A DNA stretch of 64,000 nt from a virus: the IMG/VR virus record IMGVR_UViG_3300025646_005470; one strand, written 5' to 3'. Positions within the stretch are counted from its first letter, which is position 1; every line of letters starts with the position of its first letter. Both the position numbers and the translations under genes were made by a program. Below, piece by piece: positions 1-64,000 of the stretch. The notes beneath the pieces are model-generated. The model made no database searches and was not told the origin of the DNA. It saw only the letters and a list, made by a program, of their open reading frames with translations.

Positions 1-160
1 TTTGTTTTAATTGCTTACATTCTTGTGGAGCAAAGATACAGCCTAGCATATTTGATATCGCTCCATTAAACACAGAAACCGACGGTTCTGATTTATTTAC
101 TACCGGTTCTTTTGTCGCACAAGAGGCAACTATTAATAATAAAAATATATATTTCATAAA

Positions 161-367
161 TTACGCTGAATGTTTTGGCATTTTCTTTTCGACGAACCAA
201 ACATGTTTTTTAATCACAGGATCATATTTTCTTATTCTTAGTTTAATTCCTCGTTTTTCACCTTTTGTTGGTTTTTTAACATAATACCTAGTTCCGGTAT
301 CTGTTTTGTTATCTTCAGGAACCATCATTTTAAGTTCGTACGTTTTTTTACTACTTTTCTTTGCCAT
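161..367 (-). CDS. rpmG: 50S ribosomal protein bL33 (phage-encoded)
   Basis: 68 aa basic protein ending KLRIRKYDPVIKKHVWFVEKK, the bL33 C-terminal signature (KYDP..RKHV.F.E); Zn-free type. Confidence 0.9.
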   Translation of the reverse strand: MAKKSSKKTYELKMMVPEDNKTDTGTRYYVKKPTKGEKRGIKLRIRKYDPVIKKHVWFVEKKMPKHSA

Positions 368-575
368 CTAATTCTTCTTCTAGTTTTTTAAGTTTTTTAT
401 CTATTTTTTTATTCAATTTATCAACTTGCTTATTTAGTTGTTTTAAGTTTTCCATGTATTCATTGAACTTATTTAGTGGTAACATATTATTAACTGTTTT
501 AAATTGACTCTGCATAACTTTTTTAATATACAAAGGGTGACGTTTTAAATCAATTATGTTATTTGTTTTGCTCAT
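351..575 (-). CDS. hypothetical protein, C-terminal coiled coil
   Basis: 74 aa ORF overlapping both neighbours; no recognised family. Confidence 0.6.
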   Translation of the reverse strand: MSKTNNIIDLKRHPLYIKKVMQSQFKTVNNMLPLNKFNEYMENLKQLNKQVDKLNKKIDKKLKKLEEELDGKEK

Positions 576-1494
576 ATACTCTTTTTACTACCTTACCAAT
601 ATTTACTCTATTATATGTTTGATCTCTATGAAATTGATCCCATTGTCTATCTCCAAGTGCAATGTGTATACAATTACTTGGTGTTAAATTGTATGTTTTA
701 CAAACTTGTTGCTGTGCTACATGATATTTATTCCATTGATGATCTGGTGTAAAATTACGCATTAATTCTAAACTAATTTGTGTGTTTAAATGACAACCAT
801 GCGACCAATCTGCCTGTAGTGCTAGTCTATCTTTTCTTGCATTTGAATCATATTCTATTGTACCATGTCTTGAAAAACGTATGCCTGCTCTATAGTTTCC
901 TGTGCATAGTCCTTTAGTTGTTGAAAAAGCAACTTCTTGAATTGCAGGATGTGATAAATCTATATTAATACCTTTACAAGTTCCAAACCATGCTATATCA
1001 ACAAATACAGGAACTTTTAATTCATATGCTTGATCAAACATTTCTGTCATCCGTTGATGCTGTGATCCTGTACCACTAAATGGACAACTTATAATAACAG
1101 CATCATTTTTTTCTAATGGACGATCATCTATAAAATCATCATAACTCCAAGGATGAACATCTCTGTTGTAAGGATACTCTCCTTTAAACATTCTTAACTT
1201 TAATCCTTGTTCAAGTATATAATAGTGAAATTCGTCAAGTGATTGTGTTACACCAACTGATGGAAATCTATAATTAAAACTTTCTAATCCTTTTATAGAA
1301 TTTAATTCGCTTGATTCTATCCATGTAGGATAAAAATCTACAAACTCTTCTTGACAGTTTAAATCTCCATTTTTTAAAATTTCATTTAAAAAGTCTTTGT
1401 CTAGTAAGTGTGTGACAAACTCACTATTATAGATAGAGTTACCATTGCGTTTAAACTCTGTGTTTGATTCTGTATACTGTGATTGTTCTGCCAT
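559..1494 (-). CDS. PLP-dependent fold-type I enzyme (aminotransferase-like)
   Basis: VFVDIAW (PLP-binding Asp), FSTTKGL (Schiff-base Lys), following RAG; substrate unknown. Confidence 0.6.
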   Translation of the reverse strand: MAEQSQYTESNTEFKRNGNSIYNSEFVTHLLDKDFLNEILKNGDLNCQEEFVDFYPTWIESSELNSIKGLESFNYRFPSVGVTQSLDEFHYYILEQGLKLRMFKGEYPYNRDVHPWSYDDFIDDRPLEKNDAVIISCPFSGTGSQHQRMTEMFDQAYELKVPVFVDIAWFGTCKGINIDLSHPAIQEVAFSTTKGLCTGNYRAGIRFSRHGTIEYDSNARKDRLALQADWSHGCHLNTQISLELMRNFTPDHQWNKYHVAQQQVCKTYNLTPSNCIHIALGDRQWDQFHRDQTYNRVNIGKVVKRVYEQNK

Positions 1495-1820
1495 TAAATG
1501 TCTTGTGCTACTGTTAACTTCATTCCGTCCATATCAGCAGTTACTGGTACTTGACAACCAAGTCTTGAATTTTTTCTATTGTCTGAACTCATATCTAACA
1601 TATCTGCTTCATCATCGTCTTTAGTATTTAACTTGTCTGTGTATGCTTCATCTACATAAATATGGCAGGTTGCACAGGCACAACATCCACCACAATCACC
1701 AAAATGTTCCATAGGAATATTACGCAGTATTACATCTTTGATTGTAAATCCTATATCTGCTTCAATCTCATGTGTGTTACCTTGTCTATCTGTAACGTGT
1801 AATTTTACTGTGTCGCTCAT
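1494..1820 (-). CDS. fdx: [2Fe-2S] ferredoxin, adrenodoxin/ISC type
   Basis: CGGCCACATCH and SRLGCQ motifs. Confidence 0.93.
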   Translation of the reverse strand: MSDTVKLHVTDRQGNTHEIEADIGFTIKDVILRNIPMEHFGDCGGCCACATCHIYVDEAYTDKLNTKDDDEADMLDMSSDNRKNSRLGCQVPVTADMDGMKLTVAQDI

Positions 1821-2848
1821 AGGTTAACTACCTCTTTCTTATTTGTCATTCTGTTGTAAAAATCTATACTGGCTAGATTTTTTGCTTTAGACTCGCACAT
1901 GATATCAAAATCTGTTGTAAATGCCCAAGCCCATTGATTTACTGCGTCATTCCAAAAGTAATCAGAATGTGCTCGTAACTTTGCTTTTTTGTAACCACTT
2001 TCTAGCAGTTTATTCATATCTGGTTTTTCATTTTTAATATGATGTTCTAGTACATCTTCTCTGCTTACACTATAGTGTAGCACAGGTCGTACACCACGCC
2101 AACTATCCTGTATTCGTTTGACTCTGTCATCTGTAGGATAAATGTATTCACCTGACTTAACCCAGTGATGATGTATATCAAGTACTAGTGCAACATGATC
2201 TACAAGTTCTAGACTAGCATCAATACCCCAACTCATTTCATCATTCTCAATTGTAATACAGTTTCTTGCTTCTGGTGAGAGTCTTGGTAACACGTCAATA
2301 ATACCTTGTGGACCTTGCTTACCAGATATGTGTACATTGCATTTAAAATCTTGAAACTGTTTACCATAGCCCATCCAACGTGCTACATCAATATGATATT
2401 CAAATTCTTCTATGCTTCTGTTTACTATGTCTGGATTATCACTGGCAAGGACGGTAAACTGACCTGGATGCATACTAAGACGTACATCATGTGTTCTTGC
2501 TAGTTCGCCTACTTTTGCAAACTCACGTTCACAATAATCTCTAACATCCTGTCGTTTCCAATAGTAACTCCATGTTGGTTCTGTGTACACAGGTAATACA
2601 TCACTGCCTAAACGTACCATTCTAAACTGTGGTTCTAGGCTACCAACATATTCAACTAGTTTCTTAAATGAATCAATGTTGTGTACCATTATGTCCCATA
2701 ATCGTTGCTCAGCAACCTGTTTGGTTTGTCTATTAAGCCAAGCCACAGTTGTTGCCTTACAGTTATAAGGACGTTGTAGATCTTCTAGCAGTTTTTTCTT
2801 CTGCTTTTGATCTGGGTGCATATATTTACAGGCAAAGCCTAGTCGCAT
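1817..2848 (-). CDS. uvsE: UV damage endonuclease (UVDE)
   Basis: MRLGFACKY, RLSMHPGQF, IENDE, LVLDIHHHW, HSDY, IMCESKAKN. Confidence 0.93.
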   Translation of the reverse strand: MRLGFACKYMHPDQKQKKKLLEDLQRPYNCKATTVAWLNRQTKQVAEQRLWDIMVHNIDSFKKLVEYVGSLEPQFRMVRLGSDVLPVYTEPTWSYYWKRQDVRDYCEREFAKVGELARTHDVRLSMHPGQFTVLASDNPDIVNRSIEEFEYHIDVARWMGYGKQFQDFKCNVHISGKQGPQGIIDVLPRLSPEARNCITIENDEMSWGIDASLELVDHVALVLDIHHHWVKSGEYIYPTDDRVKRIQDSWRGVRPVLHYSVSREDVLEHHIKNEKPDMNKLLESGYKKAKLRAHSDYFWNDAVNQWAWAFTTDFDIMCESKAKNLASIDFYNRMTNKKEVVNL

Positions 2849-3306
2849 AATTTTCCTAACTTTGTTACTCTACGTTTGTGTCTGCCGCCTTCAAACTCTG
2901 TTGTAAAAAATGTTTTTACAATTTTCTTTGCTTGACTTGATGTTGTAAAGTCTGCTCCTAAGCATAACACATTTGCATTGTTATGTCTACGAGCCATTTC
3001 TGCTTCTTTAGGTGTTCTACAAACCACTGCTCTAATATTTTTAAATCTATTGGCCGCAATGCTAACACCGTATCCAGAACCACATACTAATATACCATGT
3101 GAGTATATGTCAAAACTTCTACCAAACTCTTTTACCACATCTGGATAGTCTACTGACTGACCTGGTTCATGTGGTTTTAGATTCTGTATCACTGCTACGT
3201 CAAATTTTGTTGTATCAGAGTTATCAGGAGATATCCATTCTAATAATTTATGTTTCATTTCAAGGCCCCTATGATCTGAGCCCATAATAAGATCAATTGT
3301 TTTCAT
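2839..3306 (-). CDS. rpiB: ribose-5-phosphate isomerase B (RpiB/LacA family)
   Basis: GSDHRG, CGSGYGVSIAANR, ARRHNNANVLCLG, FEGGRH; start moved to ATG 3306 just downstream of a sigma70 promoter. Confidence 0.92.
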   Translation of the reverse strand: MKTIDLIMGSDHRGLEMKHKLLEWISPDNSDTTKFDVAVIQNLKPHEPGQSVDYPDVVKEFGRSFDIYSHGILVCGSGYGVSIAANRFKNIRAVVCRTPKEAEMARRHNNANVLCLGADFTTSSQAKKIVKTFFTTEFEGGRHKRRVTKLGKLCD

Positions 3307-3313
3307 ATATTGT

Positions 3314-3341
3314 ATTATATAACATTTTAGAAAATTGTCAA
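3314..3341 (-). promoter_or_regulatory. sigma70-type promoter, leaderless to rpiB
   Basis: TTGACA-16-TATAAT, 7 nt before ATG, no SD. Confidence 0.75.
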
Positions 3342-3343
3342 GT

Positions 3344-3367
3344 GGAAACGCCATTTCTAGCGTTCCC
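3344..3367 (-). terminator. hairpin after porin gene (terminator-like, no U-tract)
   Basis: GGGAACGCT-AGAAAT-GGCGTTTCC, 9 bp including G-U pairs. Confidence 0.45.
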
Positions 3368-3398
3368 ATTGATCAAGTATGTTCTGATTTGGCCTAAA

Positions 3399-4319
3399 TT
3401 AGAAAGTAAATTTAAGACCAGTTGAATAACTGTCAGTATCTAGTGTAGATCCTGTGTTATCTTCATGCTGATATTCAGCATACGTTGACAACGATTCTGT
3501 TATTCCATACGACACACCAGCAGTATAATATGCTGTTGAGTCTTCAACTTTACCATATCCACCTGTAAATACTGCTTTACCTGATGTGTATGAACCAACT
3601 ACTTCGTTAGCACTTACATCGGTTGTAGTATCTTTAAGTGTATATGAATAACCTACTGTTACTGAGTCTGATGCATCAATAGTAAAACCAGCACCGTAAT
3701 AGTCGATTTCATTGACTCTGTCGTTTGATATACCAGCTGATGCTGTTACCACTCCTTCAGAGAATGTTAACGTACCTTCTTGTACATCAATGCCGTCTTT
3801 GCCAGTTGAGCCATCAATTTTGACTAAACCGTCAAATGTAATTGCACCTACAGAATTACTGTAAGCAATTGTGTTTGTATCACGTGCAAATAAATTTTGA
3901 TCTGCACCTGAGCCGTACACTTCAAATACATCTGTATGACCACTTACATTTGTTGTAAATGGAGATGCTTGACGACCAGCGGATAATGATCCTAATGAAT
4001 CATGATTTAAACCTACATAGGCCAATCTTGAATCAAACGGATTATTGTCTGAATCATCAGTATCAACACCAAGTTCTAGTTTAGCGAAACCAGTAATGCC
4101 TTCGCTAATTGCTTCGCTGGCATCAATACCAATCTTCGATGAGTTATTCTCAGCTTTCATATAAGAGTTACCGCTTGAGTTTTCATCATTGCTAACTTTG
4201 TAGTTGATCGAGCCATAGATTTTTGTTTCTACTGCTTCTGCATCTTTACTACATGCTGTCAATGAGAACGCAAACACGATAATACTCATAAGTGATATAA
4301 TTATAGTTTTTCTCATCAT
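3399..4319 (-). CDS. outer-membrane porin (Gram-negative general porin type)
   Basis: Signal peptide, IYGSINY, SSKIG, DSRLAYVGL, alternating beta-strands, C-terminal GLKFTF; GGAG SD. Confidence 0.85.
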   Translation of the reverse strand: MMRKTIIISLMSIIVFAFSLTACSKDAEAVETKIYGSINYKVSNDENSSGNSYMKAENNSSKIGIDASEAISEGITGFAKLELGVDTDDSDNNPFDSRLAYVGLNHDSLGSLSAGRQASPFTTNVSGHTDVFEVYGSGADQNLFARDTNTIAYSNSVGAITFDGLVKIDGSTGKDGIDVQEGTLTFSEGVVTASAGISNDRVNEIDYYGAGFTIDASDSVTVGYSYTLKDTTTDVSANEVVGSYTSGKAVFTGGYGKVEDSTAYYTAGVSYGITESLSTYAEYQHEDNTGSTLDTDSYSTGLKFTF

Positions 4320-4378
4320 TTTCTCCTTTTCTCAATTCCTTAAAGAATTGTATTTCTAGACTGTGTCTAGATTTATCA

Positions 4379-4407
4379 ACTATATACTAATAGTTGTAAA
4401 CTGTCAA
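4379..4407 (-). promoter_or_regulatory. sigma70-type promoter of porin gene
   Basis: TTGACA-17-TATAGT; leader has inverted repeats at 4355-4371 and 4333-4350. Confidence 0.65.
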
Positions 4408-4420
4408 TAGATATTGTGGA

Positions 4421-4678
4421 TTATTTTTTCTCTTCTACTATATTTTGTGAGCCTCTAATTTCTAATTCTGGTTCTTCTTCTGTTTGTGTTGTAGAAGGAG
4501 ATACTATTTCTTCTAGTATATCTTTTGGATTAATTTCATTATTTTCCAAAGCTCTTAAGCATTCTGCTAAGGTAGGTCTTAACTTCATCCTGTGCATTTT
4601 TGCGGCAATTAAAACTAATTCAAATTTTGATACATCTGGATTTGATTCTAAAACCGAATGTGCAAATACTCTTCCCAT
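4421..4678 (-). CDS. rpoZ: RNA polymerase omega-subunit-like protein
   Basis: MGRV...SKFELVLIAAK...CLRALENNEI parallels RpoZ MARV...NRFELVLLAA...ALREI; acidic tail; AGGA SD. Confidence 0.65.
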   Translation of the reverse strand: MGRVFAHSVLESNPDVSKFELVLIAAKMHRMKLRPTLAECLRALENNEINPKDILEEIVSPSTTQTEEEPELEIRGSQNIVEEKK

Positions 4679-4693
4679 TTTTTCCTTTTCTTC

Positions 4694-4769
<76 letters not shown>

Positions 4770-4777
4770 CTTGCTTT

Positions 4778-4785
4778 TATTTATA
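4778..4785 (-). promoter_or_regulatory. T4-type late promoter TATAAATA
   Basis: Exact consensus 8 nt upstream of tRNA-Thr. Exact copies also at 17846-17853, 45906-45913, 55306-55313, 59281-59288; NATAAATA variants at 8037, 17172, 20103, 29415, 52320, 56860, 61987. Confidence 0.8.
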
Positions 4786-4788
4786 ATA

Positions 4789-4810
4789 GAAGGGCACCTA
4801 AATGCCCTTC
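4789..4810 (-). terminator. intrinsic terminator-like hairpin
   Basis: GAAGGGCA-6-TGCCCTTC after the small membrane gene. Confidence 0.6.
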
Positions 4811-4849
4811 TACTCGATATAAGTTATTGTTGTTATTTGTAACGAGAGA

Positions 4850-5074
4850 TTACTTTTTGCCTCTATTTGAGAGCCAGTAAATAACACCAATAGCAATTAA
4901 CCCTACTACACCAGCATCACCAAGTGAGCTTACTAGTGCAACAAGATTACCTACGACATCTGCAGGAAAAAATGGAACTGATCCAAATACTACCTGCAAT
5001 ACAATGCCTAGTAATAAAAATGTTAAAGCCAAGTCAGTAAGACTAGACAATAACCCTTTAATTTTATCAAGCAT
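4850..5074 (-). CDS. small membrane protein, paralog of 17892-18116
   Basis: MLDKIK...GIVLQVVFG...DVVGN...GVVGLIAIGVIYW; start set at ATG 5074 after AAGGAGG. Confidence 0.75.
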   Translation of the reverse strand: MLDKIKGLLSSLTDLALTFLLLGIVLQVVFGSVPFFPADVVGNLVALVSSLGDAGVVGLIAIGVIYWLSNRGKK

Positions 5075-5170
5075 AATGTTTTCCTCCTTATGAATGATTG
5101 AACATCCCTCTTGATCAATTATTATATTACTATGATTTTTAAATATTGTCAATGCTAAAAATTTTTATTT

Positions 5171-5521
5171 TTATGCAAAAGCATGATGTTTAAATTTTAA
5201 ATCAGGCCTAGATTCTAAAGATTGTCCACATTTATGGGCACATCTATGTAGTTTTGGATTATTTTTATCTTGTAATGTTTGGCCAAAACTATCCACAAGA
5301 TTTTTTCCATACTATTGATTTTTTATTATTTGTTCAAAAGAATAACTGTTTACATTAATAAATTCTTTACCATACTTTTTATATGTTTTAGAAATAAAAT
5401 CATTTGCTTGTAGTCTATTAGTAAGATAAACACGTTGATACGTATAACAGCAAGGAAATACATCTCCATTAGTTGCAAAGAAAACTGCATTTTGTATTTC
5501 TATTGGTTTTTCTAAATTAAG
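5171..5521 (-). pseudogene. C-terminal remnant of a radical SAM (twitch/SPASM) gene
   Basis: Hand translation ...FFATNGDVFPCCY...QIIKNQ*YGKNLVDSF...LHRCAHKCG matches the C-terminus of 35373-36470; no start, one in-frame TAG. Confidence 0.7.
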
Positions 5522-8018
5522 ATATGATGTTATTTGCTTGGTTGACCCAAGTTTTAAATTTTTCTTGTGCTTGTTGTTCTACTTGTTGTTCTTTTAGGCC
5601 TTTTCTTATCATTCCCATTACGCTTGGTTTTGTGATTATTTTTGATAATTTTGATACTACTTCAATTACATCATCTTTGTAACTGATTGGTAAATCTTTG
5701 CCTTTGGCAAGCATACGCATTGCTGTTTTAAATCTTGACACATTCTTTTTATCAACAAGACCTTCTCTTGCCAACATATCAAGTTTTGATAAATCTGTTT
5801 GTGAAAGTGATTCTGATAATGCTATAGCAAGTTTTTGTCTTTTGTTAGCGTCTTTGAGTGCTCTTGAAATCTTTTTCATAATTGGTTGAATAAACTGCTG
5901 TAACTGTCCTGATATTGGTTTGCCACCTGCTACACTGTTTACTGCTCGTAGTGTGGTTTGATTAGCAGTTGGATCAATTTTTTGTAGTTGTGCTATTGCA
6001 ACTTTGTCATCTTGTGTTGCTTCACTGTCTGCTGGAAATGGTTTGTCTTTGGATAGTGCTGTTGTTCCACGATTACCTTGTTGAATAGTCATCATGTTTT
6101 GTTGACCACCTGGACCTTTGTCAGGATCTACAACTTTGGCAGTTTTTTCTTTTCCATCTTCGCCTGTCCATTTTATTTCATCACCTTTTTTAAATTGATA
6201 TTGATTAGGTTGTTGCTGTTTATCAGTACCTGATTGTTGTTTGGCTAAAGTTGTTTTTACTTTGTCTTCAACTTGATCTCTTGTTACTTCTCCTGTTGTA
6301 TTTGCTGGATTATCAACAATATCAGATACATTTATTTGATGATTTTTTTGAAACCATGCAACCACTTGTTCACTGTCTGGTTTAGTTTGTTTAAAAGTTA
6401 AATAATCATTCCATACTTGATCTGATACATTGTTTATACCTTGTTTTGCTTTTGCTACTGTTTTTAAGTTTCCCATACCAGGTACGGAACCAAGTTTGTT
6501 TTGCACTGCTGTAGCAGTTCTACTTGCTACACGACCTAATGCACTTTTAACTGCTTTGCCAAATGGTGCTTCTTCTATGTTATCATCTTCACCTAAAGTA
6601 AATGATCTCATCAAATGTTTGGCAGTATCATTGACCCATTCGTCATCATCAATTGCTTGTACAAGTGCCGCAATTTTTTCATCAGCACTATCGCCAGGAA
6701 TTTTTTTGGCTGTTACAATCCTTGATCCACTTTGTGGTGATACACCAGTGAACTGTTTTAGTTGTGGAAATTGATCTGACCACAATGAATCATCATTGAT
6801 TGCTTGAATCAACTCACGTAGAGTCACTGCGGCATCGTCACTGCCTATGCTTTTTTTATATAAATTTCTAAATTGATCTAAACTTCCTTCATCTTCTTTG
6901 ATATCACCTTGATCTTCATACTTAGAATTCACTGTTCTAGTTTTGCCTTTGCCAAGGAAACCTGTGCCACCCATGTTTTGTTTGAATCGTTCTGCCGCAT
7001 CTGGTTCTGCAAAATCAAATCCGTCTTTTTGTAGAATGGCCTTGATTTCAACAGTATTGATGTTTAACATCTTTGATATGTAATGAAGTATTTCGTCCTG
7101 CTCCAAGTCTGCCTGTGTGCCTGAACTAAACATTGTGACAATTAAGTCATGGAAGCCAGGTGATTGTTTGATTTTTTTAAGTGACGTGGAATCTTGTCCC
7201 ATAGGATTTATAAGCTGAGAAAAATCATCATAATCATCTTCGCTCACTGAATCCTTGTCCATTCTTCTTCTTTGTTTGTTGGCAGATTTTTTAATTGTTT
7301 TTTTTACCACGTTCATTGCTCGCTTGGTTAAAATTTCTGGTTTGGCATCTCTACCTTTTTGTGTAGGCACATCCTCGCCTTCTGATTTTACCACACCATA
7401 TTTTTTGTTGGCAATTTTTCTGTAATCTTCTTTGTCACCGTATGACATTTTATCCCACACCTTGCCATCTTTTTCAGCAAGTTCACGGGCATACTGTTCA
7501 GCATACCAGGCATTTAAATCTGCTTCGTTAACATCATCTTCATTTAAATCTTTTTGCATTTGATCTTTTGATTTACCATATTTCTTTTCAAACTCTGCAT
7601 CTGATAGTGTTTTGATGTCTAAATCAATTTCTGACATTTTGCCTTCTACTAATCCAAGGTCATCAAGTTTATTTGCTATCCATTCATATGGATCACCATC
7701 TCTAGCCTTTGCAGTGCCATAGGGCATTTCACCTGTGTCAAAATGAAAATACACAAACAGTTTTTCATAGATGTTAGGAGCATCCATCAAGTCTCCTGTT
7801 TGCATAAACTTTTTCCACTCTTGTGGATATTTCTGTATTACCATTTTCACATAGGTTGTGTCATCTGATTCACCCAGTGCTTCTTTTTTCTTTGGTTTGC
7901 CGTGTTTGTTGTGTTGAGCCCATGCAATGGCGTAGGGTGCACCTGGATCGTCAAACTTCTTTTTTAGTTTTTTAACTTGTTTTTCTCTACCTGGGGGTGC
8001 TACTTCGCTGAATTTCAT
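5517..8018 (-). CDS. large modular protein, probable internal head protein
   Basis: 833 aa; MKFSEV N-terminus; modules such as PYAIAWAQHNK separated by hydrophobic-x-Glu motifs; preceded by GATAAATA and AGGAG. Confidence 0.7.
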   Translation of the reverse strand: MKFSEVAPPGREKQVKKLKKKFDDPGAPYAIAWAQHNKHGKPKKKEALGESDDTTYVKMVIQKYPQEWKKFMQTGDLMDAPNIYEKLFVYFHFDTGEMPYGTAKARDGDPYEWIANKLDDLGLVEGKMSEIDLDIKTLSDAEFEKKYGKSKDQMQKDLNEDDVNEADLNAWYAEQYARELAEKDGKVWDKMSYGDKEDYRKIANKKYGVVKSEGEDVPTQKGRDAKPEILTKRAMNVVKKTIKKSANKQRRRMDKDSVSEDDYDDFSQLINPMGQDSTSLKKIKQSPGFHDLIVTMFSSGTQADLEQDEILHYISKMLNINTVEIKAILQKDGFDFAEPDAAERFKQNMGGTGFLGKGKTRTVNSKYEDQGDIKEDEGSLDQFRNLYKKSIGSDDAAVTLRELIQAINDDSLWSDQFPQLKQFTGVSPQSGSRIVTAKKIPGDSADEKIAALVQAIDDDEWVNDTAKHLMRSFTLGEDDNIEEAPFGKAVKSALGRVASRTATAVQNKLGSVPGMGNLKTVAKAKQGINNVSDQVWNDYLTFKQTKPDSEQVVAWFQKNHQINVSDIVDNPANTTGEVTRDQVEDKVKTTLAKQQSGTDKQQQPNQYQFKKGDEIKWTGEDGKEKTAKVVDPDKGPGGQQNMMTIQQGNRGTTALSKDKPFPADSEATQDDKVAIAQLQKIDPTANQTTLRAVNSVAGGKPISGQLQQFIQPIMKKISRALKDANKRQKLAIALSESLSQTDLSKLDMLAREGLVDKKNVSRFKTAMRMLAKGKDLPISYKDDVIEVVSKLSKIITKPSVMGMIRKGLKEQQVEQQAQEKFKTWVNQANNIIS

Positions 8019-8039
8019 TGCATACTCCTATGTTTTTAT

Positions 8040-8291
8040 TTATCGTCTCAGCATTGGATATATGTCTTTTACTTTGGTCTTGTAGGACAGCATGTCTGGA
8101 CTATATCCCATTTTATAGATTTCTTTGCGTTTTTTACGTGAATTTTTGAATATTTTACCAAATGGATCAACTGCTTTGCGAGCCTGTGCGTGTGTGGTGC
8201 CAGGAGTCATTGGAAAAGCAATTGTGGCTATGTCGCCACTGGCTGTTGCACCTACTGTAGCATCTTCTGTGATAATATCTGTGATACGCAT
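8040..8291 (-). CDS. small probable head protein
   Basis: MRITDIITE|DATVGATASGDIAT. Confidence 0.6.
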   Translation of the reverse strand: MRITDIITEDATVGATASGDIATIAFPMTPGTTHAQARKAVDPFGKIFKNSRKKRKEIYKMGYSPDMLSYKTKVKDIYPMLRR

Positions 8292-8299
8292 GTATATAT

Positions 8300-9550
8300 T
8301 TATATACTCACTGTATTTAAAAAGTCTACCATATCTTTGTGCAGATAATCCACATATGATTGATTTCTATTGATGTCAAAATTAACTATGTCTGTTTTCA
8401 TTTTGTGCCAATGCTGTGATTTATCACTGTCTGCTGTGTCTAAAGAATTTTTAAGATACTGTTTGACTTCACCTAGACTAGCATCATCTAGAGTGTTTAA
8501 ATTATCTAGTACAGATCTAATCATGTAATTTGGTAACCATTTACAAGCAAGAGGACCTTCATATGGATGCACAAAATCAAATGAGAAGTGTATGTCTTTG
8601 TCTACATTTTTGTAGAAGTTTTTGTAGTAATTAACATAATCATATATATTGTGTAGATTGTAAACTGACAACACAAATGCATGTGATATGTCTTTGCAGT
8701 TTACATCTGAATTGACAAATTTTGTAATGCTGTTTTGCAATTTATCAAACGGCATTGGATATCTAATATACTCATAGATTTTGCCTATGCCATCAACGCT
8801 GAACACAGGACTAAAACTTTTAAAGTTATTGATTTTTTCTATTGCTTGATCTGTAAACTTGGTTGCATTTGTAATCACATGCAGATCAATATGCTGTGCA
8901 TGTTTTGTTTCAATTGCATGATCTAAAAATTCTCTAAAACGTTTGCTGACAAAAACTTCACCACCTGTAAACTTAATGTGTTGGCATGTGTCTAGATTAT
9001 TCAACAAGTGCTTCCATTCAGATGGACTAGCCATAGATGTTTTATTATTGTAATCTTCCCAACCTGCAGGTAATTCTACTCCATGTTGTTTAAACAGTTC
9101 ATAATCTTTTTGCAGTTGGTTACTGAGCCATGGAGTACACATTCTACATCGTAGATTACATTCATTGCTTATTTGTATATCATATGAAGTTACCTGTAAA
9201 TTGTTAATTGAAGAAACATACTGCTTGCCATTTGGTGAATATCGTAATCTATCACTGGTACCTGTTTGTGCTTCTCTTTGCCAACAGGTTTTACAAGCAG
9301 AATTTTTTACACCAGACATTGCATCACGTCTTAGTTTTTCAAATGCACTGTGATTAAATATATTTTTGATCTTATTGCCTGGTGCTGTTTCAACTTCGTG
9401 TTTCCACGATTGCCAATTCATAGGATCGTGTTGCGTGTTTTGTGATACACAACAAGGCAATGGCACATTTATTTTACCATCTTTCCATTCTTTAATAGCA
9501 AGACGATGAAATGGATACCAACAAAATGTATTGTCTCTACTAGGTTTCAC
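8300..9550 (-). CDS. radical SAM enzyme with N-terminal twitch/SPASM-like Cys region
   Basis: FCWYPF, PCC, CxxC, CNLRCRMC, FTGGE, SVDG. Confidence 0.88.
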   Translation of the reverse strand: MKPSRDNTFCWYPFHRLAIKEWKDGKINVPLPCCVSQNTQHDPMNWQSWKHEVETAPGNKIKNIFNHSAFEKLRRDAMSGVKNSACKTCWQREAQTGTSDRLRYSPNGKQYVSSINNLQVTSYDIQISNECNLRCRMCTPWLSNQLQKDYELFKQHGVELPAGWEDYNNKTSMASPSEWKHLLNNLDTCQHIKFTGGEVFVSKRFREFLDHAIETKHAQHIDLHVITNATKFTDQAIEKINNFKSFSPVFSVDGIGKIYEYIRYPMPFDKLQNSITKFVNSDVNCKDISHAFVLSVYNLHNIYDYVNYYKNFYKNVDKDIHFSFDFVHPYEGPLACKWLPNYMIRSVLDNLNTLDDASLGEVKQYLKNSLDTADSDKSQHWHKMKTDIVNFDINRNQSYVDYLHKDMVDFLNTVSI

Positions 9551-9552
9551 TT

Positions 9553-10623
9553 TTATTTTTTACGACCGCTTTTCATGTTAGCACACCAATGATACATTTT
9601 GGCACGTTCACCACTGGCTTTTTTTGCTTTTGCTCTTAGACTTGTAACTGAACCTTTGCAAGATGCACCTGAGCGTTTTACACGACCTGGTCTGCTTTTG
9701 CCTTTGACTTTGCCATCAGCAAAGTTTTCACCTAATTTCTGTTGTACTCCAACTTTTTTTGTATAATTGGAAAGTTCTTGTGATGAATCCCATACACGAA
9801 CTTTTATGCCTTTAGATTCTAACTCTTTGAGTTTTTCTGTATTTTCTGTGGAATCTTTCAACACATGAGCCTGCATGATTTTAATGTCATTCACAATAAT
9901 CTCATCCCAATCTCCATCTGGATCAGAGTCTATCAGAGCGGATTGTAATGCTTGTCCTACAGGTTTAGCATATTTGATCATTATCGCATATACACCATCT
10001 ATATAATCTTTGATTGCAACAGACAATTTTTTGCTGTCGCCGTCAGTGTTTAATTTTTTTCCAAGTTCTTCCCATTTATCGGTAGTAAGTTTATAATCAT
10101 CATATTTGTCAGTATAATCCATATCAGGAGCATGTTTATCCAGTAACCTTTGAATCAGTTTACCCATGTCGTTGTACATTGGCTGTAGATCGTTCTGATT
10201 TTTTCCTGAATACTCTATCAGGGCGTACAGTGTAATCCATCGCCTTCCGCTGTCGTCTACAGAACTTTGAACATCTCGATTAAAGGCACCAAGCACATTA
10301 GCATCCAATTCAAAGACCATGCCACCACCTCCACCACCAAAAATGCCTGGACTAAAAAAATAAGGATTCATATTTAGAAAAGCACTGATACTTTTTTTCT
10401 GTCCTTGTAGGCTCAGCATATTAGATATGTTTTCTACTTTAGTAACGTGAAATACCCTTGCTCTTTGTTTAGGCATAATTTTATTCACTATGCTGTTTGA
10501 CAGAGGAAGCCACAATCCGTAAGTTAAATCTCCTTCATATTCTAATCGTTCTGGTTTAAATACCATTTGAGATAGACTTGACTGCCATTTTATTTTTTCT
10601 GTGACGAACTCGTAGAATCTCAT
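9553..10623 (-). CDS. probable head-packaged protein with candidate ADP-ribosyltransferase domain and basic C-terminal module
   Basis: MRFYEFVTE; RVFHVT...KSISAF...GMVFELDA...WDEIIVN in ART strand order; C-terminal ENFADGK...YHWCANMKSGRKK. Confidence 0.5.
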   Translation of the reverse strand: MRFYEFVTEKIKWQSSLSQMVFKPERLEYEGDLTYGLWLPLSNSIVNKIMPKQRARVFHVTKVENISNMLSLQGQKKSISAFLNMNPYFFSPGIFGGGGGGMVFELDANVLGAFNRDVQSSVDDSGRRWITLYALIEYSGKNQNDLQPMYNDMGKLIQRLLDKHAPDMDYTDKYDDYKLTTDKWEELGKKLNTDGDSKKLSVAIKDYIDGVYAIMIKYAKPVGQALQSALIDSDPDGDWDEIIVNDIKIMQAHVLKDSTENTEKLKELESKGIKVRVWDSSQELSNYTKKVGVQQKLGENFADGKVKGKSRPGRVKRSGASCKGSVTSLRAKAKKASGERAKMYHWCANMKSGRKK

Positions 10624-10967
10624 TTTTTCTTACCGTTAGCAAAATTTTCTTTGTGTATTTCAGGATGTTGTGCTGTGCCACCAATGTCTTTGGTTGTTAG
10701 TCCTAGTTTTTTTGCCAATATCAAAAACATTTGTTTTTCTTTTTCACTTTGAAAAGTTATAACCATATCACTTTCTGATTGTCCAAACTCGTTTGGATCT
10801 GCTTGACCAAGTGTAGGAAAATGTTGTCCTATCTTAAACCAATCTAGTTCTCCTGGAGTATCAATTACCACTGTGTTCTTTGGCATTGACAATTGTGTAT
10901 GATGCCCTACTCCATTTATGGCTTCGTTGATTTCTTTATACTGCTCTAGTAGTTCAAATAGTTTCAT
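10620..10967 (-). CDS. probable head protein
   Basis: MKLFELLE; ends KENFANGKKK; 4 nt overlap with the next gene. Confidence 0.6.
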   Translation of the reverse strand: MKLFELLEQYKEINEAINGVGHHTQLSMPKNTVVIDTPGELDWFKIGQHFPTLGQADPNEFGQSESDMVITFQSEKEKQMFLILAKKLGLTTKDIGGTAQHPEIHKENFANGKKK

Positions 10968-11149
10968 TACATCTTAACACAGTTGTCTACTGTTTTTCCG
11001 CCTTTTTGTTTGGTGCCCATACGCTTGTAGCCTTTCCAACATACTTTACCATCTACACCTTTTTGTTTTTCTTCTGGTAGTGTTGTATAACTTGGCTTAC
11101 CGCATTCTAAACAAACATTAGTTTTAGTTTGTATTTCGTATATTCTCAT
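10967..11149 (-). CDS. small probable head protein (CWKGY module)
   Basis: MRIYEI; CxxC then GKVCWKGYKRMGTKQKGGKTVDNCVK. Confidence 0.6.
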   Translation of the reverse strand: MRIYEIQTKTNVCLECGKPSYTTLPEEKQKGVDGKVCWKGYKRMGTKQKGGKTVDNCVKM

Positions 11150-11394
11150 TTGCTTATCCTTTCACTGATTGTGTTCCAATCAAATTGTGTTAGCATAGGT
11201 TTAGTATTTTGTTTTTTAAAACTGTCTACTAGTTTTGTATTATCTTGTACCACAGGTTGCGTTACAGGTGCTTTCATAGACAGTTTCATTTTTTCATGAT
11301 GTCTACGTGCAAACTCTTGGCGGGGATTTGGCATTGACATAAACTGTGGATTCTCTCCAATACCTGCCAGTTGTTTTAATCTTTGTACGTTCAT
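11146..11394 (-). CDS. hypothetical protein (RLKQLAGI module)
   Basis: MNVQRLKQLAGI; coupled to neighbours. Confidence 0.6.
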   Translation of the reverse strand: MNVQRLKQLAGIGENPQFMSMPNPRQEFARRHHEKMKLSMKAPVTQPVVQDNTKLVDSFKKQNTKPMLTQFDWNTISERISK

Positions 11395-14300
11395 TTATTT
11401 TAATCCAAATGCCATTTTACCAATAATCTTATTATTAGCATAATTTTTTGTAGCATCTAAAAATAGTGTTCCTGTAAACTTTGGTGGATACACAGTGCGA
11501 TAACCTGTAATGTTCATGTTACCTTGTTTGTCTTTTGCACCTTGTGTATACACTTGAATAATTGATGCATTGTTTAACAATCTCATTGCCTGTTGACTAA
11601 AATCTGGATTGCTGTTTACTTTAGCCGCTACCACGTAGGCTATTTTTGTAATCAGCGAAACAAACAAATCAACTTTTTCTAATTCTCTAGCAATGGGTTT
11701 TGTGTTATTCCAAAACTTTTGAGTTTTAGGTGATAGTGTTTGTAGAGATTTTATTGAATGTTTGCCTCTACCACCTAGTTTTTTTATGTCATCAACAATT
11801 TCTTGATCAATTAAATTATACTCTTGTGCTAGTAACAATGGACCTGCATATTGATTGTTGTTGTGAATTTTTTCTAGTACATCTCTTGCATAAGGAACAT
11901 TTGATAATAGTTCTTTGTCTTGTGCTTTTGGACTAGATGCTAGTCTTTCAATTGCGTCATATAAATTTCTTGCTGATGCTTTTGCACCTTCGCCACCTTT
12001 GGAACTTAGACCTACTCTGGTACCATCTGGTGCTACCATGTAAGAGTCAATCAAACGATTGGTTTTATCCATTGGATAAAAAAATCTACACACTTTCCAT
12101 TCTTGATTGTTGATCAGTGCTTTGGCTTTGTCAGCCTCACCTTTGATATGTCCTGCTTGTAGTGAAATTGGTTGTAGTATTTCTGCAAAATAATCTCTAA
12201 TAGCGGTTTCGTTTTCTCCTTGTCCAGGAAATGATACTTTGTCACTTTGTGTTGCTTGTGATATACCATCTAGTAATGTTTGTTTAAGTGCATCATCACC
12301 TTGAAAATTTTGTTCTACTACTTTTGATATCTGCTGTGCGTTTTGAAAAATTTGATTTGTTCTAATAAGGTCCTGTGGTGATATTGGTGTTGCAGTGGTT
12401 TTGGTTGACGCTTTAACTGAACTCAACATCCATCCTTGTGGAATTTGATTGTTTTTCCATGATGCCTTTAGTGAACCAACTTTTGATTCTTTGTGATATA
12501 ATCCCCAAGCATATTTTTGTCCTTGCTCGTCTTGTAGCAGTGCTACTGAAAATGCTAACAATGAATTTGATGGCTTATTAAAAAACTCAATCTGTGTAGC
12601 AGTCTGTTGCTGTACGTTTTTAATTGTTTCATCTCTTTGTTCTGGTGTTTCAAAACTACCTTGATCTGGATATGCTGTTATTGATTGTAGTGTTGCTGTT
12701 CTACCATCTTTGTGTGTGAAAAAATCTTTACCAGGTTTACGATTAAACATACCACTTGCTTCTTGTATTATACCGTGTTTAATCAACAGTTTCTCTAACT
12801 GTTCTTTGACAGGCAACATGTAGTGATTTTTTCTACCTTTGGTTAAGTATGAAAGTGTACGCCATGTTTTAAACCAATCTTCTGTGCCAGGCTTGGACAT
12901 GAGTTTCATTTTTTGAAATAATGCTGTGCCAGGATGTGTCAACAAACTCATATCACCACCATCGTTTTGATATGGTACTTCAGAGGGTACTTCACGTGTT
13001 GCTTTGAGCATTTTGTTGATACCTTTTTTAACTTCTAACAAATCCATCTGCTGTTGTAGTGTTAGATCTTTGTTTGCACCATTGATTTTGATCAATGCTT
13101 CTTTCATACGTTTTACACGTCTTAGATTTTTTGGTGCTAGTATTGGAGGTACACCATCTTTGGTTACTTTAAATCCAAATTTTGCTGACTGCTTTTTAAT
13201 AGCATCAACTCCTACATCTGGTGTAGTGTTTATGCCTTTGACTACCCTACCGCCCCATTCTGTTAGATTATTTTTTTCTTTGAAATCTTTTATGCCATCT
13301 GCTACTTTTGATAATGGGTCTTCATCTGCTTGATATTTAATACCATAGCCGCCACGTGATAACCAACCTTGAATATTTTTACCTCTATCATCAATTAGTA
13401 TGTTTTGTGTACCATCTGGTTGCACAGCATAAGAATCTTTTCTACCTACTACAATGATTTCTTCTGGTTGAATAGCAAGTTCTCTTTTGATCCATTTAAT
13501 TTTTTGTTCTTTTGAATTTTCATGATCACCTCTCAATGGAGATGACAATATTTTGTAACTGCCAAATTCTTTTACCACCATCTGTATTAATTTGTCTGTG
13601 GTTGGAAATTTTGGTAGTCTATTAAAAAAGTCTGTGCCAATCATTTTGTCCAGTGTTGGATCTGTTTTTGCTGGAGGAATATCTCTGTAGTTGCCTGTTT
13701 CAACACCTGCTAGTTTGGCATACTCTGCAAAAAAGTTTGCAAGGACACCATCCATGTCAACATACGCAATTGGCTTGCCTTCTGAAGTATTGTAAAATGG
13801 ATAAGTTGCTGGTTCTTCATCTATGTCAAATGATTTACCTTTGTGTTTTGCATAACCTCTTTTGTCCAGTGCTTTTTTATCTTTGTGTGATCCTGCCGCG
13901 CCACTTTGTCTAATGGCTTCCATGTCTCTCCAATTTGGATCACGTGATTTAATCACTGGCTTTTTTGGTTGTTTTGGTTTGTTTGATGCTTCTGTAACTC
14001 CCATGCCTTGTCTTACTTTGTGGTACAGTTGTTGTTTTAGTTTGTCACCACCATCAATGGTTTTTGCAAATGAATCATAATCTCCTGCTCTTGCAAATGC
14101 TCTTGCCTTGGAAGCAGAAACACCTGCAACATCTGTAGCATCTGCATCTCTTTCACCTGAACTTATAATATTAAATTTTTGAATACCAAAGTCTTTGATA
14201 TATGGTCTCATTTGTGTTTCAAATTCTGTTTGTCTATCACTGCCAACAACCATTGTGACTTCATCATACTGTTTGCCAAGTTCTTCAAGTGCTTCCCACG

Positions 14301-14556
14301 GTGTACGAATTTTTGGATCATCCATGATATTCATGTGTGGAAACATTGCTCTTAAAAATGTAATCTTATCTTTGTACTCTAGTGGATTCTTTTTTGGGTC
14401 ATTAGTTTTACCTGTAAACACATAGTGGTCAGCACCACTGGCCGCATTTTTAACTACGTCCATAAGTCGTGCATGGCCTTTGGTTGGCGGATTAAATCTG
14501 CCAAATGTAAACACTGCCTTTTTTGCGTTTGGTTCTAATAACTCATTTATATTCAT
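11395..14556 (-). CDS. multidomain protein: cytidylyltransferase-like nucleotidyltransferase + HAD 5'(3')-deoxyribonucleotidase + unknown domains
   Basis: FGRFNPPTKGH (HxGH), VVGSDR, SASKAR; YVDMDGVLANF, ILSSP, LIDDRGKNI; MNINELLE N-terminus. Confidence 0.8.
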   Translation of the reverse strand: MNINELLEPNAKKAVFTFGRFNPPTKGHARLMDVVKNAASGADHYVFTGKTNDPKKNPLEYKDKITFLRAMFPHMNIMDDPKIRTPWEALEELGKQYDEVTMVVGSDRQTEFETQMRPYIKDFGIQKFNIISSGERDADATDVAGVSASKARAFARAGDYDSFAKTIDGGDKLKQQLYHKVRQGMGVTEASNKPKQPKKPVIKSRDPNWRDMEAIRQSGAAGSHKDKKALDKRGYAKHKGKSFDIDEEPATYPFYNTSEGKPIAYVDMDGVLANFFAEYAKLAGVETGNYRDIPPAKTDPTLDKMIGTDFFNRLPKFPTTDKLIQMVVKEFGSYKILSSPLRGDHENSKEQKIKWIKRELAIQPEEIIVVGRKDSYAVQPDGTQNILIDDRGKNIQGWLSRGGYGIKYQADEDPLSKVADGIKDFKEKNNLTEWGGRVVKGINTTPDVGVDAIKKQSAKFGFKVTKDGVPPILAPKNLRRVKRMKEALIKINGANKDLTLQQQMDLLEVKKGINKMLKATREVPSEVPYQNDGGDMSLLTHPGTALFQKMKLMSKPGTEDWFKTWRTLSYLTKGRKNHYMLPVKEQLEKLLIKHGIIQEASGMFNRKPGKDFFTHKDGRTATLQSITAYPDQGSFETPEQRDETIKNVQQQTATQIEFFNKPSNSLLAFSVALLQDEQGQKYAWGLYHKESKVGSLKASWKNNQIPQGWMLSSVKASTKTTATPISPQDLIRTNQIFQNAQQISKVVEQNFQGDDALKQTLLDGISQATQSDKVSFPGQGENETAIRDYFAEILQPISLQAGHIKGEADKAKALINNQEWKVCRFFYPMDKTNRLIDSYMVAPDGTRVGLSSKGGEGAKASARNLYDAIERLASSPKAQDKELLSNVPYARDVLEKIHNNNQYAGPLLLAQEYNLIDQEIVDDIKKLGGRGKHSIKSLQTLSPKTQKFWNNTKPIARELEKVDLFVSLITKIAYVVAAKVNSNPDFSQQAMRLLNNASIIQVYTQGAKDKQGNMNITGYRTVYPPKFTGTLFLDATKNYANNKIIGKMAFGLK

Positions 14557-14714
14557 TACTTTGCTTTACCTTGTCCAACATATGGTTTGTGTGAGCGTCT
14601 TTTGTTTTTGTTCATAGATGACATTTTTAATCTTCCACGTCCAATAGTAGTTCTTTTTTTAACGTGTTCAATTGTAGATGATCCGCCACCTATTCCGCCT
14701 TTTGCCTTTGCCAT
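14556..14714 (-). CDS. small basic protein (52 aa, not in ORF track)
   Basis: Hand translation MAKAKGGIGGG...KKRTTIGRG...MNKNKRRSHKPYVGQGKAK; GGAG SD; stop overlaps next ATG. Confidence 0.7.
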   Translation of the reverse strand: MAKAKGGIGGGSSTIEHVKKRTTIGRGRLKMSSMNKNKRRSHKPYVGQGKAK

Positions 14715-14715
14715 T

Positions 14716-15087
14716 TTATGCTCCTATTTTTAAATTTAACTCGCTGTATTCACCATCATCCATTTTTTGCAGTTCATTGTCAGCAATTGATTTAGCCGCT
14801 AAATTTCTAATTACTCCTGGAAATTTTATTCTTGCCATTGGGCCTGCTTCTTGTTTGGCCACAACGTCAATTAGATAACGCCATAATTTTATTGCTAGAT
14901 TGTGATCATATATGCCTTTAGCACGTTTACGCATAAGATTTTTGATGATTGGTACATATCGACGTCTATAAAGTTCAGCATCATTAGTTGCTAATAACTC
15001 TAATTCATCAGCAAGATCCTGCATTTTATCTGCATCAATAGAACCGTCTTCTACTTCAAGTAAATAATCTTTAAATTGTTTAGTCAT
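14716..15087 (-). CDS. hypothetical phage protein
   Basis: MTKQFKDYLLE; ELELLATNDAELY...LAIKLWRY; TTGACA-17-TATACA and CATAAATA upstream. Confidence 0.65.
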   Translation of the reverse strand: MTKQFKDYLLEVEDGSIDADKMQDLADELELLATNDAELYRRRYVPIIKNLMRKRAKGIYDHNLAIKLWRYLIDVVAKQEAGPMARIKFPGVIRNLAAKSIADNELQKMDDGEYSELNLKIGA

Positions 15088-15154
15088 AACTAATTCCTAA
15101 ATATAGTGTATATACATCTATATTTATGCTGTCAAGAACTATTTGCTTTTAATA

Positions 15155-15748
15155 CTATTTCCAGGGCTTTTTGTCTAATTCAACAGTAATACCTTGTGCT
15201 TTTAAGCCTTTTATTACATTTTGAACGCCAATTACCTGTCTGTACGCATCATGCAGTGCATGGTGTTTGTCTGCTTGTGGCATTTCTGCTGGTATTCCAA
15301 AACCAAACAGTGTACGAGTATCCCTAATATCATAGTAACTCCACGGTACACCAATTTCCATTTTACGCATGATGTTGTCAATGATCATTAGATCAAAACA
15401 AGATCCATGACTCCAAGGACGTTTTACACCAAAACAAAATTTACGCAGTTCTTTCATAGCATCTTGTATTGTGATTCTGTCACCATCATCGCCAAATGCT
15501 TCGTCCTGTGCTTCTTTAGATTGTGTAGCCCACCAGTTGATTGTTTCTTCGTTTACTTTACAACCAAGTGCTGTGCATGAGTCTAGATCAATTCTTCTGT
15601 ATAAAACTTGATTAGGTGATAGGTCTTCAACACGAAATTTACTGTAATCCGCATGCGGATCAAATCTAATTGCGGCCATAGTAACAATTGCCGCATCATT
15701 AGATGTAGCCAATGTTTCCAAGTCAATCATGAGATCTGTGTTTGCCAT
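15155..15748 (-). CDS. DEDDh 3'-5' exonuclease (exonuclease VIII/Rv2179c-like)
   Basis: MIDLETL, HGSCFD, RDTRT, HHALHDA; start ATG 15748, 6 nt after TTGACA-16-TATACT (15755-15782). Confidence 0.88.
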   Translation of the reverse strand: MANTDLMIDLETLATSNDAAIVTMAAIRFDPHADYSKFRVEDLSPNQVLYRRIDLDSCTALGCKVNEETINWWATQSKEAQDEAFGDDGDRITIQDAMKELRKFCFGVKRPWSHGSCFDLMIIDNIMRKMEIGVPWSYYDIRDTRTLFGFGIPAEMPQADKHHALHDAYRQVIGVQNVIKGLKAQGITVELDKKPWK

Positions 15749-15785
15749 ACTCGTAGTATAGCACATTTTTCCAATTTGTCAAATG

Positions 15786-16394
15786 CTATTTTACAAATGC
15801 ACCAATTCTACCATGAACTTCAGGATAATCAATATATGTATAACCCTGTGGTGGAGTAGTGTTTTGGCCTTCCCATACAGGAATAAAGTCTTCAATGCCA
15901 TTTGCAAAATCTGGATTTTCTCTAAAATGTACTTCTATGAGTTTGCCGCCAATGTATTCACAGTTTACTTTTGGTTTATTTTTGAATTGTTCAAGTATGC
16001 TAGGAAACTCAATTTGATCTTGTGTTTTAGTCCATCTGTCCCAACGTGTAAATGTGTCGCTGGATTTAAATCCTTCAACACACAATATCTGTTTGCCATA
16101 TTCATAATCAACACTAAGATGTCTACCTTCAAACCATTCACACCAAAAATGTCCAGGTTCTAGATCAAGTGTGTATTTTTCAATATAGACTCGTTTGGCT
16201 CCAAGACCAAGCCCAAACATATTAACACAAGGTCTTACAATATACCAATTGGGTTTTGGCACATCTAGTCCTGCTGGTCCGCAGATATATTTTAATTTTC
16301 TTGAAAGAATAAGTTTGTCCATGACCCAAAGTTCATCTGGGTCTGCTGAACGCCAATAAATGTCTTCTAGTGAATCGTCATAAACTGATGACAT
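15786..16394 (-). CDS. ATP-grasp-like protein
   Basis: YIVRPCVNMFGLGLG, FWCEWFEGRHLSVDY, VNCEYIGGKLIEVH; start set at ATG 16394 next to the upstream stop. Confidence 0.55.
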   Translation of the reverse strand: MSSVYDDSLEDIYWRSADPDELWVMDKLILSRKLKYICGPAGLDVPKPNWYIVRPCVNMFGLGLGAKRVYIEKYTLDLEPGHFWCEWFEGRHLSVDYEYGKQILCVEGFKSSDTFTRWDRWTKTQDQIEFPSILEQFKNKPKVNCEYIGGKLIEVHFRENPDFANGIEDFIPVWEGQNTTPPQGYTYIDYPEVHGRIGAFVK

Positions 16395-16395
16395 T

Positions 16396-17166
16396 TTACC
16401 ATGCCCTACAACTCCAATAACGAGCTTTGGTTCTAGGACCTGGATTGTCACAGTTGTGTCTTGCACGGAATGATTTTCTACGTGCTGGATTTGATTTTTT
16501 GATACGCATGGTTTTTGAGTCTTTGTTTTTACCGCCACCTTGGTGACCAAAACGTACCATTTTTACGTTTCCTGTTTTAGGATCTTTTACATAAACTTTA
16601 AACTTGCCTGGCTCATCTGTGCCAGTTCTTTGTGGTTTGCCTAGTTTAACTGTTTTGCCTTTGTACTTGGCTTCGTCCATTTCTTCTTGTGGTTGTTCAT
16701 TTTTTTCAAAGCCTGCTTGTACCATTTCATATTCTAAATAATCTTTTACTACTTTTAGGTAATCTGATGCTTTGGTTAGTTTTGATGCTACCCAACCTTC
16801 AATGCCTTCACGTTCTGAAACTTTTTGCAACATATCATGAATTGCTTTGGCATTTTTCATTGAATGATACATTTGTGATCTGCCCATGCTTACTTCATGA
16901 TCTAATTCTTCATGTTCTGATTCATGCTCTGGTTCTTCTGGACCTTGACACATTGCACATCCGCAATGGTCTTCATGGATTGGTAATTTTGAAATAAAAT
17001 CTATGGCTTTGTCATCTGCTTTTAAAATGATTGCATCATCAATTATTTGTTCAATCACAGTTGAAATTACTGCTCTGTCTTTGCCAAACTCAAGATCAAA
17101 TGCATCACCAACCTGAGGTTTTTGTTCATTTTTTACAATATTAATGTATTTTCTTATATCCTGCAT
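16396..17166 (-). CDS. modular probable head protein
   Basis: HEVSM...EGWVASKLTKASDYL module, then E|AKYKGKTVKLGKP...KSFRARHNC...ARYWSCRAW module; AATAAATA 6 nt upstream. Confidence 0.65.
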   Translation of the reverse strand: MQDIRKYINIVKNEQKPQVGDAFDLEFGKDRAVISTVIEQIIDDAIILKADDKAIDFISKLPIHEDHCGCAMCQGPEEPEHESEHEELDHEVSMGRSQMYHSMKNAKAIHDMLQKVSEREGIEGWVASKLTKASDYLKVVKDYLEYEMVQAGFEKNEQPQEEMDEAKYKGKTVKLGKPQRTGTDEPGKFKVYVKDPKTGNVKMVRFGHQGGGKNKDSKTMRIKKSNPARRKSFRARHNCDNPGPRTKARYWSCRAW

Positions 17167-17170
17167 AGTG

Positions 17171-17542
17171 TTATTTATTCCTTACTGCTTGTTTATACGC
17201 ATCTAAGCCTAATTCCATAGCATCACGCTCTGCACTTGTAAAGTTACCAACTACAGGAGTAGTTGATTCTATATCAAAATCTATATTCATCACATAATCA
17301 AGTGCATCAAATAAGTCTTCTGTTTCATCTGGTGTTAGATCTCTGGTTGTGGGCATGTCATATGCATGGCGCCCATCTTTGATATGATAAAATACATCTG
17401 TATCTGATTTACCAGGTTGTTGGATTGTTCTTAAGATATTTTCAGGAACAATCAATTCAACTGTTCTATAGATAATTTCTAACACTTCGTTAGAAAGTTC
17501 TTCGTCTACATAAAGTCTTATATGATGCTGATATGATCTCAT
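17171..17542 (-). CDS. hypothetical protein
   Basis: 123 aa, acidic, abuts neighbours. Confidence 0.6.
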   Translation of the reverse strand: MRSYQHHIRLYVDEELSNEVLEIIYRTVELIVPENILRTIQQPGKSDTDVFYHIKDGRHAYDMPTTRDLTPDETEDLFDALDYVMNIDFDIESTTPVVGNFTSAERDAMELGLDAYKQAVRNK

Positions 17543-17812
17543 TTATTTAATTTCTGCTTCTGATTTTGCACCTGTTGTTTCAATTTTGATTTTTTTACCT
17601 GGTCCTGAGTTTACATACAAACCAAACCAAGCCGCACCAGCACCAACTATCACTGACACAAAACCTGCTTGTGCATTATTAGGGTCTGGTAACTGCATAA
17701 ACCATGACACTGTTTGATAAAATGCCAATCCATAGAGTGTGATCAACAGTCTTGGTACCACTCTCCAATTGTCCAGCATTTCTGGTATTTCGTGTTTAAT
17801 TATTTTCCACAT
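17543..17812 (-). CDS. small membrane protein (holin-like)
   Basis: Two hydrophobic helices, basic C-tail, TATAAATA late promoter and AGGAG upstream. Confidence 0.55.
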   Translation of the reverse strand: MWKIIKHEIPEMLDNWRVVPRLLITLYGLAFYQTVSWFMQLPDPNNAQAGFVSVIVGAGAAWFGLYVNSGPGKKIKIETTGAKSEAEIK

Positions 17813-17855
17813 AACAATTTCTCCTGCTCTGTTTAATAATACTAGTATTTATATG

Positions 17856-17884
17856 AAAAAGGTGCCCTAGGAACTAGAGCACCT
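17856..17884 (-). terminator. intrinsic terminator
   Basis: AGGTGCTCTAG-TTC-CTAGGGCACCT followed by a T-run. Confidence 0.85.
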
Positions 17885-17891
17885 ATGTAAG

Positions 17892-18116
17892 TTATTTTTT
17901 AGTGAAAACCCAGTACAGTACCCATAGTGCTACTAAGCCTACAAGACCCTGACTGCCAATTTGGTTTACGATTGCAATAATGTTTGCCACAACGTCTAGG
18001 TCATAAAAACCAATCAGTTTGTCGCCAAACAATACTTGTAATACAACGCCAAATGAAATCAACGTAATTCCTACTTCAGTTAATTTCTTAACAGCGTCAA
18101 TTATTTTATCCCACAT
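17892..18116 (-). CDS. small membrane protein, paralog of 4850-5074
   Basis: MWDKII...GVVLQVLFG...DVVAN...GLVGLVALWVLYW; AAGGAG SD. Confidence 0.75.
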   Translation of the reverse strand: MWDKIIDAVKKLTEVGITLISFGVVLQVLFGDKLIGFYDLDVVANIIAIVNQIGSQGLVGLVALWVLYWVFTKK

Positions 18117-18348
18117 AAGTAATCTCCTTACTATTGTTGTTGATTGTGTTATCAACTTGCTTTATTTAATGTGAGTAGTTTTCACCATAAAAACATCATT
18201 TAATGATACAGTGTTTGTGATAAATGCACACAGATCACCTGCTGTAGGGCCCTTAAAACAGGATTAACAAGCCAATATAAGGGTATTTTAGCATTTTATG
18301 AAAATTGTTTTAGAATGTTTAATTGTGGATAAATTGGCCAAAGTTGAC

Positions 18349-20019
18349 CTAAACTATAGTTCCATAGTCTACTAAAATTGTATCACCGTCTGTGATTAAT
18401 CCATAATTGTATGTAGCACTTGATGTTTCAGTGATTGACCCGTAATCAGTTTCATCTGCTGTAGCTAATTCGTGTCCTAGTGTAACCCAAGATGATCCAT
18501 TATATCCTTCAAAACGATCTATTGTTGAGTTAAATCTAAACATACCAACCACTGGCGTATCAGGTCTTTGTGCTGTTGTACCAACTGGCAATACTATTGC
18601 TCCGGTACTGTTAAATCTTGCATTACCTGATACATCAAACTTGTAACTTGGTGACGTTGTACCAATACCTACTCGATTGTTTGTTGAATCAACATAAAGT
18701 GTATCTGTGTCAATTGTGAGTCCATCAGCAACTAAAGTACCTGTGACTGTTGCACCTGTGGATGTGGTTTCTAATTTTTTAGAATTATCATAGTACAATT
18801 CAACTGTACCATTTTTTAATGCTCTAATATAAGTTTCAGTACCAGTAGCACTACCAAAGTGTAAGGTATTTTCAGCAAGGATTTTTAATTGTCCTGTGCC
18901 TACATCTTCAATAATAGATTGACTACCGTCATGATAAATTGCTAAATCATTACTTGTACCAAACTGTGCTTTGTCATTATCACCAAAGTTAATATCATTT
19001 CCATTAGTGTCTAGGTTTCCGCCTAATTGTGGTGAAGTGTCTCCCACTATGTCTATGGTGTCTGTGCTTCCTTCATCTGAACCATCTGAATTTTTTCTTG
19101 ACTGTTTGAGTTTTCCTGATGAAGCATCTCTTTCTAATTTCATTATTTTGCCATTTGAATCTACCAATTCAATAGAGCTGGCTCTAAGTGTTTTTCTATT
19201 GCCATCACCGTCTTTGATGTCTAGGTTGTTGCTACCATCGTTTGAAATTTTAGCACCACCTAAATCAATTGTGGTACCTGCTAGATAGATATCTCTGAAT
19301 CTGTTTGATGATGTACCCAAGTCATATGTGACGTTGGCACTTGGTGTCAAGTGTCCTGAAATTGTTGTGGCACCTAGTGTTTTGTTTGTGAGTGTATCTG
19401 TTGAACTTGCTGTTATATAACTTGTTAGATCACTTGTTAATGCAACAGTGCCAGTTGCATCTGGTAATGTGATAGTTCTGTCTGCTGTTGGATCTGTGAC
19501 TGTTAGAGTGGTTTCAAAATCGTCTGCTGTAACGCCTTCAAACACAAATGCATTTTGTACATTAACTTCTGTTGAATTAACAGTTGTGGTTGTGCCTTGA
19601 ACTGTCAAGTTACCGCTTACAATTAGATTGTTGTCAATAGTAACATCTTGATTTGCTGAGTCAATACTTAGACCACTGCCATTTTCTCCGTTTGCACGTA
19701 GATATAAATTGTTGGTACCGTAAATTCTAAAATTATCACTGCCATCGTTGTCAAACGCACCAACGTTGGTCATTCTCAAACCTGAGCCTGATTGTGCAAT
19801 TCTCAGAGTGTCGCTCACTAGTACACTGTTACCAGAAGCATTAAATGTTATTGCTCCTGTAAATGTCTGTGTTGATTCTAGTAAAGCCGCTGTGCCAGAT
19901 TCATTTGGTATTGTAAGTGTGGTTTCGCTGGTGTTATCTGCTGGTGAAAGAACTACACCTTTTTTACCAATTTTAAATGAGGGATTAGTTGTCCCTTTGA
20001 TATTGTATGTTACTGCCAT
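18349..20019 (-). CDS. tail fibre / virion structural protein
   Basis: 556 aa Thr/Ser/Gly-rich; TLTNKT, YDLGTSSNRFRDIY, DTSPQLGGNLDTNG, RVGIGTTSP, GMFRFNSTIDRFEGYNGSSW motifs. Confidence 0.8.
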   Translation of the reverse strand: MAVTYNIKGTTNPSFKIGKKGVVLSPADNTSETTLTIPNESGTAALLESTQTFTGAITFNASGNSVLVSDTLRIAQSGSGLRMTNVGAFDNDGSDNFRIYGTNNLYLRANGENGSGLSIDSANQDVTIDNNLIVSGNLTVQGTTTTVNSTEVNVQNAFVFEGVTADDFETTLTVTDPTADRTITLPDATGTVALTSDLTSYITASSTDTLTNKTLGATTISGHLTPSANVTYDLGTSSNRFRDIYLAGTTIDLGGAKISNDGSNNLDIKDGDGNRKTLRASSIELVDSNGKIMKLERDASSGKLKQSRKNSDGSDEGSTDTIDIVGDTSPQLGGNLDTNGNDINFGDNDKAQFGTSNDLAIYHDGSQSIIEDVGTGQLKILAENTLHFGSATGTETYIRALKNGTVELYYDNSKKLETTSTGATVTGTLVADGLTIDTDTLYVDSTNNRVGIGTTSPSYKFDVSGNARFNSTGAIVLPVGTTAQRPDTPVVGMFRFNSTIDRFEGYNGSSWVTLGHELATADETDYGSITETSSATYNYGLITDGDTILVDYGTIV

Positions 20020-20149
20020 TGCGTCTCCATGTCAGCCCTTCTTTTCCACTAGTGGACTGTCCGGGCTAGTGCCCAAGTCATAGAAATATATGTACTTTAA
20101 GTTATTTATCTATAGAGTTTATTTTTAAGGGGTTTATAATTTTTGTATT

Positions 20150-20386
20150 TTATAAACCAAGATGATAACGCAATTGCCAGCGTTCTAACATCAATTTATC
20201 TATTTTTTCTTGTATATCATAGCCAGATTGGTGTGCTAGTTCTTGTATCTCTAGTTCTACTTCTGCTAGTCTTTGCTGTTTAGGATTCTTTGTTTGTCTA
20301 GGTGGTTGTTGCTCATAGTGATCTACACTATTGTTAGGTTTCGTTTTTACATTACGTTTTTGTATATTTTTACGTCTATATATCAT
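20150..20386 (-). CDS. hypothetical protein
   Basis: 78 aa ORF directly after tRNA-Asn. Confidence 0.5.
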   Translation of the reverse strand: MIYRRKNIQKRNVKTKPNNSVDHYEQQPPRQTKNPKQQRLAEVELEIQELAHQSGYDIQEKIDKLMLERWQLRYHLGL

Positions 20387-20392
20387 AATTTG

Positions 20393-20468
20393 TGGCTCCG
20401 CAGGCAGGACTCGAACCTGCGACCAATTGATTAACAGTCAACTGCTCTACCAACTGAGCTACTGCGGA
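20393..20468 (-). tRNA. tRNA-Asn(GTT)
   Basis: 76 nt TCCGCAG...CTGCGGAGCCA, loop CTGTTAA. Confidence 0.95.
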
Positions 20469-20713
20469 ATAATGTGAGCTTGAACTGTGTTTGTTTCTTC
20501 GTCATACAACACGTCAATTAATCTTCCTGTTCTACGACTTACAATAAATGGCATCATTTTATGTTGATTATTTTCATAAACCACATCAACATCACAATAG
20601 TATAGATTATCCATTCCTTGTTTTATAAGTTCATCTTCAACGCATTCTCTACAACGTCTTTGACGAATTAACAGTGTAATATCAATAATATCTAGATTAT
20701 TTTCGTGTGCCAT
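20459..20713 (-). CDS. hypothetical protein
   Basis: Probable start MAHENN (track start 20746); last codons and stop lie inside tRNA-Asn. Confidence 0.45.
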   Translation of the reverse strand: MAHENNLDIIDITLLIRQRRCRECVEDELIKQGMDNLYYCDVDVVYENNQHKMMPFIVSRRTGRLIDVLYDEETNTVQAHIIPQ

Positions 20714-20752
20714 AATAACTGTACTTTGTACAGTATTATTTAGCAAAAAAAA

Positions 20753-21688
20753 TTAAGAAAACAAACTACTAACTGATTCCTCGTTGCTTACACGTCTTAT
20801 TGCTTCACCAATAAGTTTATCTACAGATACTTGTCTAATTTTTGTAATCTCATCTTCACAATGATAAAAAATAGAATCAGTAATTATTACTTCATCTAAT
20901 TTACTATCTTGAATTCTTTTACATGCATTTCCTGTTAAAACTCCATGTGTAATATAAGCACGAACACTTAATGCACCTTTTTCTAAAAGTATGTCAGCGG
21001 CGTTACAAAGTGTGCCGCCCGAATCTACCATATCATCAACTAATATTGCGTGTTTATCTTTTACATTACCAATAACATGCATGGCTTCGCTCTCTCCAGG
21101 TCTTGATCTTCTTTTGTCAACAATAGCAATCATACCACTAAATGCATCTGCAAATTTTCTTGCACGAACAACTCCTCCTGCATCTGGTGATACAAAAACA
21201 GTTTTTGTTGCTTCTGACTTTAATTTCTTTTTTATATCTTTGGTAAAAATAACTCGTGATGTTAAATCATCAACAGGAATATCAAAGAAGCCTTGAATTT
21301 GTCCTGCGTGTAAATCCATTGTTAAAATTCTATCTGCACCAGCAGTTGTTAAAAGGTTGGCTACTAGTTTTGCAGTAATTGGTGTACGACTTGCACTCTT
21401 TCTATCTTGTCTTGCATAACCAAAATAAGGAATAACTGCTGTGATTCTTTTTGCTGATGATCTTTTTAATGTATCAATAATAACCAAAAGTTCCATTAGA
21501 TTATCATTAACAGGTGAACTAGTTGATTGTATTACAAAACAATCTTCACCTCTTACATTTTCTAAAAGTTCTACACTACACTCACTATCTGCAAATCTTC
21601 CTATTTTTGCTGGTACTACTTTGGTAAAACAGTGTTCAGCAATTGATTCAGCCAAATCTAAATTTGACTGTCCAGCAATTATTTTCAT
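20753..21688 (-). CDS. prs: ribose-phosphate pyrophosphokinase
   Basis: [40 protein letters not shown]. Confidence 0.96.
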
Positions 21689-21699
21689 TCGTCCTCCTA

Positions 21700-22752
21700 T
21701 TATTTTACTGTGTAACGTTCATAAACTCTGTTTATATTATTATACACTGTTACGAAACTTGCACATTTGGGCATGTCTTTTAAACGTCTAGCACCTATAT
21801 AGGTACAAGCACTTCTTACTCCGCCGAGAATGTCTTCTACAGTTGGTTCAACAGGACCACGATATGGTAGTTGAATAAATCTACCTTCGTTACCTCTATA
21901 TCCATCTTTTCTTTTGCCATGCACTTCTCTTGCACGGTCTGAACTCATTCCATAAAATTCTACTTTGCCATCTACCACTGGTTTTTCTGATTCATCATGA
22001 CCTGCCAACATACCACCAATCATCACCATGTGAGCTCCACCACCAAATGCTTTGGCAATATCTCCTGGATACACACAGCCACCGTCTGCCATTATGTGTC
22101 CATCAACACCATTGGCCGCATCAGCACAATCAAGAATAGCACTAAATTGTGGTACACCTACACCAGTCATTGTTCTTGTGGTGCACACTGACCCAGGACC
22201 AATACCAATCTTAACAACATCAGCACCGTTGATAATAAGTTCTTCTGTCATTTCAGGTGTAACAACATTACCAGCAATGATCACTTTATCTGGATATTCA
22301 TCTCTCACACGTTTGATAAAGTCCACAAAGTTTTCATGATATGCATTTGCTACATCCACCGTGATAAATTTAATGTCTGGAAATGACTGTAAAATCTCTT
22401 GCATGTATTTGTAATCCTGTGCATCTTCATCCCACATTTTGTTTGTACCTGTACATACACTTACACTTTGCAATCTTACACCGTTGCCTACTGCTTTTCT
22501 CCATTCATCAGGTGTGGTTGACTTGGTGATCACTGTCATCATTTTGTGTTCTTGTAGAACTTTGGCCATTGAGAATGTGCCAACACCATCCATGTTGGAA
22601 GCAAAGATTGGTAAAAAGTTTACCACTTTGCCAGAATTTTTAAATGTAAACTTTCTTGTCATATCAACATCTTTACGACTTGACAGTGTAGAACGTTTTG
22701 GTTCTAGCAGTACATCATCAAAATTTAGTTTTGGTTGTATGTTAATACGCAT
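21700..22752 (-). CDS. guaC: GMP reductase
   Basis: [55 protein letters not shown]. Confidence 0.95.
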
Positions 22753-22756
22753 TGTT

Positions 22757-22852
22757 TTATCCTTTTAGTTTGTTTAATATCTGAGGTCCTAGTAGTTTGT
22801 CTACAAAAAGCTCATAGGTTTGACTAGTTCCTAAACATACAATCTTTTTCAT
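22757..22852 (-). pseudogene. truncated N-terminal remnant of an SGNH-type hydrolase gene
   Basis: 31 aa MKKIVCLGTSQTY..., like the start of 62305-63198 (MKNFVAIGTSN). Confidence 0.45.
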
Positions 22853-22883
22853 AATTTAATAATACAATAATTTAAATTAAAAA

Positions 22884-23165
22884 TCAAGAACATTCTCGCC
22901 ACAGTCTCCATTTTGGATTACGTGGCACCCATGATTCAGGAATAGGAAAATGCCAATCTTTTTCTTGTGTTTTTTCCCATATAGACTCTACCATTTCTTC
23001 TAGTGAATGCTCTAGAGGATTTTCTTCGCCTTCTTGCTTGGACATTTTTTCTACACGATCTAAAAACTCTTGAACTTGATCATGTACTCGCTCTTTGTTG
23101 TATTCTCGCAGTCGTTGATAGTCATAGTACTCTTTTAGTTTTTCATAATCTTCTTTGGTGATCAT
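22884..23165 (-). CDS. hypothetical protein
   Basis: 93 aa, coupled to upstream gene. Confidence 0.6.
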   Translation of the reverse strand: MITKEDYEKLKEYYDYQRLREYNKERVHDQVQEFLDRVEKMSKQEGEENPLEHSLEEMVESIWEKTQEKDWHFPIPESWVPRNPKWRLWRECS

Positions 23166-23395
23166 TATTTTATGACTTTAACTTCTGATTCTGTTTCTAT
23201 AACTACACGAGCACCGCAACTAAGCAAAGGCTTAGTATTACCACCATAGACCACACGGGACGGACCGTTAATAGCCACTTCATGGCAATAAGTGTTCTTA
23301 CTACCTTGCTTAATCGTAATAACTGGATCATTTCTTTCATGTTTTAGATTACCTCTTATTTTATGTTGATTAACGTGAATATATGTTTTTACCAT
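23165..23395 (-). CDS. conserved-looking hypothetical phage protein
   Basis: IHVNQHKIR...PVITIK...LSCGARVVIET. Confidence 0.65.
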   Translation of the reverse strand: MVKTYIHVNQHKIRGNLKHERNDPVITIKQGSKNTYCHEVAINGPSRVVYGGNTKPLLSCGARVVIETESEVKVIK

Positions 23396-23652
23396 TTTAC
23401 ATCTTTTTTAAACTTGTCAATTGCTTCGTAGAAAGGTGTTTCTAATCCAAACTGTTTGGATATGGCCGCATGAATAAATTTAAATGCCAAAGCAAGATCT
23501 TTTTGAAAATCAGGATCATCAATAGGAAAGTCATTTGCATGAAGTGAATGTAGCAAAGACTCTACTCCGCCTTTGGTTATGTGTTCTGCTGATTGTATTT
23601 GTTTTATCTTTTTCTTTTGACGATGCTTTTTAATATCTATAATATTAGTCAT
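23389..23652 (-). CDS. hypothetical protein
   Basis: 87 aa, MTNIIDIKKH. Confidence 0.6.
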   Translation of the reverse strand: MTNIIDIKKHRQKKKIKQIQSAEHITKGGVESLLHSLHANDFPIDDPDFQKDLALAFKFIHAAISKQFGLETPFYEAIDKFKKDVKW

Positions 23653-23818
23653 TTACTTTCCATTTCTCTACTTCTTTGATTGAGTGTGCTAGTTCTCTAA
23701 TCTGTTCTTCTAATTCTTGTATCAGTGTATTGCTTACTGCATACTCTAGTTTTTCTTCTAGTTCTTGCTTTTCTTCACGCAGTGCTTCTAGTTTGTTTTG
23801 TATGTATTTTGCGTCCAT
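23645..23818 (-). CDS. small coiled-coil protein (57 aa, not in ORF track)
   Basis: Hand translation MDAKYIQNKLEALREEKQELEEKLE...; AGGAG SD. Confidence 0.6.
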   Translation of the reverse strand: MDAKYIQNKLEALREEKQELEEKLEYAVSNTLIQELEEQIRELAHSIKEVEKWKVND

Positions 23819-23831
23819 GTTTTCTCCTAGT

Positions 23832-24308
23832 TTATAAATTTAACTGCCAATAGTTATAGTTTAGATATCCTGCAAAAGATACCCATAATAGATATGGCAC
23901 CATTAGCCAACTTGCCCAACGATCCACTGACCAAGAAACAATGATGTATATCAACGTACTAGTCCACATTCCTATAATATAGTAAAATGCTAGTTCTAGA
24001 TTTTGTGCTCCAATAAAAACTGGAGTCCATATCACATTGATTGCCATCTGTAGACTCCAAAAAGACATGGTAACAGGTTTCAGTGTGTTTGGCATTGAAA
24101 ACATTATTCTATAAGCACTGGTGGCAATTAAAATGTACAACACTGTCCACACAGGACCAAAAATCCAAGCGGGTGGTTGTAGCTCTGGTTGAATCAATGA
24201 TGTGTACCATTCATTGTCCTGACCAAAATTAAACACAGCACCAGCACTACTGGCCACTACTGTACACAGATAAAACACTATCCATGTTGTGATTTTATTA
24301 ATTTTCAT
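23832..24308 (-). CDS. tspO: TspO/MBR tryptophan-rich sensory protein
   Basis: WYTSL..P..QPPAWIFGPVWTVLY; PYLLWVSFA; start set at MKINK. Confidence 0.9.
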   Translation of the reverse strand: MKINKITTWIVFYLCTVVASSAGAVFNFGQDNEWYTSLIQPELQPPAWIFGPVWTVLYILIATSAYRIMFSMPNTLKPVTMSFWSLQMAINVIWTPVFIGAQNLELAFYYIIGMWTSTLIYIIVSWSVDRWASWLMVPYLLWVSFAGYLNYNYWQLNL

Positions 24309-24309
24309 T

Positions 24310-24420
24310 CTATTTAAAAAATGCAATGTAAATCAGCAATCCAATTATCAAAAGTTTTCCGTAGTCAAGGTCAAAATCTGTACCTTCACCAAACTTCTTT
24401 TTAAGTTCACTTAGTTTCAT
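24310..24420 (-). CDS. 36 aa membrane peptide (not in ORF track)
   Basis: MKLSELKKKFGEGTDFDLDYGKLLIIGLLIYIAFFK; GGAGG SD. Confidence 0.55.
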   Translation of the reverse strand: MKLSELKKKFGEGTDFDLDYGKLLIIGLLIYIAFFK

Positions 24421-24961
24421 TGTTTTCCTCCTGTGGTTTCCAATCTTCTATGTAAATTTTATCATAATGGTCTTTGTCTATGACATCAAATTTAAAAGGA
24501 CCATCTATGATCAACTGTTCATCTTCTATCTGCCATTTTTCGTTCCAATCATATAACCAACCCATACCTGATCTGCCGTCTGGGTCTTCTGGGTCGCCAT
24601 TTTCCCAAGTTTCTTCAAACTGTTGTTTTTCTTCATCTGTCCATGGACCTTCATAATCAAACCAAACACTGCACAAGTCATCTAGTTCAGCACCGTGTCC
24701 AATTTGGCTATCACAATAAATAGGATCAACTTTCCAATTATAATCATAGTTCATGTCATCACCTTCTTTATAGCCGTAGCCCCAACGATAGGTTTCATTG
24801 ATTTCCACAAACTTTTGATTTGGATCATTTGGTATGTCATACAGTTGAACCATCTGTGTTATGCTTTTTTTATGTAAAGGTGTTATTCTTACCACTACTT
24901 CATCTGTGGTGAATCCATGTTTGAGTTTGTCAAACACCTGTTGCATGTGATCTGTAGTCAT
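24407..24961 (-). CDS. acidic hypothetical protein
   Basis: Start set at MTTDHM next to the upstream stop; Trp/Asp-rich. Confidence 0.6.
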   Translation of the reverse strand: MTTDHMQQVFDKLKHGFTTDEVVVRITPLHKKSITQMVQLYDIPNDPNQKFVEINETYRWGYGYKEGDDMNYDYNWKVDPIYCDSQIGHGAELDDLCSVWFDYEGPWTDEEKQQFEETWENGDPEDPDGRSGMGWLYDWNEKWQIEDEQLIIDGPFKFDVIDKDHYDKIYIEDWKPQEENNETK

Positions 24962-24962
24962 A

Positions 24963-25337
24963 TTATTCGTGTTCTCCACCTGGATCGTTTGCTGGTAATT
25001 GTACTTTGTAAGGATTACCATGCTTGTCTCTGTAAAAAACATAGTCCCTTGCTCTACCATAACTATGGTATGATCCAAAGTTGTACTTGTTGTTTTTTAT
25101 GTTATGAAATTGTTTGAATGTGTAATAAGCGGCAAATATAATTGCTATATGCCCTACTACTAGTCCGGTCCAAATACTTGCATACAGTTGTCCCCAAATA
25201 TACAACGTAAATGCTGTTGACCATATAAATGACAATACTGTCAATAACTGCAACCTTACTGTTTTTGGTAATGCACGGAGATCATTCTTTGTGTCATCAA
25301 ACAATATTGTTGCTGTGTTAATCATCCAATTCTTCAC
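24963..25337 (-). CDS. membrane protein
   Basis: Two TM helices; ends DPGGEHE. Confidence 0.6.
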   Translation of the reverse strand: MKNWMINTATILFDDTKNDLRALPKTVRLQLLTVLSFIWSTAFTLYIWGQLYASIWTGLVVGHIAIIFAAYYTFKQFHNIKNNKYNFGSYHSYGRARDYVFYRDKHGNPYKVQLPANDPGGEHE

Positions 25338-25540
25338 TTAACACTCCTTTTGTTTGATTCAATATTGTTTACAAATACCCTAACAAGTCTTGAAACATCA
25401 ACTTCTTCCCTTTGTAGGGTTTTTGGATTGGTAAAGATAACTTTACTTTTGTTTGCTTCAAGTTGTATACCTATATTAGAAGCAACCACAATAGCATCAT
25501 CTGTGTTTTTACGCCAATCATGTGAACTATACTCTGTCAT
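25334..25540 (-). CDS. hypothetical protein
   Basis: 68 aa; GGAG SD; ATGA overlap. Confidence 0.6.
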   Translation of the reverse strand: MTEYSSHDWRKNTDDAIVVASNIGIQLEANKSKVIFTNPKTLQREEVDVSRLVRVFVNNIESNKRSVK

Positions 25541-25554
25541 ATATTACTCCTTTG

Positions 25555-26865
25555 TTATAATTTTTCTCCTGCTTTAAAGCCTCTAAATCTTAAAAATCTA
25601 GGAAACCTTAAACTCCATTCGTTGTCTGCATCTTGGTTTTTGGTTATAGCATCTGCTCTAACTTCTACTATCTGTCCAATAAGTTTATCCTTACTAGCCC
25701 AGAATTCATCTCTGTTGTCATCAGTTAATCCACTACCAACATTAACTTTGATAAACTTTCCATCATCGGTGCCTTCACAAATAAGAGCACCAAGTTTGCC
25801 TGTATTTCTACCTGTGCCTTCTTCTGTTGATACCACTTCTAATGAAACTTCTATAAATGGTTTTGCTTTCAGCATATAATGACTTCGCTTACATTCGTAA
25901 GGTGCATTTCTATCTTTGATCATTATGCCTTCAAAACCTTTTTCAATTGCTGTTGCATTATATTCTTTAAATATTTTTTGACCTTCATCAGTGTCAAAAT
26001 CACATTCTACTTTGTCTACCACAAACATATTGCTATCCGCTTTTGCATCAGCAAGTAGATCTTGTAGTTGTTGATGCCTATCCCAACAGCCTAGTTTTGA
26101 TTTGCCTTGCTTAAACTCTTTTAGAGTTAGTACATCAAACAAAGCGAACTTGGCGTCAGTGGCTTCTACATTGTCTTTTCTATGCACCTGTTTCATCAGG
26201 GCCTGAAAAGAACTAGATACCATTTCACCATCCAGCACCATGGACTCCTCAAATTTACTTGCTAGTGTATCTACAATTTCTTTTTCAATATGAGTAAAGT
26301 TATGAAACTGTTTGCCATTACGTGAATACATGGTAACTGCATCTGTGTCAGCATCATATATTGCAAGTACTCTTACACCATCTAACTTATAGTCTAATAG
26401 TTTTTCACCTACTAGTTTCTTTTCATGGTTAGCACTGTCGTGTGCTAACATACAAGTAAACACAGGAACTGTATAGTCTTTGTTTACTTTTTTAACCACA
26501 TTATTGATTGTTTTTTCTGAAACACCACAACGTAGGTCTTTAATAAGAATACGTCTATACCAATCATTCCATTCACTTTTAGTAGATATGTTCATGTGAA
26601 ATTCAATTAAATCTCTTGCTGTATGACCTGTAGCACTTCTGTTGCTGAGTTTGGTTGCTAGTTCTTTAAATTGTTCCCAACTACAACCAGGACCATCTTT
26701 TTCTGCTTGTGGCACTTGTTTAACACCAAACGAAACAAGCGGATCAAGAGCAAGGCGACAACCTTCAAAGAAAAGATCGTTGTTTGCTTCTGCTTCACGT
26801 TTGATTACATCTTCTTTAAACAATCTTGAATTGTTTGATTCAAGTTCTTGGATTATGCTATACAT
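25555..26865 (-). CDS. ATP-dependent DNA ligase
   Basis: DYKLDGVR (KxDG), VLDGE, EGIMIK, YECKRS, LRFPRF. Confidence 0.95.
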   Translation of the reverse strand: MYSIIQELESNNSRLFKEDVIKREAEANNDLFFEGCRLALDPLVSFGVKQVPQAEKDGPGCSWEQFKELATKLSNRSATGHTARDLIEFHMNISTKSEWNDWYRRILIKDLRCGVSEKTINNVVKKVNKDYTVPVFTCMLAHDSANHEKKLVGEKLLDYKLDGVRVLAIYDADTDAVTMYSRNGKQFHNFTHIEKEIVDTLASKFEESMVLDGEMVSSSFQALMKQVHRKDNVEATDAKFALFDVLTLKEFKQGKSKLGCWDRHQQLQDLLADAKADSNMFVVDKVECDFDTDEGQKIFKEYNATAIEKGFEGIMIKDRNAPYECKRSHYMLKAKPFIEVSLEVVSTEEGTGRNTGKLGALICEGTDDGKFIKVNVGSGLTDDNRDEFWASKDKLIGQIVEVRADAITKNQDADNEWSLRFPRFLRFRGFKAGEKL

Positions 26866-27068
26866 AGTTTTTCTGCTACCTCTCTGCTGTGTTTACATTT
26901 ACCATGATGTGCGAAACCAATACAGTTACACACAAAACCTTGTTCTGTCATTTCAACACCATAGGTATTGCCTGTTGATCCTTGCACGGGCCATTCAATA
27001 CCAATTAGATGATTATTTTTAAAGTTAATCTCTTTTGGTGCGTAGTATCTTAATTTAAATTTCTTCAT
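26853..27068 (-). CDS. SWIM zinc-finger protein
   Basis: TYGV...FVCNCIGF...CKH. Confidence 0.75.
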   Translation of the reverse strand: MKKFKLRYYAPKEINFKNNHLIGIEWPVQGSTGNTYGVEMTEQGFVCNCIGFAHHGKCKHSREVAEKLCIA

Positions 27069-27312
27069 TGCTTTTTAAAGGTGTCATAAATTTTGGACAA
27101 CCATCATCTGTACAATATTCTGGATTAGGTTCACATGTTGCTTCTGTGTAAAAATAAACACCAGGTAAACTTACATCAATTGAGTTAAACTTTTGTTCTT
27201 CAACGATGCATTGCTCATATGTTTCATATGATGCTGTAAAAGAAAACTCTTTAGACTCTAGTGTATCTGTTGGAGTAATAACGAACCAAATTGTTAAGAA
27301 CCATTCTGCCAT
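27055..27312 (-). CDS. hypothetical protein
   Basis: 85 aa, hydrophobic N-terminus, four Cys. Confidence 0.55.
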   Translation of the reverse strand: MAEWFLTIWFVITPTDTLESKEFSFTASYETYEQCIVEEQKFNSIDVSLPGVYFYTEATCEPNPEYCTDDGCPKFMTPLKSNEEI

Positions 27313-28007
27313 TATATTTTTCTCACTTTTAATACTTTAATTCTATTGACAATAGTTTCTTTACCACCATTATATTTGTTGATCTGATGATCTTTAACAT
27401 AAGCACTAATCTGTAGACCAACTCCTTCAACAATACCATCATCTTCTGGATTGTTTGGTGTAAAATATTTTAGAATATTGTTACCTTGCATAAAACTCAC
27501 AATGTATAAACTTTTTTGTGGCAAAGGTTTTACCATTTCAACTATCACATCAAATACGTTTCGTTTTTTAACATCACCTATAAACGAACTTTTTACGGCC
27601 ATAGATTCTTCTTTGGCTTTTCTTGCTTCTTTGTCTATGGTTGTTTTGTATGTGTGTGGTAATGATGCAAGAATTCCCATGTCTCTTGCTTTTACAGTGT
27701 CTTGAGCAATACAGGCCAATACTGCTTCTTGGAAACCACTTTGAGTATCACCTAATTTAAACAACAATAGCCCTTGATAGTGATCAATAATTTCTTCAGC
27801 AACTGCTAGATCTTTTTTAGCATACACAGGCTGTTGCTTGGCTAGTTCTTCAATAACCAAAGTTTTATTGGATTTTCTTTCATTGTAATCTGCTTCAGTG
27901 GTTCTTGTGTAACCATTTTTACGATAGATTGCATTAGCCACTGCAAGTGCTGTTTTTGTGTTGTATTCTGCTTGTTGTTTCATTTTCTGTGCCTTTATGT
28001 TATTCAT
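27312..28007 (-). CDS. hypothetical protein, possible C-terminal OB-like domain
   Basis: 231 aa; ATG 6 nt after TTGACA-16-TATATT (28014-28041). Confidence 0.6.
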   Translation of the reverse strand: MNNIKAQKMKQQAEYNTKTALAVANAIYRKNGYTRTTEADYNERKSNKTLVIEELAKQQPVYAKKDLAVAEEIIDHYQGLLLFKLGDTQSGFQEAVLACIAQDTVKARDMGILASLPHTYKTTIDKEARKAKEESMAVKSSFIGDVKKRNVFDVIVEMVKPLPQKSLYIVSFMQGNNILKYFTPNNPEDDGIVEGVGLQISAYVKDHQINKYNGGKETIVNRIKVLKVRKI

Positions 28008-28152
28008 ATTATTAATATAACACAGAATAGAGTTCTGTCAACCAGAAAAATACATAAAAAAATGTAGTAAAATCAATGATTTAATGAAATAAAAGAGACT
28101 AAATCTGCCTTTTTCTGCTATGTTTATTTACAGATTTGCCAAAAAATATTAA

Positions 28153-29409
28153 CTACTGCTTTAACATTGATTTTGTTAAAGATTTTAGTGGTGTATGATT
28201 TTCCATATACTGTGAAAAGTATTGAATTTTTTCTGCTAATTCTCTATTATGAAAAGGCATGTGCCTAGTTATCCAACCTACTATATCATCTGTTTCTTCA
28301 ATTTCTGGATGATAATAATATCTATGATCTCCAACTTGATCACGTATATCTATAAAATTATCAATACACTCTGCAAAAAATTTATCATATGCATATGATT
28401 CTTGTATATTATCTAACATGTTTAAATTAATTATAAAACATTGTCTAACTAGTTCTTTCCCGTTACCTGTTTTCCAACCTGCAATAGGAGTCATCATATT
28501 TAGATTATCAACATAATCAATTATAGAATTATCTTTCCAAACATATCCGCCAAACACAACTAAAACTTTTTCAAACCCTTGTTTTTTTAAACCTTTTAAA
28601 AATTTTAAATCTCCTTTAAAAGGTTGATTTGTTACTGCAATATTTTCAAATCCATGATCTAACATATTAAGAATTGTCATAGACATCATCCAATCAGTTT
28701 GTTTAATAAGAACATGCATATCTTTATTCCAAACTGCATAACAAACTTTGTTATTAGGATTATAATTGTAAACTGTTTTAGTTTTTGCATAGTCTAAATT
28801 TACTGTTAATCTAATTACTAGAGAATTTCTTTCTACTCCTAGTGTAGGCTTATGCCAAGAATTGTTGTTTGACATCATAACATACCCTTGATTAGGTAAA
28901 AACTTTTTTCTATAAATTTCATTATCAAAATTATCTACAAACTGTGTTCCATATTGTTCTAAACTATTATCTGTTGGAAGATAAATTTGAAGTGTAATTG
29001 TTGACAAACTGTCTTTTTGATCAGTATGAGCTTTGTCAATTTGATGCTCATATTCAGTATGAAAACTTATATTTGATGTTGTATTGCTAATCACTTGATC
29101 AATATTTTCAAAATTAAATTTTTTAAGCAATAACCTTTTAAAGTCCTCTCCTTCTATGTGTTTCCATAGATCTTTATAAAAGTCATCAATTTTCTCAAGT
29201 TCATCAAAAGTTATTATTGACGGTTCAACTCCATCAATTGGAAAATCTGAATGTATATATAATTTTTTAAATTTTACAACATCATAAGAAATTTTTTCAT
29301 AATGCTCATTAATAAAGAAACTAGATAAATCAAATGCAGTTACATGATCTTTAACTTCATTAATAACTTTTGCTTTTTTTATTTTTTTGTTTATATAATC
29401 AAACATCAT
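28153..29409 (-). CDS. 2OG-Fe(II) oxygenase-like domain fused to an unknown C-terminal domain
   Basis: AHTD...ITLQIYLP...YGT...SWH (HxD...H triad). Confidence 0.6.
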   Translation of the reverse strand: MMFDYINKKIKKAKVINEVKDHVTAFDLSSFFINEHYEKISYDVVKFKKLYIHSDFPIDGVEPSIITFDELEKIDDFYKDLWKHIEGEDFKRLLLKKFNFENIDQVISNTTSNISFHTEYEHQIDKAHTDQKDSLSTITLQIYLPTDNSLEQYGTQFVDNFDNEIYRKKFLPNQGYVMMSNNNSWHKPTLGVERNSLVIRLTVNLDYAKTKTVYNYNPNNKVCYAVWNKDMHVLIKQTDWMMSMTILNMLDHGFENIAVTNQPFKGDLKFLKGLKKQGFEKVLVVFGGYVWKDNSIIDYVDNLNMMTPIAGWKTGNGKELVRQCFIINLNMLDNIQESYAYDKFFAECIDNFIDIRDQVGDHRYYYHPEIEETDDIVGWITRHMPFHNRELAEKIQYFSQYMENHTPLKSLTKSMLKQ

Positions 29410-29422
29410 GCATCTATTTATT

Positions 29423-29497
29423 TGGTATCTCCTAGGGGAATCGAACCCCTGTTTACGCCGTGAAAGGGCGTTGTCCTAACCGCTAGACGAAGGAGAC
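29423..29497 (-). tRNA. tRNA-Glu(TTC)
   Basis: 75 nt GTCTCCT...AGGAGATACCA, loop CTTTCAC. Confidence 0.93.
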
Positions 29498-29502
29498 ACA
29501 TG

Positions 29503-29724
29503 TTATTTCTTGCTGTATTTCAATTCTATTTTAGCCTGCTCATAAGCATACTGAATTGACCCAAAAAATAAAACTATTCCTATGACAATTAATATTCCGT
29601 ATCCTGGATTATCCAATGCAGATCCAATAAACTTTCCACCTTGAAAAATTAACCAACCAAATCCAATTGACGATAATATGTACATTATTGCTTTTAGTAA
29701 ATGTTTAAAAAAATATTTAGACAT
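29503..29724 (-). CDS. small membrane protein
   Basis: Two TM helices; GAGAGG SD. Confidence 0.6.
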   Translation of the reverse strand: MSKYFFKHLLKAIMYILSSIGFGWLIFQGGKFIGSALDNPGYGILIVIGIVLFFGSIQYAYEQAKIELKYSKK

Positions 29725-29778
29725 AATAATAACCTCTCTTGTTATAATGTTAATAGTAGTTTATATAATAGCATGATA

Positions 29779-31002
29779 CTAGATATTGTCAAGAGCCTCT
29801 TTTAATAATGGTACAACATTTTCTAAAGATTGATTGCGTGATTTATCTACTTCTGCTGTATATTCAATAAATTTGCTTGTATGTTTAGTCCAATCTTCTG
29901 CCATCATATAATCAATTAATCCTTTTACCTTTGGTTTATTAACCCAAGGTTCTAAACGTTTAACAGCAATTTGCTTTAAATTATCTGGCAATACTCTTAC
30001 ATTTAAATAATCTGGATGATTGAGTATATTTAGATATGGAAAATATCCAAATTTTTCTGTATATTCAAAAAGTTTATTTAGATCAAGTATATTGTAGATC
30101 TGTACCGTAGTATGAACTTGCACTCGCATTTTGCCTTGCTTTTCCATTTCATAAAATGCTGACAAATTTTTATTAACTGACTTCCAATTTGTTGGATATC
30201 TAATATATCTGTTTAATTCATCATATGCATCAATAGAAGCATTTATTTTTATTTTTTTAAAATGTTTCCAATACTCAACCATTTTAGGTGGTATATTGGT
30301 TAAGTTAGTATTGTACTTTAAAGTAATGTCTTTGGCTTTGTCTAATTCAATACAACGATCAAACAATTTGTATTGTTCAAGTGCAAGTGTTGGTTCTCCA
30401 CCTGTTAGATATATTTCTTCTACTGTATCAATTACTGTCATCAAGTGTTTCCATAATTTTGGATTTTGTGGCCAATCCATGTTAGACAATCTGTCTTTTT
30501 CTTCTTGCTCAATATCTTTACCATCGTAAGAAGTAAGATTATTCCATTCTTCTATCCATTGATTACTAGACCAAGGATTACACATTCTACACTTTAAATT
30601 ACATAAATTGCCCAAACGCAAATCCACATACACTGCTTTAAGTGGTGCTGTTCCATCTTCAGATGTAGACGCTATTGCTTCATTTATATGATTAGCATAT
30701 TGATCATTGTAACTTAATCTAGCAGATTTTATACCACTTGCTTCTTCTCTCCAACAACGCACACATACTTTTGGTTTTTCGCCAGTTAGCATTTGCTTTC
30801 GCAAATTTTTATAGTCTGGAGCATTCCATACTACATCTGGTGAGGATCGATGTATTTTATATTCTTTGTTGTTTTCATCTCTAATAGTATTTTTACCAGG
30901 GGTAGAATTACAACAAAATCTATAATTACCTGTAGATGTTGTAGCAATATGTATCCAAGGTAATATGCAAAATGTATCAGACTGTTTCATAAGTTTCCTC
31001 AA
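29779..31002 (-). CDS. radical SAM enzyme (twitch/SPASM-like)
   Basis: FCILPWIH, FCC, CVRC, CNLKCRMC, LTGGEP, YNTN, SIDA. Confidence 0.92.
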   Translation of the reverse strand: MRKLMKQSDTFCILPWIHIATTSTGNYRFCCNSTPGKNTIRDENNKEYKIHRSSPDVVWNAPDYKNLRKQMLTGEKPKVCVRCWREEASGIKSARLSYNDQYANHINEAIASTSEDGTAPLKAVYVDLRLGNLCNLKCRMCNPWSSNQWIEEWNNLTSYDGKDIEQEEKDRLSNMDWPQNPKLWKHLMTVIDTVEEIYLTGGEPTLALEQYKLFDRCIELDKAKDITLKYNTNLTNIPPKMVEYWKHFKKIKINASIDAYDELNRYIRYPTNWKSVNKNLSAFYEMEKQGKMRVQVHTTVQIYNILDLNKLFEYTEKFGYFPYLNILNHPDYLNVRVLPDNLKQIAVKRLEPWVNKPKVKGLIDYMMAEDWTKHTSKFIEYTAEVDKSRNQSLENVVPLLKEALDNI

Positions 31003-32275
31003 ATAATTCTTTTAATTCAGGTACAACACTTTTAATATCTGTATTTCTTATAGTATCTAAATCTTTTGTAAATTGTACAAATTCTTTTAAATGTTTTTTA
31101 TTATATGTATTTAGAACTTGTAAATTTTTCATTATACTACCAAATCCTACATCACCTTGACTAAATATTCCTTCGTTTGGGTCTCTATCTTGAGGCCAAT
31201 AATCTCCTTGTGGAACATCTGCATTTCTCAATAATTCATATGCTTTTAGTTTTAGATTATTAGGTAGTATTTGAAAATTTAAATACGCAGGAGTAACAAC
31301 AACATTTTTAAAATATATTTCGTTAGTTGGTTTTCTTATTTTTAAATACCATTTCCATATATCTGCTAAATTAAAAATATTATAAGTTTGAACTGTGACT
31401 GTGTATATAATTACTGTGTTTGGTAATTTATTAAATTCATTAATATTATTTTCTAACTGATCAATTGTAAAACTTTCGCCGCCTCTAATATACTGATATA
31501 AATTTCCTGTACCTTCTAAACTTATATGCAGTTTTACTAATTTAAAATTTTTAGCAATGTTTACTAATCTTTTATTCATAAATGTTCCGTTAGTATTGAT
31601 ATCAAGCATAATATTTTTTGCTATATCCCATTCTATAAACTGTTCCATTAGTTGATAATTTTGTTCTTCCATTAGTGGTTCACCGCCTGTTAATTTTAAA
31701 AACTGTAGATCTTTAAAATATTCTTTCTTTTCTAAAACATTTTTTATAACATCAAAATCAACTTTAGAATATTTTCCAGTTGATCGTTTAGGCATCCAAC
31801 TTGGTGAAATTTGTTGTAATTGTGTTTCATCTTTTATCCATGTACTAGAAACTTGCCCACTACACATTCTACATTTTAGATTACATTTATTTGATGAATT
31901 AATTTCTAAATACCAAATATTTGGTTGTTCATTTGTATTATAAGTAGCAGTTTTTAAAAGTTCAGCTGGTAAATTTCTATAAAAATACTGTCTTCTTGAA
32001 TTTCCTACTGTACTTTCTTTTTTTACACATTTTAAACATATTTCGCTATGTGGTAATCCTTGTTCCCAAGATTTGCGAAGTTCAACAGCAACAGGAGAAT
32101 TCCATAAATCAGTTAGTGTGCTTTTATAAACACTTCCATAAGGCTTTGATGCTACAGCATCAGCATACACATTACCGTTCCAATCAATTGTAAGACTATG
32201 CCATGGCGCTATACACTTTTTATCAATTGTTTTGTGCCAATCCCAATCTCTTTTTTTCCACTCTTGATTATCCAT
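30977..32275 (-). CDS. radical SAM enzyme (twitch/SPASM-like)
   Basis: CIAPW, CLKC, CNLKCRMC, LTGGEPLM, INTNGT, SLEG. Confidence 0.92.
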   Translation of the reverse strand: MDNQEWKKRDWDWHKTIDKKCIAPWHSLTIDWNGNVYADAVASKPYGSVYKSTLTDLWNSPVAVELRKSWEQGLPHSEICLKCVKKESTVGNSRRQYFYRNLPAELLKTATYNTNEQPNIWYLEINSSNKCNLKCRMCSGQVSSTWIKDETQLQQISPSWMPKRSTGKYSKVDFDVIKNVLEKKEYFKDLQFLKLTGGEPLMEEQNYQLMEQFIEWDIAKNIMLDINTNGTFMNKRLVNIAKNFKLVKLHISLEGTGNLYQYIRGGESFTIDQLENNINEFNKLPNTVIIYTVTVQTYNIFNLADIWKWYLKIRKPTNEIYFKNVVVTPAYLNFQILPNNLKLKAYELLRNADVPQGDYWPQDRDPNEGIFSQGDVGFGSIMKNLQVLNTYNKKHLKEFVQFTKDLDTIRNTDIKSVVPELKELFEETYETV

Positions 32276-33360
32276 TAAAAATAGTTTTCTTGTTTGCCTT
32301 TACGTCTTACATCTGATGTTAAGCAATGTACACCACCGTCCCAAAAATATTGATGTCTGAATTTCCAATATATAGGTGTAACACCATGTTTTTCTAATTG
32401 TGCAAATACTTCTTTATCTGCACCTGTACAAATAACCTTGTCTTCTGATATACTTAGAACATTTACATCAAACACTGTTTCATCTACATATCCAATCCAA
32501 TGCGATAACCAACGTTCAATATAGTCTTTGTAGAATCTTTGTTTACGTGTGTTTTTAAAATCTTCAGGAAACTTTGTACCTTTGCCACCAACAACAATAC
32601 AATCCCATGATTTAAGTTTTTTTGGCAACCAATCTTTTTTCCATGTCATTAGTAGTCCTGGTTTAAGCAGTGCAATCTTGCCATCAACATGCCCGCCCAC
32701 AGGAACTTCATTGAATGTAAATTCAGGTAATTGTTGCTTGTACCACTCTAACCCCTGTTCTGTGCCTTTGCCTTTTTCTGGATCTTTTTGATTTGACTGT
32801 GAATGAAATATATCTTTACCACATTTAATTAAATTAGCAGAATGAAACAGTACTTCTCCGTTGCGATAATAGTCTTCATAGGTTTTTCGATTTAACTGTG
32901 GCTGTGGCATAGATATCCATTCTGCACCATGCATGTAATATTCTTTTAGTATGTCTCTTGAACATAGTGTTTCTAAGTATCTTGATGTGTCTTTTGTATA
33001 TGCTTCTATGATTTTATTACCAAAGAAGCCAATTAAATCTCTTGGTTGTAGAGGTTGATTAATATACTCTATTTCAAACTCACCCACTGTGTATTTCTGT
33101 AAAGGATTGTGTAGAGGTTTTGGTCTTTGTACAACAATATTTTCTTTTTTAAGAATATCAACCAGCACTTCTAAATCTTCTGCTGTTTCTGTTAGTACTC
33201 TTTTTAATAAATCTTTTGCTTCTTGATTAAATCTATCACTTGAATCAAAAGTGTTTGGATCGTAAGGTGTGCCAACAACAACTTCTTCCAAAGGTTGGAA
33301 TTCTGTGTATGAACTTACCAACGGTTTATTGCCAAAAAATTTACTATAATCATTTACCAT
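32275..33360 (-). CDS. amidinotransferase (glycine/inosamine-phosphate amidinotransferase family)
   Basis: LEEVVVG, PRD, GHVDG, FDVNVLSI, WDGGVHCLTSDVRR (catalytic His/Asp/Cys). Confidence 0.9.
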   Translation of the reverse strand: MVNDYSKFFGNKPLVSSYTEFQPLEEVVVGTPYDPNTFDSSDRFNQEAKDLLKRVLTETAEDLEVLVDILKKENIVVQRPKPLHNPLQKYTVGEFEIEYINQPLQPRDLIGFFGNKIIEAYTKDTSRYLETLCSRDILKEYYMHGAEWISMPQPQLNRKTYEDYYRNGEVLFHSANLIKCGKDIFHSQSNQKDPEKGKGTEQGLEWYKQQLPEFTFNEVPVGGHVDGKIALLKPGLLMTWKKDWLPKKLKSWDCIVVGGKGTKFPEDFKNTRKQRFYKDYIERWLSHWIGYVDETVFDVNVLSISEDKVICTGADKEVFAQLEKHGVTPIYWKFRHQYFWDGGVHCLTSDVRRKGKQENYF

Positions 33361-33950
33361 TATTTTTCAAACTCTTTACTATCGTAATTACTGTCGCGAT
33401 ATCTTCTTTTAACAATAGCATCGTAGTATTTTTTATCCCAATTTTCATAGTACTTTGTATGTTTGTGTAGCCATTTAGATTTTTTGTTTAAATCATCTAG
33501 TGTTTGAATTAAAATAATTGCTAGACCTTGATTTCCAGAATCTAATCCAACTACAGGTCCTTGTTCAGCACCAGTTGATTTTTGTTTTTCTTCTGACATG
33601 TATGATGAAAAAATATATAAATTTTTTTCTACTGCTTTACTTTGATTTTGATCTTCCCACTGTTCTAACTGTTCTAGTGTATAGTTTTTTGGATCTCCAA
33701 TACACACCACAAGTTTTTTATCTGTTGGGTAATTTTTTATTACTTTATCTGCTTTGTCAAACATATCTTGCTTGACCCAATGAACTGCTATTTCATTTTT
33801 GGCAAACCCAGCACCAGCAAATGGACAAATAGGCATCCCGTTTAATTCTTTGCGAGTTTTAGTAACATGATCTTTCATATCATGCCACTTGCGTTCTAAA
33901 TTAGATTGTTCCGCCATCTGCAAGTTCTCTTTCAAGTTTTTCATCAACAC
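33360..33950 (-). CDS. conserved-looking hypothetical protein (DUF1415-like CPFA motif)
   Basis: PICPFA; YYENW; true start may be MAEQS. Confidence 0.55.
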   Translation of the reverse strand: MLMKNLKENLQMAEQSNLERKWHDMKDHVTKTRKELNGMPICPFAGAGFAKNEIAVHWVKQDMFDKADKVIKNYPTDKKLVVCIGDPKNYTLEQLEQWEDQNQSKAVEKNLYIFSSYMSEEKQKSTGAEQGPVVGLDSGNQGLAIILIQTLDDLNKKSKWLHKHTKYYENWDKKYYDAIVKRRYRDSNYDSKEFEK

Positions 33951-35370
33951 TTTCAGTTGCTTGTGCTTTTACTAGGTTATCTTTTGACTCATCAAGTAAT
34001 TCAGCCATTTCAGGAAATGTTTCAGCAAAGTTAGTGTTTCGTTGTTTGTCAAATTTTGTTATGTACTCTCTAAACTGAGGCATACGCTGTGACCAATCTT
34101 CACTCATCATAAATTTCACCATGCCTTGTAATCTTTTAATACCGTAATCTGCTTTCATAAATTCTTCTTTAGATGGTGCTCCTGATATCTGCCAATTTTG
34201 TTCTAACCAAGGATAAAAGTTTTCATACTTTTGTTTGACTTGATCTTTAAACCATTGCGGTAATATTTTTACATTTAAATGCCCAGGCCAATACACAAAA
34301 TGATAGTTGATCATACCTGCACCAAATGGCCATATGTTTATCTTTTTGAAATTTTGTTCTAGTTTCCATTTGATAAAATCTGGTATATAATAAATGTTTA
34401 GTGCCTGCACTGCACAGGCCACAGTGACTTCAACTTTATCTTCTGTGTTGTCCAACAAATGAAACTGTTTAACTGTGTGATCCCATTTTGAAGGAAAACG
34501 TATATAGTCATTCATTTCTCCTATTGAGTCTACACTATAATGAAATCTTACTCTTTTAAAATGACTCCATAAATCAAATAATCTTTGTGGCATTTCTAAA
34601 CCATTTGAATTATAACGTAACTCAATCTTTGGAGCATATCCACGTTTGATAACTTCTTCTAACAGTGTATAGTGTTCTTCGATGATAGTTGATTCACCAC
34701 CTGCAAAGTATAATTGATACATGTGTGGAATTTGTTCATATAGTTGATCCCAAAACTTTGGATTATCTTTGTGCCAATTGTAGTTTGCACCATGCATTTT
34801 ACCTTTGTTATCCCAACCCATGGTTTGTTTTAGATCTAGATTTTCAATAGTAGGATATACATCTAACCAATCTTTTACCCACAGTGAACTATCATGTGGT
34901 GAACACATGATACATTTTAGATTACATTTAGATCCCATACGCAGATCTAAGTATCTAATTTTAGGTGGAATAGATCCGTCTTCTGCTGTTTCACCTATGA
35001 TTTCATCAATGTCATATCTGTTTAACCAGTAGTCTGTTTCCCATTGTCGTTTACTTAAATGTCCTGCTGATTCTTCTTTATAACATTTTAAACAACTTGC
35101 TGGCATTTCTCCATTTAGCATCTGCTTACGAACATTTTTCATATAGTCATTGTTCCAAGCAGTCATTAGATCTGAATTGTTTAGATTTGCTGGTACACCT
35201 TCTGCTGTTTTAAGCACACCAACTTGCCCACCATGTTTTTTATCATTAGTAGCACCTACTGAACTTGCATTAGCAGTACAACATACTCGCATGTTACCGT
35301 CTGGTCTCGTTGAAAGATGCATCCACGGTAATGCACAAAAAGTCTTAGATGGTAGTTTTTTATTGTTCAT
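33901..35370 (-). CDS. radical SAM enzyme (twitch/SPASM-like)
   Basis: FCALPWMH, VCC, CLKC, CNLKCIMC, FAGGE, YNSNG, SVDS. Confidence 0.92.
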   Translation of the reverse strand: MNNKKLPSKTFCALPWMHLSTRPDGNMRVCCTANASSVGATNDKKHGGQVGVLKTAEGVPANLNNSDLMTAWNNDYMKNVRKQMLNGEMPASCLKCYKEESAGHLSKRQWETDYWLNRYDIDEIIGETAEDGSIPPKIRYLDLRMGSKCNLKCIMCSPHDSSLWVKDWLDVYPTIENLDLKQTMGWDNKGKMHGANYNWHKDNPKFWDQLYEQIPHMYQLYFAGGESTIIEEHYTLLEEVIKRGYAPKIELRYNSNGLEMPQRLFDLWSHFKRVRFHYSVDSIGEMNDYIRFPSKWDHTVKQFHLLDNTEDKVEVTVACAVQALNIYYIPDFIKWKLEQNFKKINIWPFGAGMINYHFVYWPGHLNVKILPQWFKDQVKQKYENFYPWLEQNWQISGAPSKEEFMKADYGIKRLQGMVKFMMSEDWSQRMPQFREYITKFDKQRNTNFAETFPEMAELLDESKDNLVKAQATESVDEKLERELADGGTI

Positions 35371-35372
35371 TT

Positions 35373-36470
35373 TTATATATTTACCTTTTCAAATTGACTG
35401 CCAAAAGGATCAAATTCTGTTCCACATTTTACAGCACACACTTTTAGTTTACCATCTGCACCTGTACAAGATGTTTTTGACCAACTGTCCATTATGTTTT
35501 TAAAGAAGTCACCTTGCATGACTTTTTCAAATCCATGATTTAAAACTGATAAAGAATCTAATCCGCCTACGCCTTCAATAAATCTCCATATTTGATTTTG
35601 TCCTGGTTTTTCCCACCATTTGTATATTTGTCCTGCTGTCCAACAACAAGGAAATAAATGACCAGATGCACTAACATAAATGTTGTTATCTTTTAACACT
35701 TTACAATTTATTTTTGCTTGGTCATAATAGTTGTTCATAGAACCATATTTTTCTACCAGTGTTGATTCTTTTTTAAGTGCAGGATTTAGATATTTTTCAT
35801 CTGGCTTTGTGAGTTTTTGTGTTTGTTCACCTTTGCGATTTACACCTTGATGTTCATCTTTGCCTTTAGCTTTTGTATTACTAAAAAATCTACCTGTTTT
35901 TTTACTCATAAATTTTTCAAAACCCATGCGTTTAGACAGTGCTTCTGCTTGTTCTACTTGATGTTCATTGTGACCAAATATCAAATAATCCCATCTTGCC
36001 CTACCACCAGCATCTATAAATGCTTGTGCAGAATCCATGCATATATCCCAATTAACATTTTGTCTATACAAATGATTTGTATCTTTTAATCCATCTAAAC
36101 TAAAAATCACATGACCTTTTTGTCCAATTGTTTTTGCGAGTTCACGCCACCATTCTGGTTTTTTAGCACCAGCATTTGTGTTCATACTCAACCATATGTT
36201 TGGATTTTCACTGCGTAGATACTGCATAACTTCTAGTGATTCTTTTGCAATCACAGGATCACCTAGGTTACCACACATAAACAAACTGTTGAGTTGTTTT
36301 ACAAACTCTGGTTGGAATATACGTTTACAGTCTTCTAAAGATAATTCGTTTAATTCTATATTAGGATTTATTTCGCCACCGTTGATATTTCTATCACATT
36401 GTAAACAAGCGGCTTGACACTTGGCTGTGATTTCTAAATGAACTGTTTTAATATCATGGTATGCGTACAT
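35373..36470 (-). CDS. radical SAM enzyme with C-terminal SPASM/twitch
   Basis: CQAACLQC, CGNLGDP, NTNAG, FSLDGL; FPCCW...CAVKCG. Confidence 0.92.
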   Translation of the reverse strand: MYAYHDIKTVHLEITAKCQAACLQCDRNINGGEINPNIELNELSLEDCKRIFQPEFVKQLNSLFMCGNLGDPVIAKESLEVMQYLRSENPNIWLSMNTNAGAKKPEWWRELAKTIGQKGHVIFSLDGLKDTNHLYRQNVNWDICMDSAQAFIDAGGRARWDYLIFGHNEHQVEQAEALSKRMGFEKFMSKKTGRFFSNTKAKGKDEHQGVNRKGEQTQKLTKPDEKYLNPALKKESTLVEKYGSMNNYYDQAKINCKVLKDNNIYVSASGHLFPCCWTAGQIYKWWEKPGQNQIWRFIEGVGGLDSLSVLNHGFEKVMQGDFFKNIMDSWSKTSCTGADGKLKVCAVKCGTEFDPFGSQFEKVNI

Positions 36471-36471
36471 T

Positions 36472-37359
36472 TTACTTTATTCCTATTAACATATACCTTG
36501 TATATTTTCCAAGTATTAAACTGCCTCCATAAAAGTATGTTGTCATAGGAGCAATTGTTTTAAAATGATCTACATCATCAACACAATTAATATGTTCTGG
36601 CAATGCTTTATAATCGTTTGATTGTAGAATACATAATTTACCTTTTGGAATACTAGCCCACCATTTATCCCAATTTTCTATATGTTCGCAACTTGTATTG
36701 ATAATTGTGTTTGGTTTATCAAATAATTCTCGCTCTGTACCGTTTGATCTTAGTGTTGTGTATGCATATTCATTGAAATTAATTTTGTGTATGTCTTGTG
36801 TTGTTGCTTTAAATTTCCAATCATCCATTACCCACGGCTTGTTAAATGTTTCAGCAATACGCCAACAATTTTCGTCAATGTCAAAACTTCTTATTTTATC
36901 TAAGTGTATTTTACTAGACTCAAACAACATAGTTGCTAGTGTACCATACCAACCTGCACATAAAAATACTGTACCTAAATGAAGACTTGTTTTTTCAAGT
37001 TCAGATACCAACCATTTTTTACTGTGCAATTGACCTCTACTGAAACAATCATTATCAATTTTTATATCATTTACAAAAAAATTTTTAAATGCTTTTACAA
37101 ACTGTGTTTGAGCATATTGATCCAGTACTGGCCAAACTCCCCATATATGATCATCCATTATAAAACGTAATAAATTTTCTTTATTATTATTATCAATTAT
37201 ACGTACTATACTAGATACATCTTTGTCAATATATGCTCGTCTAAGATCTTTTAATTCTTCTATATTATCATACAATAATTCAAATCTATCTAATAACTCG
37301 TGCGTTTCTAGACGAGACTTGAATTTTGTTGAACTGTTGCTCAAGCCAACCAAAGTCAT
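36472..37359 (-). CDS. class I SAM-dependent methyltransferase-like protein
   Basis: FLCAGWYG (motif I-like), RSFDID, INTSCEH. Confidence 0.65.
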   Translation of the reverse strand: MTLVGLSNSSTKFKSRLETHELLDRFELLYDNIEELKDLRRAYIDKDVSSIVRIIDNNNKENLLRFIMDDHIWGVWPVLDQYAQTQFVKAFKNFFVNDIKIDNDCFSRGQLHSKKWLVSELEKTSLHLGTVFLCAGWYGTLATMLFESSKIHLDKIRSFDIDENCWRIAETFNKPWVMDDWKFKATTQDIHKINFNEYAYTTLRSNGTERELFDKPNTIINTSCEHIENWDKWWASIPKGKLCILQSNDYKALPEHINCVDDVDHFKTIAPMTTYFYGGSLILGKYTRYMLIGIK

Positions 37360-38017
37360 TTATCTTACTCAATGCCTCCATATTATTTTTATTTGTTTCG
37401 CCGTATTCTCTACCAGCAATAGCACCTGCAATAGCATACTCGCCAAAGCCTCGTTCACTGCCTACTGAACACCATATGTTTAATCTCTGTTCTGTTTCTG
37501 CATCTTTTTGTTTGTCAATCACTTTTGATGCTAGTTTTGTACATTCTCTAAATGCTGATTTAAATGTGTTGAAAGGATCTGTATTAAATGCCGTTGTGTT
37601 ACTGATAGTTGGCATTGCCTTAAATGCACCTTTTTTGCCTTCTTTGTTTGCAACTGATGTTGTAAAATCAATACGCCAATCTTTTGCATCACGTAGAGCC
37701 TGTGTTGGAAACAATTTAACACCACCATAGCCATACACTAGATCATTTATAGGATTTCTACATCTCCATACATGAACACAGTGTTCATCCCATTTGCTCG
37801 GTTTAAATGAAAAATCAAAATAATCTTCTAGATCAGCATCTGCATCTACTACATAAAAACTTTTTGTGTAGGCCAATTCAGCACAACGTTTGTGTGCTTC
37901 AAAAATTCCTTTTACTCCTTGTACTCTACGAGCATAAGGAAACTTACTCAAAAGTTTTTCCCATGTTTGATCAGCATAAGGTTCTTGATAACTCAAATGA
38001 AATATATCTAAAGCCAT
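37286..38017 (-). CDS. glycosyltransferase-like protein (GT-A)
   Basis: YVVDADA (DxD), GYGGVKLFP; ATG 6 nt after TTGATT-17-TATAAT (38024-38052). Confidence 0.65.
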   Translation of the reverse strand: MALDIFHLSYQEPYADQTWEKLLSKFPYARRVQGVKGIFEAHKRCAELAYTKSFYVVDADADLEDYFDFSFKPSKWDEHCVHVWRCRNPINDLVYGYGGVKLFPTQALRDAKDWRIDFTTSVANKEGKKGAFKAMPTISNTTAFNTDPFNTFKSAFRECTKLASKVIDKQKDAETEQRLNIWCSVGSERGFGEYAIAGAIAGREYGETNKNNMEALSKINDFGWLEQQFNKIQVSSRNARVIR

Positions 38018-38035
38018 GTCTATATTATACTTGGT

Positions 38036-38248
38036 TTACTGTTTAAAATCAAGAGGAAATGCACTAAGACTCAAAGTTTCTATATCTGGATATTTCAGTT
38101 TAATTAAAAAGTACTGTTCTTCTGTAACCAATATAATATCATTAGCAAAGAACTTAAAACTGGTTTTTTGAATGCTTGTATCATCTAATAGTTTTTGATG
38201 TTTTTTAATATCGCGATATCCAACTGATCTATAACTAACGTTTTTCAA
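38036..38248 (-). CDS. hypothetical protein
   Basis: 70 aa, overlaps clpP stop. Confidence 0.45.
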
Positions 38249-38816
38249 CTATTTTGTCAATTAAGCCAAACTCCAGTGCCTGCTCAGGTGTCATAAAGTT
38301 ATCACGTTCCATAGCATTTTCAACTGTTGCTAGATCTTTACCGCAGTGTTTTACATACAATTCGTTTAGTCTTTTCTTTGTATCTAAAATATCTTTTGCA
38401 TGTATTTCAATATCAGTTGCTTGTCCGCTAAATCCTGCACTAGGTTGGTGAATCATAATTTTTGAATGTGGCAAACTAATTCTTTTTCCTGCCGTACCTG
38501 CCATTAATAACAGTGACCCTGCACTTGCTGATAGGCCAACACTTACTGTTGAAATATCCGGTTGAACATACTGCATGGTATCATACATGGCCAAACCTGC
38601 TGTTACACTTCCACCAGGTGAATTAATATACATGTAAATATCTTTGTCTTTAGCCTCTGATTCTAAAAACAATAACTGGGCACAGACCAAACTTGATACT
38701 GTGTCATTAATTGGGCCAGTTATAAAGATAATTCTTTCTTTTAATAAACGTGAAAAAATATCATAACTTCTTTCACCTCTTGACGATTGTTCAACAACCA
38801 TTGGTACTAGATTCAT
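38235..38816 (-). CDS. clpP: ATP-dependent Clp protease proteolytic subunit
   Basis: [48 protein letters not shown]; start after AAGGAG. Confidence 0.96.
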
Positions 38817-38826
38817 ATTCATCTCC

Positions 38827-40323
38827 TTAGACATTAAATTCAACTCCTTGTGCCAATGGCAAGTCTGTTGAGTAGTTTACAGTTACCGTGCTTCTACGCA
38901 TATATTGTTTCCATGCATCTGAACCACTTTCTCTACCTCCGCCAGTGTGTTTTTCACCGCCAAAGGCTCCGCCAATTTCAGCCCCACTAGGACCAATATT
39001 AACATTTACTATACCACAATCTGATCCATTTGCTCCAATAAACAATTCTGATTCTTGTAGATCTTTTGTAAAGATGCAACTACTTAAACCTTGTGGTACA
39101 TTGTTGTTAATTGCTATTGCTTCTGCTAGTTCATCATATGGTATAATGTATAGCAAAGGTGCAAATGTTTCTGTTTTTGTAATTTCTTCTGCTTTAGTTA
39201 ATTCAACTATTGCTGGTGTTACATAAACACCATCACGTTCTAATCTTATGCCACCTGTTACTGTGCCAACTCCTTGTTGTTCACATTGTGCAATTGTATC
39301 TTTCATGTTTTCATATGCTTGTTCACTTACAAGTGGACCTACCAATACATTTGGATCTAAAGGATCACCAACTGTAATTTTTGCATAATATTTTTTAAGC
39401 ATTTTTACCAGTTGTTCATGTATTGATCTATGCACAATAACTCTACGTAAAGTTGTACATCTTTGACCTGCTGTGCCTACAGCACTAAACAATATAGCTC
39501 TAATTGCCAATTTCATGTCTGCATTTGGTGTAACTATCATTGCATTGTTGCCACCAAGTTCCATCAACACTCTGCCAAATCTTTCAGTGACTCTTTTGCC
39601 CAATGCTTGACCCATTGCTGTTGATCCTGTTAAACTTACAAGATTAACGTGTTTATCATCTGCTAACCATTCTGCAGGTTCATTAGCACCTATAACTAAT
39701 TCTAAAATATTTTGTGCTTGTGGTATACCAGAACGTTCAACTGCTTTTTTAAATATTGCTTCACAGGCAAATGATACTAAAGGTGTTTTAGGTGATGGTT
39801 TCCAAAGTGTTGCATTGCCACATACTGTTGCAATAGCAAAATTCCAACTCCATACTGCTACAGGAAAATTAAATGCTGAAACAACTCCAACCACTCCTAG
39901 TGGATTCCATATTTCTTGCATACGATGTCCAGGTCGTTCGCTGGGCATTGTTAATCCGTATAACTGTCTTGATAGTCCAACTGCAAAGTCGCAGATGTCA
40001 ATCATTTCCTGAACTTCACCTAGACCTTCTTGTAGAATTTTACCATTTTCAATAGTAACCAATCTACCAAGTTCGTTTTTGTACTTACGAAGTTCTTCAC
40101 CAAATAGTCTAATAACTTCACCACGTTGTGGTGCTGGTACAGTTCGCCATTCTATTTGAGCTTGTTTTAAATTTAGTACTTTTGCTTCATATTCTTGTCT
40201 TGTAGAATATTTCACATTGGCAATTTTAGTAGCATCAATTGGTGATGTTACAGAATTACCATTTGGTACTGTATATAAATTTTTGTCTATGCCAATAGCA
40301 TCAAGTATCTGTTGTGCATTCAT
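38827..40323 (-). CDS. aldehyde dehydrogenase, ALDH7 / piperideine-6-carboxylate dehydrogenase type
   Basis: [52 protein letters not shown]. Confidence 0.9.
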
Positions 40324-40326
40324 AAA

Positions 40327-40545
40327 TTATTTTTTAAAATATTTTTCAATAACTTCTAATTGATCATGATATTTTGCAATAACTTCTAGTTCTTTTTCTA
40401 CTGCTTCTAAAATATCTGGATGCTCACCAACACCCGCCGCATTTGAAAGATATACTTCAACGTTCATTGTGTGTTTAGCAATATGTCCTTTTGCATGTTC
40501 TACTATTGCGTCTAACATATTTTCTCTACTATATAATCCTGCCAT
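40327..40545 (-). CDS. conserved-looking hypothetical phage protein
   Basis: NVEVYL...GVGEHPDI; AGGAG SD; TTGACT-16-TATAAT upstream. Confidence 0.65.
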   Translation of the reverse strand: MAGLYSRENMLDAIVEHAKGHIAKHTMNVEVYLSNAAGVGEHPDILEAVEKELEVIAKYHDQLEVIEKYFKK

Positions 40546-40599
40546 TTTTCTTCTCCTAGGTTATGTGTTTATTATACACTATTTATTTGTAAAGTCAAT

Positions 40600-40905
40600 C
40601 TATATTCCTAGTGCCAATCTAACATCTTCACTCATCATTTCAGGACCAAATGGTGGATCAAATGTGGTTTCAATAAAACAGGAATCAACACCCTCTACTG
40701 ATGTAGCCGCATATTTGATATCTGCTACAATTTGATCTGCCGCTGGGCAAAATGCTGATGTTAGTGTGTGAGTAATTGATGCTCTTGGCAATTCAGATAA
40801 ATCAATATTGTATATCAATCCAAGATCATATATGTTTACTGAAATTTCTGGATCATATACTTGTCTTAGATTTTCAACAATCTTTTCTTTTATTTGTTCT
40901 GTCAT
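40600..40905 (-). CDS. Fe-S assembly protein, SufT/DUF59 (MIP18) family
   Basis: LRQVYDPEISVNIYDLGLIY, TLTSAFCP, FDPPF..EMMSE. Confidence 0.92.
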   Translation of the reverse strand: MTEQIKEKIVENLRQVYDPEISVNIYDLGLIYNIDLSELPRASITHTLTSAFCPAADQIVADIKYAATSVEGVDSCFIETTFDPPFGPEMMSEDVRLALGI

Positions 40906-41462
40906 ACTGCCTCCACACTGTGTACTTCTGGTATGTAGTGTCGCAACATGTTTTCAATGCCCATTTTAAGAGTTGCTGTAGAACTTGGACAACCTGAACA
41001 AGCACCGTACATTTCCAAATACACTGTGCCATTTTCAAAACTGTGGAATATGATATCTCCACCGTCCATGGCCACTGCTGGTCTTACTCTGTCATCAAGC
41101 AATTGAATTATCTTTTTTGTAACCTTTGTTTCTCCTGCATCTGTGTTAATTGTTTCGCAGGCAGGTTTAACTTGCTCAATTATGTATGGCTTATCAACAT
41201 AACTTTGTATTTCTTGTATAATTGTTGATTTTATATTTTCCCATTCTACTATACTATCTTTACCTACTGTAATAAAATCAGATCCAAAAAACACATCTTG
41301 TATTCCTTGTATTTTAAAAAGATCACTTGCTAAAGGTGAATCTTCTTTGGGATTTCCTTGTGGATCTTTTTTATAAAACAAAGGTGATTTGTTTCCTCTT
41401 ACTTCTCTGTTTGGTAAAAATTTCAATGCATTTGGATTAGGTGTTGGTTCTGTTTGTATCAT
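40902..41462 (-). CDS. nfuA: NifU/NfuA Fe-S carrier
   Basis: TEPTPNPNALKF, VRPAVAMDGGD, GACSGCPSS (CxxC). Confidence 0.93.
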   Translation of the reverse strand: MIQTEPTPNPNALKFLPNREVRGNKSPLFYKKDPQGNPKEDSPLASDLFKIQGIQDVFFGSDFITVGKDSIVEWENIKSTIIQEIQSYVDKPYIIEQVKPACETINTDAGETKVTKKIIQLLDDRVRPAVAMDGGDIIFHSFENGTVYLEMYGACSGCPSSTATLKMGIENMLRHYIPEVHSVEAV

Positions 41463-42097
41463 TAGTGTTTATCTCCTATTAGTTCAATTAATTCATATGC
41501 TCCGTTGTATGCAAAATACACTGCCAAAGCACCTAGTAACCATTTGCTGATAGTAAAAAAAGTGCCAACGTTAATGCGAGCAATACCTTTTTTCATCAAC
41601 ATATAAATTAAAACCAAAACACCTGCACCAACTATGCCTCCCAACCAAATACTGTAGGTTTCAGCAATTGGTGAAGCAAATAGTCCTGCATAAAATAAAA
41701 CAATCTCAAATCCTTCTCTTAATATTGCAAAGAACACTGCCAATGATAGTGCTATTGCTGTGCCTTGAGATATTGCATGTTTTACATGACCTTCCACATG
41801 TTGTTTTGCATTGTGACACCAAAATGCCACATAGGCCAAAACACCTGCCGCAATCAACATGGTCACACCTTCAAATAATTCTTCATGTGCGTGTGTAAGT
41901 GATGTGACAAATGTGAACAGTATGGCTATAACTATCGAAGCAAGTACGCCATAACCTATACCTTGCCAAACATATTGTTTCTTGTCTTGTGCGTTGAGTT
42001 TTTCCAAGTAGGTAAAAATCAACATAGCAATTAGAATTGACTCAAATCCTTCTCTCAATATGATAAAGAAAGATCCTAAAAATGGTGCTATACTCAT
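41462..42097 (-). CDS. FTR1-family iron permease
   Basis: Two REGFE motifs in TM segments; start set at MSIAPF after AAGGAG. Confidence 0.9.
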   Translation of the reverse strand: MSIAPFLGSFFIILREGFESILIAMLIFTYLEKLNAQDKKQYVWQGIGYGVLASIVIAILFTFVTSLTHAHEELFEGVTMLIAAGVLAYVAFWCHNAKQHVEGHVKHAISQGTAIALSLAVFFAILREGFEIVLFYAGLFASPIAETYSIWLGGIVGAGVLVLIYMLMKKGIARINVGTFFTISKWLLGALAVYFAYNGAYELIELIGDKH

Positions 42098-42189
42098 ATA
42101 AACTCCTTTCAAGATGCTTATTACGACCCTTGCGGTGCCGTTTGTAACACACTGTTATTATATCTTATATTGATATTTATTGCAAGAGT

Positions 42190-43155
42190 TTATTTGAGTT
42201 TGGATTCAAATTCTCTTAGACGTTTGTACACACTGGCCAGTTCTATAATTGTTGGCCATGCTTTTAATAGATATTGCATTGATCCTTCTACTCTGCCAAA
42301 TGCTCTTATAATCTGTTGCATGACACCAAGTGTTACAATACCTGCCACAATGGCTGGGGCTAAAAACACATAAGCACTTAGAACGTTTGCTTGTAAGTAT
42401 GCCATACGTCCTACATTAAAATACAGATAACGCACATAACTTAAAAAATGTATTGAACGCACATCATCAAACAACTCGTCAATTTGTTTTGGTCTTACTG
42501 TGCCATCATCTTCTGCAATAACAAGAATTTTTCTATAGGCCGCTTCTTTTTTCTGTAGGTCATATTCAACACCTACAAGTCTTAGAACCCATCCTAAGCC
42601 AATTAAAAAAACAGTACCACCAAGTGTCCAAAGTAACGCACCTGTGATTAATCCATATTGCCAATCACCAAAAAAGAAAATTGGTATTCCTACACTTAAT
42701 CCAAGCAGTATTGGAACAAACTGTATTAATACCATTACTGATTCAATAAAACTTGTGCCTAGGCCTTCCATTATTCTTGTAAACTTAATAGTATCTTCTT
42801 GAACCCTTTGACTGGCACCTTCTATTTTACGAGCTTTATCATACACTGAATGATACCATTCTACCATTGCTGTACGCCATCTAAAAAGAAAGTGTGCTGT
42901 AAAAAAACTAATTGCAACGTATAGTGCAATGTACATACCAGCAAGTGTTATGAATGATAGTAAACTTGCCCAATACTCACTAATTGTGATTGCATTAGGA
43001 GTACCTAGTGCTTTTTGAATCATGTCATAGAATACACCAAACCATTCATTGATTTTGACATCTATTTGAACTTGCACCCACAGTGATGATAAAATTACAA
43101 TTGATCCTAACCAGGCCCAAAGTAACCATTTACGAGTTGTGAAAAATCTAAACAA
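42190..43155 (-). CDS. sbmA: SbmA/BacA peptide transporter
   Basis: INEWFGVFYDMIQKAL, FLFRWRTAM, IEGASQRVQEDT, AFGRVEGSMQYL; TTG start. Confidence 0.92.
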   Translation of the reverse strand: MFRFFTTRKWLLWAWLGSIVILSSLWVQVQIDVKINEWFGVFYDMIQKALGTPNAITISEYWASLLSFITLAGMYIALYVAISFFTAHFLFRWRTAMVEWYHSVYDKARKIEGASQRVQEDTIKFTRIMEGLGTSFIESVMVLIQFVPILLGLSVGIPIFFFGDWQYGLITGALLWTLGGTVFLIGLGWVLRLVGVEYDLQKKEAAYRKILVIAEDDGTVRPKQIDELFDDVRSIHFLSYVRYLYFNVGRMAYLQANVLSAYVFLAPAIVAGIVTLGVMQQIIRAFGRVEGSMQYLLKAWPTIIELASVYKRLREFESKLK

Positions 43156-43158
43156 GGT

Positions 43159-43470
43159 TTACGCCTTTTCAACTGTACAGTTTAGCGGATGTCCTTGTGA
43201 TCTTGCTTGTGCTGTAGTTTCAATTGCTTTTTGTTCTGCAATTTCGTGTGCGTATGTTCCTGCAATGCCTTTGCCTTCTTCATGTACTTTCATCATTACT
43301 GCTTCAGCTTCTTGAGGTGATTTTCTAAAAATAGTTTTGAGAATTTCTGTAACAAAATCCATTGGTGTATAATCATCATTTAACAAATATACATGATAAA
43401 CTCCTGGTTCATCTATAGTAGTTTGTGTACTTGTTGATGCTTGTACGTTTGCATTGCCTTGTTCTTGCAT
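43159..43470 (-). CDS. clpS: N-degron adaptor ClpS
   Basis: YLLNDDYTPMDFV, MMKVHEEGKG, HPL. Confidence 0.93.
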   Translation of the reverse strand: MQEQGNANVQASTSTQTTIDEPGVYHVYLLNDDYTPMDFVTEILKTIFRKSPQEAEAVMMKVHEEGKGIAGTYAHEIAEQKAIETTAQARSQGHPLNCTVEKA

Positions 43471-43487
43471 TCTTTATCCTTATTAAT

Positions 43488-44045
43488 TTATTTATTTATG
43501 ATAACAGAGTCTGGCAAAACATAATATTTGTATGTTTGTCTATTTTCATTTTCACCATCATTTGTTTCCATCATTTCTTCGCCTTGTTCTTCATTTACAA
43601 ATTGAATAGGAATTGGTTTTCCGTCTCTCATTTGTTCAAGTTTATTCAATTGTTCATGCATTTGTCTATTGTATTGTATAACATAAACGCGAGGTTGTCT
43701 ACCATTAATTACCGTTGACATCACGTCTATCCAAGATTTATTTGCTTTTTTTGGATTATTATCAATTAACCAAAGATAAATTGCTCCAGAATCTGGATTT
43801 TTTATTTCAGGTTCTTCTACATATGATCCAACCATAATATAATGTTCATTGTTTGGCCATGCATGATAAGGATAACCATATATAGTTTTTAGTCCAATCC
43901 AAGCACTAAGAATTGAAAACAACATAAGAGTTGTTAATCCTGCTTTAAATATCCATCTAGTATTTGTAGAAGATATAAAAATCCACAAAACTGTTGCTCC
44001 AATCATCATTAGTAGCAATACTAAAAACACATGACTTTGTATCAT
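43488..44045 (-). CDS. membrane-anchored protein, third gene of the MotA/ExbB module
   Basis: Two TM helices then soluble domain (GYP, IYLW, PRVY); coupled to 44045. Confidence 0.6.
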   Translation of the reverse strand: MIQSHVFLVLLLMMIGATVLWIFISSTNTRWIFKAGLTTLMLFSILSAWIGLKTIYGYPYHAWPNNEHYIMVGSYVEEPEIKNPDSGAIYLWLIDNNPKKANKSWIDVMSTVINGRQPRVYVIQYNRQMHEQLNKLEQMRDGKPIPIQFVNEEQGEEMMETNDGENENRQTYKYYVLPDSVIINK

Positions 44046-44737
44046 TATAAGCCTCCCATTCCTGTAAAACTATTATATGTAGGAATACTTGTACCACCGC
44101 TTTGTTTTCTTGCTTTATCAATTATTGGATAATCTAACTCATTAAAATTACCTATATTACCTTTTTCGTCTACAGTAAATCTTATAACTGTTACTTCGTG
44201 TCCTTGTCTTTGTAGCTCAACTTCTTTTGCAAAAACAATATTATATGGATTTATTTTTTCTATCTGTACCTGTACAGGCATAGGAACATAACTTTTTTCT
44301 CCTAATCGTTCTACCGCTACTTTTTTAGAATAATAATGAATGTTAACAACATATTCTCCAGGAACTATACCTCGTATAGTAACCATTTCTTCATTTCTAA
44401 ATACTGTTATAGGTTTACCTTTTGGATCATATACTGTATCATTGGCTGTACCTAAATCATCTCTATTTAGACTCATTAGTCCAACATCTTTTGATACAAA
44501 ACCTACATAATTACCTAGAGGATCTCTCATCCATAGATCAATATCATCCGGAGAGTCAGTTGGCCAATTAATTTTAACTATAAATTCTGCAACTATTTCA
44601 ACATTTGATTTTTTTGCAACTGGATTTATTAAAATAAATGCAAGAATAAAAAGAAACACAAAACCAACAAGTGTGTTAAACAATAAATCTATGAACGCTA
44701 CCTGTGAACCGTAACTACGATGACGTTTGCCTGCCAT
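44045..44737 (-). CDS. ExbD/MotB-like single-TM protein with a YfaP/DUF2135-like extracytoplasmic domain
   Basis: AFIDLLFN (TM Asp); WPTDSPDDIDLWMRDP...RDDLG...PGEYVVNIHYY. Confidence 0.65.
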   Translation of the reverse strand: MAGKRHRSYGSQVAFIDLLFNTLVGFVFLFILAFILINPVAKKSNVEIVAEFIVKINWPTDSPDDIDLWMRDPLGNYVGFVSKDVGLMSLNRDDLGTANDTVYDPKGKPITVFRNEEMVTIRGIVPGEYVVNIHYYSKKVAVERLGEKSYVPMPVQVQIEKINPYNIVFAKEVELQRQGHEVTVIRFTVDEKGNIGNFNELDYPIIDKARKQSGGTSIPTYNSFTGMGGL

Positions 44738-44738
44738 T

Positions 44739-45302
44739 TTAATTACCTTTCTGTTCTACTACACGTTCAACTAATTTTTCTGCTTGTAAATTTCTATAAC
44801 GTTCTAGATCTTGATCTAATCTAAAATATTGAACTTTAAGAATTGTACTTGTAATTAGACCTGTTAGTGTTGTATACAATGCTGTTGACATACCAACTGC
44901 CATGTTTGCCAATGCTGTTTGCACTGAAGAAACATTTGCTATATTAAGGTTACCAAACGCTCCCGCTAACATCAAAATAAAACCACTTACTGTTCCAATC
45001 AACCCAAGTGTTAATAATACATCTGATGCAAACCAACCTGGTTCATGTCTTGTATCAATATTTTCTAATTTTCTAATATCACCATTAGCAAGTTGACTCA
45101 ACTTCCAACTTTCATATCCACAGTGAAATGTCATACCATAGAATATTACAAGAATTAAAAATGATAATTTTGTTTTATCTTGTGTCCATAAATCTTCATG
45201 AACTCCAAAACCTATCAAAACGATTGTTAACGATATGATTAATGTAAAAAACCACCACCACTTTAGAAATATACTGTGTCTTTTTAATGATGCAATACCC
45301 AT
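44739..45302 (-). CDS. MotA/TolQ/ExbB proton-channel family protein
   Basis: LGLIGTVSGF...GMSTALYTTLTGL; track start 45380 lies inside the hsp20 terminator, so start set at MGIASL. Confidence 0.85.
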   Translation of the reverse strand: MGIASLKRHSIFLKWWWFFTLIISLTIVLIGFGVHEDLWTQDKTKLSFLILVIFYGMTFHCGYESWKLSQLANGDIRKLENIDTRHEPGWFASDVLLTLGLIGTVSGFILMLAGAFGNLNIANVSSVQTALANMAVGMSTALYTTLTGLITSTILKVQYFRLDQDLERYRNLQAEKLVERVVEQKGN

Positions 45303-45348
45303 GAGCCATAAATTCCTTTGTTCATAAGTATTTATCGTATTTAAGAGA

Positions 45349-45374
45349 AACCCCGGCATTGTATTACCGGGGTT
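45349..45374 (-). terminator. hsp20 terminator
   Basis: AACCCCGG-10-CCGGGGTT followed by TCTCTT. Confidence 0.75.
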
Positions 45375-45395
45375 CCGCATAATTAAAGTATATTA

Positions 45396-45842
45396 TTACT
45401 TGATTTTGATAGTTCTTGGCTGTTTACCTTCTGGAATAATTCTTTCCATAGATACTTTTAACAAGCCATCTTTCAATTCAGCACCTTTGACTTCAACGTC
45501 ATCGGCTACTGTAAACACTTTTGAAAAGAATCTTTTAGAAATACCCTTGTGGATAACTCCGTTTGATTCACTATCATTTGCTTTATCTTCTTTTTTAGAC
45601 TTGATTGTAAGCATATTTTCTGCATATTCTACATCAATGTCATCTTTGCTAAAGCCAGCAAGTGCCACTTCAATATCATAGGTATTAGCACCTGTTTTAA
45701 CGATATTGTATGGTGGGTAATTTACAGTTGGAATTGCAAACATATCTTCGTCAAACATTCTTTCGAAGTGATCGAACATATTGTCAAAACCAATAGTTAC
45801 AGGACGTAACTGATTAAAAATAGATAGATGTTTATTTGTCAT
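45396..45842 (-). CDS. ibpA: small heat-shock protein Hsp20
   Basis: IGFD, NYPPYNI, IEVALAGF, GISKRFF, GAELKDGLL. Confidence 0.95.
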   Translation of the reverse strand: MTNKHLSIFNQLRPVTIGFDNMFDHFERMFDEDMFAIPTVNYPPYNIVKTGANTYDIEVALAGFSKDDIDVEYAENMLTIKSKKEDKANDSESNGVIHKGISKRFFSKVFTVADDVEVKGAELKDGLLKVSMERIIPEGKQPRTIKIK

Positions 45843-45845
45843 TTT

Positions 45846-45901
45846 AACTCCTCCTTTTAAGCAAGTTTAATTTAATGTAGACCCTATCTAAGCAATCTAC
45901 A
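45846..45901 (-). promoter_or_regulatory. ROSE-like RNA thermometer in hsp20 leader
   Basis: AACUU(G)CUU-AAAAG-GAGGAGUU hairpin with UUGCU opposite the SD and a bulged G, plus an upstream hairpin at 45875-45901. Confidence 0.6.
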
Positions 45902-45973
45902 CTGTTATTTATACAGTTTTATACTGTATATGTATAATATAAGCATTATTTTTAAAAAGTCAAGAGCCAAATC

Positions 45974-46216
45974 CTATTTTTTTTCTATTTTTTCAGAAAA
46001 AAGTTGGATATTTTGGCCAGGGCCAGCAAGACTAGGTAAATTACCGTATGTTTCTGCATACTTTTTGATAACTTCTTTGTAGAATATTGTAGAATTGTGC
46101 TGACATTTTTTGTTGATTTCTGCTAGTCCGTTGTTTGTGCTGTCAACATAGGTGGCCAAAGCCCGAGCGGCTTCCTTTTGCAGTGTACGTAGATCTAATG
46201 TTTCTAAGTCAATCAT
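45974..46216 (-). CDS. hypothetical protein
   Basis: 80 aa. Confidence 0.55.
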   Translation of the reverse strand: MIDLETLDLRTLQKEAARALATYVDSTNNGLAEINKKCQHNSTIFYKEVIKKYAETYGNLPSLAGPGQNIQLFSEKIEKK

Positions 46217-46229
46217 AACAATCTTTTAA

Positions 46230-47117
46230 CTATACAGCATTTATCTTAAATTTACAATACTGTACTATTTCTTTTGCAACATCTATTTTACAGTACTTTT
46301 CAAAGCCTTCAAATCCTGGTGCAGAATTGGCTTCACAGACTTTGTATCCATGTTCGTCAAATAATAAATCAATACCAGCAATATCAAGATTGAGTAATTT
46401 TGCTGTTTCTGTAGCAATGTAGGTTATTTCATCATCCAAAGGATAAAGTTCTCCTACTCCGCCTCTTGTGATATTGGCTTTGAAACTGCCATCTTGGCTG
46501 GATCGTTTCATTGCACCAATTGGTTTGTTTCCAATTACTAACACTCTTAAATCTGTGCCAGGTTGCTCACTGATGTATTCTTGAATAATAATGTTCAGTG
46601 GCGATTTTAAACTTTTGATAAATTCTGCTAGTTCATTTAATGCTGATTTGTTTGGTACCAAGTGTATGCCTTGTCCATAACTACCACTCAGCACTTTGAT
46701 CACACAAGGAAAGCCTATTTGTTTTTCAACCAGTTCTTCATCAACAGGAAAACGTACCAACATGGTTCTTGGAATTGGTATATTGTGTTGTGCAAGAATC
46801 TGTGTAGAATACATTTTGTCTTTGACTGCTTCAATACTGTCTCCTGTATTAATCACAGGCACATGCAGTCTTTCTAAATGTCTTAGCACACTGAGAGCAT
46901 AATAACCTGTGCCACTGCCAGTTCTAGGCAACACTAGTTTAGGCAAAGCAACAGGCTCGCTGTTAACACGAATACTGCGTCTATCACTTCTAGTTACAAT
47001 TAAATCAACTTCGTCAGGTGTCACAACTTTGATATCTAATTTTTGATTATTGGCTTCTTCAATAATTCTATTAGCTTCATAGTCTAATTCATGATCTTTT
47101 CTAAAATACCAAATCAT
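46230..47117 (-). CDS. rimK: RimK-family ATP-grasp ligase
   Basis: LPRTG, DKMYSTQIL, PCVIKVLSGSYGQG, QEYI, DLRVLVIG, FKANITRGG, GIDLL, CEANSAPGFEG. Confidence 0.9.
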   Translation of the reverse strand: MIWYFRKDHELDYEANRIIEEANNQKLDIKVVTPDEVDLIVTRSDRRSIRVNSEPVALPKLVLPRTGSGTGYYALSVLRHLERLHVPVINTGDSIEAVKDKMYSTQILAQHNIPIPRTMLVRFPVDEELVEKQIGFPCVIKVLSGSYGQGIHLVPNKSALNELAEFIKSLKSPLNIIIQEYISEQPGTDLRVLVIGNKPIGAMKRSSQDGSFKANITRGGVGELYPLDDEITYIATETAKLLNLDIAGIDLLFDEHGYKVCEANSAPGFEGFEKYCKIDVAKEIVQYCKFKINAV

Positions 47118-47133
47118 AATTTCTCTTCAAAAC

Positions 47134-47210
47134 TGGCGGGAGCGAAGGGACTCGAACCCTCGACCTCCTGCGTGACAGGCAGGCGTTCTAACCAACTGAA
47201 CTACGCCCCC
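47134..47210 (-). tRNA. tRNA-Asp(GTC)
   Basis: 77 nt GGGGGCG...CGCTCCCGCCA, loop CTGTCAC. Confidence 0.95.
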
Positions 47211-47212
47211 AG

Positions 47213-47288
47213 TGGTGGGTAATACAGGACTCGAACCTATGACCCCCTCGGTGTAAACGAGGTGCTCTACCAACTGAGCTAATCACCC
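47213..47288 (-). tRNA. tRNA-Val(TAC)
   Basis: 76 nt GGGTGAT...ATTACCCACCA, loop TTTACAC; 2 nt spacer to tRNA-Asp. Confidence 0.95.
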
Positions 47289-47659
47289 TAAATTTCAATC
47301 TCTGTTAATCCTCGTTCTCTATTTAAATACTTATACTCAACTTTGACAGGATCAAATTGTTTAATTTCTTCAAATATTATATCTGTTGGCAAATCGCCGC
47401 AGGTATATACATCTAACTGCAATAATCCCGGATCTGTTTCATCCCAACAATGTAATGCTATATGAGATGTTTCTATAATTACTAATCCAGTTAATCCTCT
47501 ATTACCAGGTATATCTAAATATGTTGTAATTGGTCCTTGACATATTTGCATACCAATCTTTGATACTAGCTCAGTTAACCATGTATGAGCCCATTTTTGA
47601 TTTGTTGGTGGTTTATTAACTTCTGCTCTAACTATTAAGTGTTTGTGTTGTACTGTCAT
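47288..47659 (-). CDS. speD: S-adenosylmethionine decarboxylase proenzyme
   Basis: GLTGLVIIE|TSHIALHCW (pyruvoyl Ser), LDVYTC. Confidence 0.85.
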   Translation of the reverse strand: MTVQHKHLIVRAEVNKPPTNQKWAHTWLTELVSKIGMQICQGPITTYLDIPGNRGLTGLVIIETSHIALHCWDETDPGLLQLDVYTCGDLPTDIIFEEIKQFDPVKVEYKYLNRERGLTEIEI

Positions 47660-48405
47660 ATTTTTTTATATATTGGTATTGGTTTCATTTTATGTAAGTT
47701 TAGTTTTCTTATCTGACGATATTTATCTAATAAACTAATATCATTACCAGTTGCTATTGCCCCAAGTTCATCAAGTGCCATAGCTCGTTCCATTTGTTCG
47801 TATGTTAACCCACCTAACTGATCTAAATCAGTTCTACCATCTTCCCATAGTCCATCTGTAGGTGGTGCATCTATGATTTCTTGTAGTATGTTTAAGTCTT
47901 TACCTAACTGCCATACTTCTGATTTCATTAGATCTGCAATGGGTGATATGTCTACTCCCCCATCTCCGTATTTGGTATAAAAACCAACACCAAAGTCTTC
48001 TACTTTGTTGCCTGTGCCCACAACTAATCCTTGTGTAGCACCTGCAATATGATGCAATGCTACCATTCTTATTCTTGATTTGGAATTAGCAAAAGCATGT
48101 TGGTTGTTAAAGTCTATCTGCATTTCAAATTTAAATGCATTATAGGTTGTGTCTAGTTCAGTTATAATGTGTTTGACATTTGTGAATTTGTTAACCAACC
48201 ATTCACCGTGTTTGATACTTAGGTCATGTTGTGACTGTATCTGTTTGATTGGCATTGACACTGCATACACGGGTAATCCTGTCATTGCACACAAAGTACT
48301 TACTACAGATGAATCAATACCACCTGATATGCCTACAACTAGAGTTTTGCGATTGTTATCGTTTGCGTATTCTTTAATCCAATTTGTGATTTGGTTTTGT
48401 AACAC
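47656..48405 (-). CDS. nadE: NH3-dependent NAD+ synthetase
   Basis: VGISGGIDSS, NSKSRIRM, GTGNKVE, FYTKYGDG, PPTDGLW. Confidence 0.95.
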   Translation of the reverse strand: MLQNQITNWIKEYANDNNRKTLVVGISGGIDSSVVSTLCAMTGLPVYAVSMPIKQIQSQHDLSIKHGEWLVNKFTNVKHIITELDTTYNAFKFEMQIDFNNQHAFANSKSRIRMVALHHIAGATQGLVVGTGNKVEDFGVGFYTKYGDGGVDISPIADLMKSEVWQLGKDLNILQEIIDAPPTDGLWEDGRTDLDQLGGLTYEQMERAMALDELGAIATGNDISLLDKYRQIRKLNLHKMKPIPIYKKI

Positions 48406-48411
48406 GAAGGA

Positions 48412-48756
48412 TTAACCCCTTCTTGTTTTCTTTTTTGGAGAAATACCAAATTCTTCCATATCACGTTCACGTCTTAGTTTTGCCGCTCTACGTATTGCAC
48501 GTTTTTTATCTTCACGTTTTACAAAAGAAGGTTTTGAATAGTATCTTCTATCACGAAGTTCTTGCATTACTCCTTCTTTTAATAACATTTTTTTAAGTTT
48601 ACGCATGGCACGTTCAACATTGTTATCTACAACTGCTACTGCCATTCCTGGTAACTTTGGAGGACGTGGTTTTCTATTATCTTTTCCATCACGTTTTGTA
48701 TAGCCAATATCAAATGACTTTACATCATATTTTTGTCTAGGTTTTGAAGTTTTCAT
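48412..48756 (-). CDS. rpsU: 30S ribosomal protein bS21 with N-terminal extension
   Basis: VAVVDNNVERAMRKLKK...ELRDRRYYSKPS; ATG 8 nt after TTGACA-17-TATTAT (48765-48793). Confidence 0.9.
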   Translation of the reverse strand: MKTSKPRQKYDVKSFDIGYTKRDGKDNRKPRPPKLPGMAVAVVDNNVERAMRKLKKMLLKEGVMQELRDRRYYSKPSFVKREDKKRAIRRAAKLRRERDMEEFGISPKKKTRRG

Positions 48757-48788
48757 AATAGTTTATAATAGCATCATTAAAATATTTG

Positions 48789-49343
48789 TCAACTCTTTTT
48801 TACATCACTATCTTTAGTGATAACTGCAAGGATTTTATTTCCTAGTTGTTTTGGAGAAGAATCAAACTTAGTATTATTCAGTTTTTTCATAATCATATTT
48901 ACTTGATCAATAAACATTTGACCATTTGGTATTTCTCTACCTTTTAGTTTCATTACTAATTTAACTTTATCTCCATCATCAATAAACTCTTGAGCTTTTT
49001 TAAGTTTTACATTAAGATCATGAACATCAATATTTGGCCTAAACTGTAGTTCACGTAATTCTACTCTATTTTGTCTTTCAAGTTTTTTCTTTTGCTTTTC
49101 TTTCTTTTGTTGTTCATAGTTCCATTTACTAAATTCTTGAATTTTACAAACAGGTGGATCTGCCTTAACTGTTGTACAAATTAAATCTAAACCTAATTCT
49201 TTGGCTTTTATTAGAGCAGTTCTACTATCAACTATTCCAATAAAAGCACCATTAGGGTCAATTAATCTAACTTGAGGGAATGTTATTGCTGAATTCAACA
49301 ACACACTTGGCTGAGCAAACTTATTGCGGAATGGTTTTTTCAC
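48789..49343 (-). CDS. infC: translation initiation factor IF-3
   Basis: QVRLID, GLDLI, PPVCKI, YEQQKK, ELQFRPNIDVHD, GDKVKL. Confidence 0.93.
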   Translation of the reverse strand: MKKPFRNKFAQPSVLLNSAITFPQVRLIDPNGAFIGIVDSRTALIKAKELGLDLICTTVKADPPVCKIQEFSKWNYEQQKKEKQKKKLERQNRVELRELQFRPNIDVHDLNVKLKKAQEFIDDGDKVKLVMKLKGREIPNGQMFIDQVNMIMKKLNNTKFDSSPKQLGNKILAVITKDSDVKKS

Positions 49344-50605
49344 TATGCTCCGTTTTTCTCCGCTTTGGTTTTATAAATTAGCATTGGTTGTTTTTCTTCT
49401 GAAATAACTTTATCACTAATTATAATTCGTTCAACACCTTGTGATTTAAGTGTTGGTAACTCATATTGTAATTGCAATAATATCTTTTCAAGCACAGAAC
49501 GTAAACCTCTTGCACCAATTTCTTTTTTAAGTGCTTCGCTGGCTACACAATCAATTGCTTCATCTGTAAACTCTAATTTAACACCATCTAATTTAAACAT
49601 TTTTTCAAACTGTTTTAGCACTGCATTTTTTGGCTTGACTAAAACTTGTTTTAAATCATCGTGTGTTAGATTATGACAAGCAACCACAACAGGTAATCTA
49701 CCTACCATTTCAGGTATTAAACCAAACTTAACAACATCATCTGGTTGTACTTTAGCAAGTATTTGATCTGTTTCTTCTTTGTTTTCAAAGTTTGACATAA
49801 ATCCCATAGATGAGTTTACATTTAATCTACGTTTGACAATTTCATCTAATCCAACAAATGCTCCGCCGCATACAAATAATATATTTGTAGTATCAACTTC
49901 AATCATTTCTTGTTGTGGATGTTTTCTACCGCCTTGTGGTGGAACTCTCACTACTGTACCTTCAAGTAACTTTAAAAGTGCTTGTTGCACACCCTCACCT
50001 GATACATCTCTTGTGATTGATGTATTTTCTGATTTTCTAGATTTTTTATCTATTTCATCAATGTACACAATACCTCTTTCAGCACGTTCAACATCAAAGT
50101 CACAACTTTGTAAAAGTCTTAGAATAATATTTTCTACATCATCACCAACATAACCACTTTCAGTCAGTGTTGTTGCATCCGCCTGGGCAAATGGCACATC
50201 TAAATAATCTGCAATTTTTTTAGCAAGTAATGTTTTACCGCAACCTGAAGGCCCAACTAGTAACACATTTGATTTTTCTAATTCAACACCATCTACAACA
50301 GGATGATTTAATCTTTTATAGTGATTATATACAGCAACACTTAGAACTTTTTTTGCTTGATCTTGACCAATAACATGGTCGTCTAAATGTAATTTTAATT
50401 CATCTGGTACAATTGTTTTTAGTGCTGTATTTACTTCACCTGTTTTCTTTTGATTAATATCATTTTCTTCTAAAATTGAATAACACAAATCTACGCACTC
50501 ATTACAAATATAAACTTTAGGTCCTGCAATAAGTTTCCTTACTTTAGCTCTTTCTTTTCCACAAAAAGAACAAGAGTATGAATCATCTTTTTTCTTGGTT
50601 GCCAT
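49343..50605 (-). CDS. clpX: ATP-dependent Clp protease ATPase subunit
   Basis: CSFCGK...CNEC Zn finger, [33 protein letters not shown]; substrate-side IGF loop reads MGF. Confidence 0.96.
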
Positions 50606-50959
50606 TTAATCCTTCTTATCTATTTTATTAACATAAGGTTTAATCCAACCAACTGATTTTGGTTTTTCTTTTGATTGCTTTAAACTTTCGTTTTTCATTG
50701 TTTTATTTATAATAACACGATTTGCGTCAATGTCAATCTCTTTTTTGAATTCTTTCATATTTACTTTAATATCTTCTCGAAACTTCATTATAACTTCTGG
50801 CCTTCCCATAAGTTGATTTAATTCAACTTTGTCTTTTGGTTTAATATTAATTTCTTCAACTTTTATTTGTTTGTGGGCTATCTCTTGAGGCTTTTCATAT
50901 TTTGGAAGTTTAATATTGTCTTGAATAGATAGATTTATACTATCCTTATTCTCTAGTCT
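50606..50959 (-). CDS. open frame continuing the 50953-52314 protein after a -1 shift at an A9 tract
   Basis: Track ORF 50606-50809 stays open for 50 more codons, without an ATG, back to the A9 run at 50959-50967. Confidence 0.55.
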   Translation of the reverse strand, partial: RLENKDSINLSIQDNIKLPKYEKPQEIAHKQIKVEEINIKPKDKVELNQLMGRPEVIMKFREDIKVNMKEFKKEIDIDANRVIINKTMKNESLKQSKEKPKSVGWIKPYVNKIDKKD

Positions 50960-52314
50960 TTTTTTTTCTTAACTTGATCGTTTGATTTAACCTTAACTGT
51001 TTCATCAATATTAATCACAGTTTTTTCTGGTTTATCTTCTAGACTTTTTTGATAATCTAATTGTTCTTGTAGTTCTTGTTCTGCTTGTGATAGTTTTTCA
51101 CGAAATTCATCTAATTCTTTTTCATGTCTTTTTTTTAAATTATCAACTTCTTTTTGATTATCATCTGTTTTAGAATATTTTTTTACTAGTTCTGGATCAT
51201 ATTGTTTTTCAAACCCTCTACCAAAACGTCTAATAAATGACATATTAGCCGCAATTAAAAGCAACACAGCAAGTGGATCAAACACAAATATAATAATGAT
51301 AATGACCCAACGCACTGCTTTTTCTAATAGATCTTTATCAGCTTCTTGACCATAAACAAACTCTGCGATGTATTTTAATGGGCCTACTTCGACTTCTAGT
51401 TTTTGCTGTTCCATTACTAACACAAGTTTGTCTTCATTTACTATGTTCATTTTTTCTTGTTCTTCTTCAATAAAAGTTTCTAATTCAATAATTTTAGTAT
51501 CGATGTTTTCTGTTTTAACATTTGCTTCTGACCTTAATGATGTAATTGTTGCATTTATATCTGCTATTTGATCTGCATATTTTGTATCAACACCAGCAAG
51601 ATTAATTTTAAGTTGATCTTGTATTTCTACTATAATTTTTTGTGCCGCTGATGCTACAGCAAGTTCATTTGCTGTGGCTTTTGCTATTGCTTCGTCTAAA
51701 CCTTTTTTACTAAATGCACCTTTGTAGCGTTCTTGTGCCGCGGCTATGTCGGCATCTTTACGTTCTTTTGCTTGTTGAATTCTATCCTGTTGTAGTTGAA
51801 TTTCTTTGTCTGCTTGTTGTGTTAGTGTATCTTTTTCTTCTTTTATTCTAGCATATATGTTTGCTAGTTCTTCATTCTGTTTATCAATAAGTATATCAAC
51901 ACGAACATTTTCACCACTGTTAAGTCTTGCAATTTCATTTGACCATCTTTCAATTTTATTTTGAGAACGTAAAAGTTTTTCTTCAATTTGATTGAGTTGT
52001 AGTGTTTGTGTTGAGCCTAGCGATGACTGTTCAACGTGTGCTTTTGATAAGAAACCAAAAATACCCATTGATGTAATAAACATCAATACAACCACCGCCG
52101 CACTTAAATATGACCTAATTAGTTTAGGTGCTATTTTCCAGTTTTGATATAACCATGAGGCTGTAACTAATTTACCTACTTCAAGTACAGTTCCCATAAT
52201 CATAATAGGAATTGCCGCCGCGGCGAAGATAGCCGCCAAGCCTGCAATTGAATAGTAAATTGCTACCGCTGAAATGCTTAATGCAGTCAGCAATGTTATT
52301 ATTGCCATGAACAT
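50953..52314 (-). CDS. membrane-anchored coiled-coil protein (DUF4407-like)
   Basis: Three N-terminal TM helices (FGFLSKAH), long coiled coil, IIIFVFDPLAVLLL; CATAAATA 5 nt upstream. Confidence 0.7.
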   Translation of the reverse strand: MFMAIITLLTALSISAVAIYYSIAGLAAIFAAAAIPIMIMGTVLEVGKLVTASWLYQNWKIAPKLIRSYLSAAVVVLMFITSMGIFGFLSKAHVEQSSLGSTQTLQLNQIEEKLLRSQNKIERWSNEIARLNSGENVRVDILIDKQNEELANIYARIKEEKDTLTQQADKEIQLQQDRIQQAKERKDADIAAAQERYKGAFSKKGLDEAIAKATANELAVASAAQKIIVEIQDQLKINLAGVDTKYADQIADINATITSLRSEANVKTENIDTKIIELETFIEEEQEKMNIVNEDKLVLVMEQQKLEVEVGPLKYIAEFVYGQEADKDLLEKAVRWVIIIIIFVFDPLAVLLLIAANMSFIRRFGRGFEKQYDPELVKKYSKTDDNQKEVDNLKKRHEKELDEFREKLSQAEQELQEQLDYQKSLEDKPEKTVINIDETVKVKSNDQVKKKKD

Positions 52315-52338
52315 ACTATTATTTATGTGAAAAAATTG

Positions 52339-52965
52339 TTATTTTGATATCCAAATATATCCTTGTCCCCAAGGTTTAGATTTAAAAGTTTTACTGACTT
52401 TTTCGTGTAGTTGTTGTTGAGTGCCGTATGTACTAACACACAATACCCCATCATCGTTAATATATTTCATCCAATAATTAATTTGCTCAAGATTTAAATC
52501 AACTTTATAGGTTATATTAATTACTCCTAGATCATATTTTATTGGCCAATCAAAATTTAACGGTGAATGACACAATATAGGAATTGCTTTTTTATTTTCT
52601 TTTATTGCTTCTGCTAATATATTAAAATCATATTTGCCATGATACTTTTCAGGTATTCTTTTCTTAACACTTGATTTCCAGTCTGGATTCGGTTTATCAC
52701 CTTGTGCCCAACAATTTGTGTCTAATTTTAATGTATCTGCAACTTCTTGAGGGAGTATATCATGTTGATCTGTTTGAGAAGATTCTAAATGTGTTAAATC
52801 GTGTGGAGATTGAAAAGTAAAAATTCGTGCATCTTCATTGGTGTTATCAGAAATATATTTTGTCCAGCCAGCATAGTACGTTCCAATTTCAATTATTGTT
52901 TTTGGATTTCGCTTTAACAGTTCATCAAGCATATCCCATTTTGGAAATACAGCAATACTAGACAT
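52339..52965 (-). CDS. class I SAM-dependent methyltransferase-like protein
   Basis: IIEIGTYYAGWT; DLGVI; DDGVL. Confidence 0.5.
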   Translation of the reverse strand: MSSIAVFPKWDMLDELLKRNPKTIIEIGTYYAGWTKYISDNTNEDARIFTFQSPHDLTHLESSQTDQHDILPQEVADTLKLDTNCWAQGDKPNPDWKSSVKKRIPEKYHGKYDFNILAEAIKENKKAIPILCHSPLNFDWPIKYDLGVINITYKVDLNLEQINYWMKYINDDGVLCVSTYGTQQQLHEKVSKTFKSKPWGQGYIWISK

Positions 52966-52968
52966 AAA

Positions 52969-53421
52969 TTACTCAATACTGTAAATGGCTGAGTTGGCTC
53001 CGTGTTCTGCACATTCAACACTTACACAATAGCAACGATTGTTTGTTGCTTCTCTGATCAATCCATCTGCATAGTTAAAAGCATGTTCGGCAAATTTCTC
53101 TGCGCCAACACCATCAAAAATTCTAATTTCTGCTAGATCTAATTTTTCTAATTCTCTAAACTTTTCAAGATGTGGATCGTTTTTATCGAGTGCAAGTTTA
53201 TGATCAAAGTGATCTTCTAACCATTTTTTTAGTGGTTTAAGTCCACCAAAATCTACTGCCCAGTTTTTGTTGTCTAAATGATCACAACCAAAAGTAAATT
53301 TAAATTGTAAACTGTATCCATGTAACAAGTGGCAGTGCGAATGGTCTGCGTTTGGTTGTCTAAACACTGCTGACAGTCCTATGTTGTGTCCATAGGTTTT
53401 TGTACTATAATGTTTTGCCAT
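52969..53421 (-). CDS. queD: 6-carboxytetrahydropterin synthase (QueD/PTPS)
   Basis: HSHCHLLHGYS, VDFGGL, FDHK, AEKFA, VECAE. Confidence 0.88.
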   Translation of the reverse strand: MAKHYSTKTYGHNIGLSAVFRQPNADHSHCHLLHGYSLQFKFTFGCDHLDNKNWAVDFGGLKPLKKWLEDHFDHKLALDKNDPHLEKFRELEKLDLAEIRIFDGVGAEKFAEHAFNYADGLIREATNNRCYCVSVECAEHGANSAIYSIE

Positions 53422-53507
53422 AAAGGTCTCCTGTTTCTAACGGCAGAGTGTTTAGTGAGGGTTGACGTTTAGTCCTCATATGCAAAGTGCGTTGTAGCAT
53501 AGTGTTT

Positions 53508-53536
53508 ATAATACACTAAACAACGCACCTTGTCAA
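53508..53536 (-). promoter_or_regulatory. sigma70 promoter of queD inside a nested inverted repeat
   Basis: TTGACA-17-TATTAT; GTGCGTTGT/ACAACGCAC and AGTGT/ACACT arms centred on the -10 box. Confidence 0.75.
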
Positions 53537-53539
53537 GAA

Positions 53540-53818
53540 GATTACTTATGTGGGTTAAAATCCTTTGATATTTGGGATTCAGAACCCTTAAAGTAGTGTT
53601 TTGATGGTTCGTAGGATAACCATCTTTTAAATCGCTTCACACGATCCGACTGGCCGGCCGGATTTTTTAATGACCGTTGCTGTTTGTTAAAAACAGCATT
53701 AAGCATTAGGATCCCGTCGCCCATGGATCTAAAAATCTTTTCCATAGACTTCTCCAAATTGTTAAGTTAGGATCGCTTACCGTCTTTTGATGTAATCTGA
53801 GGCGTTAGGCTTTCTACC
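53540..53818 (-). ncRNA. candidate structured ncRNA, family not recognised
   Basis: Five local helices and two long-range helices in ~280 nt, downstream of a terminator and a TATAAGTA late-promoter variant (53824-53831). Confidence 0.55.
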
Positions 53819-53842
53819 AATTGTACTTATATTTTTAGTGGT

Positions 53843-53869
53843 AAAAGAAGCCCGTTATAGGCTTCTTTT
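53843..53869 (-). terminator. intrinsic terminator (symmetrical)
   Basis: AAAAGAAGCC-7-GGCTTCTTTT. Confidence 0.85.
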
Positions 53870-54042
53870 TAATTATAAAATTTTTGATATAATGAACGAT
53901 ATCTTCCACCGTTGAACTGACCTCTGTCAAGCTCACGTTGGCGTCTTTCAAGATCATAATGATCTTGAGATTGTGCTAGATACTGCTCTTGCCAGTTTGT
54001 TGCTGACTTACCAAATAATGCGTTTAAAATTTGTCTAATCAT
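53869..54042 (-). CDS. 57 aa DUF3563-like protein (not in ORF track)
   Basis: MIRQILNALFG...EQYLAQSQDHYDLERRQRELDR. Confidence 0.65.
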   Translation of the reverse strand: MIRQILNALFGKSATNWQEQYLAQSQDHYDLERRQRELDRGQFNGGRYRSLYQKFYN

Positions 54043-54188
54043 TATGGTCTAAGTCCTTTCTTTAGTTGCTCATATGCGTACTGTGGATTGTTTCTATATT
54101 CTGTTGTTGCTAGTATCCATAAAGGATCACTACCTTTTTCTTCACTAGGTGCAAAAAATATATCAAACACTCTTTTTAGTTTTTTCAT
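54042..54188 (-). CDS. 48 aa hypothetical protein (not in ORF track)
   Basis: MKKLKRVFDIFF...WILATTEYRNNPQYAY; TAGATG and TAATG coupling. Confidence 0.6.
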   Translation of the reverse strand: MKKLKRVFDIFFAPSEEKGSDPLWILATTEYRNNPQYAYEQLKKGLRP

Positions 54189-54254
54189 CTACTTCTTTCC
54201 TTGCTTTTTGGGTTTACTAAGTTCTACCCATTCTTCGTATGTGTAAGGCCACAT
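54189..54254 (-). CDS. 21 aa peptide (not in ORF track)
   Basis: MWPYTYEEWVELSKPKKQGKK; AAGGAG SD; coupled to next ATG. Confidence 0.55.
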   Translation of the reverse strand: MWPYTYEEWVELSKPKKQGKK

Positions 54255-54386
54255 GTTAATTCTCCTTAATGTTAAGTTAAATATCTTTTGGAATTTTATT
54301 ACCGCAGATATTTATATCTATTATACAGCAAAAAATGTAAATTTTAAGTGTTTTTACAGCAGGTTAGATATGCAGTTTTGCTACAA

Positions 54387-54809
54387 CTACTCTTGAACTT
54401 TTATGCCCATAGAACGACATGATCCTTCTACCTGTGCCATTGCTTGTTCTACAGTAAAAGCATTCATGTCTTCCATTTTGTCTTCAGCAATTTTTCTAAT
54501 CTGATCTTTAGTAATTTGTTTGATAGTAGATCTACCTGGAGTTCTACCACCTTTTGATAACCCAACTGCTTTTAATATATAATATGTAACAGGTGGTTTC
54601 TTAAGAACAAAAGAAAAACTTTTGTCTTTATAAACACTAATCAAACATGGAATAGGACCTTCCATGCCTTTTGTTTTATCGTTGAACTGTTTACAGAATT
54701 CCATGATCTGTATACCACGTTGTCCAAGAGCTGGTCCTACAGGTGGAGCAGGTTTTGCCTGTCCGGCTTCTATTACTAATTTTAAAGTCCCAATGACTTC
54801 TTTAGCCAT
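54387..54809 (-). CDS. rplK: 50S ribosomal protein uL11 (phage-encoded)
   Basis: [39 protein letters not shown]; GGAGG SD; rplA absent. Confidence 0.95.
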
Positions 54810-54822
54810 AAACCTCCGTTTG

Positions 54823-55062
54823 TTATGCTGATTCGTTATTTGATTCAGTAGTTGCTTCACCTAAAACTTTTAAGTGTGTTGCAACAGGCTTGCCTTTGTG
54901 TTCAGCAACAGTATATTCCATTGCTTGACCTTGATCAATTTTTGTTATGCCAGCATCTTTAAATGCAGAAACATGAACAAACACATCATTGCCGCCTTCA
55001 TCTGGTACTATGAAGCCAAATCCTTTTGCCGCATTATACCATTTTAATTTACCTGTACTCAT
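54823..55062 (-). CDS. cspA: cold-shock protein
   Basis: [20 protein letters not shown]. Confidence 0.95.
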
Positions 55063-55292
55063 CTGTACTCCTTGTTGTAGTATACTTTGTAAGCACCATT
55101 TGTAGGCAGTAGCTCACATTCTTTTAAACTATCGTTACCTTCAACCCATAGTTCAAATTCTTCTTTGATCTTACCTTGTCCTGTAATTACAGTAACATAC
55201 TTAAGACCTTGATGCTTGTGTTCATGTACAAACTTTGTAAACTCTCTCCAAGCATCTTGTACATAATAACCATGTAAATCTAAACTAGCCAT
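55059..55292 (-). CDS. stand-alone Smr/MutS2 domain protein
   Basis: LDLHG...EF...VITGQG...NGAY; late promoter at 55306. Confidence 0.85.
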   Translation of the reverse strand: MASLDLHGYYVQDAWREFTKFVHEHKHQGLKYVTVITGQGKIKEEFELWVEGNDSLKECELLPTNGAYKVYYNKEYR

Positions 55293-55318
55293 TATATACT
55301 AACTTTATTTATAGTTTC

Positions 55319-55729
55319 CTATATCTTTCCAGCTTCCGTTAACTTTGTACGGTTTTTAAGATGTTGTTCTTGAACATCATCTTTGCTTTGTCCATTATAT
55401 AATACTGCGTAGCCTTCGTCAACCATTTTTTTATTAATGGTTGTATTTTCCCAGACTAGTTCTCCTAGTATACGGCCAAATTTTCCTGTTGCATCTTTGT
55501 GTGTTCTAAGTACTGCCATACTACCGGTTGGATAATGGTCTTTTAAATATTTTTTAGATAATAGTCCAAAACGTTTTTCTTCTAGATCTCTAGTTCTTGA
55601 TTCGGGAGTATCTATTCCTAATAATCGTACACGTTCTTTGTGTCTCCATATTCCAAATCCTAAATCAATATCTACATCAACAGTATCACCGTCTATTACT
55701 CTTAATATTTTACAACTATATTCGTGCAT
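55319..55729 (-). CDS. thermonuclease (SNase-like)
   Basis: VIDGDTV, RLLGIDTPE, GKFGRILG. Confidence 0.88.
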   Translation of the reverse strand: MHEYSCKILRVIDGDTVDVDIDLGFGIWRHKERVRLLGIDTPESRTRDLEEKRFGLLSKKYLKDHYPTGSMAVLRTHKDATGKFGRILGELVWENTTINKKMVDEGYAVLYNGQSKDDVQEQHLKNRTKLTEAGKI

Positions 55730-56453
55730 TTCTTTTTATGTTTCCTATTGTTTTTTTTATACTTTTGTTATATTCATGTTTTGCTTTTTTTAAATCAACT
55801 GTATTTAGTTGAGCTACAATATAATATACTGTTTGATCGCTCAAATTACGTGCTGTAAAATAATTTCCTGAATCAAGTTGAATTGCTGATCCAGATTCAG
55901 TTGGAATTTTACCAATGTAATCTTTATCTTTTAGTTTAGTTTTGTCCATTGGGTTTGGATTAAACATAACAACATCATAGTACTGTGGACTATTAAGTAA
56001 AAACTTTATTACATTAAAACTATGATGGTCAGTTTCTTTATTTTTATGAAGCTCAATATGTCCTTGAGGCTCTAGTGCCATTATCTCTATTTTTTCTTTT
56101 GACCCAAAATTATAATCTTTTGAAAAAACTTCTCTAAACCATTTTGTCATAGCAGGGCAACACTCTATTACTTTTTCATTCCATTCGCCATCATATGCTA
56201 TAATACTTTTCCAACCATGGCTGTATTCATTTTTATGTGGTTGAAAAAGATTAAATTTATCTAATCCTTTTATTTCATTTTCCCAAGTTTGCCAACTGTA
56301 GCCAATATCTAATTCAATCCAAGGAAAATTTTTAATTAAATTTTCATAATCATCTGATTCATTTATTTCGATAATTTTTTGAATCTTATAATGCTCTCTA
56401 TTAATTAATGGAAGAGACCAGATATCATTTCCTAGATAATCAGGGATAAACAT
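55716..56453 (-). CDS. cupin / aspartyl-asparaginyl beta-hydroxylase-like oxygenase
   Basis: GWKSI, MALEPQGHIELH; canonical HxD not clean. Confidence 0.5.
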   Translation of the reverse strand: MFIPDYLGNDIWSLPLINREHYKIQKIIEINESDDYENLIKNFPWIELDIGYSWQTWENEIKGLDKFNLFQPHKNEYSHGWKSIIAYDGEWNEKVIECCPAMTKWFREVFSKDYNFGSKEKIEIMALEPQGHIELHKNKETDHHSFNVIKFLLNSPQYYDVVMFNPNPMDKTKLKDKDYIGKIPTESGSAIQLDSGNYFTARNLSDQTVYYIVAQLNTVDLKKAKHEYNKSIKKTIGNIKRNARI

Positions 56454-56455
56454 TT

Positions 56456-56638
56456 TTATGTGTTTTGGAGTTCTGTTGTTGTTTCGATATCAGTAATTTT
56501 ATCTTTTAACCAGAGTTTGTGTTTTTTCATTACTGTAAGTTTATTGTCATCTACTTGATTTGTATCTAACATTTTTTCAATTGCTGTATGCAACTTTGCG
56601 TGTTGTTCTTTTAATTTCTCTAATTCAGAATTAGACAT
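56456..56638 (-). CDS. DUF465/YdcH-like small protein
   Basis: LKEQHAKLH...MKKHKLWLKDKI. Confidence 0.7.
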   Translation of the reverse strand: MSNSELEKLKEQHAKLHTAIEKMLDTNQVDDNKLTVMKKHKLWLKDKITDIETTTELQNT

Positions 56639-56639
56639 A

Positions 56640-56837
56640 TTATTCTGTATCCTCATCTTTGGATTCATTAATTGTTAATACAACTGTTGCACCATTGTTT
56701 TCAGATAACTCATAAACTAACTCTCCAGTTAATTCACCATTACCTAATTCACCAATATCATAGAGATATTGTGCAAATGCATCTACTACTTGTTGATTAG
56801 TTAAATTAAAAGTTTTTTTATTTTTATTTTTTGCCAT
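56640..56837 (-). CDS. hypothetical protein
   Basis: 65 aa; AGGA SD; GATAAATA upstream. Confidence 0.55.
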   Translation of the reverse strand: MAKNKNKKTFNLTNQQVVDAFAQYLYDIGELGNGELTGELVYELSENNGATVVLTINESKDEDTE

Positions 56838-56869
56838 TTTTGTACATCCTGCTCATTGTTATTTATCAA

Positions 56870-57361
56870 TTACAAATAATTTCTTATTTGAATTAACCTC
56901 AATAACATTTTTGTGTCCTCGTTAATATATAATGTTTGTAGTTTTTCAGCATATCGACATTTATCCATATACTCTTTATACTCACTATCTTTATCTTCTG
57001 TTGTATGCAACCATTCTTCTTTAAACTTACTATAAGTTGTATCTATATCTTTCCATGGATCAGTACGTTGTGTTCTAAGATCAACCCACCAATTATATAA
57101 TATTTTAATCTCTTGTAGTGCAGATTGATAATGTGGATCTTTAGATTTCTGTGCATATAGCCAATCTATACCTAATAAACCTTTTTCTTTACTTCTATAA
57201 GAAATATCGGGGCTACTAGTATATATTTGTGCAACATAGTATTCAACAAAATTTTGTAAGTGAGTAAAATTGTCATATAATATTTGATCACCTGTAGAAA
57301 TTGTTTCATCTTTATTAGGAACGGTATGAAACCACTGGCGAAGTATATTTACTAATGACAT
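56870..57361 (-). CDS. hypothetical protein
   Basis: ATG 5 nt after TTGATT-17-TATAAT (57367-57395). Confidence 0.6.
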   Translation of the reverse strand: MSLVNILRQWFHTVPNKDETISTGDQILYDNFTHLQNFVEYYVAQIYTSSPDISYRSKEKGLLGIDWLYAQKSKDPHYQSALQEIKILYNWWVDLRTQRTDPWKDIDTTYSKFKEEWLHTTEDKDSEYKEYMDKCRYAEKLQTLYINEDTKMLLRLIQIRNYL

Positions 57362-57391
57362 GATTTATTATAGCATATTAATTGATTTAAA

Positions 57392-58246
57392 TCAATCGTC
57401 TTTTTTGACCAAAGTAAACTGTTCTGAAATATTACCTTGGAAAGCATAAGATCCATAGTGATCTAAATTAATTGACGGATCCATCCAAATTTCACCACCC
57501 ATTTTTTGCCAACGTCTACAGAATGTATAATCTTCTGAAAGATACCTTCTTGATTCTGGTTCAATCATTGTGTCAAATAATGCATAAAAATATGGTTGTA
57601 AACTTGGATCCGTATTTAGATCATTATTGTATCTTGTATCAGCATATTCTTTAGTCATTTTATCTATGACTTCTCGTTTGATCATCATAAATCCTGTACC
57701 AGCATCTAACACAGGAATTAATCCTTTTATCAATGGAATTTCTTTTGTGTCGCTGTGTTCACGTTTGATATTTAACACGTATGATGCTTGAAACTTTGCT
57801 AGTTCAAATGGATCAGTTGTTTTTTGATCTGTGGCTACTCCATGTACTGCTGGCCAATTAATTGATTTTTTAGGATAAGCACCTGTAACAATCTCTTTGT
57901 CTCTGTGTAATAGTTTAATAATATCTTGAGGTATAAATCCAATATCAGCATCAATAAACATCAAATGAGTAAATTGTGGATCTTTTAAAAACATTGCTGT
58001 AAGGGTGTTGCGAGCTCGTGTAACTAAACTTTCATTTGAAAGAGTTGCTAGTGTAAAATTTAACCCATAGTGTTTGAAAAGAATAGCAAGACCTGTCATT
58101 GCTTTTAGATACGGTTCACCTATCATACCACCATAACAAGGTGTTGCAATCATTACATGATGTTTTCTTAATGTTTCTATGTCAACATCAATACGATCAT
58201 TCATGTTTTTACTTAATGGTTGATTTAATTTTGTTTCGTCGCTCAT
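57392..58246 (-). CDS. GT-A fold glycosyltransferase-like protein
   Basis: ATPCYGG, ESLVTRARN, THLMFIDADI (DxD), SEDYTFC. Confidence 0.75.
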   Translation of the reverse strand: MSDETKLNQPLSKNMNDRIDVDIETLRKHHVMIATPCYGGMIGEPYLKAMTGLAILFKHYGLNFTLATLSNESLVTRARNTLTAMFLKDPQFTHLMFIDADIGFIPQDIIKLLHRDKEIVTGAYPKKSINWPAVHGVATDQKTTDPFELAKFQASYVLNIKREHSDTKEIPLIKGLIPVLDAGTGFMMIKREVIDKMTKEYADTRYNNDLNTDPSLQPYFYALFDTMIEPESRRYLSEDYTFCRRWQKMGGEIWMDPSINLDHYGSYAFQGNISEQFTLVKKDD

Positions 58247-58249
58247 TTA

Positions 58250-58609
58250 TTAATCTCCTGTTCCAGGTTTTTCAGACAGAAGACCTTTTTTTGATTTGCC
58301 GTAATTTTTTGGATCATATTCATCTGCTTCTGGTAATGCATCTTTTTTCTTTGTGATATTTGGCCATTGTTTAGCATACTCAGTATTTATGTGAACCCAA
58401 TAGTCTAATTCTGATTTAGCAATATTTGGATCAGTATCTGCCACAATTGCATCAACTGGACATTCTGGCTCACATACGCCACAGTCGATACATTCGTCTG
58501 GATTAATGGCTAGAAAATTTTCTCCTTCATAGAAACAATCTACTGGACAAACTTCAACACAGTCTGTATGTTTACATTTAATACAGTTTTCATTTACTAC
58601 GTAGGTCAT
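58250..58609 (-). CDS. fdxA: FdxA-type ferredoxin (two Fe-S clusters)
   Basis: [21 protein letters not shown]; [12 protein letters not shown]; ATG 6 nt after TTGACT-17-TATTAT. Confidence 0.95.
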
Positions 58610-58648
58610 AGTTGTATAATACTATAGATAGTTAAAAAAGTCAAGTAA

Positions 58649-59275
58649 TTAACTAATAATATTATCCCAAGATGGTCTTGGTTTGTCAGGATGTTTTTCT
58701 TTGTTTGATTCTTTCTCACTTGCAAAACCAAACCCTACCATCACTATAGGTAAACCTTCTATGTCTAAAAATTCTTTTAAACATTCATTATCAAAACAAC
58801 CACAAAAGCCACTCTGCACTCCAAGAGATTCTGCTGTTATAATTGAATTCCAACAAGACAATCCAATATCAAGATAATCGTTATCTATTGGATCTCCGTC
58901 TGCAAAATACCATACTAAAAGTAATGGAGCAAGTGCTTGTCCGTTTATTTGTGTTCTTAATATTCTTTGATTATTCCACTCATATGCTTCTTTAACTGAT
59001 CTTGGTGATCTTAAAACCATTAAATCATTATCGTCACTATAACGAACTTCTTTGTTTGATACTGTACAGATATATTCATATAGTCCTACTTTGGCACGTC
59101 TATGTTCTAAACTTTGCCCTAATACTTTTACTTTAAAGTTGTATCTATTATTACAAGAAGGCGTTTGTGCTACTGATTTTTTAATCAAATCAACAATATG
59201 TTGTGGAATTGGGTTACCATCAAAATACTTAACTGTTGTTCTTTGTTCTAATATCTTTTCTAATTGATCTAACAT
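58649..59275 (-). CDS. nitroreductase-family flavoprotein
   Basis: RTTVKYF, TPSCNN, AESLGVQSGFCG, VGFG. Confidence 0.8.
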   Translation of the reverse strand: MLDQLEKILEQRTTVKYFDGNPIPQHIVDLIKKSVAQTPSCNNRYNFKVKVLGQSLEHRRAKVGLYEYICTVSNKEVRYSDDNDLMVLRSPRSVKEAYEWNNQRILRTQINGQALAPLLLVWYFADGDPIDNDYLDIGLSCWNSIITAESLGVQSGFCGCFDNECLKEFLDIEGLPIVMVGFGFASEKESNKEKHPDKPRPSWDNIIS

Positions 59276-59306
59276 AACTTTATTTATAATAGTAGTTAAT
59301 TATATA

Positions 59307-59396
59307 TGGCGGAAGGGGAGAGATTCGAACTCTCGATAGACTTGCGCCTATGCCGGTTTTCAAGACCGGTGCATTCAACCGCTCTGCCACCCTTCC
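59307..59396 (-). tRNA. tRNA-Ser(TGA)
   Basis: 90 nt with long variable arm, GGAAGGG...CCCTTCCGCCA, loop CTTGAAA. Confidence 0.95.
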
Positions 59397-59407
59397 TTTT
59401 AAATTAT

Positions 59408-60232
59408 TTATTGCTTTTCGATTTCAACATATTTTTCATAAATTTTTAAATTAGGAATAATATCTAGATGTTCACAAACACGTAAATATTCATCTTTATT
59501 ACTAATTAAATTTTCAATATCTAGACAATAAATATTTTTATTTTTTAAATCTTTAAACTTACTGTTCCAATTTTCTAATAATGTTATAAAACTATTTCTA
59601 TAATGAATACGTATTGAATCTCTATTAATATTTTTGTTCCACTGTTGTTCATGATGAACTCTTTCTAAAATATTATTTTTGTATCTATTATAACTCTTTG
59701 TATCTAAAATTTCTTTCCTAAAAACAATTTTATCAGTCTCATTTTTTAATGTATACTCTTCCATGCAATTTTCAAATGCAAGTATAAGTGTATTAACCAT
59801 TTTATCAATATAATTCATATTACTATTAACTAAAAGAACTTTAGACTCTTTAAACAAATTATTGTAATCAACATAATGTTGATGACCTTTCATTAACAAC
59901 TTTTTATCTTTAAATTTTTTATAAAATCTATCATTCCATTCTTGTTGCCATTGTTTCATATACTCAGTATCTTGATCATAAAACAACCAAAAAGGATCAT
60001 GTTGATAAAGATTAATTCTTTCTCCTTCGACCACAACACTTGTATAATCTACTTTTGTTTGATCTCTATGCCATTTACTAATTTTATAAAAAGGATTTGT
60101 AATTGTACTTTCTGTTGGATACTCGTTAAATACATTTTTTGATTTTAAAAATAATTCCCATAAAAAATGACCTTTGTGTCCAAATGGAAACCCAATATAT
60201 ATTACATTATCTGAATTAAAAAAATTCTTCAT
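59408..60232 (-). CDS. hypothetical protein (possibly sulfotransferase/P-loop-like)
   Basis: FPFGHKGHFL, KGH, LRVCEHL; very AT-rich. Confidence 0.45.
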   Translation of the reverse strand: MKNFFNSDNVIYIGFPFGHKGHFLWELFLKSKNVFNEYPTESTITNPFYKISKWHRDQTKVDYTSVVVEGERINLYQHDPFWLFYDQDTEYMKQWQQEWNDRFYKKFKDKKLLMKGHQHYVDYNNLFKESKVLLVNSNMNYIDKMVNTLILAFENCMEEYTLKNETDKIVFRKEILDTKSYNRYKNNILERVHHEQQWNKNINRDSIRIHYRNSFITLLENWNSKFKDLKNKNIYCLDIENLISNKDEYLRVCEHLDIIPNLKIYEKYVEIEKQ

Positions 60233-60764
60233 ACTTTTTAATATTATCTATTACCTGTTCTTTAAACAATTTACAACCTTTGGCTACATTTTCTGCCCAA
60301 TTATCCGGAGCATCACTATCTGCAGAATCAGAAATGTATTTGTAACATAAAAATTTAACTTTGTATTTTTTACAAATTTTTGCTATTGCATAGGCTTCCA
60401 TGTCTACAATATCACATTCTATTTTTGGTTTAGAGATAGCAAATGTATCTCCTGTTCCGCACACTACTTTTGATGTTCCTAACATAATGTCTTTTTCAAA
60501 AGGTGTTTGACCTAATTTAAAACCTTGTGGTGTTGCATCCATGTCACGATCAACAAAACCTGTTACTTGTACTAATCCACTAATTTCTTTTTTTAATGTG
60601 CCTGCTGTGCCGTAGTTAACAATTAACTTTGGTTTATAATCTTTGATAATTTGTTCTGTAGTAGAGGCGGCATTAATTTTGCCTACACCTGTAAAGAATA
60701 TTTCTGTATTATAGAGACCTTCTACTTCTTGTGGTAAAGCACACAATATTTTTATATTATTCAT
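60216..60764 (-). CDS. mtnN: MTA/SAH nucleosidase
   Basis: TGVGKINAA, NYGTAG, TGDTF, VDMEAYAI, KYISD; start set at MNNIK. Confidence 0.88.
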   Translation of the reverse strand: MNNIKILCALPQEVEGLYNTEIFFTGVGKINAASTTEQIIKDYKPKLIVNYGTAGTLKKEISGLVQVTGFVDRDMDATPQGFKLGQTPFEKDIMLGTSKVVCGTGDTFAISKPKIECDIVDMEAYAIAKICKKYKVKFLCYKYISDSADSDAPDNWAENVAKGCKLFKEQVIDNIKKYEEFF

Positions 60765-60765
60765 T

Positions 60766-61665
60766 TTATGTAAATTTTTTAATTGTTTGTAACAATCCGT
60801 AACCAGCAATGCCTGCCGTAATTAAATGTCTCATACAAGGATCACTCATTAATCCATCTAACAATCCTGCTATAGCGGCATTGGTAATTCTTGCAATTGC
60901 TCCTGCTAGATTTGCCAAGTCTGCTAGTATCATTTGTGCAAGTTGAACTATATATCCAATTATACCTGCAATTAAATTTAAAAGTCCTATTGCTTGTCCG
61001 ATAAAAGCAAGTATTTGATTTAGTATTCCGGCACCTTTTGACAATGCACCAAAAATATCATCTATAAATGCACAAGGTCCTGTGCCCACTGCGGCCGCGG
61101 CTCCTAATGATGTATTAAGTGCATTTATACCTTGTCCTATTGATAACATCTGTCCAATTGGTCTTGGCAAATGACCTGTAGGTAAAGTAAAACTTGGTCC
61201 GCCACTTACACCTAAAAACGAAAAAGGATTTGATTGTCCATAGTCTGTTTGATCAACACCACTTTGTATATTAGTATGTCTATTAAAATCATTTAATATT
61301 CCATCAACTTTTTGCAAATCTAAAACTTCAGCATCTGTCATTGGACGACCAAGTTCTGTTACTGTTGCTCTTGTTGATAAATTTGGATCATCCCAACCAG
61401 AGGGCAAACTGTTTATGCCATTCCAACCAACACCATTTCCATCATATAATCCTGATCTAATTTGCGATATTGTTTGAGTATGTGGATTTTGAAATGCTGG
61501 CATTGTCTTAATATCGTTACCCCATAAATCTTTAGCATCAGTAACATCAAATAATCCATTTTGTAAACTTTCTTTTGCAATTGGTCCAAGGCTTTGACTA
61601 ATTGCTGTGCCTTCAAAATCTTTAAACAGTCCTTGGTCTTCACCTGGTAATATTGTTTGTGTCAT
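60766..61665 (-). CDS. hypothetical protein, possibly baseplate-associated
   Basis: Directly after the PAAR gene; amphipathic Ala/Gly/Leu-rich C-terminal half. Confidence 0.5.
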   Translation of the reverse strand: MTQTILPGEDQGLFKDFEGTAISQSLGPIAKESLQNGLFDVTDAKDLWGNDIKTMPAFQNPHTQTISQIRSGLYDGNGVGWNGINSLPSGWDDPNLSTRATVTELGRPMTDAEVLDLQKVDGILNDFNRHTNIQSGVDQTDYGQSNPFSFLGVSGGPSFTLPTGHLPRPIGQMLSIGQGINALNTSLGAAAAVGTGPCAFIDDIFGALSKGAGILNQILAFIGQAIGLLNLIAGIIGYIVQLAQMILADLANLAGAIARITNAAIAGLLDGLMSDPCMRHLITAGIAGYGLLQTIKKFT

Positions 61666-61674
61666 TTTTTATTC

Positions 61675-61965
61675 CTAACCATTTGCAATCACATTTGGTG
61701 ATCCTGCATTAACTTTTATCCCACAACCATAAGAATCACCAATTCTTCCAATTGGTTGATTATTTGCATACACATTTGGAGATCCTGATGCCAATGCTGT
61801 TGAATGTGGTACACACAATATAAATCCATGCGGTGTATTTGAGTCACCTACTCTGTGTACAGCAATATTATTTGCTAAAACATTTGGTGACCCGGTTGCA
61901 CACGATCCCGGGGAACATGGTGCATGATTTGTGTCTGCATCTCCAACTCTTGCTACTTGTGGCAT
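61675..61965 (-). CDS. PAAR-repeat spike tip protein
   Basis: ARVGD, GSPNV repeats, HRVGD, GRIGDSYGCG; Zn His/Cys; late promoter at 61987. Confidence 0.92.
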   Translation of the reverse strand: MPQVARVGDADTNHAPCSPGSCATGSPNVLANNIAVHRVGDSNTPHGFILCVPHSTALASGSPNVYANNQPIGRIGDSYGCGIKVNAGSPNVIANG

Positions 61966-61992
61966 TTGTTTCTCCTATTATAATAGTATTTA

Positions 61993-62301
61993 TTATACAA
62001 CTATAGAAGGTGTACTAGGTGTAACAAGTTTAGATGTACTTTGTGTGTATGCATCTTTGGCCTGTTTATTGGCTAAAACTGCGGTGATCACTGTGCTTTT
62101 TAAAAACTCAAAAGTTGCTTCAGGATCAGCCATAATCATATATGCTGTCATTCCAACACCTTGTTGAGTCATTGCAAGTGCTAGTGGTTTTGATACTTTG
62201 TAAGATGTATCGGTTTCTTCAACTAATTTTGCAATTACTTCATCACTACCAACAGTACGAAATACCACAATGTCATCTTTGTTTAGTTTTTGTTTTAACA
62301 T
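61993..62301 (-). CDS. small beta-rich (Sm-like) phage protein
   Basis: DIVVFRTVGSDEVIAKL...VSKPL; ends PSIVV. Confidence 0.55.
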   Translation of the reverse strand: MLKQKLNKDDIVVFRTVGSDEVIAKLVEETDTSYKVSKPLALAMTQQGVGMTAYMIMADPEATFEFLKSTVITAVLANKQAKDAYTQSTSKLVTPSTPSIVV

Positions 62302-62342
62302 GTTTTACTTTCTACTTTCAAAATATGGAATAAAAACATCAT
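62240..62342. repeat. direct repeat copy 1 (copy 2 at 63247-63349)
   Basis: 66 bp identical core 62272-62337 = 63279-63344, offset 1007 bp. Confidence 0.95.
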
Positions 62343-63198
62343 TAACAAGCATTCTCCAGTATTTGCTGTCTAAATGCATTCCATCTGCTAGAAACCCTGT
62401 TTCTAAATTTGGTTTATAGTTTTTAACAACATAATCATTTAATGTTTTATTATTAATTATTTCATTAACACATTTAACATTATAATGTCTAAATAGATTT
62501 ATGTCAAACTCAAAATCAGTTTTACTATTAGAATTGATATTAATATTAGGTTGAAAATTATAATTAAACCATGCATAATTAATTTTATTGTATTCTAAAT
62601 AATTAGATATCATAATCACTTGAGAAAAAATAAAATCAATATAATATTCTTTATTTAGATATACATTTAATGATGTTAGACTTTTTATTGACTTTGAGCT
62701 AAGACCTTTCATTTTTACTATATCTAAATTTTTAAATTTTTCAAAATTCATCGGGTCTAATCCTGTATCGCCTGGACCATAACTATATAAATATTTTTCA
62801 AGTTGTTTTTTATTATCTAAGTGCCAATAATTATTAGTAAATGCATCTTTATGTTTGTATAAAGTTGTATCAAGTGCTACCTCAAATCTACCATAACATG
62901 GAATTTCTAAAAGTAACATATCTGGATTTATATTCTTAACTATCTCTATTACTCTTAATGAGTATGTGTTTATTCCATACCCTCCTAACCCTTTATTAAA
63001 ATAATTTTGATATCCTAACTTGTCTGAAAGTACATTTGACCAAGTTTTTTCTTTAGCACAATCAATGTAGTAATCAAGTTTGTTTATTCTTTGATTACTA
63101 TATTCGTTAATACAAAAATTATCTTCTTTGTTAAGTGAATTTGAATTTGCAAAATTTTCATGAACGTTGCTTGTTCCAATTGCCACAAAGTTTTTCAT
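62305..63198 (-). CDS. SGNH/GDSL hydrolase-like protein
   Basis: AIGTSN, NKGLGGYG, DGMH (DxxH). Confidence 0.65.
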   Translation of the reverse strand: MKNFVAIGTSNVHENFANSNSLNKEDNFCINEYSNQRINKLDYYIDCAKEKTWSNVLSDKLGYQNYFNKGLGGYGINTYSLRVIEIVKNINPDMLLLEIPCYGRFEVALDTTLYKHKDAFTNNYWHLDNKKQLEKYLYSYGPGDTGLDPMNFEKFKNLDIVKMKGLSSKSIKSLTSLNVYLNKEYYIDFIFSQVIMISNYLEYNKINYAWFNYNFQPNININSNSKTDFEFDINLFRHYNVKCVNEIINNKTLNDYVVKNYKPNLETGFLADGMHLDSKYWRMLVNDVFIPYFESRK

Positions 63199-63200
63199 AA

Positions 63201-63308
63201 TTAATAATTAAAGTTCAAAATCTTCAAAAGTTTTATCATCAACATCTCGTCACTGCCCACAGTACGAAATACTACAACGTCATCTTTGTTTAGTTTTTGT
63301 TTTAACAT
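63201..63308 (-). pseudogene. truncated duplicate of the 61993-62301 gene
   Basis: MLKQKLNKDDVVVFRTVGSDE then diverges and stops at 35 aa. Confidence 0.8.
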
Positions 63309-63349
63309 GTTTTACTTTCTACTTTCAAAATATGGAATAAAAACGTCAT
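63247..63349. repeat. direct repeat copy 2
   Basis: See copy 1. Confidence 0.95.
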
Positions 63350-64000
63350 CAACTATTTGTTTCCAGTGCTTACTATTTAAATGTACGCTGTCTGCATAAT
63401 AATCTTTATCATCAAAATTTTTGTTTATATAATCATATATGCTTTTATATCCTATTTGTTTATTCACATAGTTTATATTATACTTACTTATAATTGATTT
63501 GTCAACTTCACAATTAAAATTAAAAAAGGCATGATCAATCTTTTGATTGTCTAGGTATCCGGATATTATTAAACACATGCTAATTATTTGATCTTCATAG
63601 TACAATTTATTTCTATAAACATTTAATCTTGTTGATTGTTGTAAAATTGATGCAGGAATTTTAGTTGATAGATTTTGAAATTTTTCTAAGTTAGAAGGAT
63701 TAATATCAGTGTCACCGTTATTTATTTTATACAAATATGTAGAAGGTTTATATTTCCCGTTTCCTACATATCCAAGTTCGTTAGGTTCTAACCAGTGCTC
63801 GTCAAGTAATATATCCCCAGAACAATATTCATCATGGTGAATTGCAACTTCGTATCTGTCATATGACGGTATTTCTATCAATACAAAGTCTGGAGATAAA
63901 TCAGTTACTACAGAAACAAATCTAGCAGGATACGTTTCTATTCCATAAGATCCTATTGCACGATTATAATAGTTTTGGTAGTCTAGTTTTTTAGAAAGGT
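63312..64000 (-). CDS. SGNH hydrolase-like paralog, 5' end beyond the window
   Basis: Frame open to the edge (LSKKLDYQNYYNRAIGSYG...), DSVH, same VFIPYFESRK end as 62305-63198. Confidence 0.7.
   Translation of the reverse strand, partial: LSKKLDYQNYYNRAIGSYGIETYPARFVSVVTDLSPDFVLIEIPSYDRYEVAIHHDEYCSGDILLDEHWLEPNELGYVGNGKYKPSTYLYKINNGDTDINPSNLEKFQNLSTKIPASILQQSTRLNVYRNKLYYEDQIISMCLIISGYLDNQKIDHAFFNFNCEVDKSIISKYNINYVNKQIGYKSIYDYINKNFDDKDYYADSVHLNSKHWKQIVDDVFIPYFESRK

Follow-up and report, generated by a model that had tools for sequence, protein, structure and literature searches.

Organisation of the operon

The window, a 64,000-nucleotide stretch of DNA (IMG/VR record IMGVR_UViG_3300025646_005470), comes from an uncultured giant marine phage and carries a tightly packed eight-gene enzyme operon (Table 1). 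Positions of ORFs were recomputed, and the eight co-oriented genes, g1 to g8, were found to occupy 29779-38017 on the minus strand, overlapping or abutting exactly as described in the first-pass annotation: g1 and g2 overlap by 74 nt, g2/g3 and g3/g4 are separated by gaps of 1 and 2 nt, g4/g5 overlap by 17 nt (with the g5 ATG start at 33917), g5/g6 and g6/g7 by 1 nt each, and g7/g8 by 26 nt. Their products are a GT-A-fold protein, a Rossmann/methyltransferase-like protein, a SPASM-type radical SAM enzyme, three N_Twi_rSAM proteins, a C-P-F-A protein and an amidinotransferase, and all look soluble, the 73-aa product of the nearby g9 being the exception at the locus. The operon is made up of two modules of differing distribution, Module A (g1-g4) and Module B (g5-g8), and the region 28153-38017 is not a self-contained unit, as pathway partners are encoded at three other positions in the window.

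Table 1. Positions of the features discussed, with the basis of each assignment
Feature	Position	Strand	Basis
Sigma-70-like promoter match upstream of g1, TTGATT-17-TATAAT	38024..38052	-	10/12 positions match consensus
g1, 243 aa, GT-A-fold (nucleotide-diphospho-sugar transferase) protein	37286..38017	-	AlphaFold model, Foldseek, VIA
g2, 295 aa, Rossmann-type, putative methyltransferase-like	36472..37359	-	alignments A5, A8
g3, 365 aa, radical SAM, SPASM/twitch-like C-terminus	35373..36470	-	Pfam, NCBIfam, phrog_21308, Cys positions
g4, 489 aa, N_Twi_rSAM, most conserved paralogue	33901..35370	-	NF033640, 442 bits
g5, 185 aa from ATG (196 aa from GTG at 33950), C-P-[FY]-A protein	33360..33917	-	alignment A4
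g6, 361 aa, amidinotransferase of AGAT/StrB1/SxtG/HsvA family (pentein fold)	32275..33360	-	homology, alignment A1
g7, 432 aa, N_Twi_rSAM paralogue	30977..32275	-	NF033640, 272 bits
g8, 407 aa, N_Twi_rSAM paralogue	29779..31002	-	NF033640, 416 bits
g9, 73 aa, small hydrophobic protein	29503..29724	-	two TM segments predicted by eye
tRNA-Glu (UUC)	29423..29497	-	tRNA prediction
g10, 418 aa, putative 2OG-Fe(II)-oxygenase-like N-terminal half	28153..29409	-	motif read from sequence
PLP fold-type-I (aminotransferase class I/II-like) enzyme, 311 aa, S-T-T-K194	559..1494	-	homology, model
Fourth N_Twi_rSAM gene, 416 aa, divergent	8300..9550	-	NF033640, 233 bits; long branch in tree
245-aa homologue of PF05118 (Asp/Asn beta-hydroxylase-type) oxygenases	55716..56453	-	tblastn, phmmer

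A single promoter at 38024 had been proposed to head the operon. The consensus match is present, and the site is a consensus match only, promoter-like sites being no more frequent in the window than in shuffled sequence (59 vs 64) and stronger matches preceding g9 and the gene after g10; the single promoter is thus unproven. Small ORFs at the locus were inspected, a 70-aa ORF upstream of g1 and g9 among them, and none was precursor-like, in line with the earlier observation; both of these ORFs are conserved in close relatives only.

Module A proteins

The g1 protein has an invariant D58-x-D60 motif and a helical, family-specific C-terminal half, and gave no match in Pfam, NCBIfam or PHROG. Its AlphaFold model (pLDDT 88.5) was matched by Foldseek in the PDB to GT-A enzymes only (E about 4e-4; PcManGT, WrtF, ppGalNAcTs, SunS, ThuS and PBCV-1 A64R), and a VIA-wide search returned Z scores of 11.2-8.6 across residues 1-145, with IspD/MobA nucleotidyltransferases matched too. 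The fold and the invariant motif bear out the initial glycosyltransferase-like label. The g1 family comprises 3374 matches, almost all viral. In g2, a variable helical N-terminus precedes a conserved Rossmann-type domain with motifs CAGWYG 134, SFDID 158, TQDIH 187 and NTSCEH 221 (alignments A5 and A8). Of the methyltransferase-like assignment made at first, only a GxG/acidic Rossmann-type motif was recovered; the Pfam search returned no match and PDB profile matches were weak (SDR 0.087, thermospermine synthase 0.42), so the role is putative.

The radical SAM enzyme g3 carries an N-terminal CX3CX2C motif (C18, C22, C25) and a C-terminal SPASM/twitch-like cluster (C256, C275, C276, C335, C345, C349). 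It scored 26.8 bits against Pfam Radical_SAM, slightly below the cut-off of 29.5, matched phrog_21308 at 9.5e-21 and SPASM maturases partially in NCBIfam, and is homologous to gp083, gp084 and gp080 of phage CP220 (4e-18 to 5e-8). In g4 the auxiliary-cluster domain is N-terminal to the radical SAM core, and five N-terminal Cys are invariant; a Pseudobdellovibrionaceae MAG and distant phage contigs encode homologues with 64% identity to the protein, and its orthogroup has a support of 100. The NF033640 (N_Twi_rSAM) cut-off is 170 bits, so that the scores of g4, g7 and g8, with the Cys motifs of g3, confirm four radical SAM genes in the operon and their twitch-type assignment.

Module B proteins

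The C-P-[FY]-A motif of g5, noticed in the first-pass annotation as CPFA, is kept without exception in homologues from phages and bacteria (alignment A4). The family is small (32 clusters) and has no Pfam entry or known family, the sole ESM Atlas lead being DUF6875, on 11% of one cluster. The gene lies directly upstream of the amidinotransferase gene, a position retained in four Bdellovibrionota loci (L016, L019, L020 and L023). Identification of g6 as an amidinotransferase held, with matches to SxtG (8e-29), HsvA, StrB1 and AGAT. Its motifs are P-R-D108, H224-x-D226 and H345-C346, and all 26 family members aligned share the guanidino-binding and catalytic residues D108, H224, D226 and C346 (alignment A1); the position of AGAT Asp254 is taken by His172 in g6 and by His in the majority of the family, so that transferase chemistry cannot be taken for granted.

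The g7 protein has three invariant N-terminal Cys only (C21, C80, C83) and, in loci of phages and bacteria alike, is encoded after the amidinotransferase; in its orthogroup (9 rows, support 98) most members have the amidinotransferase immediately upstream. Five N-terminal Cys are invariant in g8, the orthogroup of which (8 rows, support 99) contains phage and Bdellovibrionota members. Separate, well-supported orthogroups with phage and bacterial members and group-specific Cys patterns indicate that the g4, g7 and g8 paralogues do different jobs. To our knowledge, no N_Twi_rSAM member has a known reaction.

Partner genes elsewhere in the window

In the window, 27 kb separate the PLP enzyme gene from the operon. 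Elsewhere, in phage contigs as well as in Bdellovibrionota, it adjoins the amidinotransferase gene, and the window copy is 46-49% identical to these cluster-resident copies. Its model (pLDDT 94.3) was matched by Foldseek to PLP aminotransferases or decarboxylases throughout (3e-10 and weaker) and by VIA with Z of 20-21.6 along ~280 residues; the resemblance is to amino-acid-type class I/II aminotransferases (TyrAT, HisC, CobD, RohP/MppP), not to DegT/BtrS-type sugar aminotransferases. Natural fusions with N-twitch radical SAM enzymes occur in both orders (radical SAM-PLP in P0260 and P0265, PLP-radical SAM in P0264), which argues for consecutive steps on one substrate. The 245-aa protein was negative in its own Pfam scan and matches PF05118-positive proteins of Bdellovibrionota clusters, which such oxygenases fill, at down to 8e-10.

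Distribution and neighbourhoods

Hundreds of phage contigs carry genes of the operon, as do predatory bacteria of the Bdellovibrio type, and the whole operon is colinear in five relatives. Identity across the core set is 49-55% in other phage contigs and 43-49% in Bdellovibrionota. Unconserved gene order or co-occurrence had been named beforehand as grounds for abandoning the pathway; both are conserved.

Module A is a very common phage cassette. Among 44 well-flanked phage loci with g1, a radical SAM gene is present in 40, an N-twitch gene in 39, g3 in 33 and g2 in 28, and g2 also accompanies g1 in Ralstonia phage RsoM2USA. Recurrent neighbours are a carbamoyltransferase (13 loci), UDP-Glc/GDP-Man dehydrogenase (10), NAD epimerase/dehydratase (8), tail fibres with a Peptidase_G2 chaperone domain (12) and further GT-A paralogues of g1; in small phages the cassette lies directly behind tail-fibre genes. 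In a complete 328-kb relative, 14 N_Twi_rSAM genes occur alongside genes for a carbamoyltransferase and an epimerase/dehydratase, as well as a second unit of the GT-radical SAM-radical SAM type.

Module B is rare in phages; chromosomal clusters of Bdellovibrionota have it too, with an orthologue of each gene. Nine Bdellovibrionota loci, and the distant phage contigs L007-L011, have the amidinotransferase, g7-type radical SAM and PLP enzyme genes next to one another. The bacterial copies are chromosomal, one on a 917-kb contig, without phage replication genes, and the clusters examined lack g1, g2 and any nucleotide-sugar gene. Campylobacter phage CP220 links two genes annotated as nucleotide-diphospho-sugar transferases with those for an amidinotransferase, a PAP2 phosphatase and radical SAMs of the g3 type (PMC2853527).

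Proposed pathway and alternatives

With a probability of about 0.5, the operon encodes a pathway that tailors a sugar or sugar-like polyol in the cytoplasm for a putative acceptor, and Module A would, as part of that whole reading, form the centre of a glycan toolkit widespread among phages. Most likely a sugar hydroxyl is turned into a guanidino group and the sugar is then attached to a putative target. The function of the pathway is uncharacterised in the literature searched, as first supposed. The radical SAM enzymes of Module A would remodel the (nucleotide-)sugar, g2 would probably methylate it, and g1 would transfer the tailored sugar to its acceptor, for which a virion (tail-fibre) protein or a glycan of the host envelope is the most plausible candidate. 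Module B and the PLP enzyme could install the guanidino group in three steps, for which we infer the following order: an N-twitch radical SAM enzyme would oxidise C-OH to C=O in the manner of BtrN or DesII, the PLP enzyme would transaminate the ketone to an amine, and g6, with g5 as a possible accessory subunit or substrate-presenting partner, would move the amidino group from arginine, the presumed donor, via a Cys346 thio-uronium intermediate. Oxidise-aminate-amidinate logic is known from BtrN and BtrS (2-deoxystreptamine), DesI/DesII, and StsC and StrB1 (streptidine); the proposed steps resemble it, and the PLP enzyme fused to N-twitch radical SAMs fits the BtrN/aminotransferase/StrB1-like scheme guessed earlier.

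A sugar substrate, one of the options first listed, is favoured by these fusions and by the cassette neighbours (carbamoyltransferase, UDP-Glc/GDP-Man dehydrogenase, NAD epimerase/dehydratase and GT-A paralogues). It is weakened by the lack of a nucleotide-sugar gene in the operon and in the Bdellovibrionota clusters examined, which also lack g1 and g2, by the amino-acid type of the PLP enzyme and its distance from the operon, by the absence of a known N_Twi_rSAM reaction, by the putative role of g2, and by the g1 fold, which is also that of nucleotidyltransferases. SPASM/twitch radical SAMs and PF05118 hydroxylases are, moreover, at least equally typical of peptide or protein substrates. The radical SAMs, hydroxylases, PLP enzyme and amidinotransferase might modify side chains of an unrecognised peptide or of a protein, for instance a tail fibre, by anSME-like conversion of Ser/Thr to a carbonyl, transamination, amidination and then glycosylation by a ppGalNAcT/SunS-like GT-A enzyme. 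This is unlikely, yet the foremost of the alternatives: most SPASM/twitch radical SAMs are peptide or protein maturases, as are the weak NCBIfam matches of g3, g7 and g8, and the PF05118-type homologues in the bacterial clusters and the window, the amino-acid-type PLP enzyme, the SunS, ThuS and ppGalNAcT matches of g1 and the cassette position behind tail-fibre genes all favour it. Against it, neither a conserved precursor-like ORF nor an RRE domain for leader binding, a protease or an exporter was detected, the dehydrogenase, epimerase and carbamoyltransferase neighbours indicate sugar chemistry, and known amidinotransferases use small-molecule substrates. A diffusible guanidino compound (a modified amino acid or polyamine, or one resembling an aminoglycoside or cyclitol) that the phage, and likewise the predatory bacteria, would direct at competitors, host defences or prey is a slightly weaker candidate. 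The closest solved relatives of g6 (SxtG, HsvA, StrB1, AGAT) all make small molecules, the module is common to two kinds of predators of Gram-negative cells, and a cyanophage amidinotransferase, radical SAM maturase and AHBA-synthase-like gene have been listed as 'antibiotic synthesis genes' (PMC12801897); but neither a scaffold-forming enzyme (cyclase, NRPS, PKS) nor a gene for an exporter or for self-resistance was seen, tight linkage with one to four GT-A paralogues and tail-fibre regions suggests a macromolecular acceptor, and the virion proteome of cyanophage S-SCSM2R contains a distantly related amidinotransferase (27% identity; PMC12801897).

Remodelling of lipid or of the lipid A/LPS core of the host envelope, with Kdo, lipid A or ornithine lipids as example targets of hydroxylation and amino-group chemistry, is improbable, and overlaps the sugar-tailoring pathway if the acceptor is an envelope glycan. 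LpxO-type lipid hydroxylases belong to PF05118, the distant S-SCSM2R amidinotransferase adjoins kdsA, kdsB and 2OG oxygenases, the CP220 module includes a PAP2 phosphatase, and host O-chain modification was proposed for a GT-rich region in pelagimyophages (PMC7029224); the operon proteins, however, look soluble, and there was no sign of a gene for an acyltransferase, a flippase or a Wzx/Wzy-type protein. Least probable of all is a glycosylated, methylated or guanidinylated base that shields phage DNA from restriction. Modified guanines occur in Campylobacter phages carrying an analogous module, and phage radical SAMs (QueE, thymidine hypermodification pathways) and glycosyltransferases do act on DNA; but two of the three hallmarks searched for in the complete 328-kb relative, ThyA-type dNMP hydroxymethylase and TGT/DpdA, are absent (the Tet/JBP search was empty, its control likewise giving no match), the same module sits in Bdellovibrionota chromosomes without phage replication genes, and the cassette lies among genes for tail fibres and sugar-nucleotide enzymes. 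The modified-base option of the first-pass annotation finds no support; its uncharacterised tailoring pathway and its amidinotransferase and twitch-type radical SAM assignments are supported, its methyltransferase and 2OG labels being putative.

Features downstream of the operon

A strong promoter-like site of its own (29792-29765) precedes g9, which shares 38-44% identity with its counterparts in close relatives. Beyond the tRNA-Glu gene, g10 may form a separate transcription unit. The 2OG-Fe(II) fusion described there is a putative one: the gene, the tRNA and an H128-x-D130...H186...R-x-S motif in the N-terminal half are present, a Pfam search gave no match and relatives of g10 (L011:94-720 and L023:10484-11086) reached 2OG-FeII_Oxy_3 at sub-threshold E values of 0.005 and 0.03. 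The C-terminal half has no recognised family. In locus L006, g10 is tandemly duplicated within a single 864-aa ORF.

Locus organization

The operon lies in part of a large AT-rich phage genome (~33% GC) whose minus strand carries nearly all genes in the window, which also includes six tRNAs together with ClpP, ClpX, aldehyde dehydrogenase and DNA ligase genes. The eight-gene co-oriented block described in the first-pass annotation is present, running from 38017 to 29779, and its ORFs all overlap or abut, with overlaps of 74, 17, 1, 1 and 26 nt and gaps of 1 and 2 nt at the junctions. Putative translational coupling across g1-g8 is visible from the sequence. A 54-nt gap past g8 is followed by a 73-aa hydrophobic ORF (g9), tRNA-Glu and a 418-aa ORF (g10). 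The operon adjoins clpP and is distant from every fibre gene in the window. A comparison of the 10-kb region with 50,697 phage records by megablast gave no nucleotide match.

The same annotation had placed a single promoter at the head of all eight genes. A TTGATT-17-TATAAT match does lie before g1, but it does not establish a single promoter for g1-g8; promoter-like matches occur no more often than in shuffles, and better matches precede g9 and the gene after g10.

Features of the locus and of the wider window, with their assignments
Feature	Coordinates	Strand	Assignment or description	Remark
g1	37286-38017	minus	predicted GT-A fold	module A
g2	36472-37359	minus	methyltransferase-like protein	module A
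g3	35373-36470	minus	radical SAM protein	module A
g4	33901-35370	minus	N_Twi_rSAM protein	module A
g5	33360-33917	minus	C-P-F-A protein	module B
g6	32275-33360	minus	putative amidinotransferase	module B
g7	30977-32275	minus	N_Twi_rSAM protein	module B
g8	29779-31002	minus	N_Twi_rSAM protein	module B
g9	29503-29724		73-aa hydrophobic ORF	two-TM
g10	28153-29409		2OG-Fe(II)-like protein
PLP enzyme gene	559-1494		predicted PLP fold-type-I enzyme	module B
Further N_Twi_rSAM gene	8300-9550		N_Twi_rSAM protein
Promoter-like match before g1	38052-38024		TTGATT-17-TATAAT
Sigma-70-like match before g9/tRNA-Glu/g10	29765-29792		TTGACA-16-TATTAT, extended TG	among the region's best two
Sigma-70-like match before the 231-aa gene following g10	28014-28041		TTGACA-16-TATATT, extended TG	among the region's best two
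Low-GC stretch	28001-32000		g10, g8 and most of g7
UV damage endonuclease gene	1817-2848		UvsE-type	just upstream of PLP gene
Sugar-phosphate isomerase gene	2839-3369		RpiB/LacA/LacB	just upstream of PLP gene
1053-aa protein	11395-14556		cytidylyltransferase-like and NT5C domains

Radical SAM enzymes

Full-model scores against NF033640 (N_Twi_rSAM; curated cut-off 170 bits) were 442 bits for g4, 272 for g7, 416 for g8 and 233 for the further gene outside the operon. These four proteins thus belong to a family, 'twitch domain-containing radical SAM protein', that is a name without an assigned reaction, and no member above the cut-off was found in 14 model genomes. The CX3CX2C radical SAM motif reads CNLKC(I/R)MC in all N_Twi_rSAM proteins examined, and in g4, g7 and g8 a SPASM/twitch-like Cys domain is located N-terminal to the CX3CX2C core. 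Five N-terminal Cys are invariant in the g4 and g8 groups and three (C21, C80, C83) in the g7 orthogroup, which suggests that the auxiliary cluster of g7-type enzymes has an open or non-Cys ligand site. A PDB search with g8 as a single sequence gave no significant match to solved radical SAM enzymes.

In a quick maximum-likelihood tree (IQ-TREE, SH-aLRT support) built from 61 N-twitch proteins, g4, g7 and g8 fell into three separate orthogroups with support of 100, 98 and 99, respectively, each holding both phage and Bdellovibrionota rows, which indicates that the N-twitch paralogues are old and not interchangeable. The remaining radical SAM protein, g3, carries CX3CX2C at residues 18-25 and six C-terminal Cys; it scored 26.8 against Pfam Radical_SAM, just under the cut-off of 29.5, had no SPASM match and matched phrog_21308 at 9.5e-21. 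Four N-twitch genes with unannotated neighbours were also observed in one block (161.5-168.3 kb) of the cultured 255-kb Vibrio phage K566 (locus L111).

Amidinotransferase, g5 and PLP enzyme

Full-length matches of g6 to solved amidinotransferases were obtained for SxtG (8.3e-29), HsvA (2e-28), StrB1 (6.8e-28) and AGAT (2.5e-26); PF02274, and Pfam overall, gave no match. Residues C346, H224, D108 and D226 of g6 align to the catalytic Cys, the catalytic His and the two guanidino-binding Asp of AGAT, which we take to be C407, H303, D170 and D305, and are invariant across the 26 family members aligned. The third triad residue, presumably Asp254 of AGAT in 'FDAADF', is absent from g6, where the motif reads F-H172-S-A-N; across the g6 family His predominates at this position, and Glu or Asp occurs in only a few proteins. 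On sequence evidence, g6 is assigned to the AGAT/StrB1/SxtG amidinotransferases of the pentein superfamily, with an unusual triad. Its upstream neighbour g5 belongs to a small family (32 clusters, none annotated) with an invariant C-P-[FY]-A motif, and had no match in Pfam, NCBIfam or PHROG and nothing significant in a PDB profile search. An ESM Atlas lead to DUF6875, based on 11% of one cluster, failed confirmation.

The window also encodes, far from the operon, a homologue (46-49% identity) of a ~315-aa protein of Bdellovibrionota loci. Pfam gave no match for the window protein. A model of it (pLDDT 94.3, 80-sequence alignment) returned at least 500 Foldseek matches, of which the 50 listed were all of PLP fold-type I (best 3.1e-10) and the top ones were tyrosine and histidinol-phosphate aminotransferases and CobD; structure comparison with VIA gave Z scores of 20-21.6 over ~280 residues. 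K194 (the Schiff-base Lys of S-x-[ST]-K) and D166 (the pyridine-N Asp) are at least 90% conserved in 80 sequences. The product is accordingly modelled as a PLP fold-type-I enzyme. A full HMMER search of 1.8 billion representatives collected 862 clusters of this family, including natural fusions to N-twitch radical SAM domains in both orders (radical SAM then PLP in P0260 and P0265, PLP then radical SAM in P0264); these fusions are the strongest evidence that a radical SAM and a PLP enzyme act in succession.

GT-A protein, methyltransferase-like protein and 2OG-Fe(II)-like protein

No match to g1, g2 or g10 was found in Pfam, NCBIfam or PHROG, and single-sequence PDB searches with g1, g2 and g8 returned noise only. 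An AlphaFold model of g1 (pLDDT 88.5, 40-sequence alignment) had Foldseek matches that were all GT-A (best 3.8e-4). In a VIA-wide comparison, residues 1-145 gave Z scores of 9-11, with B4GALNT1 (11.2), STIV A197 (10.6) and WrtF (10.3) accompanied by SpsA, SunS, Mimivirus R699/R655 and PBCV-1 A64R, and IspD/MobA-type nucleotidyltransferases matched within one Z unit of GT-A. The DxD motif D58-x-D60, in 'VVDADAD', is invariant in 40 sequences. ESM Atlas placed g1 among unnamed viral clusters, the nearest named one being GT2, at only 0.88. By its model, g1 is predicted to have a nucleotide-diphospho-sugar transferase (GT-A) fold.

The methyltransferase-like g2 has conserved Rossmann-type GxG/acidic motifs (CAGWYG and SFDID); PDB profile searches with two alignments gave nothing significant, the weak matches being to an SDR (0.087) and thermospermine synthase (0.42). 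Between the window and its close relatives (L003-L005) the length of the protein varies from 295 to 354 aa through helical repeat units of the type 'FRKAVLE.N.H.IFRVL' inserted in its N-terminal part, and its C-terminal domain is nearly invariant. The sequence of g10 reads H128-x-D130, H186 and R-N-S, resembling the 2OG-Fe(II) pattern HxD...H...RxS; two of its relatives matched 2OG-FeII_Oxy_3 at 0.0046 and 0.026, both below cut-off. In the complete 328-kb relative (L006), the g10 homologue is tandemly duplicated within one 864-aa ORF (13958-16549).

Distribution and modular composition

Five IMG/VR contigs are colinear with the window from aldehyde dehydrogenase through clpP and g1-g10 on to ligase, with amidinotransferases 79-93% identical; one of them is a complete genome with terminal repeats (L006/G001, 328,149 bp). 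Five remoter phage contigs (49-55% identical) keep g3, g4, g6, g7 and g8, some also g1 and g2, and carry additional N-twitch paralogues, with as many as eight within 21 kb. Across 185,579 species representatives, cellular carriers of the g6 subfamily were limited to MAGs of Bdellovibrionales, Bdellovibrionia and Pseudobdellovibrionaceae (43-49% identical), one copy sitting on a 917-kb contig. The genes flanking these bacterial amidinotransferases encode a homologue of g5, radical SAMs of the g7 and g3 types, N-twitch paralogues (up to nine), several oxygenases of the PF05118 (Asp/Asn beta-hydroxylase) type and the ~315-aa protein, which has no Pfam family. Annotation of the unassigned ORFs in the Bdellovibrionota clusters, RsoM2USA and K566 gave almost nothing, the exceptions being PF05118 hydroxylases, a Ser/Thr kinase and unrelated flanking genes.

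The g1 family gave 3374 matches, nearly all viral, and is highly conserved (50-60% identity), with at least 600 matching stretches in IMG/VR. Co-occurrence was counted at those of the best 80 g1 loci with flanks of 5 kb or more downstream and 3 kb or more upstream (n = 44): a radical SAM homologue was present in 40, an N-twitch protein in 39, g3 in 33, g2 in 28 and the amidinotransferase in only one. Recurrent neighbours included NodU/CmcH-type carbamoyltransferases (13 loci), DUF6071 (12), tail fibres with a Peptidase_G2 chaperone domain (12), UDP-glucose/GDP-mannose dehydrogenases (10), NAD epimerases/dehydratases (8), a family that looked GT8-like by eye and, commonly, extra g1 paralogues. 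Module A (g1-g4) is accordingly a widespread phage cassette, and module B (g5-g8 with the PLP enzyme) an add-on that phages have in common with the predatory bacteria. The sole cultured phage in the collection with both g1 and g2 is the Ralstonia jumbo phage RsoM2USA, in the order gp350 (g1 paralogue), gp349 (N-twitch radical SAM), gp348 (g1) and gp347 (g2-like).

The complete relative carries 14 N_Twi_rSAM genes above the cut-off and seven weaker radical SAM matches, in clusters at 74-86, 95, 105, 116, 145-148, 181-184 and 290-296 kb. In this genome another g1 paralogue directly precedes two radical SAM genes, forming a second GT-radical SAM-radical SAM unit, and a carbamoyltransferase and an epimerase/dehydratase are also encoded. 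Two small ORF families absent from the window's operon were seen in other phage loci: one of ~73 aa between g2-like and g3-like genes at five loci (including L061, L052 and L093), and one of 116 aa upstream of GT genes at 28 loci.

Comparison with known systems

BtrN with BtrS (2-deoxystreptamine) and StsC with StrB1 (streptidine) in the aminoglycoside pathways, and likewise DesI/DesII, follow a logic of oxidation, amination and amidination at a sugar or cyclitol C-OH. By analogy, the window would supply the same types of enzyme as the aminoglycoside pathways: a twitch radical SAM, a PLP aminotransferase and an arginine-dependent amidinotransferase of the g6 family. The likeness to BtrN/DesII-type dehydrogenases would be one of mechanism only; the auxiliary-cluster domain is N-terminal in the window's enzymes (Pfam SPASM at residues 12-97), unlike the C-terminal one of BtrN/DesII-type proteins, the PLP enzyme is class I/II-like rather than DegT-like, and there is neither a cyclitol synthase or kinase nor any orthologue. 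In chlorovirus PBCV-1, A064R combines a GT-A domain with a methyltransferase and decorates the virion glycan. This virus-encoded GT-A domain is among the g1 fold matches, whereas the PBCV-1 system has no radical SAM, PLP or amidino chemistry.

A close parallel in gene content is in Campylobacter phages CP220 and CPt10, for which five-radical-SAM clusters and a putative glycine amidinotransferase, function unassigned, have been described (Timms et al. 2010, PMC2853527). As in the window, CP220 has a co-oriented block of radical SAMs, an AGAT-type amidinotransferase behind a small unassigned protein, and nucleotide-diphospho-sugar transferases. Matches of g3 to gp083, gp084 and gp080 and of g6 to gp086 are at only ~25% identity, and these homologues adjoin annotated sugar transferases and a PAP2 phosphatase. 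Unlike in the window, the radical SAMs matched in CP220 are g3-type, its other proteins giving no match to g4, g7 or g8; its GT-A proteins are not g1 homologues, and the PAP2 phosphatase is an addition.

Glycosyltransferases, UDP-glucose dehydrogenase and 'radical SAM cassettes' have been listed, without enzyme-level analysis or an amidinotransferase module, in the tail-fibre hypervariable region of pelagimyophages, where host O-chain modification was proposed (Zaragoza-Solas et al. 2020, PMC7029224). Two core genes of pelagimyophages and cyanomyophages (marine T4-like phages), Asp/Asn beta-hydroxylase and bS21 (PMC7029224), are also present in the window, but the pelagimyophage cluster lies beside tail fibres and the operon studied here beside clpP. 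Twelve radical SAM genes have been reported in one T4-like genome of marine origin (Nishimura et al. 2017, PMC5332604), and a remotely related amidinotransferase in a cyanophage virion proteome (2025, PMC12801897). Literature searches on N-terminal SPASM, on phage twitch radical SAMs and on the pairing of radical SAM and amidinotransferase yielded no functional study, and none of the papers found gives a reaction for any of these enzymes.

Proposed function and alternatives

The feature is a conserved gene cluster, putatively for sugar tailoring, made up largely of enzyme families without known reactions. By analogy with the aminoglycoside pathways, we give a probability of roughly 0.5 to a route in which a radical SAM enzyme would oxidise a secondary alcohol of a sugar, the oxidised product would undergo PLP-dependent transamination, an amidino group would be transferred from arginine, and the sugar would then be passed to an acceptor. 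A sugar with a final acceptor is suggested by the GT-A protein and the methyltransferase-like g2, and at other loci by the carbamoyltransferase and the sugar-nucleotide enzymes. The sugar reading is weakened by the lack of a sugar-nucleotide gene in the operon or the bacterial clusters, by the amino-acid type of the PLP enzyme and by the unusual amidinotransferase triad. It is also weakened by the PF05118 hydroxylases and SPASM-type enzymes, which would suit a protein substrate equally well. A protein or peptide as the substrate is judged improbable. A search for a precursor peptide, less systematic at very short ORF lengths, turned up only two small ORFs, the 70-aa one upstream of g1 and g9; both are confined to close relatives, and neither has a core-like repeat or Cys/Ser/Thr enrichment. 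A particular version, in which the toolkit would install an arginine-like post-translational modification common to phages and predatory bacteria, is more doubtful. Like anSME, an N-twitch radical SAM would oxidise Ser/Thr to a carbonyl, in this case on a virion (tail-fibre) protein or one in contact with prey, the fused or adjacent PLP enzyme would turn the carbonyl into an amine, the amidinotransferase would make a guanidino side chain, and the GT-A protein and other enzymes would decorate it further.

A free guanidino metabolite as the product is judged slightly less probable still than a protein substrate. Remodelling of envelope lipid or LPS is given little credence, and DNA hypermodification marginally less: the complete 328-kb relative lacks ThyA-type and TGT/DpdA genes, and the amidino module also sits in bacterial chromosomes. 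A Tet_JBP search of the same relative gave no match and was uninformative, as the control likewise gave none.

The sharing of the amidino module between phages and Bdellovibrio-type predators points to a chemistry that helps in attacks on Gram-negative cells or in disguising the attacker. Should the product prove to be a glycan on virions or host envelopes that carries guanidino or methyl groups, phages would have a surface chemistry of a new type, with a bearing on host range, superinfection exclusion and marine Fe-S economy. N_Twi_rSAM, with its 14 copies in a single phage genome and its presence on hundreds of aquatic phage contigs, is a family without a known reaction; the radical SAM-PLP fusions and the cultured phages RsoM2USA and CP220 open the question to bench work, and K566 is a further culturable system.

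Composition and neighbouring genes

GC content falls to 0.27-0.28 across g10, g8 and the greater part of g7, compared with 0.33-0.36 in the surroundings, and these genes show the lowest conservation in close relatives (58-80% identity versus 82-96% for g4 and g6). This end of the operon seems to have undergone faster evolution or past exchange. Elsewhere in the window, the PLP gene is preceded by genes for a UvsE-type UV damage endonuclease and an RpiB/LacA/LacB sugar-phosphate isomerase, and a 1053-aa protein joins a cytidylyltransferase-like domain and an NT5C 5'-nucleotidase domain to ~650 residues without assigned function; cyanophage 'cytidylyltransferase' genes match its first domain only.

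Follow-up and report, generated by a model that had tools for sequence, protein, structure and literature searches.

A conserved microprotein gene with a start-codon hairpin lies between a probable late promoter and queD in uncultured marine large phages

The interval 53540–53831 lies within a 64,000-nt stretch of viral DNA (IMG/VR record IMGVR_UViG_3300025646_005470; hereafter the window), in a region where the minus strand carries all genes. On its 5′ side in gene order are an Smr-domain gene, cspA, and the gene for uL11 (54387–54860, −), followed, between uL11 and the interval, by two small ORFs, one of which (53869–54042, −) encodes a DUF3563-like protein of 57 aa. On its 3′ side is queD/PTPS (52969–53421, −). 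The interval itself contains a nearly invariant leader, a variable spacer, a Shine–Dalgarno (SD) sequence, and a 67-codon microprotein gene. The Smr–Csp–uL11 unit is also conserved upstream of the microprotein gene in homologous loci (L004, positions 1690–2871; L003, positions 1630–2326). In locus L004, csp is present twice and the two small DUF3563-type ORFs are missing, which makes uL11 the direct upstream neighbor.

The original prediction described this interval as a multi-helix RNA of ~280 nt, of a family that was not recognized, transcribed from a late promoter of its own between a terminator and the queD promoter. This anatomy of the transcription unit, including the conserved TATAAGTA/TATAAATA box, is borne out. 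A terminator-type hairpin with a T-run (53843–53869, −), found by reading the sequence, ends the gene for the 57-aa DUF3563-like protein, and its stem is kept in homologs with different sequences; a simple terminator scan did not detect it, as the T-run forms one portion of this stem. The TATAAGTA box (53824–53831, −) is invariant across 21 homologs, with TATAAATA in its place in L004, the most divergent of them. Of the nine exact copies of TATAAATA in the window, eight are on the minus (coding) strand and precede genes; neither TATAAGTA nor TATAAATA occurs in the window more often than expected by chance or in shuffled sequences. The TATAAGTA box is probably a T4-type late promoter, as judged from its invariance. 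Several TATAAATA copies in the window directly precede genes or tRNA-Thr.

The 3′ boundary of the interval is set by a sigma-70-type promoter for queD (TTGACA-17-TATTAT; 53508–53536, −), which matches 11 of 12 consensus positions, directly follows the stop codon of the microprotein gene, and is invariant in homologs. Neither the terminator scan nor sequence reading found a terminator between the 67-codon ORF and queD. The queD promoter and leader (53422–53541, −) are almost invariant among the 21 homologs; a 7-bp inverted repeat, a possible operator, flanks the queD −10 box. Downstream of the promoter, the queD leader has a GAGG/CCTC hairpin and then a conserved block that reaches the SD sequence, and it matches none of the Rfam preQ1 classes, even at an E-value of 10. 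In addition, the invariant end of the microprotein gene (CAT AAG TAA TC; 53542–53552, −) reads ATAAGTAA, one base from TATAAGTA; it may serve queD as another box of the late type, one that overlaps the end of the microprotein gene.

Homologs of the microprotein gene occur at four loci in IMG/VR contigs (one contig is 328 kb) and at 28 loci in marine metagenomes, as found by searches with the 67-aa translation. A profile search of 5.8 billion proteins returned 18 clusters, none of them named, and an exhaustive HMM search of 1.84 billion representatives added one divergent member, P0019; two further HMM matches, to long proteins, were rejected as repeat-protein artefacts. The locus has no match in GenBank phage DNA, and divergent DNA copies encoding P0017 and P0019, proteins with 44–55% identity, were not found in viral_contigs or genome_contigs. 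In every locus, queD is directly downstream of the microprotein gene. The microprotein gene belongs to uncultured marine large phages; for a neighboring gene, which encodes a 453-aa protein, the closest cultured relative is in Pelagibacter phage Mosig (45% identity). Two further proteins, P0016 (85 aa) and P0018 (44 aa), are identical to the family in their N-terminal 25 residues and unrelated afterwards; they look like frameshifted copies and may be sequencing errors or decayed copies.

The ORF (53542–53745, −, stop codon included) is a real protein-coding gene. All 28 complete copies retain it intact; the remaining five frames hold 2–10 stop codons. Among 21 distinct homologous sequences of 67 codons, variable columns number 18, 14, and 38 at codon positions 1, 2, and 3, respectively; on the tree of homologs, these positions change at 0.78, 0.52, and 1.67 parsimony steps per site. 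The median dN/dS is 0.168 (251 pairs; dS up to 0.93), and residues are kept via several codons (four for Leu26, three for Arg24). All indels are in frame, namely a loss of 15 nt (five codons) in the L004 group, a loss of 3 nt in L026 and L027, and a gain of nine residues in P0017. The original prediction had pointed to an overlapping ORF of 67–71 aa preceded by GGAG. The ATG start of the 67-aa form is conserved, whereas in most homologs the TTG start of the 71-aa form does not share the reading frame; because TTG is out of frame wherever the spacer between the SD sequence and ATG is 7–8 nt, the product is taken to be 67 aa.

The microprotein is an orphan. Its most conserved part is the motif KRWLSYEPS (codons 41–48), and it has a basic, polar C-terminal half. 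Uncharged stretches reach about 10 residues at most, too short for a membrane helix. An AF2 model has two helices at low confidence (pLDDT 57.9). No credible match was found in Pfam, where PB1-F2 scored 17.2 bits, below the 27-bit cutoff, and was judged spurious; no relatives were found in PHROG or PDB, and Atlas scores were all ≤0.81.

Between the TATAAGTA box and the ORF, two segments with very different rates of change precede the SD sequence. The first is a nearly invariant 5′ leader of 49 nt (53775–53823, −), which changes at 0.28 parsimony steps per site, compared with 1.9 in the adjacent spacer; it is sixfold slower than the synonymous third codon positions of the gene, and also slower than codon positions 1 and 2. 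By itself, the leader does not fold (−4.6 kcal/mol, z +0.86), and its sequence is unique within the window. It does not behave as a mobile module in viral_contigs, where an 18-nt leader pattern (16 specified bases) was found before the microprotein gene only: the scan returned the four known contigs and six matches in unrelated contexts that were taken as chance. Two specific roles for the leader were considered and rejected. uL11 is encoded by the phage itself, and mimicry of the uL11-binding region of 23S rRNA gave an alignment with E. coli 23S rRNA positions 1051–1108 that did not stand out from shuffles (p 0.27). An upstream ORF (TTG/ATG, ~18 codons) has all three codon positions equally invariant, a frame broken by a 10-nt deletion in L004, and a stop codon that is not conserved.

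The second segment is a variable A/U-rich spacer (53756–53774, −; 1.9 steps per site, with indels), which starts with a GATCC(C) element. GATCCC in the spacer pairs with GGGATC of codons 11–12 with a mean probability of 0.49. The SD sequence GGAG (53752–53755, −) is present in all homologs although the spacing sequence differs, and is located 6–8 nt 5′ of ATG (6 nt in the window). In the folded homologs it is mostly free, with a mean unpaired probability of 0.66–0.87.

The start codon itself is paired. A hairpin with a 9-bp stem and a 13-nt loop (53719–53749, −) has ATG in its 5′ arm (53741–53749) and codons 7–9 in its 3′ arm (53719–53727). All nine pairs are invariant in the 21 sequences, and variation is confined to the loop. 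The hairpin has a folding energy of −10.9 kcal/mol (z −2.79) and a mean pair probability of 0.94, and the unpaired probability of AUG, averaged over the 21 homologs, is 0.02–0.03. Folding and conservation show in this way that AUG is occluded by an invariant hairpin. Among 52 SD-preceded ORFs in the window, the initiation region ranks second for structure (mean of the set, −3.4 ± 3.3). The most structured of these 52 minus-strand initiation regions is that of a 71-aa ORF starting at 24047 (−), with −15.4 kcal/mol for positions −17 to +28; this ORF may also be under folding control.

Small genes whose mRNA is silenced by folding raise the idea of a module resembling a type I toxin, in which a small toxic peptide would be made only after activation by antisense RNA or processing. 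The small size of the gene, the unusual folding of its initiation region, and the occurrence of hairpins in the 5′ UTR as well as in the ORF are features shared with aapA3 (PMC6733600), and pairing of the 5′ and 3′ ends of the interval is possible (probability 0.54). However, the charge distribution described above is not that of a membrane peptide, the SD sequence is free and AUG alone is paired, and the gene is syntenic beside queD in every phage copy rather than mobile. In addition, no conserved antisense promoter was found; the only promoter-like site on the plus strand matches 9 of 12 positions, and its −35 element is not conserved. A toxin module is therefore a most improbable reading of the locus.

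Structure over the rest of the interval was assessed by folding, by comparison of homologs, and by Rfam search. On the minus strand, the 292-nt RNA folds with −70.0 kcal/mol, compared with −56.95 ± 4.43 kcal/mol for dinucleotide shuffles (z −2.95; 1 of 200), with the plus strand equally stable by this measure (z −3.39). Among 873 minus-strand segments of the same length, scanned with adjustment for GC, the interval has a residual z of −0.83, and 161 segments fold relatively better. The fold thus stands out from shuffled sequences but is unremarkable against the background of the genome itself, and a helix density unseen elsewhere, as originally proposed, is not upheld because the region is ordinary after regression on G+C. 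The most stable stretch in the same scan is 3213–5183 (−; residual z −3.0 to −3.8), which holds tRNA-Thr (4694–4769) and mostly coding sequence; 45115–45625 and 55043–55480 (−) also fold above expectation for their G+C content (z −2.1 to −2.9).

All eight helices named in the original prediction consist of complementary arms in the window, and three of them are kept in the 21 homologous sequences. Hairpin H4 (53603–53624, −; 7 bp, 8-nt loop) covers codons 41–48 (pair probability 0.98; −8.5 kcal/mol, z −4.41): 100% of its cells are paired in the homologs, and its changes lead to wobble pairs only, which are the sole synonymous substitutions available. The codons of its loop, TCC and TAC, are both rare and invariant. 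The 6-bp core of hairpin H2 (53678–53698, −) has a mean pair probability of 0.85; one of the seven pairs originally listed cannot form in 16 of 21 sequences, and L004 has lost the helix. Hairpin H5b (53557–53581, −; 5–7 bp, 11-nt loop) has a pair probability of 0.88 but is weak (−3.4 kcal/mol) and is deleted in L004. H1 (GATCC, 53710–53714/53725–53729) competes with the stronger, invariant start-codon hairpin, a stem absent from the original list.

The two helices that would organize these elements into one architecture fare less well. In the closing helix H7 (53792–53797/53540–53545), a U–A pair is lost to C/A without compensation in five sequences, and the 5′ arm is deleted in L004; its mean probability across homologs is 0.54. 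The long-range helix H6 (53770–53775/53642–53647) and helix H3 (53644–53650/53657–53663) share bases and are therefore mutually exclusive. Only 74% of cells are paired for H6, 76% for H3, and 68% for H5a.

Covariation gives these helices no support. The RNAalifold covariation term is +1.38, and double changes are seen at two to three pairs, compared with 0–2 in slid controls. Two pairs of H5b have double changes at synonymous sites; as proof of structure these were rejected, because they rank 139th among 1485 column pairs, a level of background association that comes from shared ancestry, and 21 of the 1485 random column pairs are as pair-compatible. Positive covariation is absent because the conserved helices are invariant or change to wobble pairs only. 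At gathering thresholds, Rfam 15 recovers six tRNAs in the window and nothing at the interval. In permissive mode, the best non-tRNA match is RNAIII (RF00503; 25.1 bits, gathering threshold 47), which was taken as chance because its alignment contains many gaps and extends into the upstream gene.

These results bear directly on the possibility that the interval is a structured non-coding RNA in its own right, ~280 nt long and closed by pairing of its 5′ and 3′ ends, in which the ORF would be fortuitous. The stability relative to shuffles, the presence of every helix in the window, and the predicted closing helix would fit such an RNA. The strong coding signature (dN/dS ~0.17, in-frame indels) opposes it, as do the uncompensated mismatches and the L004 deletion in the closing helix, the poor conservation of H3, H5a, and H6, the background level of covariation, and the absence of an Rfam family or of outlying fold stability. 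In the homologs it is the protein that is conserved, without covariation above background, and the folding score does not stand out from the rest of the genome; both outcomes, conservation of the protein without covariation and an unremarkable folding score, had been named beforehand as speaking against the RNA. A non-coding RNA of this kind is scarcely credible.

The coding sequence is nevertheless unusual at the nucleotide level. GC3 is 0.43–0.48 in all homologs, compared with 0.204 ± 0.051 (maximum 0.354) in 53 long ORFs and 0.17–0.26 in neighboring small genes. Codon usage is atypical for the phage and includes invariant rare codons such as TCC, TCG, and GCC; TCC accounts for 2.8% of Ser codons in the long genes of the phage. 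The native coding RNA folds more stably than RNAs recoded synonymously according to phage codon usage (z −3.4 to −6.5), and the same holds against versions in which its codons are permuted (z −1.9 to −4.2). Together with the hairpins inside the gene, the abnormal, conserved G/C-ending codons show that the coding sequence is also under selection as nucleic acid.

Local hairpins do not explain this constraint in full, because most of the invariant G/C-ending codons (10, 12, 30–33, 44–45) are outside them. Third positions change at 1.27 steps within the four conserved hairpins and at 1.94 steps elsewhere, a difference that is not significant (p 0.11), and invariant synonymous sites cluster only marginally (p ~0.05). 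The remaining constraint may come from DNA-level dyads or from pairing with the leader over long range, for instance of the C-rich leader block with codons 9–11 or of GATCCC with codons 11–12.

If dyads in the DNA were the cause, inverted repeats in the gene and leader would bind a protein controlling the late promoter and the queD promoter on either side. Three dyad-symmetric blocks (codons 6–12, 30–34, and 41–48) are invariant at synonymous sites, the leader lacks an RNA fold, and the two strands fold equally well, all of which would fit such DNA elements. However, the blocks are not repeated elsewhere in the window, and a translational role fits the start-codon hairpin better. The changes in H4 all give G–U wobbles, which RNA tolerates but which are mismatches in a DNA repeat; no other synonymous changes, however, were available there. 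Control through DNA elements is accordingly rated as very improbable.

A dual-function RNA, serving both as mRNA for the microprotein and as a regulatory RNA whose leader, for example, pairs with a target or titrates a factor, would explain why the leader is nearly invariant yet unfolded, like a seed or binding region, and why the nucleotide constraints on the ORF extend beyond the protein and local hairpins. RNAIII, itself the best non-tRNA Rfam match, is far below threshold in a gappy alignment. No complement of the leader of at least 11 nt was found elsewhere in the 64-kb window, and no discrete RNA is predicted, because the transcript has no defined 3′ end or terminator. The slowly changing leader, the buried start codon, and the abnormal synonymous sites give partial support to some function of the RNA beside the ORF, as the original prediction had allowed for. 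A regulatory RNA of the kind described here is considered improbable.

The interval is thus quite likely the 5′ part of a late phage mRNA for a conserved 67-aa microprotein and not a non-coding RNA. Translation of the microprotein is probably limited or regulated by mRNA structure. In the proposed mechanism, transcription would start late in infection, a few bases downstream of the TATAAGTA box; the invariance of the box, the TATAAATA variant in L004, and the strand bias of TATAAATA point to this. The transcript would begin with a conserved, unfolded leader of ~49 nt, continue through the variable A/U-rich spacer to a free GGAG, and present AUG locked in the 9-bp hairpin with codons 7–9, so that initiation would be intrinsically poor. 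Initiation may simply be kept low, or the hairpin may be opened by a factor that recognizes the conserved leader. A protein or an RNA chaperone could act in this way, as could pairing over long range between the leader and codons 9–12. With no terminator downstream of the ORF, transcription probably extends into queD.

A bolder version of this mechanism, rather unlikely at present, is that the leader and the G/C-rich blocks (codons 9–12, codons 30–34, and the H4 loop) form a new cis-regulatory RNA element that conditionally opens the buried start codon. Such an element might serve a phage protein as operator or act as a switch of the long-range or tertiary kind and, if real, would couple production of the microprotein to the following 7-deazaguanine (queD) module. 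For annotation, the consequence is that a false candidate RNA family is removed and replaced by a conserved microprotein gene that had not been annotated. The locus also provides a compact test case for translational control via mRNA folding in uncultured marine large phages, combining a buried start codon, a leader conserved beyond protein-coding positions, and synonymous G+C twice that of the genome. The mechanism is of a known type, and the only unusual part of the locus is the unexplained nucleotide constraint.

Several known systems resemble the locus in part. Staphylococcus RNAIII/hld (RF00503) and SgrS/SgrT are dual-function RNAs. As in these, a small ORF and several hairpins are found in one transcript; unlike these, the RNA here has no defined end, and the RNAIII model is far from its threshold. 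In hok, a type I toxin mRNA is kept translationally silent by folding. In the Helicobacter type I toxin mRNA aapA3, hairpins in the 5′ UTR and coding region restrain translation (PMC6733600). The present locus shares with aapA3 and hok the small ORF and the hairpins in the 5′ UTR and coding region of the mRNA, and differs from them in that the peptide is not hydrophobic, the SD sequence is not sequestered, the search for antisense RNA turned up no promoter kept in homologs, and the gene occurs in synteny beside queD in the phages.

Two comparisons concern T4. The autoregulatory leader of T4 gene 32 has a conserved 5′ element and then an unstructured A/U-rich stretch that leads into the ribosome-binding site. 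The arrangement here is similar, with a conserved 5′ leader, a candidate protein operator, followed by an A/U-rich stretch; unlike in gene 32, no pseudoknot is predicted in the leader. In T4 e (lysozyme), soc, and I-TevI, the initiation region is in a local hairpin, and promoter choice together with RNA folding sets translation: the late transcript is open because the late promoter is located inside the hairpin. At the present locus, by contrast, the box is ~80 nt upstream, so that the late transcript would contain the whole hairpin; AUG rather than the SD sequence is paired, and there is no sequence relationship. What the microprotein gene has in common with e, soc, and I-TevI is the placement of the initiation region in a local hairpin and, probably, the involvement of a TATAAATA-type late promoter.
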